Shown here: piece by piece, positions 1-64,000 of the stretch
Layout of the letters: each line of letters begins with the position of its first letter
How positions within the stretch are numbered: position 1 is the first letter of the stretch
Program-made: the position numbers and the translations under genes
Assembly (NCBI GenBank): GCA_973895155.1
Contig: OZ316897.1
Location: forward strand, 20,091,224-20,155,223
Source of the DNA: Marsupella aquatica
Lineage: Eukaryota > Plantae > Marchantiophyta
Length of the DNA stretch: 64,000 nt
Reading direction: 5' to 3'
Notes under the pieces: generated by a model
Databases searched by the model: none
Told to the model about the DNA's origin: nothing
The model's input: the letters and a program-made list of their open reading frames with translations, nothing else

Positions 1-2188
1 TAACCTATCAAGGTGGCAAACTGAAAAATAAATTAAAATTGATGGGGCTCCATGTATGTATTTCACAAGGTGGCATTGTTATAAATGAGTCCACTGCTAA
101 AGTTCAAAACGAGCCATACGGGGAGATAGGATGAAAACAGCAAGACACCCAACAAAGGTGGGAAAACAAACTGAGGAAAACCCTAAGAAGACGAAAGAGC
201 CAAAGAAACCTAAAAACGTGAGAGTCCCAAACAATTGCAAAAAGAATTTTTGCACTACTGAGCAGCCTGGTAGAGTTTGGAATAAACCTCACAGGAGGGT
301 CACAAAGAGGACTTTGACTGTCGGCCCTAACCAGAGAAACAAAATGCACCAAACAAGAGTACACTCTCCCAAAGACAGGAGACCCAATAAAAGGGAAAAC
401 AAGGGTGCCATTCTAATAGATGTGAGATGTGGCTAAGCCACCCCCACCTGGGCAAGCCCCCCTAAAAGGTTGACAACGTTTAGCAACGACAATGCTACAT
501 AATCATGCCACGAGGTGAGATTTACCCGGCTTTATGCATGTGTTCTACAGTCTACCCACCAGAGTTTCACCTAACAGTTTTCAATCATTCACCCCTATTC
601 CCTGACCCAACGACAGAAAGCAGAAAAAAAAATGTTCTCCTTAGTTGTCCTAAACCGACACCCCACCATCAAAAACAAAACACCAGATATTTCGGACACA
701 TAGGAATGTAAAAATTGGCCACGTTGCATGGACATCTAGCTAAAATAAGCCGTTTCTCGGTTCCTATTTTGTCATGGCGTGAACCAGGGTGATTTCAAAA
801 TATTTTTCTTTTTCGCCAGGGTGGCAATGTCGCCTTCTATCAAGGAGAAGACGCTATTAATGACTTCTCCAAGTTTTTAGATGAATTTCTGACCCTTAGA
901 TTTCCCTAGATTTAAGGAGAACAGTCAGATTCTAGCTAAAGGGCGTCTGTGAGAAACTGTCTGGCAGATAAGTCAAAAACTCCGGCACCGACCTCCCTTG
1001 TGTTGGGACGTTAGGATATAGTGATGATGTCATAAATATGAGGGAACCTCAAGTAAACTTGATGAAACAAAAGGATGATGTGAGTATAGAGCCACACAAT
1101 TTGTCTTGAATCAAACAGAGGGGAAGATAATAATTCACCTTCGTGAAAAGGAAGAAGTTGGCAATCAACAAGCTTTATAGGACAACACGTTTCTCCTCTC
1201 AACCACCTAGTGGACGACAGGTGGAGCAAACTTGTCACCAACCATGTCCATGAAGGCTCTCAAGTACCCTGGGGGACGATCAGTTAGCACAGCCGCAAAA
1301 CCTTAATATCTGCCTTTCTGGAATTCAGTTGTTCCATTGAAAAAATATCTTACTTTCTGGAATTCTTTTGTTCCATTGGGGGAAAAAACTAAAAAAAACT
1401 GATGAATCAGTGCTTTACATCAATAACAAGAATATTACTAATATATGCAATGAATGCCTGTTCCACAAATGCCTCAAGTTGCAATTATCTAGTTATTTTG
1501 TAACAAATCTGATCGTCACATATGTAGGGTGTGAAACATCGATCATCACTATTGTAGCCGGTCCCTCAAATCCCAGACAACAAGACATTGTATGGAAGTC
1601 CATTGTTTTCATATATAGAATTGCAAAGGAACAAAAAGTGTATGGAGAAGATATCCCAAAAACTCATTAAAAAAGGAGCTTTCATTATTCTTGGTAGGGC
1701 CAAGGCAGTGGGTTCTAGGGTCTCTAGGCAGATTCCTCTCCGTGACCCTTCTATGTAGTTTACTTTAGAGCTCTACGAGGCTTTTCAATTTTATCGCCCA
1801 TTAAGGTTTTTTATTTGTTGTTCGCTGTTTAGTATTTTGGTTTGTCTAGGTTACTCGTTGACTTGTTGGGCCTCTTTGGTCTTCTTGGGGTCTTTTCTTT
1901 CCCGCCTCCCCCCCCTTATTGGGGTCTTTCACCTGTGGGACCATGTCTCCGGGTTTGGTGTTCCTGTCTTTTTGGCAGTGTGATATATATGGGTTGAAGA
2001 AGGACAAAACCAGGAAAACCCAAGAGTCAAACCCAAGAGTCAAAATGGTTGCTGTAGTACCGGGCTTCTGTATGGGTCTTTTGGGCTTGTTACTTAGCTC
2101 TTTGGTTGCCTCCCCCTCTATTAGGTCTTTTGCCTGTGGGTTCAAGTATTGTGGTTGGAGGACCTTTATTTTTTGGGAGATATATCAA

Positions 2189-2217
2189 TTTTGTTTTGTT
2201 TTGTTTTGTTTTGTTTT
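2189..2217 (+). repeat. (TTTTG)n microsatellite
   Basis: Read directly from the sequence. Confidence 0.9.
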
Positions 2218-4987
2218 AGATATATCATATTGAGTCAGTTTATTAATTCTGTTATTATTCAATTCAATGTGGGATATCCCGTACTGCCATTTGACTATAC
2301 ACATTTGAAGTGACCAGTGAGCAAAGTTTTTTTGTTGGCTTAAACCGCATTGGCTTTTATTTTTATGCAAAACCTTGAAATAACACTTACTTCCACAATT
2401 CATGCTTTTATTTTTATGAGCAAAACTGACATTGAAATAATACTTACTTCCACAATTCATGTAGAGTGTACTCAGGGGCTGTCTTTAGGTAAAGCAAAAT
2501 GTGGCAAGGACAAATAAACTCTAAAATTTGTGGAATGCCCTTGGCCCAAGATATGCCATGAGAGTTCTTACACTCAAGCTATTCTTACACCCAAGCTGCA
2601 TTTGAAGAGTTTCTTTCAAAGCAAGTATAACTTTAGGGTTTAGTTGAAACTGCTATATGGTGAATCCACCTTTCAGATTTTGTCTTATTGAGAGTTTTGG
2701 TGTCATATATTTTTATTTCAATGTGCCTTATCAAGGGGCAACCTGTGTATCATATACATTTTTAATTAATCTATGGACCCTTTAATTTTTAGGATTCTAA
2801 AGTATTTTGAACTTATTTTGGCAATAAATTTTAATGTTTGTGATTTATTAGAGATGAAATGAAACGTTACACCACTTGAACATTCTCATGAATGAGAAAA
2901 ATAATTCTGTCTTAGTTCCTCTCATGTCTTTCTTTCTTAAGTTTATGGTTTTTATTGGAATGCGTGTCATTCATTGAATTAAGTGCACACATAGTAGCAT
3001 CTTTGATTATACTTTTCATTGGTCACTGTGCACCAATCCTTCTAGTTATGTTCTCATACTTTATTTCCTTTCAAATCACTACAAGACAAAAACTCAAACA
3101 TGTTCTGGGATGAGCATGCTATATACACAACCTTCATGAGTCGGTCCTTTCCGTCATTTTTTTGGCAAATAACATTGGTCTAGGGTAAGGAGGTTTTGAA
3201 TAGGGTTAATGAAAAAAAATGTTTTCATCTTTATTTTTTGTCATAAGTTAAGAATCAAACTAAAGTTCTCTTTTGCCATTTACTGAAGCTGTTGCACTTT
3301 TCATTTATTTACTATTCATTATATACTAATATTATTTTCTCTCCTGTTTCCGTTCTCAACTAAAGAAAATGTATTTTCATGCTTTCATTCCATGCCTAGT
3401 CAATTGTTTCGCTCTTTGCACAAGCAGAATGTTTTTAAAACAAAATATTAAAAACAAAATCTAGCGCCAAATCAAATGGCAATATGGGAATTCAATGTAC
3501 AAAGACCGTATCACGTACATTATACAAGTACAATATCCTGAACGTATCCACAGGAAGCGGAGCGGGCAGCTAAAGCTTTTCAGTTTTCACCGTCAGGCCG
3601 ACAGCATAGTACTGCCCGAGCTGCCCGGTCTGCCCAGCGCAACTTCGGTCTTTGTCTAAGCTGCCCGACCACCACGGGCTGCCCCTCCTGCCCTGTTCAC
3701 GGCTACGTTACTCTTACATACATTACTCTTACAGTAAAGCCCATGCAAAACATGACGGCGCGTACACGTAGAAAATGCTTTGTGATGCTGTCACTAGGAA
3801 GCACACCCAGGGACACCCCGGCTTCTTCCATCATCGCCCCGCCCCAGATAATCATTTGATGCTCGAAGAGAGCCTACGTTGAAAGATCCCACATGTGGCG
3901 GCACTCGCCTGTTCATTTTTCGACACATTCGGATGATCTGAGACTTACTTAAGACAGGCATATGCTGGAAGATTTCTCAGGATCATGAAACGCCACGGCC
4001 TTACGAGGATCTGCGTTAGTTCGATTCCTGTAGTGAAATCGGAGTTTCAGCGTTTTAAATTGAGCTTGAATGTCTACGAACCTCGTCCAAAACATATTTC
4101 CGGGTTTTCCGTCCGCAAAGGAACGATACCCACATATTAATACATATTTCCGTTAACTTTTAAACTTCATTTGAACGAACATCCCATCCCAGAGATACTC
4201 AAAGGTGTCCTCGATGTAGGTTTCGCCAAAACAATCATGATGAACGTAATAATCGACCGTCCCTTTGCTGCCAATGCGGAGGCTAGGGGTTGCTGGAGTA
4301 ATCTCAACCAGATGCCAATGTTCCTCGAAGCTTGAGATATTCTTGTAGACCTGTGACAGCCAGTCTAATATATTCGAGCTAGTAAGCATATCAGTATCCG
4401 TTTGAGTGATGGCTGGACACACACTGGGGAGACCAGATTGAATCTGGGCAATTGAGCATCAGAAGCAACTGGTTTTACAGTAAGACCCACGCCAGATCTG
4501 TGATTCAGAATTCAGTGTTGAGAACGAAAGCGCCGAAGGGGTGAACGCTGACATGCACCTCATGACACACCCGACAGGGTGGATTGAGTGGCCCACGCGC
4601 GGAAGATCCGGCCAGGTTTTTTCTCGCTTCGCTTGATGTCCGGGGACAAAGTCGCAGCGCTTTGAGCACTGCATGCAAACTAGACGTATCGTAGTGCTCT
4701 CGACTCTCAACTCTCGAGAGCGGCCAGAGAGTTAACACGAAGGTTCACAATTGCTACAGTGTCACTTCAGGTCAATGCTACTCAACACCGTATGAACAGC
4801 AAAGTAAGATGGCTAGCGGCACCAAATGCACCGGACTGTCAACACGTCAGATACCTCGCCCCCGAAAGGCAATTTCGAAGGAGTTTGGCGTCGTGGGGCT
4901 CGGACCTACTGCCAAGGGGTCCCCCTTAACCATGCGCTCCCACCCAACTTCGCGCCCACTCAGGCTCAAGTGTCCCTCTAACGTAGA

Positions 4988-4994
4988 TATAAAT
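4988..4994 (+). promoter_or_regulatory. Putative TATA box of CHS copy 1
   Basis: TATAAAT about 410 nt upstream of the ATG, preceded by a C-rich AC-like stretch (CACCCAAC). Confidence 0.4.
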
Positions 4995-5403
4995 TCTGGT
5001 CCGTTTAGCCTCATTACCCATCAGCTCTCCTCAGTGTCATCGCCTCGGCTGCTCCGAATCGCGGCAATACCTACACCGCATCTGCTTCACGTTCTGCAAG
5101 CAGACTTGAATACTTTCAGCTGGTCGACTTCACTTCCCATCCAGAGGCTCGAATAGTTTCACCTCGCCTTCGTCACTTATCGGTGGCTCTTGATTTTGAG
5201 TATCACAAGCCACAGGCTCACAGCAGTCGGCGTGTACCGTCAAGGGAATCCTAATCGGAGCCATCTCACTCTCAGGGGTACCTGCTGTACAGAGTACCAG
5301 AGATTTTTATTCGTATATTTCTTTAACGGCAAAGCTTCGATCCGAACGGTACTTCTTAAGTTGACTTAAGGTCTCTGATCCCTCCTCAAGTTAGTGTCCC
5401 CAA

Positions 5404-6972
5404 ATGGCACCAGCGGCTCCATCAGTAGATGCCGTCAGCATGGGTGAAAGTGCCAGCTTCAACCTCAACAGGGATGCTCCATCAGAAGGCAGTGCGTCAG
5501 TGCTCGGCATTGGTACCGCTGTACCACCCACCGTGCACATGCAAGACGCGTACCCAGAATTCTTTTTCGACATCACCAACAGCAACGACAAACCGGAGCT
5601 TAAGAAGAAATTCACTCGCATTTGTAAGCGTCTTACTCAGTTACAGACGTAGCAGGTTGCATTCTTAGGCACATGTTTGAACTTAAGAACCTCGGTCATT
5701 CTGGTGGTCCATATATCGTTGTAAAATTCAGCCCATTAGTTCAATATAATCACTAACTATTGTAATATGCATGATTCTGTCCTTCCAGTGTGAGTTGGTC
5801 GTAGAATTGTCCCGCTCATTAGCATTTCGTGTGAATGAGGTTAGTTCCCGGATAGGTTCCATAAGTCACATTTTCTTCATTGATCGAGCAGTTACAGTAA
5901 GTTGAAGTTTCTGAAGAAGTCTGAGCAGTGCTCCTCCTTTCCTACTATAAACTAATTTATCTGCTCGGTTTCAGGTGAACGATCCGGAATCAAGAAGCGA
6001 CATTTCTACATGACTGAGGAGCGTCTGCGGGCGAACCCAACGATCCCAACATACCTAGAGCCATCTCTGAACATTCGACAAGAGATTGCCATCGCCCAGG
6101 TGCCCAAGCTGGCGCAAGAAGCTGCAGTGAAGGCCATCAAAGAGTGGGGTGGAAAGAAGTCTGAAATCACCCATATTGTGTTCGCCACGACCAGTGGGGT
6201 AAATATGCCGGGAGCGGACCACGCTGTGGCCAGGCTGCTTGGACTACGCCCCACTGTGAGACGAGTGATGATGTACCAAATCGGCTGCTACGGAGGAGCG
6301 TCAGTCATGCGCGTTGGTAAGGATTTGGCCGAGAACAACAAGGGAGCTCGTGTGTTGGTGATAGCCAGTGAGGTAACTTGCGTGACATTCAGAGCCCCCA
6401 GCGAAACTCACGTCGACGGCCTAGTCGGTTCTGCATTGTTTGGCGATGGCGCTGCAGCCGTTATCATTGGTTCCGATCCCAGGCCAGGGATTGAGAGACC
6501 AATCTTTGAGATCAAGTGGGCTGGAGAAACCATCATCCCGGAGAGCGATGGTGCTATCGATGGACATCTTACTGAAGCCGGGCTCATGTTCCACCTGTTA
6601 AAGGATGTTCCCGGACTCATCTCCAAGAATATTGAGAAGTTTCTGGTGGAAGCAAGGAAAGCAGTTGGGTCACCAGAGTGGAACGAGATGTTCTGGGCTG
6701 TGCACCCAGGAGGTCCCGCTATTCTCGACCAAGTGGAGGCCAAGCTTGGGTTGGACAAGACGAAGATGGGAGGAAGCCGAGACACTCTCTCCGACTATGG
6801 AAACATGTCGAGCGCAACCGTTCTGTTTGTCCTTGACAGAATCAGACAACGGTCAATTGAGAAGGGTAGCAAGAACAGCGGGGAGGGTTCGGACTATGGA
6901 TTCGTGATTGGATTTGGTCCGGGGCTGACATTGGAGGTTCTGACTTTGAAGAGTCTTCCATTGTCCGTATAG
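5404..6972 (+). CDS. CHS: Chalcone synthase-like type III polyketide synthase, copy 1 (2 exons: 5404-5623, 5975-6972; 405 aa)
   Basis: Exon 1 MAPAAPS...KKKFTRI; intron 5624-5974 (GTAAG...TTTCAG) splits the Cys codon T|GT, the conserved CHS intron position. Exon 2 has the Cys-His-Asn triad ([25 protein letters not shown]), [19 protein letters not shown] and the C-terminal GFGPG motif. Confidence 0.95.
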
Positions 6973-8755
6973 CTACTGACCAGCCCTTGCAATCTGCCAG
7001 AAAAATTGGATCTCGAGAATGGATGGAGCGGATTGTAACACTGTCTAAATCAGGTAATTTGACTGTTATTCGAGGCGTCAATCAGCCAGCCTCCAGTGAA
7101 GGGGAACCTCAACAGTGGAGGAGAATAAGGGTGTGCTCATTCAAAATACCCTTGGGTTCCGGATCTTGGAGGTTATGAGCTCTAACGGGTTGATCAGTTA
7201 TGAAAAGACATGATGAGCATTGTGTCCAGTTGAGTTGACAATTCAATTCAGTCCAAGTTTACTTCGTTCGCCAAGCTAGGTAGCTACATATAATATCAGA
7301 ATTTAGCAGCCAAGGATAATGATCGGAAAAGTGATATATAGTTGAGGTGAGCGTTGAAAATGATCGACGCTGCAATGTGCACTCCTTATTAGTGGACCGC
7401 AAGCTATATTCTTAGGATATAATTGTTCTCGCCTGTGGCAATGTGCAAACATCAATAGTTCACCCACTGTAAATAAGGAACTCAAAAGAGTCTCTGCTTC
7501 TCGTATATTCCCTTTTCCTGAGAAAACTACCCATTCTTTGAAGTTCAATTTAATACATTTTACATTTCAAAAACTGTGTGAGATGTTATGTCGGTTGTCC
7601 ATTATTCGGGCAATCAAAATTCAAAATATCTCCTGAAAATTCAATATCTTCAGATATTGGGTTGGGTCTAGCCTGTCTGCTTCGCTTCGAACGTTTTAAG
7701 TTTTGGAAAGGATCAGAATCTACCAATACATGACGTTACTTGATCCTGTCTTGCTTGGCGAAGTTTTCCGTCTGATTTCATACCGTTAACTGTTTTGATG
7801 CTAGTCTGAGTACGTGAGAGCGGTAATTGTGTTTTGGTTTATGTATATACCGATATTTAGAAGGTTTCGACCGGGTTTTCTTCTACTCCATGAGTGTACT
7901 GGAAAGCCAAATCGAAAATGCACGAACGGCCTTGAGCTAGCAAAGTACAAAGTGATGCCTCTGATTTCTAGTTCTCTTCTGTGTGATTTGCTTTCGTGCA
8001 CTAGACGTCTTCTGTTCGACCAGTGACTCCGCATTAGATCTGCTCTATTCGTTATCAGATTTGCTTTGCTTGTTCAGTATCCTTTCTTCTGTGCCGCCGT
8101 TGATGGTTTCCTGTCATTTGCGCGTCTTCTTGGAAATCTACAATTATAATAACGGATCCAGCCTTTTGTTCTCCTTCATCCCCACACAAAAAACTCCTGG
8201 ACTTCTGGACCATTGATGGAGTAAATGTTCACCTTTGGCATATATGTGCTTCCCTATGGGCCCCGCCCTCTTTGCACTGGCACAGGGCTCGCAATAAATA
8301 AAATGATGGAAACAGCCATTAATGACATTTGAGACATTAGCATATCATTAAAATAACATTGCCATTAAAAATGTGCATGGAATTACAATAAGATTGCCTC
8401 TAAAGATTGTATTATTAGAATACAGGGTAAAATACTCTCACTTCTCTCACTTTTTCATTTAATGAGTAATATTGACACTAAACATGTGCATGAGCTGTTA
8501 CTTTTGCATTAGTAATATCGCCATGGTTTTACAGTATCTCAGACAAGGGTTAACCTGCGTCAAGCTCGGCCGACATAACACACTTTTGCCAGAATTGTCC
8601 ATCACATGGAAGTTCTCTACTTTCTTTGAGACCTGAAGTTTTCTAAGGGCTCTTGAGAGCAATTGTCACTGAAGTGGCTAAGTACAACTCTAGAAACGTA
8701 AGGTTCCTTTTGGCATCAAACTCATTTACAATAAAGTGGAGATGCACACTCTGAT
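6973..8755. repeat. Left non-coding arm of the CHS inverted duplication (pairs with 16198-15170 and 14295-13912)
   Basis: ACGGGTTGATCAGTTATGAAAAGACATG (~7185) is the reverse complement of ~15969-15996. CTTCCATGTGATGGACAATTCTG (~14030) is the reverse complement of ~8590-8612. The blocks are collinear in inverted order. Confidence 0.85.
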
Positions 8756-10380
8756 ATGACAGATTATAGGAAAATGTTAGAAATTTTGAATTTTGAAGTG
8801 TTTACTTTGGGTACAACTATAGAATTATAATACTCTACTACAGAACTTTAAGCCAAAGGAAAGTCACAAAATGGGGGGTTTTCTACTAGTGATATATAGT
8901 TAGACTTGCTTAACTGAGGTTAGAGCTAAGAACATGTACACCCCATAGTGAGAAGAGAGGAGTGACATACTTTTGGCGTGAAGAGGTTCTTGTCCCTGTG
9001 AAGAATATTCCCAAAGATTGACCACGAGATTGACAAGCTAGTGCATACACTCAATTCTTGTTGTGCCCTCGAGATTGACAAGTGCATACACTCAATTCTT
9101 GTTGTGCGGAGAGAGCATAGCTATTTACATCAGACTGTACGGCGCATCGTCACATTCTTACTGCTGATCAGGGATTTAGTCTTGTAGAACAATTTGCAAT
9201 TCGTTGGAAGTGCTTCAGAGGACTACCAGGAGAGAGATCCATTGATAGAGTTTCTGCCTACTCCTATGTTTTGAGTCGGAGAAATGCTATTGCACAATTT
9301 ACAACTCTTCTTGTTCTGAGGAGACTCCACCAATCTCTAATTTCATTTCAGCTATGGCATCATCACCAGAAGAGGATCAGAGAGTAGTACACTCAGGGAG
9401 TTCCGCTTTCCCATTCCTGGGCTGCAGAGGGATATGGATATCTTGAAGAAGGCATTAGAGGAGATGCACTTTGACAGTCTGCTCCATGTACCCTGGTCAC
9501 CAATGTGCCCTAGTTATGGATCTGCAAGATTTTGGCAAATGATGATGTACAAGTCCCTGGGAGTGCTGAGCTAGGAGATTTAGGGTTTCACAGAAGTGGA
9601 CATTTTGAAAAAAATTATTACAATGATTTCTTTCCAAAAAGGCCATAGTTAAGTTGTTCCTCAACTGCGTTTTGTGGCAGAGGCTTTTGTTGAATTGCCT
9701 CTCCAAAGGAAAGGTTTAATGTCAGGACAAATGCCATTTTGCAGCCCTTGTTTGCTGGCATCAGGAATATCAAATACGGTTGGAAAATGGACTCGCGTAC
9801 CAATATTTTGAAGTTCCTAGACTGGCTTTACAAGACCTTGGTTGGCACAGTTGGAGTTTTTTTTACCAAACTTGAATAATCTATCACCTTCAACGTACAT
9901 CCAAAAGATAATCTGACTACTTGGACTGAAAACCAGTTTGGAATCATTTTATGGCTCACAATGTCTTGTACAGCTAATTGCAGCAAATGGTGCTAGAATA
10001 ATTTGCTAGGAGACAACTTAGGGACCCACTCCACCTAAAAGTCACATAGTTCTAGGGCACTTCTTGTTGTGACAAGCAAAGATCTGATGAGATCTGAGGG
10101 GCATGTCTGTCCACTTTTAATGTAAAAAATTAGATCATAATAGGAATTATGGACCAAGTGGCCAGATGAAGAGACATGACAGATTATAGGAAAATGTTAG
10201 AAAAAATTTAAATGAATTTAGTTTTTTGGGACAACTGTAGAATGATAACTCTACTATAAAATTTTAAGCAGAAGGACAATTAATTATAAGCATAGTTAGA
10301 CTTTCTTAACTGAGGTTAGAGCTAGGAAGCTAGCACCCAATATTGAGAAGAAGAGGAGTGACATACTTTTGGCGTGAAGC
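8755..10380 (+). repeat. Direct repeat pair, ~210-230 bp (8755-8985 and 10175-10380), flanking ~1.2 kb of decayed sequence
   Basis: Both copies begin TGACAGATTATAGGAAAATGTTAGAAA and end GAGGAGTGACATACTTTTGGCGTGAAG. Confidence 0.75.
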
Positions 10381-10451
10381 CAGGTTTCTGCCCCTTTGAA
10401 GAGTATTCTAACAGGAGTACGTGTACCTACACTCAAGTATCTTTGTGTCAC

Positions 10452-11620
10452 TCATTACGGACCCCCATTAGAGGTCCTTTCCAAAATTCCTGGTTCCACA
10501 GTGTGCCATGTCATCATGACATGTCACAAACAGGAAGGGACTTGTTTTTGGATAAAATTAACTTCTACATTCATGTTTGTGGCAACTTTGCTGTAAAAAC
10601 TAGGACGCCATGCCGTAAAAAAGAATGTAAAAAAGTTGACATGCAAATCAAAAGATAAAAAGATTGAGGTAAACTGCTCCCAATAATGCTTTTATTTCCA
10701 TTTTGATTTCATTCAAAACATAAAATTTTCCAGACAATAATTTTTGATTTGACATTGTTGAGTCAAATCATAATGAAAACTCACGTATAATATGGCGTCG
10801 GAAAGATCTTGAAGAGACGGTCGTGATGAGCTCAGAATTGTCACCATTCGATAAGAATTGAGTAAATAATTTGAAAAATAGATTTTACCCGTGATTTTGT
10901 AATCTCTAATGTGAATAGAAATTTTGTTGTACAACCCCTGAAATGTTGACCCCTTCCATGAGAATAAACCTAAAATTGATAGATTTTATCGAGTACTAAG
11001 GAGATTATGAATTTTAGAATTTCTTTAGTTGTTTAATGAACTTAACATTGATAGATTTAGTTGAGTTCTGAGGAGATTATAAGTTTCCAATGTTCTCTAG
11101 CTTTCTAATGAGTGTGACACCGGGAGATTTTATCAAGTACTAAAGTGGTCATGAATTTCTAAATTTTTCTAACTTTCTATCCATTCTGAATTCCACAATT
11201 GGAAATTTGTTTCCATGAAATTTTTTGTCTTAAACAATTATGCAAGGTTAGTGATTTGATGACATCGATGATTTCTCTCTCTTTGTCTATCTGCATGTAG
11301 GAATTGAAAAGTGATTACTTTCGATGCAACCTGAATGCATCCAGCATCCCTTCGATAACGTGAAGGAAATTGATCACCGTTTTGCTGAAGTGGGCAATTA
11401 AACTGCCCACACATTAAACATTAGTTCACATTGGAGCTTGTTTTGTGATTGATGTTAATTATGGCTGTCTTGGTAAGTTTAACAATTGTTTCAAGTGTCA
11501 AACATTGACTTGTCCATTTTTGAAATTTTTTTCTTAAGATTTGGTGGTCCATCTAGGCTTTCTAGATAAGTGTCTCTAAAATAACATGGGGGTCCACGGA
11601 TTAATTATGTAGAGGTCCCC
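10452..11620. mobile_element. Non-autonomous TIR element with an internal ~70-bp tandem array; related copy at ~45520-47005
   Basis: Ends CGGACCCCCAT...ATGGGGGTCCACG. 10455-10620 is the reverse complement of ~46840-47005. Tandem unit ATTGATAGATTTTATC.AGTACTAAGGAGATTATGA at 10975-11190. Confidence 0.55.
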
Positions 11621-11860
11621 CATCACTTGCAAAGTTTTCAAGCTTCCCCTGAAATGTAAGAACAAATTGATTTTAACCCCAATAAAGTTATAATATTCTT
11701 GGAATATTCTCAAAATTTGATTAAAAGTACCTTAATGTTCTTATAGGATTCAAAATTTCATTTAAGTCCCAAAAAATTCTTTCACAAAAATTTCTAAGCC
11801 TTCCTTGAAAACAAATAAAATAACCCTATCTTTGATGCTCATCTGGCATCACCAAGGTGG

Positions 11861-12416
11861 AGGTTTCTTCATCCACATCTCCAAGTTTGGGGAATTTAGA
11901 AGTGAACTCAAGTGTATCTCCCCAATGGATGGCCCTGATCACAACTTGGAGATGAGAAAAAAACATGAACATTTGTGCCCCCAAAGTCCCCAAACTTGGA
12001 GATGTGGATGAAGAAACCTATATATATTTGTCCCTATTTTAGATGGTCACCAGAAGTGAAACCCAGAATGGCTAGGACCCTTCTTGTTGAGGTGCAAGCA
12101 ACCATTTGATGAGGGGCAGATTGGTCCAATTCTAATGTAAAAACCTCAGAATAGGAGTAGACCAAGCTGCCAGATGAAGAAACCTCCAGGCAACAGAGGT
12201 GACCATCTAAAATCTGGGACAAATATATATATATATATATATGTGCTCCACATAAGCAAATTAAACCTGGGTCCCACAAGTTTAGAACTAAATTCCCCCA
12301 ACTTATTGTAAAGTGAACTCAAGTGTATCTCCCCAATTATGGATGGCCCTGATCACAACTTGGAGATGAGAAAAAAACATGAACATTTGTGCCCCCAAAG
12401 TCTTGTAAAGCCACCC
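11861..12416. mobile_element. Tourist/Harbinger-like MITE with internal fold-backs
   Basis: Terminus GTCTTGTAAAGCCACCC followed by TTA (12417-12419). Perfect 33-bp inverted repeat (11861-11893 / 11987-12019), a second inverted pair (~12020-12051 / ~12198-12230) and a direct duplication (11900-11988 / 12312-12402). Confidence 0.6.
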
Positions 12417-13521
12417 TTAGTGCTGGGGGGTCAATTACCAAAAACTGTAGGAACTATGTGCAATCCAAAATAAGCATTTTAGATATCAAAAAACTTAGGT
12501 AATCAAAGAAGGTAATTTTGAAAAGACAAATCAAAACAGTGGACACAAAATCTGAATAATACAAAGCATGAAAGTTGGATTCACCATATAGCATATAATT
12601 AGGAGTGTCAAATTATGTCAGAAATAAACTGACTCATCTAATAATGGTTGAGTGTATTAATAGATTTATTCATTGGCCAACTTTCCATTAACATATCTTG
12701 GGCTAGGGCCCTTCTTCAAATATGTAAGTTGTGACTCATCTAATAAAGCTTGAGTGTGCTAATAGATTTATTTGATCATTGGCCAACTTTCCATGACATA
12801 TCTTGGGCTAGCGCCCTCCATCAATTAAATATGTAAGTTAATGATCTTTGTCACATTTTGCTCTACCTGAACGCCTCTGATGGCAGTATGCATGAATTGT
12901 TGGAGAATTAATCTATGTTTTTCTGAATAAACATATTGCGCAAAAACTCCCAAAAATTAAATTCATGATGTGTGAAGATTGGAAAGATAAACTAAATGCA
13001 CTATAAGCCAACACAAAAATTTAGCCTCTTCCTTCATTTGTAGTGCGTGTAGGCAATGGCAGTAAGTCTGTTATTATTCCCCAAAGTTATACGGAAGTAC
13101 TCAAAAAGTTTACCACACTGACTCTTCTAGTATCTCACGACATATAAACGTTGAATTGGCATTCATTTGATGTGAAAACTATTTCACTGTCATGCAATGT
13201 AACTAGGAGAAGCTAGATATAACTTGATGTGGCAAGCTGTACAACAAACTTAATTTGCTAATATATATGTTCACATTGAATAAGATTGAAATGCTCCAGT
13301 GGGCTGCAATCTCCTATAATTTGATTCTGAGAGATTATCAATGTTCCAAATCTTGCAAACTATCATCATAATTTACACTATCTGAAGTAGGATGAGTATT
13401 TTCTATAGTTTGAATGTAATGAATTGGTTTTACCTCAGTCAGTCACATCATTATTTCTGGGCCAAGAGAGTGTAATCTTTACCATAATTTACATGTTCTT
13501 TGCTAATTGGTAGCCGCTGGT

Positions 13522-13655
13522 CTAGGATGTCAAGGGAAGGCTGTTCAAGGTCAAGACCTCTGTCAATCTTGGCCCAATCCAGTTTTGAAATCATAATCAG
13601 AACCTTCTCCACTGTTCTTGCTTCCCTGTTTGATTGAACGTTGTCTTAGTCGACC
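13522..13655 (-). pseudogene. Decayed third CHS copy, C-terminal fragment only
   Basis: Minus strand reads [25 protein letters not shown]..(indels)..EVLTLNSLPLTS* versus [44 protein letters not shown] in copy 2. The GFGPG motif is disrupted and the fragment ends next to a MITE-like terminus at 13669. Confidence 0.85.
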
Positions 13656-13668
13656 CTTGGAGCACTAA

Positions 13669-13912
13669 GGGTGGCTTTACAAGACGACGGGGCACATATT
13701 TTTTTCCTGGTCTCCAAGATGTAATCAGGGCACTGCAATCCATTGGGGAGATACAGTTGTTCACTTTTCAATACGTTGGGGCAATTTCATTCCAAACTTA
13801 ATGCCAATCCCATGCTCGCCTACATGGAATGGAGTACGTGGGCCCAGGTTTTGCTTATATTATGTGGAGGAAGTTTCTGTCCCAGTTTTAGACCGCCTCT
13901 GTTGCCTGGAGG
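13669..13912. mobile_element. Second copy of the same MITE family, inverted
   Basis: TAA then GGGTGGCTTTACAAGAC; 13669-13912 aligns with the reverse complement of 12180-12416. Confidence 0.6.
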
Positions 13913-14297
13913 TCAAAGTGTGCATCTCCACTTTTTTGTAAATGAATGTGATGCAGTTGTACTTAGCCACTCAGTTACAATTGCTCTCAAACCCCCTTCT
14001 AAAATTTCAGGTCTCAAACAAGTAGAGCACTTCCATGTGATGGACAATTCTGTCATAAGTGTGGTGTATAGGCCCGGGTATAAAGGTAAACCCTTGTCTG
14101 ACATTTTAAAACCAAGGCCATATTTCTAATGCAAACGTAACAGAGGCCACAGTACTCTACTTAAACACGTTTGGTCTCAACATTACCAATACAAAAAGAA
14201 GGTGACAGTACATATATAATCTTACTTATAGTCGTCTTTAGTGGCAATGTTCCTGTAATTACATTCTCATTTGTAATGGTAATGTTATTTTAATTAC

Positions 14298-14620
14298 ACT
14301 AGCTCAATACCCGCATGTTGCACAAAACATGCAGTGACACCCAAGATAACGTTAGATGAAAGATATCATGAAATGAAATATGTTCTTAAGAAAAACGATG
14401 TTGAATGTGATGCTCAAGATGTTGTTCTGTGAAACATGTCGTGAAATGAAAAGTTATTTTGTCAAAGATGTCATTATGTGAAAGATGTTGTCAAATTTTT
14501 AAAATGTTGTTAAAAAAGAAGAAGTAGTTTTGTCAAAGATGTGATTATATGAAAGTTGTCATCAAGTAAAATGATGTAAGTACAAAGATGTTAAAAAAAA
14601 AAAGTTCTTTCGCCAAACTA
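14298..14620 (-). mobile_element. Helitron 3'-end remnant with short AAAGATGT-rich tandem repeats
   Basis: Minus strand ends GTGCAACATGCGGGTATTGAGCTAG|T, resembling the Helitron subterminal hairpin plus CTAG terminus. It interrupts the right arm of the inverted duplication. Confidence 0.5.
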
Positions 14621-16198
14621 AAATGTCCATGCCATGATCTTTACTATGTCTTTGGACCTTATGTTTTTGTTTTTGTGGCAGTGAAAATGACATGAAACAA
14701 ATGAATATAAAAATCACACCAAAATATTGGAATAATACTTTTTTATGTGATTAGTGTATGTACTCACCTTATTGACTAAAGTAGGATTTGCAATTTAACT
14801 TTTCCAAGTATTAGACAAAACTATGCAATATTATTCTATTGAGTATGAGGGAAGATACTCATTGACCATGGAGGGAAGATAAACCTTGTTTTTGTTTATC
14901 TCATTTGATTCACTCTCTAACAATGGTGTGACTCTTGTCCATTTACACTAAACTAAATTCACTTTTTGGCTTTATTCCTTCTCCTCTTACATGATTTTTC
15001 ATTTTTTTATGCCCTGAAAATTTGACTGAGGACCGCTTCAAGAAATGGCGCAATTCTTTATTATAGGAGTCAATCTTTGGTATCAAAGCACTTAAAAACA
15101 AGTGTTTATATAAATTTGTTATTTCCAGGACGACGCTCCAGTTAGAGCTTACCATCAGCGACTCGCCTTTGATATCAACGAACAGAGCGCATCTAGTGCA
15201 AGGTTACAGTTCGAACGAAGCATGTCTAGTGCAAGCAACTTACATTGCACTCAGGAAAACTAATAAATATTCTGCAAATTTCATACCATTCGTAAATTTT
15301 CTATTCGTTTCTGGAGTAGTCTTGGAGTAAAAATTCACGGTCAAGCATTGTAAATAATATACATTCAACCAAGACACAAATTACCATTCTCACTTAAACA
15401 ACGGCAAGATAGAGTACACCACAAAACTAGAGGCGACAGAAAACGTGGCCAATCAGAATAACACCAGGTTCATCTATGAATAGATTCTCGTACTATCAGA
15501 TTTGCGAGGCAGACAGCCTGAATATCCCAAAACAGCAGTCAATGTGGATCGATTTCATTAAAAGTTTCTGGAGGCTTTTTCATTGCACTAATGACGAGAC
15601 ATGTGATTTGTCACAAAGTTTCTGAAATGTAGAATGTATGACAGTAAAGCTTAAGAAATGAGTATTTTTCTCAGTAAAAGGAAATAGACGAGTCTCTTAT
15701 TTACAAAAGTGAACAATTGATGTGTGAACATCGGCACAGGCGAGAACAATAGTATGCTAAGGTAAATAATTTACGGTTCACGAATGAGTGCACATTGCGG
15801 CGTATGTAATTTTCGAGGTTCACCTCAGCATATCAGGTTCGATGTCACGTTTCCGATGACTATCCTTGGCTACTACATTCTGAAATTCGATTATAGCAAC
15901 CCAGCTTGGCGTACGAATTAGACTTGAAATGAATTGAATTGTCAACTCGGCTGGACACAATGCTTTACCATGTCTTTTCATAACTGATCAACCCGTTTTC
16001 AAAGTTCGAAATTTAGGAGTATTCTGATGGAGCACACCCTTCTTGGAACTCTTCCGCCATAGAGACATTGCCCTTCAAAGAGGCTGGCTGATATTTTACG
16101 CCTCGAAACAGTCAAATTACCTGATTTGGACAGTGTTGCAATCTTCTCCACCCATTTTCGAGATCCAGTTTTTCTGGCAGATGGCAAGACTTCACTAA

Positions 16199-17729
16199 CT
16201 ATACCGCCAATGGAAGACTTTTCAAAGTCAAAACCTCCAATGTCAGCCCCGGACCAAATCCAATCACGAATCCATAGTCCGAACCTTCCCCGCTGTTCTT
16301 GCTACCATTCTCGATTGAACGTTGTCTAATTCTGTCGAGGACGAACAGAACGGTTGCGCTCGACATGTTTCCATAATCGGAGAGAGTATCTCGGCTTCCT
16401 CCCATCTTCGTCTTCTCCAGACCAAGCTTAGCCTCCACTTGGTCGAGAATAGCGGGACCTCCTGGGTGCACAGCCCAGAACATCTCGTTCCACTCTGGTG
16501 ACCCAACCGCTTTTCTTGCTTCCACCAGAAACTTCTCAATATTCTTGGAGATGAGACCGGGAACATCCTTCAACAGGTGGAACATGAGCCCGGCTTCAGT
16601 GAGATGTCCATCAATGGCACCATCGCTCTCCGGGATGATGGTTTCTCCAGCCCACTTGATCTCAAAGATTGGTCTCTCAATCCCTGGCCTGGGATCAGAA
16701 CCAAGGATAATGGCTGCAGCGCCATCGCCAAACAATGCAGATCCGACCAGGCCGTCGACGTGAGTTTCGCTGGGGGCTCTGAATGTCACGCAAGTTACCT
16801 CACTGGCTATCACCAACACGCGAGCTCCCTTGTTGTTCTCGGCCAAATCCTTCCCGACGCGCAGGACTGACGCTCCTCCGTAGCAGCCGATTTGGTACAT
16901 CATCACTCTCCTCACTGTGGGGCGTAGTCCCAGCAGCCTGGCCACGGCGTGGTCTGCTCCTGGCATGTTCACCCCGCTGGTCGTGGCGAACACAACATGG
17001 GTGATTTCAGACTTCTTTCCACCCCATTCTTTGATGGCCTTCACTGCAGCCTCTTGCGCCAGCTTGGGCACCTGGGCAATGGCAATCTCTTGTCGAATGT
17101 TCAGAGATGGCTCTAGGTATGTTGGGATCGTCGGATTCGCCCGCAGACGCTCCTCAGTCATGTAGAAGTGCCTCTTCTTAATGCCGGATCGGTCACCTGA
17201 GATAGCAACTCAACGTCAGTACACTCGACAACCACAATCGCTGCTGTAGCATCATCTCGTTAAGCGCCGTGCGAAAGTATGTATATAAGACTTGTATCAC
17301 ATGTTACTTTTCATAAGTTGTTTGTTGGCCGAGTAAATATAAAAGACATGAGGAAAACAACTTCTCAAAACCCAACCCAGCGATATGCTGTCGGGATGGC
17401 AGGGTTAAGTTGTTTCTAGACTTCTTATCGATCTGCATATATGACAATTACGCTGCAAGGTCTGCGCATCCCAATCTGATATTTGCCTCGGGACCGTGAG
17501 ATGACTTACAAATGCGAGTGAACTTCTTCTTGAGCTCGGGCTTGTCATTGCTGTTGGTGATGTTGAAGAAAAATTCAGGGTACTCGTCTTGCATGTGCAC
17601 GTTGGGAGGAACAGCTGTTCCGATACCTAGCACAGCTGCTGATCCTTCTGATGGTGCATCTCTCTGAAGGTTGAAGCTGGAAGGAATGCTGAAGGCGGCC
17701 GTCTCGTCTTGGGGTACAGCGGGTGCCAT
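16199..17729 (-). CDS. CHS: Chalcone synthase-like type III polyketide synthase, copy 2 (2 exons: 17729-17510, 17196-16199; 405 aa)
   Basis: Same exon lengths as copy 1 (220 + 998 nt) and same intron position (17509-17197, GTAAGT...CTCAG). Only about 7 differences in the last 320 aa. The true start is the ATG at 17729; the ORF-track start at 17738 is a TTG. Confidence 0.95.
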
Positions 17730-17994
17730 CTCAGACAAAATGGGCGAAGCTCGTTACTCCAAAATGAAAGGAACAAGGTCGGATCGTTACTCAGCACAGT
17801 TCACAGCAACCAACCTCACAAAGAGTAGTGCCTATTCTGCTCAGTCTATCAGTGCCGAGATCGACAAAGCCTTGTGAAGATGCAGGACTAAGTCGAGGTT
17901 ACTGCTTACTCGACGCACAGGGATATCCGCCAGATCTTAGGATGATCGCCTGACACTTAGCTTTCGATTCTGCACTAGATCTCAGGAGGGAGGC

Positions 17995-18001
17995 ATTTAT
18001 A
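17995..18001 (-). promoter_or_regulatory. Putative TATA box of CHS copy 2
   Basis: TATAAAT on the minus strand about 270 nt upstream of the ATG at 17729. Confidence 0.45.
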
Positions 18002-18277
18002 CCAATGTACTGGAGGATGAGTGCCAGGAACAGAAGCTTGGTGGGGTACGTGTTTGACCGTGCACTCCAGACAATTCGTGGTACGCCCAGGTAAGAATCC
18101 TCTGACTCAGGTAATACCCGATTCTGAATCCACGAGTGGACCAAATCGTCATCGATCGACTCGTGAAGGGCGGTGTAGAGTGGCTTCACTAGTTCGCAAT
18201 ATTGGCACCTAGTGTTGAGTTATCACAAAGCTCCTCCCACGTCATTTAGCTTTACTGATTGCAGATATTCGGCTCTT

Positions 18278-18867
18278 CACCAAACGTGATTTTCAGCGGC
18301 TCCTGTTGTTAATAAATTACGTCTTTTTCGTAATTTGTATGCTCTCAAATTTAATGTTAAAGGGCTCTTGTCTTCAGTCTGGTGAGACACGCGCGCTTAG
18401 AGCTGGAAAAAAGTGAGAAGCAAGTCGATCAGACACTGTATTCAAGTGTTACGTGGTCAGCTTTGATCATTGCCACAAGACTCGCCACACGAATCTACTG
18501 AAAGTGACGATCCAGCCTCCAGGGGTCCAATCTAGGCGCCCTGCTAGAGTTGGTTCTTTCACCAAACGCACATCATTCACTCATTGTAAAGTGTAAACCA
18601 GCATCCAAGGGATCTTGTATCAGTCAGGAACGGAAAAATACTCAAAGTTTGTTCCAGTACTCTGGTGATATCAAAATATCTAAAAATGAACCACAGACGG
18701 TAGTCTGTTTCGACGTGGCCAGCTAAGTCATTGTCGCAAGATTCTAAGCATGATGATCGCCACATTAAGCCAAATATCCGGCATTTTTACAGCTAGCTAG
18801 TGAGCCTGGCCCGTCCTAATTAGCCGGAGTGCACGAGTTGGTTCCTTCACCAAACTTTTCACCAAAC
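18278..18867. promoter_or_regulatory. Cluster of four CACCAAAC (AC-element/MYB-type) motifs upstream of CHS copy 2
   Basis: CACCAAAC at 18278, 18560, 18848 and 18860; two lie in a near-identical 21-bp repeat GAGTTGGTTCYTTCACCAAAC. Fits the ACC(A/T)A(A/C)(T/C) R2R3-MYB consensus known from phenylpropanoid promoters. Confidence 0.4.
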
Positions 18868-21800
18868 TACTACACTAGTTTGAGACCAAACAGTCGTTAA
18901 TTAAATGCATGTACAAGTGAAAAGCAGGATGAAAGGATTCATAAGAGAAAGCCATACGGATTGGAGATTTTGTTTCAATATTAGTCCCATTCCAAATGAA
19001 CTTGGGAGAGGGCCGGAATCGAACCCACCGTCCCAGATTCCCACTAAATTTATCCGATTCCAAATGTCCTTGGGCGAGGTCGAAATCGAAACTGCCGTCC
19101 CGGATTCCCAGTAGAAAAATCTCAGCATGTTCAAACAAATAAAATTTCACGATTACGTATCCAGTTTTGGCGACTCAGAGACTTAAAAACGTACACCACT
19201 TAGAACAAACACCACTTACTAGGCACATAAATCACTGAACTTCTGTCGAAAATTTTCAAACCCACTAAAATATTAGAAGAATCCCATTGTTTGGTAGCAA
19301 AGCGAGTAGCAAAGAGGGTACGTACACATGTGACTAGCGACTGCATGGCTGCAATCGGAGTGACAGGTGGTGTAATTTCCAAAAGTTTCTTACAGGAGAC
19401 ACCGCGCAAATATCACAAAGATACAAGATAGTTACAAACTGTAACAAACAATATGCAAAATAATGTGATGTCCAATATAAATATATTTGACGTGTTGTGA
19501 TAAATATCCATTGCGGTCGGGAGCGTAGATGGGATACTTCCTCAAAGGTGTTGAATGAGAGGTGTTGAATGAGATGTATATATTTCGTTGACGAGTATTT
19601 AATTTGTGAAAAAATAAATTTCTAGCAATTCTGCTATACACAAAGAAAATTCATTACAGTTAACGTTTACAGTTGAGTCGATCGAGCAGCTGTATCAAGC
19701 ACTACCGTAGACACTGGTTGGTGCACCGTGTGCGCATGCGGAATTCAGCTTTCCGCCTTCTTTTAGATCGAGAGCCTATAGCTTGAACTTTAGACGTCAG
19801 GTTAAAGGAGAACGACGCTGGAACTATTTGGTGACACTGGACTCTTCTCTTGACGGCCAATCCAGACATGTCGGCCGGGCCGTGCTGACGAATTGCGGGC
19901 TTTTGCCGCCGTTGCCCATTCCGGGCAGTTGAGGTTCCTTTCCGAGTTTCCGGGCAGAATCTACTGACCGTCCCACTGTCCAGCTCCGCGGGCACGTCCG
20001 GGCTGCCCGGGAAAGTTTTCTATTAAGTGGCCGCTGTCTGGGCAGGATGGGCTGCCCGGGAGAAATGACGCAGGCTGACCGTGTATAAGGACTTCGGAGA
20101 GTGCTGACTGTATGACTCAACCAATACGGAGTCAAATACGTACATCATTGTACTATGGTACCATACTTACATATAAATACACCTCAAACCACTAGTGACA
20201 CAAATGAAACTTTATACACACAAAAGTTGTTTTTTGCGCCTATTCTAAAAACATGGCATGTACATATGCATTAGGGTGTTTCAAAGTTTGACAATTTCAT
20301 TGACCTTAAGTCTCTAGTCATGACTTATGGACATAAAGAAAGACTACAAAATTCATAGTCCATATTCATAGTCCATAATTTTTTGCCATAAAGATTATTC
20401 TTATGGCATTACCATTAGTCACTGTGAAGACATAATAATTTTTACACAACCTTGTGAAAAAGGTATGACCATTCCTTTATGGCATAATAGTTTCATACTT
20501 AATTTTGAAGCTTTGAGACTCACTATTGGGCTAATAATAGTATATTTGAGTCAATCAATTTGTCCAGTATTTTGTCCATCCAATTGCCTCCCTTCTCATG
20601 TTCTCTTAGTTATCAGAGTTATATACATGATATAACTTTTAATTACTTTCCACTAATTAAAGACATTGAATTTGATAGTACTACCATGGTACGTTTCTTT
20701 TTTAATTCATAAATATGTCATTGATTTGTATATAGATGACAAGTTTAACAAAGTAACAAGGGTGTGAATACTAATATATGAGAACTGCAGCATATTTGTT
20801 AGTAAATACTATAAAAATACTGGCAATATGATAAATTAGAACATCATTAGTTGCAATGTAGTTAAAAGCTCACACATGATATCATAGCCCAATGCCTATG
20901 AGTTGCACATTATTGTTGATAGTAAATAATGTTCAAGAAAAATTTTGGCAGGCATATGTTCAATGATTGTTGAACACTAGGGGGAATTGACAATTGGATT
21001 TCAAAGAATGTATAAGTTATGGGGAGAACAATTTTGGCAAGCATATGTTCAATGAACACTAACGAGAAATTAAGAATTGGATTTCAAAGAGTGTGCAAGC
21101 TATGGGCAGTGATAGGTTGGGCGGCGGAAAGTACACAGACTTGGCACCTTGAGGCTTTAGAAAAGAATGTCAACCATAATAGAACTGCCAGGAGTCTTCC
21201 CACCAGAATGGCATTTAGCAAACATGGCCATCCATGATTCCATGCACAAAGAATCATGGAAATCAACTATACTGTAGTCTTGAACGTTTTGGGAGATATC
21301 CATGGGAAAGAAAGAGCTGGAAATTTTGTCTTTTGTAGTTTTAACGGTTTGGGAGATGTGACAGTATCAACATTTTAATCGGGCGAAAATGTAGTATTGT
21401 TTATGTAAATTTTTTTCGATTTGAAAACTACAATTCACGTAGCAATCGATCACAGAACTGCATCGAAGTTGTCGAGCGACATTGTTGCTTTTTGCTTGTT
21501 AGGAAGCTGCTTACCTGGCAACTTCCAACAGTATGGGATGCTTAATTTAGCGACTCGAGCTTCGATCGACTGCAAAGCAAGGTAGATGCACACACTGTAG
21601 ACCATGTGACCACCCTCCCGGCTACCTTTGTTGGTGGGTGGTGGCACGGGATCGATAGACGTGGTTGATTCTCGATGATCCGTCCCGGAATTCTTTCTGG
21701 GAGAGTGGAAGCATGTGCTGTCAAGTACATGCATTCTCCGATTCAAGCTATGGATGCTTACATTGCAGGCCTCGGGGGCAGGCCTATGGAATTACAGTTG

Positions 21801-22103
21801 AAAAATGACTCCGTGTCCAATCCAGTGCGCAGCGAAACTTGAGGCGCTACTGTAGTTGCATGGTTTGGGATGCTTCTTTCAAAGTTCTTTGAGACTTGGG
21901 GACATCTACATTCGTGTTAGGTACTCATTTGTATCGATGTGCATGTTTTGTATGCCGTGTCCTGCGCCGTCAGCCATTCCGTTTGAAGGGGGACTTTCAG
22001 CTGCCATGTGTCTTAGCCAGATGACGCTTTTCCTGAAATCTTTTGACCTGTAGAGGACCATCGATCAGGGCTTTAGAGTATACTAGCTTTCGAAGAACAG
22101 TGA

Positions 22104-22138
22104 GAAAGGAAGAAAGGAAGAAAGGAAGAAAGGAAAGG
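22104..22138 (+). repeat. (GAAAGGAA)n microsatellite
   Basis: Read directly from the sequence. Confidence 0.85.
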
Positions 22139-25100
22139 CATGAGGGGCATGCACAGGCTTCCAAGTTTTGAAATCATGAGAGTCGGCTTACTATTCGCTC
22201 GTAATTCTGATTCCTCGTTGTCCTCCTGAGAATCACACCATCGGTTGGTGAAGTTAGCCCAACACGCGCTCCATCTTCTCCTGAAGAAGTGATATGGACG
22301 GCACTTTTTGTCTCTCTCCGCCATTGACCCCTCAATCACGAAATATTCTTTGATTCACACCTTAGCAAGAGCTATGTTCTACGGTAGCTACCAGTAGTTA
22401 TCTGTCCCAGCAATCGATTGTGTACACTGGGAGCACTAAAATCACGTACAGTTGACCAGCATCCGGTCATACGGTCAATGTATGATGTGACAGACTGTTC
22501 ACTTGCAATGTAAAGCAGGCATGGAGGTGATTGGTGACAGATGATTATCTGGCCACTCGTATCAAAATCTTAGCTGGCATTTAGCGTCGGAATTCTGGGT
22601 TCACTGTTATCAACAGCTCAGCAAGGCTTCAGTGTCGGAGATGTGGGCTCTCAACTGGAGACTTTCATTAACTTAAACGACGACGTAAATGTCTACACCT
22701 AGAGCATAATGTCAGAGAAGTTTCTAACACAAAATGGTGCTTGCGAAGAGTTTCCTGACATAGAGGCGAATCCGGCCTACTCGGGTGCAGCCGTCACCTC
22801 TTCAAAGGAAAGTCACATAGCTTAACTTTTGCTGGATTTCATGCGGATATATCTCCTGGGAGGTCTTTCTCTCTTCTTCACCCATCAAATTCTATGGCAG
22901 AGCTTACGTTGTAAACTCTACATTGGAGCATTGCTGGCTCAAGTTGGGACTCAGGTTTGAGCATTGCTGGCTCAAGATGGGACTCAGGTTTTCTGTCACT
23001 GTCGTCTCATTTAGTCTATAAGAAGCGTGGAGCTTGTTTTTGGGGAAGGGGAACGTTTGAATCTTAGCTATAATAGGTCCTGAGGTCATGTATGACTTTG
23101 AATTCACGTGATCTATAATCACTGCTCTCCTCTAGCTGTTCCCACAACTACAGTAGTCAAAGTTCTCCAACTACGAATAAGCTCGATGCCTCGATCCAGA
23201 CGCGGAAGGGTTCCCTACAGTAGCTTTCGTTGTCCACATCCAGTCGTCTCATTGTATCAGTGCTTTTTCCCGAGTACTAGAAGCTCCCCGTGTGCTGTTT
23301 ATTCCCTATCCAAGTATGCACTTCAGTGAATTTGTGGCTTGAACCAACTCGATTTTACTCATATACAGAACTTCAAGTTTATAGTTAGAGTCAACAGTGG
23401 TTCATGACCTTTTCAGGCGAGCATTTTATCTAGACATGTACTCAGGTTGTAGACGATGATAATCACATTTTCCGCCAAACGGCTGAATTACCTGGAGTGA
23501 CCAAACCTTTCTCAGAAAGAAATGAACAGTCCGATGGAGAAACCTTGCCCGATCAGAAGTAGACAGAGGCGATCATTGTACTTGCTCTCAAAGCCGAAGC
23601 GGATACAACTATCGAATCGAGAGATTGTGAAAGATGTGCGAAGCCACATACTTGCCTCTAGCTGCTCTTCCTCTAACATATAGGTGTTCCAGCAACTGAA
23701 CAGAATGGGAAGGAGTGCTCAGGGTCTTAATTAGGTAGCAATGACACTCTCAGAGTCCGCCGTCAACGGAATAGAATGGGAAGGAGTGGTCCGGGTTTTA
23801 GCCACCTTTCGCACTCTGATTAGAGTCCGCTCTCTGTACAGCTCAGGAAGATTCTTGCCTCACACGTAGATGATATGCGTCTCAGTCTATGCTTGGCTGT
23901 GCAGTGTGCAAGGTACAAGATGCGTTCACATAAATGCTAACGAATGTTATCTCACCTTTCAAAAAAGACGGCAGCCTTTGTACTGTAGATCCCATGATAA
24001 CTCAGGCTACAATAATATTTCCCTGGGCCCACGATGACGCTTGCAAGAGACAACCATATTGATAACTCAGAGAAATGTATTTGCTGACTCAAGTAATATT
24101 TTCCTCTGTTCCCTTTATGATTCTCATAAGAAACAAGGTCTTGCTAACTTATAGAAACACTTTGCATCGCAGCATCTCTGATGTTTAGTACATCGTCGCT
24201 ATAACAGGAATTAGACCGTCAGGAATATTGTGATGACAACTACGCGCTACATTCTTGCGAACGAAGGCCGCAATTGATCGTTCGCGTAGACGCAATAGCT
24301 TTGTTCGCACCACCCTGCCCTCTAGTTCTTACAAGAGAAATCGTCCCATGTACTAGGTGTCTAGCTCGTAGTTATAATACCAGTATACTGGCTAAAAGCT
24401 CACAGTCCACTGGAATTGACCGGGCATGGATAGAATCAACTGAATCAATTTTCCAAACCACTTGATGAATGCAGATGCCTCGATTACTTGATTGATTTTG
24501 GCATCGCCGGTAACATCACACCATATTCTCCTCCAACTTAATCATTTGTCAATCGTTGCCTTTGTTGCCGTCAAAAATTGCAGCGTTACAACTTCGTCTA
24601 TAATTAATCACATTTAAAACTATATAAATTGAAACTAAATTAAAAATTAGAATTGTCGCCGATCATGATGCAATACGCAGCAGCATAGTTGCACTGTTGA
24701 GCAAACCCGAACTTGAAAAAGTTGACTCGAATTGAGCATAGAAGCAATCCGTGAAAGTCTCCAGGTCTAAGATTCAAGAATTTACGGCATCAAAAAGTAG
24801 AGACACTTCTTGCGGTCAAAAATGAGTACTCTGAAGAAAGAGCGGCAGTTCCCCTGGAAAGGTGAGAGGAAATTGAAGGTTTCTAGCACAATCTCCAATG
24901 TCAGATTGTAAGAAATCTTCCCGTGGTGGTCCGGCCCACTTCATTTCAAGGTGAATGGCAATTTCTCTCTTTCTCGAAGACGTGCAGAATGGGGATCAGC
25001 CTGGCGATTGGAGAATTGAGAAGAACGGCATTGGCAACTTTGTTGGATCTGCAGGCTGAGTAGATGCAGTGGAACGATTGTGCAACTATTCCAGAACCCA

Positions 25101-27799
25101 TATACCAGCAGATCATAATCAGTCTTATCTTTATGTGAGGTGACTGTTCAATTCTTGTGTTAATTAAAAATGCCGATTGCTTCCAATCTTTAAGGCACAT
25201 CTATAGATGATCAAGCAAAGCATGTTTGGATAGAGCTTTCCCCCTTTCAATCCTTTGTTTTGGACGAGCCTTGGACAGAGCTTTGTACAGCAATCCGGCT
25301 GGTTTCATTTTGGAACAAGAAACAATCCGAGACCTTATGGCATTTATGCTACCATTATTTAGGTCTCTTGGCCAAGAACTCAGCATTCGGAGATCTAAGA
25401 CCGGTGGACTGTCATGATTAACCCGTTTTTTATCCGGTTGGTGAATTATAAGCTTTTAGCATTGTCCAGTGGAACAAAGAGCGGAAGTCTACAGATACTC
25501 ATGTTTTTAGTTGATGTTCCTTTCTTCAAAGCAGAAGGTTTGGACTCGGCTTTTGAACCTTCTAGCGAGAGATGGTACATGGGAGAATATAAGGAGTACT
25601 AGATACCTTTAATAAGTCAGACCACTTCGCTTTCAATGAGTCATCTTCAGCTTTGAGTAATGTGGCGCTGAAGACATAGCATGTTTTATTTCTGAGGTCA
25701 GTCTGTTGGTGGGGCCTTAAATGCGAGCGTTGGAAGAAAATTATTTAGTCACTATGGATTTAATAGAGGTCGGCTGGTGGAGAAGAGAGTTTGGCGGTAA
25801 TAATCTTTTCTCAATCTCCTCTCAGACACTGGGGGAAACTTTTTGTGCTATCCCTTCATTACAAAAGCTTGCAACCGTCTACAAATTTCAGACTAGTCAT
25901 GACTAGATCTTCGAATATTGCGAATATTGAAATAGACACGGTTGAGTGATTAAATTGAGCTGTTCGAAGATCATTAGTACCTGAGTGGATCCTCATCTGG
26001 CCTGTAGGCAAACACAAGCCACCAATTCTTAAACGGCAGCCCAAAGTTTTGCATCTTTTGGTCGAAGCGATGAAAAAACAACATCTTTGGACTCTGCTCA
26101 ACCGCACTATCGGCACTTCTATAGTTATTTGGAGACGAAGAGCACTTTAGTTAGTCAAGTATTAAGTAGAGGTCATGGTAATTGTTGAAGATAACTCGTA
26201 AGAGCGCAAGCCTTGGTTCTACTTGCGTCAGACAAGCATATAGAAATGACTAATTGCTATAACGCTTATCTAGAAGTCTGAAGTCTTGGCACAGTTCCCC
26301 AACTTTTGAACTTGAATAGCCTATATCAGTCACGTCACACCGAAATCAGCAATTCCTCTAACCTTGCTAAACCCCCAGCTGAAGAGAGTCACGTGGTCTT
26401 CGTGCAGTCGCAGAACCAAAAATGTTCAGCGTCCTGCAGAAATAATGCTCAATTACGAAGGACTCGGAGAAAAGTTTCCAGCATCCTGCAGTCAAAATTC
26501 TCAAGGATTACTAGTGCTAATATACACGACTCCTTTTTTTTTACGATAATTTTCTGTCTTAAGAATTACAGATACAACCCCTCAAAAAGGTTCAATAAAC
26601 AGACTTAGAAAGTTTTGCAGTACTGCTGTCGTGCCAGGAAACTTGGCCTGTGTCTAGAGGTTCGCAGAACAGTACTACACCTTTTTTCATACATCGAAAA
26701 AGAGGCTTCACGCATAGCAGTAATTGATTTATGTTTCATAATAAAAAAAACTTCAAATTCCACCCAAAAATAGTGATGTCTCCGGCCGTATTGGGCACGC
26801 GGAGCTTGCATCTGCAATGGTTTGTGACAATCGTGCAAACAGCCCCTCAGCTGTGTCCATGAAATCCTGAAATCAATCCATAAGTGATTTGTCACCACTC
26901 AACCATGGTAATGGAAGGTTACTTCGCAATTGAGGCTTCGCATCTGTCACCCAGAAACAGTCGGTTTATTGTGGTATGCAAAATATGTTTAATCTGTGGC
27001 CCGATCTGTGGAATTGTGGTATGCGAAATAATTTTAATCGCCTGATCTGTATAGTACACTTGCCAGGTAGTATAGTACACAGTATGGTGCTGATTTTTGA
27101 TGTGCAATTACCGCCAGTCCTAAAGTTGAGTGAGGACCACACAGAGAGGATAGAATTACAAGGCAATTTCGTATCCTCCAAACAGATAGGAAAGGTCAAT
27201 ATCAAGGTATCGAGGTCCTCTTGGAAGAGTTCTGGAGTGAATGTTCATTATCTTTACAATTATGAAGTGCAGGTCAATCGTGTCTTGGGAGAAGTGAAAA
27301 CCTGATAAGATTCGGAAAGTACAAGGTACAGCATTGATAAGAATGATCTGTTAAAATCACGGGCACGGATCGATAGCATTGCCCCTGGTATATTTATCGA
27401 TCCGCTTGGAAATGAATAAACATACAGGCTCTGCCGTACCCAACAATCTCCATCAGAACAACGACTGTTGTGGACGTAATCAAAGTCATTTGCATCCATG
27501 ACCATGACTTCTCTTGCAACAATCTTTTATATGAGTTTGGACGGCGTGTAGCAATTCCTAACATAAGTCTTTGAACATTCTGACTGGGATACTATTGCAG
27601 CAGATTCAAATGCAATACCTAGTGTAGCCTCTCACTCTGGAGAGACCTGGCATTATGGCATATCAAATTGGATATGTTCTTAAATATTCAAACACCACAG
27701 ATTGTAGCATTGGGTAGCTTTCCATTCCGATTTGCAAAAGGGGTGGGAAACAAGGAGTGTACCACTACCTGAGCGTTAAGCTTCCCCTGCCTCACCCAG

Positions 27800-28780
27800 G
27801 TTAGCCACACCCCGGTTGCCACAACAGGGGAAGTAGGTGAATGGAATTGGCCTCTCGTGAGGCTGTGGTATCCCTTCAAGTTGCTTCCAGTTTGGTGGTC
27901 CTAGTACCTTCTGCCCGTGCCCCTGCCCATATGTCAAATGCCCCAGAATCCTAGCATTCCAAGATGGCATGTCGTTCCTGACAGCTTACCCAGACACTCT
28001 CCCAGCATTCTCGATGCACCCTCATTTTGCATACACATGATACTGCCCACGAAAAGACCCTGCCTCCCAACCTCTGTCGACAGCCTTGTCATGCATATAG
28101 TTATGTTCCTACAGGCATTTAATAAACTACAAAAGGAGCCCACCAAGTCGATAGAACTCTCCATGCACACTGTACTCCCCCACATCTTTTCGTATTCCTT
28201 GCCATGACGTGTTGGAATCAAAACCTCTCTAAATGATTTGTTCACGCATGTGTCTGCCATCTTCAAGAGACTACACTGGCCCCAGCATTAAGAGGGCCTA
28301 GAAAGGTGACCGGGTTCGGTTTTGCACATTCCTTTTGCATCGTTCCATACAACTCGAATGCCGTCTGATGTTGCCCTGATTTCCCATATCCCCAATTCTT
28401 TGTACTCGAATCCAACCCATTGACTGTGGGCATGTTGTTGAACTTTCGCCAAGCATCCTCTATGCTCTCACATTTGGTATACCCACAAAGACACTAGAAT
28501 CATATCACTTTGAATGATCAATTCATGAACACGCCTGCCATCCATCTTCTTGCGCATGTCGTAAGGATTGCTCACCTTGGTGCAGTTGCTCTGTTGTCAC
28601 CCACGAAGGTTTCTTTGTGATCCGGACCTCCTCTATTGTCTTCTTATGCTTGAAATCTGGATTCCTCAAATATATACATCGACCATTCCCCACACCAAAT
28701 CGTCCTATTGAGCACAAAATTCTCAGAGCTTGAGCAGATCGAATAGTCAAAAGTAAAGTCCTGCATAAAAAGGGAACTTT
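27800..28780 (-). pseudogene. PLS-class pentatricopeptide repeat (PPR) pseudogene
   Basis: Minus-strand translation YTKCESIEDAWRKFNNMP...GYGKSGQHQTAFELYGTMQKECAKPNPVTFLGPLNA..*SLEDGRHMREQII*RGFDSN and SWNARILGHLTYGQGHGQKVL match the P-L-S repeat consensus (YAKCGSxEDAxxVF, SWNAMI, PNxVTFxxxLNAC), with stops and frameshifts. Confidence 0.8.
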
Positions 28781-29864
28781 GGACAAAAAGCTTCTTGAAC
28801 AATGAAGTGGTGAAATTGCTCCGGAGTTGATAGCCTATCCTTTGTTGGATGGGTCAGCTTTCGCTTTCAAGACCAAAAAATTAAAAAAAAATGGTGAAAT
28901 TGCTCAATCTCCCTGGGGAGACATGGCCGGGAGAATGGAGTTGAGACAGAGTAAGTCTACAAGGTGAGTTGCTACTTCTGAGATTTAGCACCCCCTTGAT
29001 CGAAGTGACATCAGGTAGACAAACGTGGGTACGAGGGCAGGAAAGTATACTGTTTTGGGCGTTACCTTGTTTCCAGAAAAACCCTTGACTAATCAGGTTA
29101 TCTTGGCTCCGATAATTGAGCATCAAAATGTGATAATATAGTGTACTATGTCACTCCATACCATGATAAACACAACAAATTGTGTTGAAATCACTGAGTA
29201 ATAATGTTAATACATGTTTATTCAGAATAAAAATTGTGCTGAATAAAAATAAGAAGTTTTGAGAGAATAGGAGTATCATGATCAAGAATGATGATGATTC
29301 AAGACTCGTAGTAACACTTGAAGCTAGAGGTCTCAGTTCATCCTACGTCAAATTCTTCTAGGTTCATAAAGATTATGGATTTTAGCATTGAATCAACATC
29401 AATGTGATGAAGTCTTGTTGTATCAAATCTTAAATTATGCCACTAACCTATGAGATGGAGTGGTGATGGTCACAATTTACTAGCCATAGAATTTTGTCTC
29501 GAAGTTGTCCATTAATTTCACACAGTTTTGTTTACTTTGAATCTTAGTTTTGATTGCATGTGTATGTGTATGATACCCACATAATATGTACAATGGTAAA
29601 AGTACTCCAAATATGAGAAGTCTATCAATGTTCCTCCAACTTCTCATATATTAGCTTAAATCTTTCAAAGTGTGTAAAATCATCTTTTGTATCTTATCCA
29701 CTCTTGTCAAGATAAAATTGAGTTGTCAAGGAATTAATTCCCTTTTTTGTTATCACCTTGCTACAAGCACCAAAGGTTGCATCTAAACCCACATGTGTTG
29801 CATCCATTGTGGGTTTTGTGCATGTATGAACATGAGAGTCGCAGAACTCGACTACCTTAACACT

Positions 29865-31350
29865 TAGTTTCGCCGTCGCTGAGTCCGACATCGAGCTCCC
29901 TTATGGTCCAGGCCCAGATAGGCCATCCGAGGAGGACTTAGCATGGGGAGACTTGTGGGCAATGGGACGTGGTACTAGCAAAGGCCAGGCGCCGAGCTAG
30001 TGACACACACTAAGGACTCGGACTAGCTGAGAGCTGGTCGGGTCAAGGGGAAATGGGCCGGGCTCATGGTCGACCGTCCAGACCCCCGGACGGACTTTGA
30101 GTTCTGAGGGCTTCAGTGTGAGCTCCTCTTGGGCCCAAGGCCAATGGAGTTGACGCCGTGGGCAACGGACGCTTGGAGCGCTAGTGATGGCCCGATCCGG
30201 GTTGGGCCGATCGGGGCCCTTGAGCGGCGATGAGACCTGAGGGCCTAGGCATGAGCACTGGGTCGTCCCAATCACAACGGGCTAAGACACTCCGTTTGCG
30301 GATGCCTAACGAGAAAGTTATGAGCGTTGTCAGTTGGTGGCGAGCCCAATATGCGCAATACGATCCGAGTTGGAGGCCAAACGTATAGGGACCAAAGTTG
30401 GTCCGAGGGTGACAGGTCTCCAGAAGCATATATGAGGGGAGTGGTGTCTCCCTGGGGGCTAAGGGCAAGCCGAAGTCGTGAGTCGCGGCGGTCGCGACAC
30501 TAAAGGAAAGCGTCAAACGGAAACGGCGATATCTTCCCAACGGGAAGTCTGTTGGAGGACTTCTTGGGTGCATTGGAAAGCTATCAAGAAGGGTTACCTC
30601 CTCTTGAGCTCAACTGGTTCTAGGGGCACCATGGGTTCTCGAGGTTTGTGGGTGTTAGCTCGCCCGCTTGTCAAATTCTGCCGAACAACAGCCAAGTCGC
30701 ATTCAGTCTCCCAAGGGAGCTTGCGTTGGGGAGGCAAGGCCAAGTAGGTGTGGAGGTTGAGTTCCAAGGGTGCTTGGCCCCTAGGCCATCAGTGGGGCGA
30801 ACTGGGAGTTGGTTGCTAGGGTCGGGGCCATTCTGGTCTCGGCGTGTTAGGACAAGCTTGGGACAAGCTTTAGGAGGGACAAGCTTTAGGACAAGCTACG
30901 CTAATTGGGCCATGAGCATGTCCTGGGGTCAGGGCGGTCAGTTGGTGATGGATAGGTACAAGGGGGAACCCGGGCCACGCCCAAGGAAAAGAGCTGATCT
31001 GGACGAACAGTGGGCGTGGGTTCTAGTTCCGGCTTATGGCATCGGGAGGACCTATCGCTGACCTATTTACCAATTTTTGTTGAGCTTGAGTTAGGATGCT
31101 AGGCTTGGCGAGTTCTAGATCCTGAAGGGTTACTTACCGAGGCGCTTAGTTGCTTGTGCAGACAATGAGGACCGTTAAGTAGTGGTCGTGTTGGAGAGCA
31201 AGTGCGGCTTCGTATGGGAGGGGTCGCTGGCGGTGCAAGGGGCACTGGGTTGCTTGCTCAAGGTATTCTGTGGAGGCGTTCGGGCACCAGGGGCACTTAG
31301 GCGTGAGTGTTGGGTTTGGTGAGGGCGCTGGGTGGCAAGGTCCACCACTA
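29865..31350. other. GC-rich, strand-skewed island; probable decayed retroelement or captured fragment
   Basis: Sharp compositional boundaries against AT-rich flanks, G-rich plus strand, several broken ORFs with no recognisable domain. Confidence 0.3.
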
Positions 31351-33727
31351 TGAGCTACTTGGAAAATTTATATTTTCTTGTGTTTGTGATGTTGGATTGT
31401 GCCAATGCTTGGAATTTGTGTGACAATTGCTCAAGTTAGGCAAGGCCAAAGCAAATATGAATAGACCGTCAGTACAAGCCATGTTTGCAAACCTTCATTT
31501 GTCATAAATATATCCATACAATATTAATAGCAAAGAAGAATGTTTGCATGCAAAACATCCCATCAACATGGTTCCATTTGATAGATTAAAAGTTTTGAAT
31601 GCACAACTCATTTTTGGTTCTAGTGAGTTTTACCGTGTCACAGATTAAAATGCAATTAACATGACTTTGTCTTTCTTCTTACATGCTCATACTCATTAGT
31701 CAGAGTGCTATGTGCAACCATTTTAGCACATAAGTGATACTTTACGTCATAATCTAAAAGTAACATATTCATTCGTAATAAGAATCTACATCTTATTGAT
31801 TATAAATCATAGTGCATAGTACTCTACAAAATTTAACTCAATGTTCAATTTAAATATCCTGACCAGATAGAATGATCACGTCTGAAGACAAAATCTGGCA
31901 TTGCTTCTCTCAAGATTCATATCTTACACACTATTTTACTTCAAGTTGCAAGAACCAAATTACTGTCGTAGAATCTTAGGTAAAGCTTTAGTGAAAGGTG
32001 TCTATTAAATTTAATGCATATTCTAGGGGAATAGATTTTGCAATTGCTTACAATATCAAGAATAATATACTCTCTAAACTAATCATAAGGTGGATAGCAT
32101 TAGAGGTCTGGAATGGCCCACACCCTGAAGTAAAAACAGACATACTTCTTCACTCGTTCTCTCACCAAAAAGCACGAATCTAAAGTCATATATGGAAGTC
32201 AAAAGGCATATGCTAACTTAAGTGTAATATGCATTTGTGCAGGATTCCATCACGTATTCCATAAAATTGTACTCCGTATCCATCTTTCATACTAATTACT
32301 TGGATCACATTGTCTTTACTTAAATTAGGTAGTGAAGACTCTAGAGTAGCAATCTTTCCTTCAAGGACCAATACAGGGTGATCTACGAAAATAGATGGTC
32401 ACAGATATAGCATATGTAATGCACATTGTTTGACTAATAATATGTGCGTAATTAAGGTAAAACATTTGGATTGTGAAGGGACATGGGACGAAACACAAGC
32501 ATAATATATTTGAGAAGGGCATAATGCTTAGATGTGAAGGTTAATTCCCAAGGTTAATTATACTTTAGCATTTGTGACTAACCAATGACATTAAAATCAA
32601 GCCAGGTCCCTTTTGGACCCTACTTTGTCAAGCCTATTCATGTTTATAGAGATTAGCGCAAATATTTGTTTGTATGCAGAGGAATGTCTACGTGTCCCTA
32701 AACTCCTCATGCCCCCTTACCCCCGCCCTTTTCTACTCACAAGGGCAGCTTTAATATAAAAATTATGCTACAAGAAAATGTACAGCCTATTGGTTTACTC
32801 TAGGTCATGACTTCAATCACAAATTTCTAGTGTAGACATAGCCTTCAAAATAGCAGACAATCTATTTGAAACAAGAACACGTGTTTACTAATTTTTAGTT
32901 GCATGGATGGGTCCTCATTTCCTATCCATGCATTGTCTGCCCACTGGTCTACCCAATCATAGAAGGCCAACCTGTGGTCACTTACTACCAACTTGTACCT
33001 ACTACGCTCATTGCTTATCATTGATCAGGTCTATTCATCTTGAGCAGTCAAGCGGACCATTTTTACTGAGCCCATGAGCAATTTTTTCCAATATGTGTGC
33101 AGCCATATCAGCGCTTTTCAATTGTAAACACAAAAATCTATGCTTGCAAAAACAACCAACAGTGACGATTTTTTGTATTTGACACATGGCAAGGAAAAAC
33201 AGTTAGACATAGCAATAGTAAAAGGATTAAAAAGTTTAGTTTAAATTTTAAAATAACAATGGAATTAAAAAAATCAACCAATCTCCTTAGTACTTCATGA
33301 TCTTTCGAAATTCATGATTTCTTAATACTTGACCCCATACCAGACAAAATTTTGTCAATGTTACAGCATCTCCACCGGCTTGGCAGAATGTGACAGCTTT
33401 TGGCAAATTTTGCCAGGCCATTTGCGGGCCCAAAGATTTTAGGGGCCTCGTTCATTTAAGCCAATCCCCACCGGCACCCCCCAAAATATGGGCCCCCATT
33501 TTTGTACCAACGTTCATCCCAAGTAAAATGACCAGGAATCATCGGGTTTGCACCAGAGAAACTCTACTCATGTACACTGCAGAGAGGCGCCTAGAGATTA
33601 GTGACATTGCTTGTTCCTCTCATAGATGCTCTAACATTGACAAATTTTGTCAGGTATGGGGTTAGAACACTGCTAGATCCTTTCACAGGTTCTAGCAATG
33701 CTCTAGCAATTAATCTATTGAAGATGC

Positions 33728-34830
33728 ATGATAGAGGAAGACAAAGAAGTTTGGGAAGAGGAGCACAGTCGGGAGCACAGTTTCTGGGGGCAGATTTTGT
33801 TCAGTGGACAATTGTCAATTCAATTCATCATACAAGAAGAATCAAGAAAAAGAAAGCATGGAGGGTGCAGGCCAGGCAAAGCTCCAAATGTGGACAGGAC
33901 GAGAGGCAAAGACGTAGAGGATCTATGGAATGACTACTTTTGTGAAAATTCTACATATGATGAGCTGAGATTTAGAAGAGTTTAGGGTCTAGGTTATTCA
34001 ACAACGTTCCTCCCAGTAGTGTGTGCACATGACAATTATTTTCAATTGAAATTTGATGCAACAGGAACCTGGTCTTTCTCATCAGAAAATTACTGCAGCT
34101 CTAAGACAATTGGCATATGGTATAGGGGCAGATGCAATAGTTGAATACTATAGAATTGTTGAAACCACAACTTTTGGAGTCTCTATACAGGTTTGTGAGA
34201 GCAATCAAACAATTGTATGAACCAGTATATTTGAGGAGACCAAGAGGGGAGGACTGGAAGAGGAATCTTGCTAGAAACGAACAAAGAGGGATTCCTAGGA
34301 TGGTTGGGTCATTAGATTGCATACATTGGGAGTGGAAAAACTGCCCTGTAGCATGGCAGTGTCAATATTAAGACAAAGACAAAGCAAAATCTCTTATTTT
34401 AGAGGCAATTTCAGATCATGAGTTGTGGATTGGCATGCTTTTGGGGGGGCTGGCTGGAGGGAACAATTATATCATTGTTCTAGACAGGCCCTCACTCCTG
34501 AATGCGGGCCTGAGTGAGTGCCTGAGTGAGTGGTTGGCAAAATAATGAGTCTTCCAAGGTCTCATTTCAAGTCAATGGAGTACAATACAATCAAGCATAT
34601 TTGTTGGTAGATGGTATTTACCCTAAATGGTCTGTTTATTTCAACTGTGCATGTACGATAGTCTGAAAATTGAGGCACTTTGCGAAATGCCAAGAAAGTG
34701 CTAGGAAAGATGCAGGGGAGGGCTTTTGGGCTTTTGCAAACCAGATTTGAAATTGTAAAAAGACCTGCACGCTCTTGGTTTGTGGCTAATCTCACAAACA
34801 TTTTAATGGCATGTGTCATCTTGCATGGAG
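33728..34830 (+). pseudogene. Harbinger/Pong DDE transposase (Plant_tran-type), frameshifted
   Basis: Motifs LWNDYF...FRR, AALRQLAYG, YLRRP...RGIPRMVGSLDCIHWEWKNCPVAWQ, ILEA, DGIYPKW, QESARKD...RAFGLLQTRFEIV...ACVILH. Confidence 0.9.
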
Positions 34831-35099
34831 GGTGGCCCAATAGCTAGAGATGCATTTTGCTACAACACCCTCTGAATCAATTTAATAGATTTAGTCAATT
34901 CTGAATCTTCCCATAGCTTGCGCATGTTTGGACTCATGTACTCTAGGTAGTGAAAGCATGGCCAAAGTTGAATTTTTATGGTGTGCAAGTGACCGCATGT
35001 ATTGGCAGCTGCCATTTCGTTTTGAGCCAAAGCTGACATTTTCAATGAGTTGTCCTTCAGCCACTCCTTTGTAGCCCAATTTCAATCTCTTCAGTTGCT

Positions 35100-35640
35100 C
35101 CTTTGCAGCCCAATTTCCAGAAGCCTTTTCTTGCTTGAACCTTGACTAGACTCAGTATCATCTCCATTTTTGCCTGGCTAATTATCAAAATCAAGTTCGG
35201 CTACTTCTAGAGTGGGGCTGCTGTCGGAGGGCACATTTTTGTCTGATTTCTTGCTCTTCCATTTTGGCATGTCATTCTCTGGACTCATAAACCTTGGGTA
35301 ATCCTTCAAAATATAATAGCAACAATCCAAAGCAAAACTTTTATTCTTAAGATGATTCTCCTTGTACAGCTCCTTGGAAAATTTCAAGGTGTCTGTAGCA
35401 TTTGTTCCTGAAACCTGTCTGCTATCATCTTGCTGGTGTGCTCCTATAAATTTCTGGACAGCATGCCTGATGTCTGACCACTTTCCATTGAGTAATTTCT
35501 TCCCCCTCATCTCAAATTCCCGACCCCTTGTTCTTATGGTAATGCTCAGCTACAGTACTTGATCTCCAGAATTTCTTAACTCTCTTGCCAATTGAAACAA
35601 CATAATCTTGCAAAACATGGAGCACGTTGTAGCATAGTTG
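35100..35640 (-). pseudogene. Harbinger ORF1 (Myb/SANT-like, NAM-associated) remnant
   Basis: KWSDIRHAVQKFIG...SGTNATDTLKFSKELY...KSFALDCCYYILKDYPRF, typical of Pong/Harbinger DNA-binding ORFs; lies convergent to the transposase. Confidence 0.75.
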
Positions 35641-37449
35641 CTTCAACTCACTTTCACTCTAATTTTTCCCCGAGTGCTTGCCATGATTCTTCTTTGTTGA
35701 TTATATGGGCGCAAAGTTCTTGCAACAGTGCTTTTGCACGAGGATCCTCCATTTCGAGACCCAAATGACTCAACAATATCCCTTGCTGCTATTGATCTTT
35801 TTCCCATAATTATCTGTAGCGAGGTTGATTTTGTATCCATCCAAAATGAATGCACAAATTTGCTCTTCTCTTTGTCAATGGTGGTAGGAAAGTATGGCAT
35901 GTGCGGTAGATGCAACCCTCTAGGATTCTCATGCTCGATCACCCTGAAATGCTTCCATCTTAGTTGTTTTGATCTTACACTTTCAAGGAAGGACAAAGCA
36001 ATTGACCAAATTTTCTGAATTGTGTGCTCTACCCTTCCTTGAATGCCTAGCTATGTTGTCAACAAAATACAATCTTGAATTTTTCCCTCATCTCTTGATA
36101 AACCTATCATGCATGATGCTTTCTTCAATTTTTTAATGAAAGAGCTTTTCAATGAGCATCACGTTGCTACATTTAATCAAGTATAAAAGAGTTAATTGGC
36201 AAAAATTACTTCCAAGGAAACAATGATATTTTGGAACTCAAGTGAGTTGAGTTACCACACAACCATGCCTCTTTGGGCTCTCATTTGTTATTTTTTATAT
36301 GGTCTGGTTAAATGTTGTCAACATTTCTGACACACACTGACTTGTCTCCACACAATTATTACCGATGGATCCAAGTGCTCCCAAAAACATACCTTGAGTG
36401 GGCAAGAGATTGCCACCCCTCCTGAAGGATGGAACCATGAGGTTGCCACCGATTCTTAGGCAAGCAAATGGGCATTCGCCACAGTGGCTACCTGTGCCAG
36501 ACCAATGGGCAGTCGCCACAGTGGGTAATTGCCCCAGACCTTTAAAAGTACCCTGGTTGTGCCACATCAACAAATTTTGCCATAAGCATGAACGGCAATG
36601 TTTGTTCTGCAGTGACAAGAAAACACTACTTGTTTGTTGCAATGCCAACAAATATGTTTAGAGCCTAGAATGGTAAGAACTTGAGAAAACTCAAAATTAA
36701 ATGTCCCAAATAGTAGAGAGTGGGGGCATTCCAAAAGAAAACCTCTTTCACCGTTTATTTACTTTGTTGGAGATGGGAAGATTTTGACAATATCCAACTA
36801 ATTAACAAATCACTGCTAACAAAATATTTTAAGCTGCTTATGAAATTTCAAAATAAATTTAGTGATGCAAGTTTAAGAATATTTTGATGTACATTTTTTA
36901 CTTCCAAAAAGTAACAAAATAGATGTACATTTTTGTCTTCCAAAGATTAAATAAATAAATATAATTTATTTAGTATTTAAGTATACATATATAAGAGGCT
37001 GCAAACGATTGACCAACATTGTAGTGACACTTAGCCAAACCTATATCTTTGCCAATTTGGTTGACACCTAACCAAAAGCATGTGTTACCTCTCACAAAAC
37101 TAGTTTAGTGAGTGCATTTCACCTCATATCTAAAGTAGATTTTTAGGCTTTAGTATCACTAATTTTATTTGCTTCACATTTCCCAAAAGGCCCCACATAC
37201 TCTAGTTTTCCAGCACACCGTTTTGGGAACTCCACTTTACTGCGCTAGACGGCAAAATATTTTAGAATAATAAGTTTTTGCAGCAACCTACAGTAATTAT
37301 TACAACATTATACTAGTATACAATCATGACTGCTGAACGCTGATTGCAGGGGAGAAATCAATGCAGGAAGAAGGTACGAAGATATAAAAAGAAAAAAGGT
37401 CAAGACGAAGGTGCTAAGAGCATTCCCGACTAATTCTAGATTGAGTATG

Positions 37450-37870
37450 AAACGTCAGATCTCCCTATTAAAAGTGACCATTACAATTTGTCTAAGGGGT
37501 CAGTAGCTAGGGGAGAAACTGAACAGAAAGTCTAACGAATTAAATGAATGCTCGGAGTTCAAGGAGAAGGTGCTACTAATATGCCTATCTAATTTTACTA
37601 TAAATTTATTCGTATTCGTGACCGTCAGATGTCCCTAAATTCAGGGATGACGATTGGATTACAGCTAGTGGACTCTGCGGCCCGTAGTAGTGGAGAGAAG
37701 TGACTAATGGATGACAGAAAGTCTAACGAATTAGAGAAATCGAAGTTTATTCGTGACCGTCAGATCTCCCTAAAGTTAAGGGTGGCCGTTGGATTACGGC
37801 TAGTGAAGTCTGTGGCTACGAATAGGTGAAAGAAAAGACTAATGGATGAGAGAAAGTCTAACGAATTTAA
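37450..37870 (+). repeat. Three-unit degenerate tandem repeat (~135-bp period for units 2-3) just upstream of the SRA-chromo gene promoter
   Basis: GTCAGAT(C/G)TCCCTA at ~37454, 37624, 37759 and AGAAAGTCTAACGAATT at ~37525, 37716, 37851. Confidence 0.85.
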
Positions 37871-38049
37871 ACTAAAGTATGAATGACTGTTGAGACTGGT
37901 GGAATCTAGCGAATTCTAGACACTAGAAACACTAAAAACACGCTGCTTGTATCTGCTGATCGGCAGGTCAGAAGCTACCTCTTCCAACTCAGCACGGTCG
38001 TCCAATATTCCAGCTTCTTCGCCTGCACGCTACAGCAGGCCACACACTC

Positions 38050-38268
38050 TATAAGACCCCATCTCTGATCTGCCTACCAGTTTTTCGGCGCACGGCAATC
38101 AGAGGCTGCGGGTACCATCCCCGGAAGCAGGCGCAGCAGTCGAGGGATTGAACGACGGTGGTGTTGCGAGTGTTGAGGATGTGGAGACGACGAGAAAGGG
38201 AGGGGTGGCGATTCGGACGATTTTGATTTCGGGTTCTGAAGGGGGGAGCGAGTCCTCTCGGTTGTAAG
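38050..38268 (+). promoter_or_regulatory. Putative TATA (TATAAG at 38050) and non-coding first exon of the SRA-chromo gene; 5'-UTR intron 38269-39991
   Basis: GC-rich leader ending in the donor AAG|GTGAGT at 38269; acceptor TTCTATGCAG at 39991, 13 nt before the ATG at 40005. Confidence 0.5.
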
Positions 38269-40004
38269 GTGAGTTTCGGTGCTTGTAATTTGATGGCGTG
38301 ATGTGATGAATCACTTATTGCAGGAGTGCCTTCGAGTGAAACCTTCGATTGTCTTGTATTGTGTTTGTGTGGATGTTGGTAATGTGGAACGGAACGGATA
38401 CTGTGTTGAGTTGCTTTGCTGGCTCGGAGTGGGACGATTTACCACCTACTTCGATGTGCCGGCTGAGTAAGGTTTTACAGTTTCCGCGCTACGCTAATTT
38501 GGTTGCGATTCCTGAGTACCATTCTTCTGTAAGTTGGAAAGCCTTCGTCTTTGAGAACTGTATGCGCCTTTCTTCGGGTTTTAGTGGACTCTACGGAAGG
38601 AAAATGGATTCGGCATGGATTCGACTGAACCTGATTTCGTGTTTAGACGTCAATTTCGTGTTACTCCTTGTTTTTTCTTTGGTAAGTTGCTGGGCGGCCT
38701 TCTAGTGCGTGAGGTTTACCCTTTCCCGAATGCAAATTTATGAGTTGGCGTGAACGTGCAGCTTCTCATTGATGTCCATTCACCGTAAGTAACCACATTA
38801 AGACGACTGCCACTGAACTGCCAGTGTACTCGCGAACGAAATGGAGTCGAACAAACCTCATCTTATGTCTGCCTGATTGTCAATCATCAGCCTCATATCT
38901 CGGTTGGTGAGGTTTCCGCTTTCCTGAACGCAGTTTGACGAGTCAGCCTACTTCGGTTGGTGAAGTTCACGCTCTCCTGAACGCAGTTTGACGACTTCCG
39001 GTGAACCTATGTTTCTGGGTGATGGCCGTAATCTTTGACGATTTGATGTTGACAGCTAGTGGGTAGGTTTTGCTAGTGCTCGTCTCTCCAGGCACAGTGT
39101 TTATTCAGTCGACGATTGCTGCCAGTGGAAGAGGTTCCCGCACTTTGTCCTTACCCAAGTATACCCATTTCCGTCGAAATGTTGACCAACCGAGCTGCAA
39201 GTAGTGGATACATTTCGAAAATCTTGTCTGAATGAATGGGTGATGTCAAACCGTGCCACAACGGAAACAGTATTGAAACAGGTTACGGCATGGCATACTT
39301 TCGTTCACATGTGAGTCTATGTTGTCGGCACCGAAAAAGTTCTGTATTTGCTGGATTTCTAGCTGTGTTTTTGTCGAGGATTCGCATGCTGAAACCGCTA
39401 TTAAGGATTTTGACTCGCCGATTTGAGCTTACATTCACGTTTCAGTAATCGGCGAACCTTGTGTATATGCACGTTATGCTTTCGCTCCAAATGCAGGATA
39501 ATATAGGTGGAAGATAAATATAGCAATCTTCCGACAAGGGAAAAGGTATCTTCCGTGATAAGAAATAGGCAATCGCAATTTGCAAAGACGAAAACTGCCG
39601 AGCTTGCCTTTGGCTCAATCGAATTGGGAGAATATAAACATGCATTCTACTGAGTTCGATTCCGTGTGAACTGTTGAGATTTTTTGTGCACGTTGTGTTG
39701 TGATTCTATTGTCGAGCGATCCCTACTGTGTCTCGTTTTTCACGCGCCGGCGCTATATCATACTCGGTTTCTTGTTTTCTCATGCAGCTGTATGCGGAGA
39801 CATTCTCTCATTAGACATTTATCTCGACAGTGCTGTCTGCGCTCCTTCCTGGGCGCTGGGAAACGCAGCATCAATCTCTTCTTCTGTCCGTGTTACATCT
39901 TATTTCGCGGACTCCTTTAAGTCAATGGATGTTTAATACCTTCTGTTAAGGTTGTCGACTAACGCAACTATTTACCCTGTGTTCTATGCAGTCGTCCCCG
40001 ATTG

Positions 40005-42484
40005 ATGCGCAAGAGGCTTAGCCATCATCAGACGGCGAAGAAGATGAGTCCGAAGAAGGTCGGGAAGAGAATCATGGGGACCATGAAGTCCTCTATCCTC
40101 CAATTTGGATACAGATCGCCTGTTGTCCCAGCTGGGGAAACTGATTATTCGCAACTTGTGCACAGTGCACTGAAGAAATTCGAAGAACTACAGATACAAA
40201 ATCCGAAGTTAAGCCCTTTTCAGATTTTAAAGCTGATGAGAGAGAGGTATCCGCATTTCATTGTGAACAAGGATCACAAGGAGGGGAATCTACCTGGGGT
40301 GGAAGTTGGAGATTTTTTCGGCACTAGAGCTGAGGTTTGGATCGTGGGCCTTCATCGATACACACAAGCCGGGATTGACTGGATGGAGTGTTTCAGGAAA
40401 GATGGTATCCCGACCACAAAGGCTGTTAGTATTGTAGTCTCAGGTGCATATGAAGACGATCAAGACGACGGGGAGACTCTGATTTACACTGGAGAAGGGG
40501 GCAACGATCTGCACAAGTCCAGAAAGCAGTGTGAGAATCAGAAACTGAAGGGGGGGACTGTGGCTTTGGACAACAGTAGAGTCTTACAGAATTCAATCCG
40601 TGTGATCAGGTGCCGCAAGGATGCGAGGAGTTCGACCGGGAAATTTTACTCTTATGACGGCCTCTACAAGATCGTATCCGGGATGAAGGAGAAAGGAAAG
40701 TCTGGCTTTGATGTCTTCAAGTACAAACTTGTGAGAGAGTCCGGGCAGAAACCTCTCATCTGGCCCCCTTCATCAGTTGGGTATAGTCCTAAAGGAAAGA
40801 CTATCATCAGAGAAGATCTACAAGAAGAACTTGAAGATGAGGGACCTGAAGAACCAGCTCAGTCAAGCGAGGGTGGATTGAAAGCCTTCCTTGGCCCTGC
40901 AGAGAGGCTGAAACGTCCTGTCACCAAGACTAGAGACGGAGACCATGGTAAGGGACATGGATTTCACAGGGGTCTGAAAAGGAGATGCCAGGACGATTTA
41001 AGTGGAGCTGCTGCGAAACCGGCGACCTGCCTGAGGGATGATAAGGCACATGATATTGAGAACAGAATCAAACGAAAGAAAGAGGATACGGCTGGAGCTC
41101 CAGAAGAAGCATCGATTTCCTCGGGACATGCAAAGGGATCCGATGTGGGTGTGAAAGGAAGGAATGATGATGTCGGTGAAGATGGGGACTCTGATGAGCC
41201 ACTTGTCTTCCCAAGATTGAAGCTACGTGCCAAGGAGAAGGGATCGGTTATCAAAAGAAATGTAATAGTGGATGATATTGGACGAGAACAATGTGGTGTT
41301 GGTAGCACTAGAGAGGATTTGTACATTGCAAGGCAAGAAGAGAGCATGAGAAGGGAAGTGCCGAACGCAAAGAAGAGAATACTAACTCAGCCAATTCCTG
41401 TAAGTATCCAATTTCTTGTTGAAATGATTGTTTGTTTCAAATTTGCAAACCTACCTTATATTAGAACGCTTTTTAGGCTCGAATTATGTAAACAATTGGT
41501 AAACTACTTCCAAATACCCCAATTATTGGAAACTACACCATATTTATCTTTTGTTCAGTATGTTGACAATATGGTCTGCCAAATAGAAAGACATGGATGT
41601 GTTTATGGGCACAAGTGCATTCTTGTTGTATGAGGATACATATGAACCTTATTTTGGCATCCTTGCATACACCAAAACTATGATTATGTTAGATAATAGA
41701 TTGATGGCAATGAGGAATCAGTGTTATGAATTTGAAGTGAGGACTAATAGGTCATGTGTTTCAAAAAGGTCTCTCTAATGTACCCTAAGTATGTGATCTG
41801 TTTTGTAAGATTGAATTATACAATGATGGAATATCTGAACACAAGATATAATGAATCTCAGTCAAATAAGTAAGGGGCTCTATTTGGATTTAGGCTAAAG
41901 CTCCAACCAATGATTGGACAAGATGCTCTCTTCATTGGATAGTCGCTCTTTTATGTAAGATGTAGCTGCATGATAGCAGAATTGAATTAGAGAACTTAGT
42001 TTGGACTCATAAGATTGAAAGTGTTTGGAATTTGAGCATTTGTGAGCTTAATTTGGAATGAATGTGGGATCAAATGCAGACTGAAGATGAGAAGGGAGCA
42101 GTTACAAAAATACTGCATGATATTGTGTCTAAAAGCAATGTACAAGATTGTCCAAGCAATAGAAATGATTGCAGCAATGTGAGTGAAAGTAATGGTGATC
42201 AACAATTTAAGGGAGATCTGCGAGAAAATGAAGACAGAGAATCCGATAATCGCCACCCTGAGAGGGACAAAAGTGAAATTGGTGATGATGGTGGTGAATA
42301 TGAGGTTGACCGCATACTAAAAAAGCGGTCAAGGTATGGAAGTAGCAACATTGAGGAGTATCTAGTTTTGTGGAAGGATTACTCTCGAGAAGAAGCGACA
42401 TGGGAACCAATAGAAAATCTGATTAATTGTGAAAAGGCTCTAACAGAGTTCAAGCAACGCATCCGGAGGAGGAATCCTATGTAG
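40005..42484 (+). CDS. SRA-YDG domain plus C-terminal chromodomain protein, no SET domain (exons 40005-41399, 42080-42484; ~599 aa)
   Basis: SRA domain ~40284-40748 (GNLPGVEVGDFF...GLH...AGID...SIVVSGAYEDD...YTGEGG...IRVIR...YSYDGLYKI...FKYKLVR), SUVH4/KYP-like. Phase-0 donor CCT|GTAAGT at 41400 fits phase-0 acceptor ATGCAG|ACT at 42079. Chromodomain ~42296-42454 (EYEVDRIL...EYLVLWKDY...ATWEPIENL). Confidence 0.8.
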
Positions 42485-43662
42485 GCATATCATTGCAGGA
42501 GAAACATTGGAAATGTACTCTATGATCACAAGAAAAGATGTTCATATTTTAGAAATGAACTAAGGCACAATTTTGTCAGAATTTTCCAATTATGATGTGT
42601 GAATCATTATCAGGGTATATGATTTGGGGATGAGCATGTATGCATGGGTTTTACTTTGTATGAAATTCTAAAGCTGGGCATGTAATAGGAAGCACTGTAA
42701 CTTCATTGTAAATAGGGTAGCAATGGTTGTCATGATTTTCTAATCATAAAATACGTGGATAGTTATTACTGTTTATGAATTCACAAACATGGGAAATTGA
42801 TAAGCTTAGGGCAGTAAACTGATTCACAAACTTGATTTTATAATGTTTGTCATAACTTTTCAATGATAATGTCTGGATAACCTTTGATGAAATTGTCAAG
42901 CAGAGATGATTACTTATCTCAATTGTGTATTTGTTTGTCTAAATTAATTGATCTCTTACAAGTAGTTTGATTGGTTTGTCAATGGCACCCTTTTGTTGAC
43001 CTCTGACAGAATCAACCCTCCTTCCCTCTCCACAAACTAAGTCGACCATTCACTTCTATCGTACTGCATGCTTTCCAGCTCATATTGAAAAAGAATTTAT
43101 AAAAAGCTCTAAACTGCATGGTAGGCGACCGCACATTAGTATTGTACCGACACCAGCCCCATACTTCAGCATTGCACACCTAAATCGAAACAAATGCAAA
43201 AATAGGGCTGTCAAGTTGACATAAAGGATGGGAAAGTTGATCAAAATGATTTTTTTGCCAAAAACAGGGTAGTCATTCAGAGTTACAAACTGAGAATTGT
43301 GGCCAGAGTATAACAAATTGAAGCAACACAAAGGTGGAATGTCCATGCACTGAATCAACTGTTCTTAATGTGGAATGACAAGATTGTGGGCAGAGAAATA
43401 TATAAGGTGCTAGTCCATTTTCAATATTGGTTACAAATCTCTTGGAGGCCTTTTCACTTTATTGGTTTGTTGACTATGCTTGCAAAATTCCAGAAACTTC
43501 ACTTGGTCCTTACATTTTACAATGGAAGCATATCTCAACTAGGCAGTAGCATAAAACACCTGAGCCCAATGGACCTATGACAACAAACTTTCAGTTTAAG
43601 AACTATAAAACTCAGTTCGGCCTGCATTATTGAGACTAAGAACTCTCAAACAGAAGACCTGG

Positions 43663-43900
43663 CAAATGTAAATCACCACTCACAGCTTAAAAGATTGTGT
43701 TATGCTCATAAATTATCAGCGCCCAGTTGAGTCTGTCAGTAGAAAGCTGATGGCTCGTAACTTGTTTGGTGACCTTTCTCTGCCACCATTCATTGTTACC
43801 TAACAAATGTAAATCACCACTCACAGCTTAAAAGAGCGTGCTATGCTCATAAATGGCTTTCAACTTGTCTGATGACCTTTCTCTGCCACCATTCATTGTT
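43663..43900 (+). repeat. Local tandem duplication
   Basis: CAAATGTAAATCACCACTCACAGCTTAAAAGA and TGACCTTTCTCTGCCACCATTCATTGTT each occur twice. Confidence 0.8.
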
Positions 43901-45224
43901 CACCCTGCTAGCTCTCTTGATCGAGCAATTTATAACTTGAATAAGGTTACATGTGTGTTTTCTCATAGTCTGCAAATGATCTCCAAATGTTGCTTTAGCT
44001 CCCCTTTAGAATGATCTAACACGCCCCAAAAACATTTGTAAGAGGGATCATGCTAGTGCTCCAACTTTTGGATCTAGACTGTGCCAAAGGGCCAAACTCA
44101 AGGCACACCAGTTTATTAGAATGACTCGAGCCAAAACAATGCATGAACATAATCTGAGGTGGATGCAATGTACTTTTGCAAAGGTAATAATGCTAGCACA
44201 TATGAAACTACAGGGCACTAGCAAAGAGGTGAGATCTCAAAGTTTGAAGTTGGCCTATAATTCAAATCTGATCAAAATTTGTTTGTGAAGGTAGAAGTGC
44301 AAACCTAGATTTAGCTGCATTCATCGTGAGCTATCTAGACTGGTCTTATCTTGCAATTTTTTACCATCAAATTGATTGTGAGGTTTACTAGGAGGATTCA
44401 CTTACTATATTCTTTTAGGGTATTATGTGCAACACTGGTTGGGAAGAAACCCCTAAGACAAAATCTTGGATTGAAATTGCAACGATTTGGAGTAATTTGA
44501 AATCATGAAAGATTTGGGTCATTTGTGTGAGGGGGGCTACCCAACATGAGTATCTCATTTTCAAAATTATTTTGAATATTAGGGAGTCAGAGGATCCAAA
44601 TGGCCAAACTATGTCAACAGTAGAGCTCTGCATGTGCTGGTATTGGAGGGTCCAAGATCAAGTTCCATCTCATTCCATCTTCAATTCTTCCAATCATCAA
44701 TAAATTGTTAGTAGGAGTTTACAATCACGAACATTCCTCTAACAGAAAGAAATAATAATTTAGAGATAATATTGAAACTATACAAGATTCAGGTCATTTA
44801 CATTAGTAATGTGGCATTGATCCGGGTTGATTTAACATTCAAATGAGTTAATTTAAACCCAAAACAAGACAAACTTAAACTTCTCGCTGTCAAACTCAAC
44901 CCTATTTAATCATGACAAATCTTAACCTTGAAATTTGTTTAGAAACAAATCCAAAAAAAAATTCAAACTATTTTTGTTTAGGGTTTAAATCAATTCAGTT
45001 CATTTGGAATAATGAGTTGCTTGTCCAAGTACTAACTCATGAGCCAATTAGAGCTTCTTGATTTCATGATCATGGCAAAATGTATTCCTGGCAGCCACAG
45101 ACAAAGCATAGGACTCCCTCATAAACACTGTCACACCAGCCCTCATATGGTAGTCTTTTCTTGTTGCTTTGAGAAATTCCCCTGAATTACATGAAGAGAA
45201 AGGGCACAGACCATAGGCTACTCC

Positions 45225-45350
45225 AAGTCAAGAATAGTGGAGAGCACTTATCTTGAGGTGGGTTTCTGAGTTAGATGCTTTCAGCAGTAATCTGCTCCCC
45301 ACTTGACTACCCAGCATTTACAATGAGCAATAAACTGGTACACCAGAGGT
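45225..45350 (-). pseudogene. Nuclear insertion of a plastid 23S rRNA 3' fragment (NUPT), degenerate
   Basis: GGAGAGCACTTATCTTGAGGTGGG...TTAGATGCTTTCAGCAG...CACTTGACTACCCAGC...TAAACTGGTACACCAGAGGT resembles the antisense of the plastid 23S 3' end as recalled, with mostly C>T/G>A changes. Confidence 0.7.
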
Positions 45351-45519
45351 CCTCGGAATTGTTAGAAAATTTCCATTTAATAAAAGTGATTTTTCTCAAA
45401 ATCTTGCTTAGTTTCTATTATTTTATTCCTAATGTATGAAAGAAGAATTCCAAAGCAAATGGAAGTCATCTAGACTAGTTCCCCCAAGCCTCTTTGATTT
45501 GACATGAATTTATGACTCC

Positions 45520-47005
45520 TACAATTAATCCGTGGACCCCCATGTTCATCCAAGGAATGTGTGTGATAAAGTGAAATCAATTTTTTACAAGGCGGTAACC
45601 GATGGTTTTGAGTCTCTCAGTGATCTTGGTGTGTGCTCATACCAAAGAGAACGCTCGAAAAGATAGAGGAGATCGATCTGGTTGAGATGATCTCTTTGGT
45701 TCATCAAACCAAAGGTTGAATGTGGAGGAAGTTTTTGGACGATTTTTGCTCACATATTGGAGAAATCGTGTTTCTACCATTCCTCATTGATTGTGTGTGA
45801 GTTATGTTGAGCATTACTTTTACAAGACAAACCGGAGAAAATCACTTAGCTATTGGCGAAAGGATGCTTGTCATTTCGGTGGGAAGAACGTACAAAATGG
45901 ACAAGCCATCACTTCACATACAGGTTTTGTAGTTTTTTTAATTTAAGAAAGCTATTGTGTGAGGGGGAGACCAACAATTGTTTCTTTGACATCAGCCTGT
46001 GTTCAGAGTGTGCTTCGTTGAAGCTTGGAGGGATGTGAACAATTCAAGTCGGGAAAAGCGTTGTGGACAAGCGATGACAACGTAATCAAAGAAATCAATT
46101 TGCAGTGGCTAAGTTTGTGAGGGTGACGGGATTGTGATGTCTCTTAATAGGGAAAGGGTTTCCAATGAGCCTCAGATTGACAATTTTTGTCAAATTCCAA
46201 ATGAGTTTCTGAATATCTTTGTCTTTCCAATGAGTGTGACAATAAGAAATTTTGATCATGAGTTTATGAATTCTTTTAGTTTTTCAACATTGAGTCCGGC
46301 ATTGACAAATTTTATGTCAGATTCTGTCATGGTACTAAAGAGATCATGAGGTTTTCAATGTCTCTAGCTTTCTAATGTGTGACATTAGAAGTATTAGTCA
46401 AGAATTGGAGAGATCATGAGTATCCAAAGTTCTCTAACTTTCCAATGAACTTAACATTGATAGATTTTGTCAAGTACTAAGGAGATTATGAGTTTCTAAT
46501 TTTGCTCTAGCTTAGTTTCCAATGAGTGTGACATTGAGAGATTTTATCAAGACTGAAGAGGTCTGAGTTTCTAAATTTTGATCTTGAGCTTTCTGATGAA
46601 TCAAACAATGGCAGATTTTATCAAGCACTAAGGAGATTGATTATTTTTACAATGTGGAGCCAAAAGGGTTCTAACTATGTACATTTTTATGTATTAGTTT
46701 TTAAAAACTTGCAAACAATCATAAAATACAAACATTTTGATGTAAAACACTGATATATCATTGACAAACATTAGAATCGTAACTTTATATTACTAAATGA
46801 CATCTCTTCCTTTCTATTCTGTTTTTTTTTATGTTCAATATTTATGGCATGGCGCTCCAAAAATTATGTTTCTTTTGCCACAAACAGGAATGTGCCCTTT
46901 TGTTACTGTCATAATTAAGATATTTCCTGTTTGTGACTGGTTGTGCTGATGTGGCATAACCTCGTGACAGGGAATTTGCAAGGGACCTCTCATGGGGGTC
47001 CGTAA
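45520..47005. mobile_element. Non-autonomous TIR element, same family as 10452-11620, with a ~70-bp tandem array at 46160-46640
   Basis: Ends CCGTGGACCCCCATG...CATGGGGGTCCGTA; array units such as ATTGATAGATTTTGTCAAGTACTAAGGAGATTATGAG. Confidence 0.55.
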
Positions 47006-49047
47006 AAATGTTTCCAGTAACTAGAGACTAGAGTGTACTACAATACTCCTCATATCTGTCATCACACCAGCCCTGGTGTGTTTCCTGTATCAATTTCCCT
47101 CTCCACAACCATGACTGCCTTTTCCTCTTTGCTAAAGAAATTTTACTAGTACTCCCACATGTCTTGCCCACATGTATGTCATCACACCAGCCCCTGCACC
47201 TGTAGCCCTGATATGTTTCCTATATCAAAATCTCATTCCTCTCGACATTCAATGGCTGCCTTTCCTTTGGCCAAAGACATTTGACTGACTTATTTAAGAG
47301 AAACAGCCCAGACTTGCACAAGGAGGACACATTCGCCCACGCTCCTATCCACTTGCATACTCAGGAGCCTCCCCTGGAACAAGGAGCACGCCAACTGGTG
47401 CTGAGGCGACCACCAAACACAGCTCTGCTTGCAATTGTTCCACTGTCTTCTTCTTAGACTTACTTGTCTTTCTTGTCCTCCCAGCAACCTGAAAGGTTGT
47501 GAATAGCCAAAAGAACAACTTGGAAGACATTGAGATGCTTCTAATAATTTTAATTGTTGCTTTGACCCAGATGCTAGTCTCTTTCACACTACTGCATCTC
47601 CTGCCCTGGCCAGTTGTGTCTCTGGGGTTTTCCTATCCCCCTCAATGGAATAGATAAAGCCGCCTTCCTTGAGCAAGTTTAATGGCTTCAGGGAGCATTT
47701 GTCCACAATCTGTCAGTGTGAAATGACGAAACAAGGGTATAATTGTGAATCTAAAGTTTTACTCTGATGTGAATCTTTGACTGCAAGATTGCATGAGGTG
47801 TTGTGTTTACAAAGTTTCCAAGTCTCTACACTACAATGCTCATTCTAATTATGACACTCGGCTCTCCTATTCACACTAATGTGAGGTTTACAAAAGTAGT
47901 TCACACGTTGACTGTGTTCGACGCCTGCCTCAAGTAAATTCTACTTATGAGACAAGTGAAATACCTCTCCTGATAACATGAATGTTAAGGTTAGAGAACT
48001 AGGTTACACAACACCTCGTGGCATCGTTCTAGGGCTGCCCCTTAGTAATTTTGATAAAGATAATGCCCACAAATAGCAGAAGTGAACCCATTCTGTTTTC
48101 GATACAAATGTGCACTAATAGAAGAAATTACTACATCAGTTGCCCACATTTTGATTGACACTAAAGAGAAAGTGAGTAAATTCGTTGTGCAATGACACTA
48201 ATACAGGGAGTTTCTGCGTGAGATTGCATGAGAAGAACCTCATGGCATCTTGTATATTAAATCTAGTAGTTCAACCCTGCTGTGTTGAAATCATGACTAG
48301 GGAATCCTTTACGACAATAAAACAGCCATGTAGAGCCCCGAAAAAACCCCTCCTCGACCATGATTTCATCAGAGCTGTTGTTTAAAAACCAAAAGTTTCC
48401 ATGACCACCTGCTTGAAATTGGTCTGGTGAGAAATCCCAGCTTCACAAGGAAATAGAACGAAATAGCCATCGACCACGGAACTTTATTCAAAAGGTGTAA
48501 CAGAGCCTTTAATCACGCTGATTTATTCCCACAATCCTCTCCATGAATAATCTTCAAGGTCTCTGCATGCTTTTAGCAAGACCTTCTCCGAGTTTCGACG
48601 TCACCACTCCACAGGGAACATTTGTATCTACTCTAGGGTCACAACATCACAGAACCACTGCTACACTAGTCACAGGAACAACACTGTTCCCAGCGATTGA
48701 ATTTCGGAGTGATGAGACCGTCGTCAACTGAAAAGTAATAAGCTATGGGGTCGTAACAGGCATTTTTGTATCCTACGGAGTTGAATTTCCAAGTGTAAAG
48801 ATCTTCTCCCCAGGTAAATCTAATGAGCTGCTCTGGTTGGGATTAGATCAACTTCAGATGGAGCTAACAAACTAAGCAAACTAGGGACTGGCAATTGTGT
48901 CAAGATTTCCTTTCGGTGCGCCACATAAAGACCCTCAAGATCTTCGGCACCTATACCTCTTTAACACCATAATTGCAAATCTGCAGGAAAAATGGAAAAA
49001 TGGAAAGCCAAGTATTCGAATGATTTTAAAATTCACTAAATAAGAAT

Positions 49048-52000
49048 TCACATGGGTAGAAAGCCATGCTTCAGTGCAGCTTTCCACGTGATATCAATGC
49101 GGTCCACATCAATAGCTCCAACTTCATTATGTTTCCATCCTTCTAAAGCATGTACAAGGCCACCAGCATGACAGGCGTGCACACAACCTCTTGGCATTGT
49201 CATCTGCATCATCACATGAAAGCAGCAATTAGGAAGTTGCTTGAAAGCATACACAGGGATTAAAAAAAGAAAACCTTCAAATCCACAACCGACTAAGATA
49301 GTGCTTATATTATTATCTCTACTAATCAAGAGAGGCGCCCGCGTACCAAAAATTGCTTTATTGTAAGAAAGCAATGAGAAAGACTTGTCAAAGGTGTTTT
49401 AACATTTCTCCAGGCATCTGGGCATCTAAACACTTAGAATTAATGCAAGATGTGGACAAAGTCGTCAATACCTCACAGCTGCGCAAACCTTTCACGGTTT
49501 TTGGTAATCTCATGCCTGCCAGCTCTCCATAAGTGCAGTCCTTCCGGAGTTCCGCGATTGGAGGAACCACAAATTGATGGAAGTGGGTGCCAGCAGGTGC
49601 CCACTTTTGATGTTCAGCGAATGCCCATTTGCCCATCACCCATGTCTATCACAACCAAGTTCAGACGTCAAAGTTTGTGACACCAGGTGTCAAGAAGGGA
49701 AAAACCGTACCCTCCCCGCTAGTCTAAAGTTTGGCATGAAGATCGCAGCGAGTAAATTATTGATGTTAGCAAATGTGATACCAAACACTGATGACATTTA
49801 TCAACGAGATTGATAGCATAGCCTAAGAGTATAAATTTGCCTTGGCCAAGTTTTGCGCGGGAGTTCCCAAATATAAGAAGGACCAAGTTTCCCGAGAGTT
49901 CAACAACATGCAACTATACAACGGTTTAAGAAACAGCTGAAGCAAGAGTCTCCTCCTCCTACCTTGCAATCCTTCCCATCTTGGTATTTCGTGACTTGCA
50001 CGAGATATCTTTGGAATTCCACAGGAGCCTCATGTAGGATTGTCTCAAACCTCTCCCTTGAAGTAGTCAACATCTGTAACATCCCACGCGGAAATTCATT
50101 CCCAAAAGCGTCAATCCAAAAACATGAAAAAGTCCGTTATCTTTACGTCCCAATCTACTTGCATTTCAGTAGTTAACCATCTTCAGTTGGATGCCTGTGC
50201 CCCCATCATGAACCATATATTGCATACCAATCACTGGCAGCAATGTGTTTCATGCAAAAGTTTGTGTGTTACACGGCATAGGTTTTCGGTTAAATTGTCT
50301 CCTGGTTACTCTGAGAACAAGAGCGTTGCAGATGGAAAAAACTCTTTGACCATTAACAATGCACAATTCCCATCGACGAATTGAAAAGGGAAGGAGTACA
50401 TACCAAGACGCGTACTCGCCGCCTGCACAGATAGAGCGCAATAGCTCGGCCAAGTTTGGACGTCGCACCAGTGAGAAATATTTCAGAAACATCCCTGGGA
50501 AGTTTGTCCAATATCACAGCCGCTGTAAGTGTGTTTCCATGTACTATCCGGATCCTCAGATTGGGATGCTTTTTGACAAAGAGCGCCCCACCTCCATTCA
50601 GGTCTTCATTCTGCACATATACAACCGTGACAAAAGACTATAAGCTACGTTTCCATCCGTCCCGTCTCCTTTAGTTCTAAAATACAATGGCAAACAAGTT
50701 AAAACTTAAAAAGCACAGCCTTCAAATCCTAATCCCTGGGATCCCTATGTCTAAGAGAACCGAGTATCCAGTGGAAACAAAATGAAAAATGAGAGGAAAT
50801 GAATCCGTGAATTAATTTGAATCCAATAAAGCCAGAGAGTGAACAATTTACAGTGCAGAAATAGACCTTATTAAGTGCCCCAAGACTAATCACTTGGGCG
50901 CCCTTTGCGTCTGCTTTCAAAATTGATTCCTCGATCAGTTTGTTGATCCGCGGCTTCTCGAACTTCAAAAAATACTGGCATCCAAAAGTTTTTTGATGTC
51001 CAAAGATGAGACAATGTTCAATCTTGGTCAAGTGCAATTTATACAAGTTACTAATTACTGTACTCCTGAGAAGAACACAAGTCAACTAAAGTCAATACTG
51101 CCGTAAACAAATGAGGGCAGATTAGTAAAAGTTAGCTAATAACGAGGATACATTGGAGAAAGCAAATTACTGACCTGAAAGCCATATCTGGGCATAACCC
51201 AAGTTTGCATGCTCAACTTGTCAAGCTTGTACTTATCAGCAGTAAAGGGCTTTCCGAATATCCAGAGCACAACCATGGCTATTACAGCAAGTGGCCACAG
51301 AGGCAATAGATACCAGTGTGATTGAAATGGGTGGGCAGCAAGAGAAGCAATCCCAAAGGGTAAATGGAAAGTCGACAGAAGTTCCGTTCCATGAGCGAGG
51401 AAGACGAAGTCCAAGTTCTCAGTTCTACCTGCAAGACACAATTAAAAGTCAGGATGCTTGCGAGTGCACTCAATGAAAGGCACAGGATGCAGTTGCAGCA
51501 ATCAATGAAATGGTCGCCTTATGCTACCTAAGGCCTTTACATTTTCCACAACCAGCCAGTAAAAGTAGCAAAGTATTGCACCTTCGACAAAACATACAGG
51601 CAATTTGTCACAAGTAACCATCCTGACAAAGAGGCCAAGGATTCCTACTCTGACCTCCTCCACGATCTGTAATCTATGAACGATCAACAACGTGGTCATT
51701 CTGCAAAACGAAGTGAATGCCAAAGGGGAAAATAGCAATACGTGTGTGGCAGCAAAGAAAACAGACCTTTCCGGACGGTTTGGTAGAGAGTGTCGCTGTT
51801 TTTGTCCACAGTGCCACCCAGATAATCGTAAAGGGGCATAAACAAGGCGAAATTCGTGTGAACCTGCGAGTGATGGAGGGAATGATACCTGGTCCAAAGA
51901 AACCAGAACTGCCCACTCAGTACAGCCTTGAGCCAATTTGATAGTATGCTCCAACAAAACGAAATCCTAAGCGACCTCTCGTAAACAACCAAGTTTTCGG

Positions 52001-54834
52001 TCAAGACCCTCCTTCTAGTCGATACACAAGTAAGTCACTTACGTAGGAGTGTAGACGAGATATTTCAGAGGCGGGAAGATGTTGAAAACCCAGGGTGGGA
52101 AAAACTCCCAATTGCAATGGCCGATGGCATTCATGAAGTCAAAAAACAGCCAGTAAAAGTAAAACATTCCGATGGAGCCACCTCCGAGAGCCCAAGTACC
52201 TAAAAGTGGTATGGCAAACACTGCAGAATACGAGACATGCTCAAGAAACGGATGAACTGTCCCTGCACCACATAGAAGCCAGCCAGGTGATATCAGTCAC
52301 AGGACTACTCTTGAACCAATTTAAAAGTGCAAGAAGAGGAAATGACAACTCCAAATTTGATATCCCTCAAACTTTTATTTATGACGAGATGCTGGTCTAT
52401 CCAAACCATCAGAGTACAAGTGGCCCACTAACCAGAGACGGGCTCGGTGACAAAAGAAGCATGGTGGTGGGAGTGGTAGCGAGTGAACAAGTAATGGTGG
52501 TGCAGCGCACGATGCAGCCAATAGTACGCAAATTCGGTAGGCCCGGCATGAAGAAGCAACATAATGACGATGCCCTTTGAATCCCATAAGGGAAAGTTGT
52601 TAAAACCAGGAAGATAGGCGTGGATAACTGTAGCAAGGATCACGTGGAATAGCAAATAGTCCTCCCTGCACAACGGAAGCGACCCATAATAGTAAGACCA
52701 AAAACGGATCGTTCGAAGGTACTTCACGTCAATGAAAATGAAGGGAGTTCATTTCCGATATAGGAAACACACTGGGTCTTAAATAGAATGACTGGAAGTC
52801 ATCTGCAACGGTCGGTTGACACAGGAATCTCCATCTCATCCAAATCTTAGTAGAGGGAGTCATACCAGGTCTTTTCTCGATCTACTTGCTGGAAATTTAT
52901 AGGTTTTTGTTGAATCTGATATTTCTCGATAACGAAATGGAAGCGAGACAGAGACATCCACAATTGGCCGTGTAGATAGCGCAAGGCTGTGGCCACAAGC
53001 ATGTGAAGGCACCAGTTGTCCCTGTCATAGCCACCGAATACGTTGGCTTGCGTTGCTTTGACGATGAAAGGTACGTACAGAACATACTGCAACCAACATG
53101 GATTACGTTAGATCTCCTGCCGAGTACAAAATAATTCATGACTGCCAGCCCAAACGAGCGTTGATATGAGTATGAAAGGTACGTACAGAACATGCTGCAG
53201 TCAACGCGGGCTATGTACGAACTCATGCTGATTCAGAAATTAATTCATGATTGTCATTCCAGAACGGAAAGGAGCGTATCAATCAACCCATAGGTAAGGC
53301 GTTTTGGATTGTCGTCTAGGCAGAATCGTGACACGTTTTCTCACCAGGCCACCCGAAGGATTCCAAACTCTTGAAAATGAACCGTCAGCCAATTTCGCAG
53401 ATGTTACCAATAAACTTTTCCAACAGAAAAATCGAGCCAGTAAAACGAAACGTCTTCCGAAATTGTACACTGCTGTAACTAAGGGGGTGGCTGGGACCCA
53501 TAAACCTCAGCGTCTTCTAACGCTGCCCCCGGACAGCTTTGATGAAAATACAGAGTCAAGAGGTCGAGCACTGCTTCGACACATTGACGATGATCTGGAG
53601 TTCTGGACAGATGTACATTACTCTCTACTCCATGAATCCGTACACTTCAGGAAACTTTTCGTGCTATATGTTTTATTGGCTGAGGACTAGTCAACTCCAC
53701 TATTCAACGAGACGTGAAATTCTGATATCTTCGAAGGTGACGTCAGATGGCGCCATGGTAATACTGTAGTGAAGTGGGTAGTTCGCCTTGCCAAACCAAT
53801 GGCAGGCAGAAACTCGGAAAATTCCATTTCTGTTGACAATTGCAGGTAATTCACATGAAGTTCAAGTACCACAACCGTGCGAAATTCGTTCTAGTTTCTT
53901 CTTCCTATTATTTAATGTTTGTGCAGACGCAGTAGCGAACACTTCAAAATTTCTCTGTCCGGAACCAAAGCAGACAAAGGCCGATCAAACTCTCCCCAGA
54001 ATACATAATTTCCAAAGGAACAAAAATCAAGAAACGAATTGCAGCCATTTCGATACTAAATTAGAGGATATATAAGGTAACATGGCAGGACTTAATAAGT
54101 CAATTGAAGCTACTTCAAAATTTTCTAAACAGGGCTTTAAATGCAGACATCGACCATCGACTTCAAAGTGCAGAAAAACGAGTTAAAGTGGATGGAATTG
54201 GGGAATCGACGGTGCATTTCACTGGCCGCAGCAGGGGCCATGGCACATACTAGAAGAGACAAGAGACTAGAAGCAAATTTCCCATGTTATCGCAGACTGA
54301 CGCAGAAAAACGAAAGCAGCAACGCCAAAATGGAGTCAACCCGATTCCATTTTCGTGCCATTTTACTCCTGGACCAGGCCACCAGTCCCCGACGGAGACT
54401 ACCAAGCGCATGACCGGCCCAAGTCGTGAAGAAACGGGTGAAGGGGGAAGAGAAACAGACAGAAAAAATAGAGAGAGTGATATTTAATTCCAAACGGGGG
54501 CAAAGGGTATGGCCACGATGGCAGGATGTTGAGAAAATCAAAACAATGTTGCCAATTGAAGCACCTGGGACAACAAGCAGAATGGACACTGGTTTGGGGT
54601 TTATCAGCTCCCGGCCAGTAAGCGAGTCAGTGAACTCCATTCAGTTCAGCATTGCTCATAGACAATCTTCACCACGGAATTCAACATTGCTGCAGCTGTA
54701 CTACTCCATTGCAGGACCCCACAAAAAAATTCACACTCTCCTCCCATACGAATGTCACAGAACCACACACTCACCTTGAAACTCCCGAGCCGCGACCACG
54801 GCCAGTCATACAACGGACCCGGCTGAGACGCCAT
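49048..54834 (-). CDS. CER1/3: CER1/CER3 (ECERIFERUM, WAX2/GL1) family very-long-chain alkane biosynthesis protein, 11 exons, 621 aa
   Basis: Exons 54834-54775, 53086-52866, 52665-52433, 52262-52043, 51888-51767, 51428-51175, 50974-50867, 50610-50404, 50073-49963, 49645-49472, 49203-49048; all GT-AG and phase-compatible (1866 nt). His boxes HRALH, HSHHH, HSLHH; C-terminal Wax2 domain with [17 protein letters not shown] and VHACHAGG. Confidence 0.95.
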
Positions 54835-57800
54835 TACTCCTGACTCTCCACAATCACAGCCCCGTCTTCAAAGCCCACCAAGAAGAGTTCACCCACACTG
54901 CTCCGACCGAGCGAGAATAGGACTCGCGATGCGGCAGAGCTCGCCCAGCTCAGGCATCACCACCGCCGAGCTGGAAATGAGTTCACCATCGCAGGAATTG
55001 TGCGCTCGCCCGCCTTCAATCCGCAAGCTGAAGCATGAAGCAGATGGAGCAGCTGCGGCCATAGAAGAAGAGGAGCTCACTGTAATGGGCCAGCGCGACT
55101 CATCTGCGCACATTGCGACCAGTCGCGATATCGAGACCCAATCGCGAGTTCGTCGGCCGTGGCCCTTTGCACACGTGTGCGCGGTCGCGATTTTCGCGAT
55201 GCGGAAGAGCGAGCGAGCGGTGGCCGCCTTGGGCGAGTTTCTGGCCAAGCGAGGCGTCGCTCTGTCCGCCGTCCGTCTCCATGCAAAATAATATCATCCA
55301 CTGGATCCGAATGCTGGCCCCAAACCGCAATTGGGAGAGAATTTTTGTACTGCCGCCTTCTTTTCTTTGTAAAGCTACTTTTTGAGGGGAAAAAAACGGC
55401 AAGAGAGGATTCTCCCTTTCTTCGTTTTTCTTTTCTTTTTTTGGTTTTTTTGGAGGGGGGCGATTTCACCCTTTCTTCACTTTTTCTTGAGGGGAAAAAA
55501 CTTCAAGAGGAGTGGATATTCCCCTTCTTTTTGATCCCGAATTTTTTACGGGGCATATTTCAACCTTTCTTCACTTTTTCTTTCGTCTTGATTGATTTCA
55601 CTTTTTTAATTTATTTTTGGGGGGAAGGGAATGGAATGGGATGGAGAATCGTCCACCACATTTGACAGAGAGGTCTCTTTTTAGTACATTTGGCAATACA
55701 ATCTACGTAAAGTTTTATGAGGTACACTTTTCCTTTCACCGCACTCTCACAAATAATCTCAATGTAACTTTTTTTAAATATTACTTTTTTCTTCAAAAGT
55801 ATATGCCCCAATTTTTTAAGGAAAGCCAGAATAAGACACAGGTTTCGCCACAGAACTCTGATGGACACAATATAAATATTATTATATCAACCCGTAACAT
55901 CTTGGTATTGGCTGTGTAGCAAAAGCGGTCCTCACCTTGGATATGGAAATAGTGGTGGGTCTTAAAATGTAGGAGCTGAGTTGGAAGTGTGACGAGCATA
56001 ACAAAATTCCAAGGAATGTCGTCAAACGTTTTGCCTTGGTGGCTTGTTCTCGTCCAATGCTTGTTATGTAGATCAACCAATGGATAGATGGGGAGAAAGG
56101 AAAGCTTAATGCAATAGATCATATAAACTGCCCAGATATATATATTCTTGAATTTAAAGCCCAGGTAGTATTAGTGGTTGGTTGGAATGCCTGGATAGGG
56201 AACCCAAACAGAAATCATTGAACATTTAGATATGCTCCAGTAGTCATGTTTACAACTTTTGTGGATTTGGTTTTTTCATTCGTAATCATGTGAAATGTGT
56301 GATTTCATCGGGTTAATTTGTTGTATAAATTTGGATGCCTATCTACTTTACTTTTTGGATTTATAATATCAAGTTTAGTAAGCTAAATTAGAATTTTAGG
56401 GTGGGGTTTCACTCCCTTTCCCCTAAAGAAAGTAAACAAACCAAGTTTGGGGTGGAAGGGGATGTTTAGGGTTTGAGCAGGGATCACTTAGTTTCACCCT
56501 GGCTTTCAAAAGTGAACTAAGCGAACTAAGGGAAATTTCTTTATTTTTCTTTGGTTCTGATTCTAGTTTCATTTCCTTTATCTATAATTTGAAACCATGT
56601 CAAAAGGCTCCCCATGGAATGTGACAGGAAGACTGATAACTTTATATCCAATCATGAGAGTATCTAGCTACAAATAGATGAAAAAGCTGAAAAAATTCTC
56701 TGGTACGCTGTACACCTGCACTTCCACTCATGGTAAGGAGATCTTTTGTACATATATTTGAAATCTCGGTACTTCTGCAATGGCAAATTTTTTGAAGCTC
56801 TTATAGTAACAACAATGACACTCTGAAAAAATAGGATCATGCATATCAGATTCACACAATAGAAAATCTCTGTTAGTACTATAATGGCAAAATATATATT
56901 ACTCAAAGCTTTCATTATAACAAACTCAGTGCTCTCTGAAAAAACACAATTCTGTAACCAGGCTCCTGTAAATTAAAATCTCCAATAACTCCGCAACGAC
57001 AAAATTACTAGAGGTACTCCTTGTAACAAGAGCCGCACTTTTGGACAAATGATTCCACACCAGTGTTCCTTTAAGTTGTAATCATTTTGCAGAATATAAT
57101 TGCCCTAGAATCTTGAGGCAGTGTGTACAGAAACTTCAGTGCCTTTGTGAAATTCAGTTTGTTTTGTTTTTGACCGTTGAGCAAACTATCCTGTAACTAA
57201 TTGAGGAGTGAAGCTCTCACTCTACTTGCAGTTCCATTTACCACTGAGACCTGATAAGGCCCTTAAAGATGTAAATGATATAAATATACCTTAAACTTTA
57301 TCTTTTCTCCTTACTGAACTCTAAGAAAGAAGACCGGCTGGAGGGAAAGTTACAGGGAGAAACAGTACCCTAGAAGTGGCTGGCAAACAGGAAGTTTCCC
57401 AACAATAAAGGGTATTGCGAGCGAGTCACAGAAATAGTTTGAATTTATGGAGAGAGTCAGCAAGGTTGCTAACCTCAAATGTTAGATTTGTTCTGTATTT
57501 GTAGTACCCTAGATGGTCCGCAAGTTTGCTAGCCAAGACAGGAGTCAAAAAATGGCTTTTCTATAAAAGTTAAAACAAATACAAAGGTATTTGAAACCAA
57601 GTTTTGGTTAGTGAGGGATCTACTATGAAAAAGTGTATGGTATGAGACCATCAGTTGGTGCTTCATTTGAAAAACTTTTTACGTCCATTTGGTTGGCAAA
57701 AACTTCTATGCAAATCTTTCCTTTAATTTGCACTGGTCCTGCCACTTTTGTCAAGAAAGAGTCACCAGTCATGCCTTGTAATCCCCAGCAAACCACGCTG

Positions 57801-58298
57801 AATTTGAGATTTTTCAGGTTAGAAAAGAGCTTGGGGTTACACTTGATAACCCATGGCCTCTTTGGGGGCATGGCAATAACCCCTCCAGGCTCACCACCCT
57901 ATGGTGATTAGTGCCTACAAGCCTGAATGCTCATTCTTTGAATGTGAATAGACATATGTGATGACAGAAATCATCATGCATGCTCATCTTTTTTCAGATA
58001 CATCAACTGTGAGTTAAATCTACACCAAGTTTATGTTCCTCCATTTTCCTGGGGCCCCGTACATTGCCTGTCCCAGTCCCCAGTGTTGTTGCCCACTCCA
58101 GCCCAAGTTTGCCAGAGAATAAACCAAGTGACTGTACCATTGTTATTTCCTCCGGTTAGATCAACTTTGAGGTTATGCTCTAGCACCCTACACTTTTTGA
58201 TGCCCGCTCGAGCCCAAGTCCCTGATATTGTTGCCCGTCCCAGACCAAGTTTGACAAAACATAAACCAAGACTATCATTAAGCATGACTTTTATTCAA

Positions 58299-58560
58299 AG
58301 TACTAGGTTTTGCCTGAACATCTACTTAGACTACTCTATTATGAAACAAGCATGACTCCATTGGAAAGAAGTGTTGCCAAAACATAATACATGATTCCAT
58401 AGAGAAGAAATATTTGACAGGACATCAACCAAGACTCCATCAATACTGTTAACCAGAGTACTAGGTTTCCCCTGAACATTTAGACTATGTTACAAAGCAA
58501 ACATGACTATGTTGAAAATAAGTGTTGCCAAAACATAAACCATGACTTCACAAGGAAGAA
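58299..58560 (+). repeat. Tandem duplication (~160-bp period)
   Basis: AGTACTAGGTTT..CCTGAACAT and AAGTGTTGCCAAAACATAA each occur twice. Confidence 0.7.
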
Positions 58561-59714
58561 GTGGATGACCCAAAGTAAATCGGGCCAGAGTGGGTGACAA
58601 AAAATGAAGAGTGCTAAGACATAAATTGGTGGACCCTAAAGGTTAGGCTTGCTCTAGAAGCCTAGACCCCAACTCTGGGTTCAGCCTATCTTGGTATGTG
58701 ATTTATTAGTAGGACGTCATTTATTAGTAAGATAACCCCTCAAGTCCATGGGTTACCCAGCCTGCATATCAAGTTTTTATCTGGATCTACTATACATTAA
58801 TTGGGTATGTGGCACTCGTTGTATTCCGCAGTTCCGCTGCTAGTAACTGGAGTTATGAACCTAGTTTCTGTTTCTGAACCTACACTAGTTGGGTCTCAAG
58901 CACATGTTGTATGCCGGTGTTGATCACTGGAGTTGTGAACGTAGTTTCTACGGACATTGGAGATATTGCTGTCAGGTCTGGACGAAGAAGCTGATTGTGA
59001 AGTGCATCGAAACTGCAGTCTAACGATGATCGTTGACAGGCTGTCTAGAATCCAATAATCGCGGGTACTTGTGACCTTGTGCGGCCAGATGACTCTTACG
59101 TCGACTGACTCCTGGTGTGTTTGAGTTTTCAAAGGAGGAAATTGTGAGCACAGTCCACCAACTCTTAAGAATTCTGACCTCGTTTGTTACAAAAAATTGC
59201 TGATGAACAGATTCGGAACAATAATAAGTCGTGAGATAAGAGTTTCTGCAGAATGTTTCGAGCAGACCCACTAGAAATATAAACACTATAGACCTAAGCA
59301 AGTATTCGGCAATTATGGAGATGCCAACTTGAACTGCCTGACCCTACTGTAGCTACAATGGACAGAGTACATTGCTTGCGGTTCAATCAGACAGACCCAT
59401 GCAGATAGAATCGTGAACAATAAAGCAGATCCAGACCTAGACTGCAATTCCACGTAAAAATTTGAGCTATCCGTGATAGCTCAAACTTTCGTTATTTGTC
59501 TGATAAGCTAGTAACGATGGGAGCAATGCCTTTTCTTCCCCCGAAGAATGAAAACAAACCAATTTCCTCTATGGAATGGCAAAAGTAGGGAACATAAAAT
59601 AACAGACGTGAACTGCCTGAATTGCTTTCAAAATCTTGCATGGTTTTGCTGAGATGACTAGACATGAAAAACGAGTTATGGAACTTGAAGTGACACAACT
59701 CTACATTATTTCAC

Positions 59715-62700
59715 TTAAGGGCCTTCATCTTCACTGTCACTTAGATCAAGAGTGTTCACTCTTTTTCTCTTCCGAGAACTTCTGTCTCCTATTGAGACTA
59801 ATTGTCCGTCAGCTCCACGGTTCTTGACATCATCGTCACTGTCTTCTAAATCTTCAAAGTTGTCGCCTCTCAAGGTGTTCCTCTCTCCTGTTTGTTCGAG
59901 GACTGGGGTTCCTGCATGGCTTGGTGCTGAGCTTGTTAATCTACTACTGAGAACATCGCCCTCGTTGTCTCCTAAACCGTCACTATCCTCTAAGTCAACA
60001 GTGTTTGTTCTTCCCCTGGGAAAATCATTTTCCACTGGGTCCCCACTAGTGCTTCCACCCTGGCCTGGGGCGGGTGCTGCTGACCTTATCAGGCGAGTAA
60101 GAGGGGCATCATCATCATCACTGGCCAACAATTCCACAGATTCAGTCCTTCTTTTCCTTGAACGTCTACCTTCTTCTCTGGCTGTACTCGCAAGTCCTTC
60201 GTGACGCGATGAAGGTCCACTAAACCCACCTTTAAGGGCATTTCCATCCTCCGCTAGCTCCCCACTGGTGGTTCCACCCTGGCCTAAAGCTCGTGCTGAT
60301 CTTCCCAGGCGAATAAGAGGGGCATCATCTTCCTCATCATCACTGTCCAACAATTCCACGGATTCAGTCGTTCTTTCCCTTGAACGTCTACCTTCTGCTG
60401 TACTCGCAAGGCCTCCTTGACCTGATGAAGGCCCACTAAACCCACCTCCAAGGGTATCTTCATCGTCACTGTTCGGTAGGTCGTCCGTATTTATTCGCCT
60501 CTTCATTCCAGGTTTCTTTCCACTTCTATCTACACTCTTGTATCCTTCCTCCCGACAGGACAAGTAATTGACACCAATGGGTAGGTTGTCGTCATCATGT
60601 TCACTATCAGTAAGGTTGGCATGGAAAGAAGAAGGAGCAGTTCTGGGCTTGGGTTTGACCAAACCGAGTGTGCGTAATCTCCGTGACACCTGAGCAGTTG
60701 TGAATTCTCCACCCATATTCTCGGTGATGACTTTGGTGACGTTCTTGCCACTCCCATGCCTGCATACCAGCAAAGAAAAACCTGTATGAAGGACATTCTA
60801 CGCAACAACAACCACTATCTAAGAGTGAGTGGTTGCTCAACCAGGCTCAACGGATTTCTTGATGCAAGACGGACAAGCGGAAATTAGAAATCAATTACTC
60901 TTTGGACCTTTCGAACAGCTCTCTAAGAGCTTCATCGTGAGGTTGGGAGAATAAGCTTGACTTCTTTCTGGCTCCACTGCCATCCGAGGTTCTCCTACTC
61001 TTCTGGTTCCGACTGGGAGACTGGGAACCTAGACTGCTTCCACCCTTCTTGTATTTATCTCCTCCACTCCCAACTTTCTTTTTTGATCTGTTGGTAGAGT
61101 GCTCCACGAGACCTAAGCTTCGCAGCTTTCGCTGAACCTGAGCTGCAGTATACTTCTCGAACGGGTCCAACTCTGACGCAATGAGTTGTGCATACTGCTC
61201 ATCATCCTTGAACCTGAACACCCGAAATCATCATATGGGCAATTCAACTCAGATACGATCAGAACCATAACTATCGCTACTCTTAACTTCATCCACAACA
61301 CAGAAATGGGACCCTAGGTCTTGGCGTCTGCGGAATTCGGCCTCATTACCGTGAACTCTGCAAAGGAACGTAAACGAACTATCACCTGAAGTTTTGCCAC
61401 GGCTTTGAGAAAATAAAATGTGCTCTCACAAACTGCAGGCTAGTGGACCTAAACGTACTTTACGACTATGAACAAGAATCTGTGCCATTCAGATGACGGC
61501 AGAAATAGCCATCGTCGCTGCCAGCTGCCAAACGCCTGCTGAACTAATTCTAAAATTTACACAGCATTAAAGGAGCACTTCAGAAGTTTAGAGTAGAATT
61601 TGAATGTGGACTTCGGCCAAGCTCGAATCATCCTCAGACACCAGAATGTCACGATCGCTTTACCTTCCAAACAATTCCTTGATCTGCACCACATGATCTT
61701 CAGATAACGGAATGACGGCTTCTGCATCTTCATCCTCACTTGATGAGGCAGACCTTCAAAAGTAGCACGGAAAACAATTGTGTTTACTACTTGGAGCCTC
61801 TTCAGTCTCGTACCACTGTAACCAAGACTCTCCCAGTAGAAATCGTTGCTTTGAGTTCCAATTGAACTCATTCAGTTTGTTTCCTTAAGGCATGCTTCAG
61901 AGAGAATTCCATTCTGAGTGCATAACATCTCCTACCTAATATGATCCAATGTGCACAGTACGTCCAGCCGTAACCTTTCAAATGAAAAACAGAGCGACGT
62001 CAGTGAAAGACTGGCAAACTCTAAATTCAACTTACTCGTCATTATCACTGTGCCGGTTTGTCGGTGCGTCTTCTTCATCGTCACCCAAAGCATCTGCAAT
62101 GTTAATTTTTTTCCTGTTTTGAGAGGACCCACCTGCCTCTTTCCGCATGGAGTGTATCATATAATCAGCAGTAATGTGGTGACATTCTGACCGTGTCTTC
62201 CAGAACAGAATGTCTACAAACAAAATTGGGTGCGCCTCCAGCTTCTTGAAGAGCCGGCGTACCACTTTGCTGACAAAACCAATGACATATCTGTGATCCT
62301 GTGCTGATTGCAGCTGCTCATTGGAGAGAATACCGTAGAATGTCTGGAGAATCGAGATCTGCAGAGGCAACATGCTTGTTTTACGTCATGTGTACTATTA
62401 TCCCGCACAATAAGTTATAGTTTGACTATTTTGATACTATGGCTTAATTGCCTCGAAAAAATATCGAAACAACAATATGACTGTTTATACAATTTTGTGC
62501 TACAGATAAAATCAAGTTTTCCACTAGCAGTGTGTACGTATAATAAGAAACAATCTACAGGCTGAGAAATAATTTCAATACCTTCCTCGGCTCCTGAGGA
62601 AAAACTTTGAATGATAATCATCAGCAGAAACCGACCAAAAACGTACTATGAATAAAGGGGCTGATTAGTAGTTGGGACCTGATACAGCATGGGCTCGAGA

Positions 62701-63869
62701 TGGCAGTCTTCACAGATGCGTTGCAGCATGCGCACAATGTAGTGGTTGGTTGCAGCCCTGTTGGTTGAGTGGAACTTCAAAAGCCAACAGTAGTTTTTAA
62801 CAACGAAGTTGTTTGCAAACTTATCCACAACTTTTCGGATGTTTAAGGTCACCTCCTTCGTCCTATTCTGCTTCCCGCCATCTGAATCATCACCGTCGTC
62901 ATCAGCAGCTGCAGCAGCAGCATCGACTGGAGTATGAATTGTTTCATCTTCTTCGTCCTGCTGCTGAGAGCCAGCGGCACTTTTTATTGGCAGATCCATC
63001 TCAGACTGGTCACCCGTATGTTCATCACTGTCTGCCACATATTCTGCGATTCCTTCCTCAGCTAACCTCTCTGGCTCTACATTTGAATGTTGAGATATTA
63101 TATCAGCGCGCTTGGGGGAATGGGGAATATCTGCGTCACTTTTCGAGGCTTGCTCATCTGCTTTAGCCTCCGTGGCATCCTCTTCTGCTCCTTCGGGTTG
63201 GGATTGTTCAGAGGGCTTTGGTTTCTTTTTCCAACCTCCTCTTACTTTGGTCAAAACCTAAAAAGAAAATCACAGCTCAATTCATCTAATAGTCATCATA
63301 AGGTCAGCTGATGATATATTTGTGGAAAATTCTAACGAAAATAAATCTAGGGGCACTTTAATGCAGAACAGCCCAAAGAAGTGGCGCAAAAATCAGCCAA
63401 GATTAATACTAGAATAGATTAGAGAATTGCTCTGAAGAGTGGCTTACCCGAAGAGACTCCCCGGACTTGGCGAAACTATCAAGGATGCGGAGGACGATGT
63501 GCGTGATCTCCACTAGATCGGCCAAGTGACTGCAATCAGTCATCACCAGCTCATAATTTGCTTCTCTGAAAACAACTCTACCTCATATGGGACTCGAAGC
63601 TTAAGTCTGTCCATGAGCTAAGTGTCTTTAACAAGACGGTCGTGCCCTCGCTTTTGGATCACAAACCAGACTTAAAGTTCAGGACTATACCTCCGGGGGT
63701 GCTTGGAGGTGTCAAACGACCTGATCAGCGAATTCAGGAAGTCGAGAACGTCAAAGTCAGACTGGTTGTAGAAAATTTGATATAGTAGGGTGCGTGCCGT
63801 GCGACGTTCCTGCTGCCCTTCTCTTGTGAGACTGCCCGACCTTTTAAGGACAAGATCCAGCATTTTTAT
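59715..63869 (-). CDS. TIMELESS: TIMELESS/Tof1 homolog, 3' part (5' exons lie beyond the window end)
   Basis: Exons 63869-63691, 63529-63448, 63257-62679, 62358-62036, 61753-61664, 61213-60908, 60759-59715. Motifs MLDLVLK...LLYQIFYNQSD...IRSFDT, CWLLKF...TNHYIVRMLQRICED..LEPMLYQ, PILFVDILFWKTR and FKDD...IASELD...QVQRKLRSLGL match plant TIMELESS. Confidence 0.9.
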
Positions 63870-64000
63870 CTGCGTAGTTGCTCCGTCATCAGAATCACAT
63901 TAATGAACATTGAGACGACCTTAGCTGTAACTGAAAGCCTCCTCAGCACACGTTGAGTTCCTTAGTTGTCTCATGAACCTTACGATCACTAATCGTAGAA

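Follow-up and report, generated by a model that had tools for sequence, protein, structure and literature searches.

Gene layout at the locus

The window, that is the whole stretch of 64,000 nucleotides analysed, carries on its forward strand two open reading frames in which Pfam identified a complete SAD_SRA domain (40005-41399) and a complete Chromo domain (42080-42481). A GTAAGT donor at 41400 and a TGCAG acceptor ending at 42079, both in phase 0, join them into a predicted spliced product of 599 aa that is free of stops apart from the terminal one (Table 1). The preliminary description of this DNA had proposed this in-frame junction and the sequence is consistent with it; the branch-like CTTAAT motif mentioned there was located at 42047-42052, and composition bore out the charged linker between the SRA domain and the intron. 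The GC content of the intron is 34%, as against 48% in exon 1 and 41% in exon 2, and the alternative unspliced read-through, which ends at 41633, resembles the intron in composition (33% GC). The predicted acceptor at 42079 is without a pyrimidine tract (T+C 0.30). A strong acceptor at 39991 (CTAAC...TGCAG), absent from the earlier list of features, points to a further 5' exon, either UTR or short coding. The homologous proteins of Calypogeia fissa carry ~20 additional N-terminal residues relative to the window protein, and no upstream coding exon resembling their N-terminus was found in the window (best local score 22).

Table 1. Features of the SRA-chromodomain gene (positions in the window)
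Feature	Position	Strand	Evidence
3' end of upstream intron: CTAAC branch point and TGCAG acceptor	39959..39991	+	sequence
Coding exon 1: basic N-terminus, two helices, SRA, charged linker; 465 aa	40005..41399	+	Pfam, frame; 54-56% identity to P0001/P0002 over 95% of length
Two predicted helices before SRA (aa 48-65, 71-81)	40146..40247	+	AlphaFold, Foldseek
SRA-YDG domain	40284..40748	+	Pfam, PDB alignment, substitution counts
Charged, likely disordered linker; short blocks kept in C. fissa	40749..41399	+	alignment, composition
Predicted GT-AG phase-0 intron, 680 nt, 34% GC	41400..42079	+	splice motifs, composition, homology break
Coding exon 2: acidic linker, chromodomain, basic tail, stop	42080..42484	+	Pfam, frame; divergent copy keeps frame and stop
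Classical chromodomain, cage Y539/W563/Y566	42299..42460	+	Pfam, PDB matches, substitution counts

Pfam detected no pre-SET, SET or post-SET domain in either exon. When 12 SET-bearing SUVH proteins were compared with the whole window by tblastn, they matched the SRA only, apart from one chance match (E 0.04), indicating that a SET exon is absent from the 21 kb downstream. The C. fissa homologues likewise lack SET, and the earlier remark that no pre-SET/SET sequence is visible thus holds over the 64-kb window. PHD, RING, UBL and Tudor domains were detected by Pfam neither in the two exons nor in the C. fissa models; enoyl-CoA hydratase-like, ankyrin and Agenet domains were absent from both exons by the same analysis, and Chromo_shadow gave no Pfam match, leaving a single chromodomain at the C-terminus.

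The neighbours in the window are ordinary plant genes, namely a chalcone-synthase-like pair and a CER1-like gene. The former are near-identical chalcone/stilbene-synthase-like (type III PKS) genes at 5956-6969 (+) and 16202-17209 / 17451-17753 (-); lying in opposite orientation ~9 kb apart, the pair is, judged from its sequence, a recent inverted duplication. CER1-like exons occupy 49051-52034 (-), with a CER1-like_C match above the cut-off and an FA_hydroxylase match below it. Two long acidic ORFs at 59718-60797 and 62649-63257 (-) have no Pfam match, and one motif there is presumably reminiscent of a TIMELESS-type C-terminus. A degenerate repeat family with ~70-77 nt spacing was seen at 46158-46638. 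Related sequences lie around 33270-33650 and 36138-36194, the copies being dispersed, both direct and inverted.

Two putative reader domains conserved between liverworts and under selection

The SRA match spans aa 94-248 of exon 1 (E 7.5e-47) and covers positions 3-148 of the 148-position profile, in agreement with the complete SRA-YDG domain claimed earlier. Among PDB sequences its best match was SUVH9 (126.8 bits, vs 113.9 for SUVH4); SUVH9, SUVH4, SUVH5 and SUVH6 together scored 105-127 bits whereas UHRF1 scored 58-63. The AlphaFold model reached a pLDDT of 85, with 86-97 for the part comprising the helices before the SRA, and Foldseek aligned 221 columns to KYP (4qep) with an rmsd of 2.0 Å; superposition on the KYP-DNA complex takes in both leading helices. 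Pfam, PDB matches, AlphaFold and Foldseek concur in an SRA-YDG of the plant SUVH type with helices ahead, and from the model we infer that these two helices correspond to the SUVH two-helix bundle. In an alignment with 3q0b, mapped by hand, window residues Q121/G123/G147/Y149/D151/Y161/E164 correspond to SUVH5 Q392/G394/G414/Y416/D418/Y428/Q431, the SUVH5 thumb, stacking and pocket residues being those named in PMC4740795. The 5mC-pocket set is kept, i.e. thumb Q121, stacking Y149 and Y161, and acidic D151 facing the Watson-Crick edge. The C. fissa copies differ around the pocket, where window G147, A148, D152 and E164 are replaced by E, V, N and A; DNA reading may therefore differ or be weaker there, and these four pocket-adjacent differences count against a uniform function.

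The Chromo match spans aa 74-127 of exon 2 (E 1e-16) and covers the profile from position 1 to 53 of 53. The preliminary description had noted a chromodomain with all three cage positions, and we found them in Y539/W563/Y566 (numbering of the joined protein), equivalent to HP1 Y24/W45/Y48 as given in PMC3350952. They are also kept in C. fissa and in a divergent copy described below. The residue preceding the third cage position is D in the window and G in C. fissa and in CDY-type domains. The PDB matches were CDY/CDYL (46.9 bits), Clr4 (41), HP1/Rhino (37), LHP1 (31) and ZMET2 (29), and a second PDB comparison ranked the relatives similarly; the fold model, of low confidence (pLDDT 61), shows three strands and a helix. 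With CDY/CDYL, Clr4 and HP1 types as best matches, preference for K9 or K27 is inseparable at the level of sequence.

The two best matches of exon 1 are the C. fissa proteins P0001 (CAM6128145.1, 733 aa) and P0002 (CAM6108729.1, 709 aa), which are 56% and 54% identical to it across 95% of its length, linker included. Both are known as gene models, with precomputed PF02182 and PF00385 and no SET. Homology runs through the linker, ends at the donor and restarts in exon 2, the domain order being the same, and the C. fissa sequences cluster with that of the window in a single clade, both in the SRA tree (100/99) and in the chromodomain tree (100/91). On the strength of this homology the window DNA probably comes from a leafy liverwort. 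The SET-less SRA plus chromodomain layout described from the window alone therefore recurs in two annotated C. fissa gene models. By eye, a block of ~70 residues occurs twice in the C. fissa linker, most clearly in P0002, and once in the window protein.

Searching 1.84 billion representatives by HMMER with a full-length profile gave 8883 matches, of which the best 150 (at least 121 bits) were used, a cut too high for SRA-chromodomain proteins whose SRA is of a remote type, as in UHRF1 or fungi. The 168 relatives collected comprised 105 SRA+SET proteins, 52 with an SRA and neither SET nor chromodomain (many of them likely fragments), 9 with a chromodomain only and 2 with SRA and chromodomain, both from C. 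fissa; Pfam run on 35 of the 168 agreed with these classes. Other arrangements seen were Tudor(PTM_DIR17)+SRA+SET (P0148), double SRA without SET (P0028, P0032) and double SRA with SET (P0139). A search of the chromodomain region returned only P0001 and P0002 among 7 candidates. Comparing exon 2 with longer proteins gave none among 146 candidates, a search that is insensitive as it also missed P0001 and P0002, and the Atlas yielded no clusters beyond generic YDG (0.81, no more than a lead) and generic chromodomain ones. Literature searches, which mostly lay outside subscription journals and supplementary architecture tables where the layout could appear, surfaced no description of it, consistent with the earlier statement that no described enzyme-less plant SRA-chromodomain architecture was known to its author. 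The words SRA, SUVH, YDG and chromodomain are absent from the main text of PMC11982613, and PMC3417536 and PMC2864245 yielded no mention of the fusion or of chromoviruses in liverworts. The layout is real, conserved and apparently undescribed, and built from well-known parts. Its known range, comprising the window genome, one related organism and C. fissa, is narrow, which limits its general impact.

The related organism, represented by runs X3 and X4, provided a divergent copy that is ~10% different in upstream non-coding DNA. Over window positions 38000-44000 it harbors both a window-identical copy and this divergent one, a pattern that would fit a hybrid or an allopolyploid. None of the contigs spans the intron in joined form, which has no bearing on expression. 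A contig over 39951-40777 showed 14 differences, 10 synonymous and 4 nonsynonymous; within the SRA there were 9 synonymous and 1 nonsynonymous (binomial p 1e-5 against neutral). This contig is possibly a mosaic of two alleles, so that rates are not comparable between the domains while the synonymous excess is unaffected. Over 42190-42511 a second contig showed 21 differences: 9 synonymous and 2 nonsynonymous in the chromodomain (dN/dS ~0.06, p 2e-5), and 2 synonymous and 5 nonsynonymous in the stretch of linker immediately preceding it; the remaining 3, in the tail, are nonsynonymous. No change affects the branch motif, acceptor or stop, and the reading frame survives a deletion of 18 nt. The synonymous excess in both domains indicates purifying selection rather than the neutral rates that the preliminary description had named as a possible refutation, and neither domain is a dead remnant; for the chromodomain, dN/dS of ~0.06 rules out a dead retroelement remnant.

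Ancestry of the SRA and of the chromodomain

SRA trees were built with FastTree from 159 domains and with IQ-TREE from 58 chosen rows. The SET-less neighbours in these trees were the SRA-only proteins P0004 and P0022 of C. fissa, P0035 of Riccia sorocarpa, Mp5g15000 (P0039) of Marchantia, and Logan proteins. Grouping with liverwort SRA-only proteins reached 0.947 in FastTree and, in IQ-TREE, 81/80 with and 88/91 without Marchantia, a moderate support with the bootstrap not fully settled. The KYP group (99/98), whose rows were picked by motif and after the first tree, two of them being checked by name, excludes the window protein, and a forced join was rejected (p-AU 0.025). One gymnosperm protein automatically named SUVH4 fell outside the KYP group and apart from the window protein too. 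The SUVH4/KYP-like character assigned earlier to this SRA was not supported, given the KYP clade, the p-AU value and SUVH9 as best PDB match; the domain phylogeny proposed there as a check placed the SRA, with moderate support, among liverwort SRA-only proteins and lent no support to a KYP ancestry. P0039, P0035, P0004 and P0021-P0024 make up a short, SET-less, apparently unstudied liverwort group, in which five C. fissa members share one 90% cluster; no paper on Mp5g15000 surfaced in literature searches. As the SRA falls, with moderate support, among SET-less SRA-only proteins, the simplest history is that a gene already devoid of SET acquired a chromodomain exon, and the fusion likely arose in this way within an older liverwort SRA-only family.

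The donor of that exon may have been a retroelement. A scan of metagenome contigs with the query's own motifs yielded 43 chromodomain loci, none of which encodes an SRA; an integrase C-terminal motif lies at most 330 nt upstream in 28 of the 43, and 15 of the 22 ORFs run through Pfam (39 were extracted) matched SH3_Tf2-1 or other pol domains. In a tree of 59 columns without land-plant LHP1 or CMT rows, the fusion chromodomains grouped with one integrase-borne family (93/52) within a mostly integrase set (97/85), the wider set holding two cellular rows. The P0002 chromodomain scored 54.7, 51.0 and 50.2 bits against integrase-borne domains vs 45.5 against cellular ones, whereas the window chromodomain tied (integrase-borne 43.9, cellular 42.8; CDYL 46.9). 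Given that the loci were picked by the query's own motifs and that retroelements are abundant, derivation from a Ty3/gypsy chromovirus integrase is suggestive only. A chromovirus donor is plausible since caged chromoviruses are confined to non-seed plants according to PMC6317226 and the MAGGY chromodomain binds H3K9me2/3 according to PMC3350952. In the proposed event, one gene of an older liverwort SRA-only family would thus have acquired a last exon encoding the chromodomain, a chromovirus integrase being its possible source. The fuller scenario, in which leafy liverworts captured the heterochromatin-targeting chromodomain of an integrase onto an SRA-only protein and obtained a single-chain, enzyme-less 5mC and H3K9me AND-gate, a transposon-silencing reader convergent with UHRF1 and HP1 and made in part of the transposon's means of targeting, we put forward as a doubtful, tentative one.

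The gene itself is not carried by a transposon, a candidate that we rejected. No LTR or terminal inverted repeats flank it, and Pfam detected no SET, RT or integrase families among the 72 window ORFs scanned (of 86 of at least 95 aa, leaving out 14 overlapping alternative or antisense frames and the gene's own ORFs).

Predicted function and relation to known systems

We favour, as somewhat better than an even prospect, an enzyme-less bivalent reader of 5mC and H3K9me (or K27me), and the protein probably acts as an adaptor for chromatin in which both silencing marks are present. The SRA would flip 5mC into its pocket while thumb Q121 fills the gap as in SUVH5, and the chromodomain cage would hold a methyl-lysine of the H3 tail (K9, possibly K27). 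With a charged linker of ~290 residues between them, the two domains would have linker DNA and an adjacent nucleosome within reach, making binding strongest where both marks coincide. Having bound, the protein may compact or stabilise chromatin, or recruit partners via the conserved linker blocks. Doubly marked targets in Marchantia would be transposons with 5mC and H3K9me1/H3K27me1. Classical cages usually favour di- or tri-methyl lysine, which, set against the mono-methyl marks tied to Marchantia 5mC, is a point against this reading. According to bioRxiv 10.1101/827881, Marchantia DNA methylation in all contexts is associated most strongly with H3K9me1 and H3K27me1 and occurs on transposons and repeats.

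The two exons may never be joined, in which case predictors would have merged an SRA-only gene, reading through to 41633, with a separate chromodomain gene (ATG 42062) or a retroelement remnant. The weak pyrimidine tract at the acceptor, in-frame ATGs at 42062 and 42074, and SRA-only relatives that terminate shortly after the SRA would fit this arrangement; it is nevertheless very improbable, given the same order and a homologous linker flanking the intron in C. fissa at ~45% protein divergence, the intron-like composition of the read-through, a dN/dS of ~0.06 that rules out a dead remnant, and the absence of integrase and reverse-transcriptase traces from the window. If the exons are joined, the same dual reader could have the opposite output, competing with the KYP-CMT loop or recruiting activators and thereby shielding transposon-adjacent genes as an anti-silencing or boundary factor. 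SUVH1 and SUVH3 are SRA-based anti-silencers in Arabidopsis. The absence of a catalytic domain would suit such a role, as would the highly expressed Marchantia genes flanked by H3K9me1/H3K27me1 transposons (bioRxiv 10.1101/827881). We regard it as unlikely, however, since neither an activation domain nor a partner was identified and, among solved chromodomains, the nearest are those of repressive readers.

Alternatively, H3K27me3 or a methylated partner other than a histone might be what the chromodomain reads, which would tie DNA methylation to Polycomb-type silencing of transposons instead of to H3K9me. Its top PDB matches are CDY/CDYL (46.9 bits), whose chromodomains bind K9 and K27 motifs alike. 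Moreover, ~60% of Marchantia H3K27me3 peaks lie on repeats and transposons (bioRxiv 10.1101/827881), and plant LHP1 reads H3K27me3 (PMC6318295). LHP1 (31 bits) and Polycomb/CBX domains, however, score below Clr4 and HP1 types, and bioRxiv 10.1101/827881 places Marchantia H3K27me3 peaks largely apart from DNA methylation, so that we hold H3K27me3 reading to be distinctly unlikely, less probable again than an anti-silencing output.

The bivalent 5mC and H3K9me reader would bear on how the two marks are coupled. In flowering plants this is done by two separate enzymes, each reading the other's mark; if our reading is true, one enzyme-less chain with both readers is a third way. Transposon chromatin is known to differ in the liverwort lineage, combining 5mC with H3K9me1/H3K27me1, plus much H3K27me3, and with Mp5g15000 of the model Marchantia in the SET-less SRA family, fused and unfused forms are directly comparable. 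If the chromodomain is retrotransposon-derived, the host would have recruited for its own defence a module that a transposon used for targeting. Such a minimal reader of two marks could also be put to use as a heterochromatin coincidence probe.

Among known systems, the probable nearest SRA relatives are the liverwort SRA-only proteins Mp5g15000, R1sor_019855 and CAM6087518.1, which are SET-less and have the N-terminal helices and motif in common with the window protein but stop just after the SRA (216-364 aa), with neither linker nor chromodomain. Tcn1-like group I chromovirus chromodomains share the full cage and a motif before the cage Trp; unlike them, the window chromodomain has no integrase, RT or LTR nearby and belongs to an exon of host type on which purifying selection acts. 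The KYP-CMT loop divides its reading between an SRA for 5mC and a chromodomain for H3K9me2, as outlined in PMC7617993. The window protein unites these two reading halves of KYP/SUVH4 and CMT3/ZMET2 in a single chain, yet it lacks both writer domains, its SRA lies outside the KYP clade and its chromodomain is far from ZMET2 (29 bits). SUVH2 and SUVH9, the latter the best PDB match of the window SRA, are non-catalytic SRA adaptors, described in PMC7617993 as enzyme-dead proteins recruiting Pol V via DMS3; they keep pre-SET/SET folds and have no chromodomain, and the window SRA falls outside the SUVH9-like rows. UHRF1/Np95 and VIM/ORTH likewise combine an SRA 5mC reader with histone-reader modules in one chain, whereas the window protein is without UBL, Tudor, PHD and RING and hence not an E3 ligase, its reader being a classical chromodomain and its SRA of plant SUVH type. 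Like the window protein, HP1, CDYL and MPP8 have a chromodomain with a classical cage attached to a long charged linker, and their plant functional equivalent, ADCP1, is an enzyme-less H3K9me reader in Arabidopsis (PMC6318295). Unlike these four, the window protein has its own 5mC reader and is devoid, by Pfam, of chromo-shadow, enoyl-CoA hydratase-like, ankyrin and Agenet domains, and its order is not that of HP1/LHP1, with an N-terminal chromodomain and a C-terminal chromo-shadow. By analogy, it would resemble a minimal UHRF1 or an HP1/ADCP1 and yet belong to none of these families.
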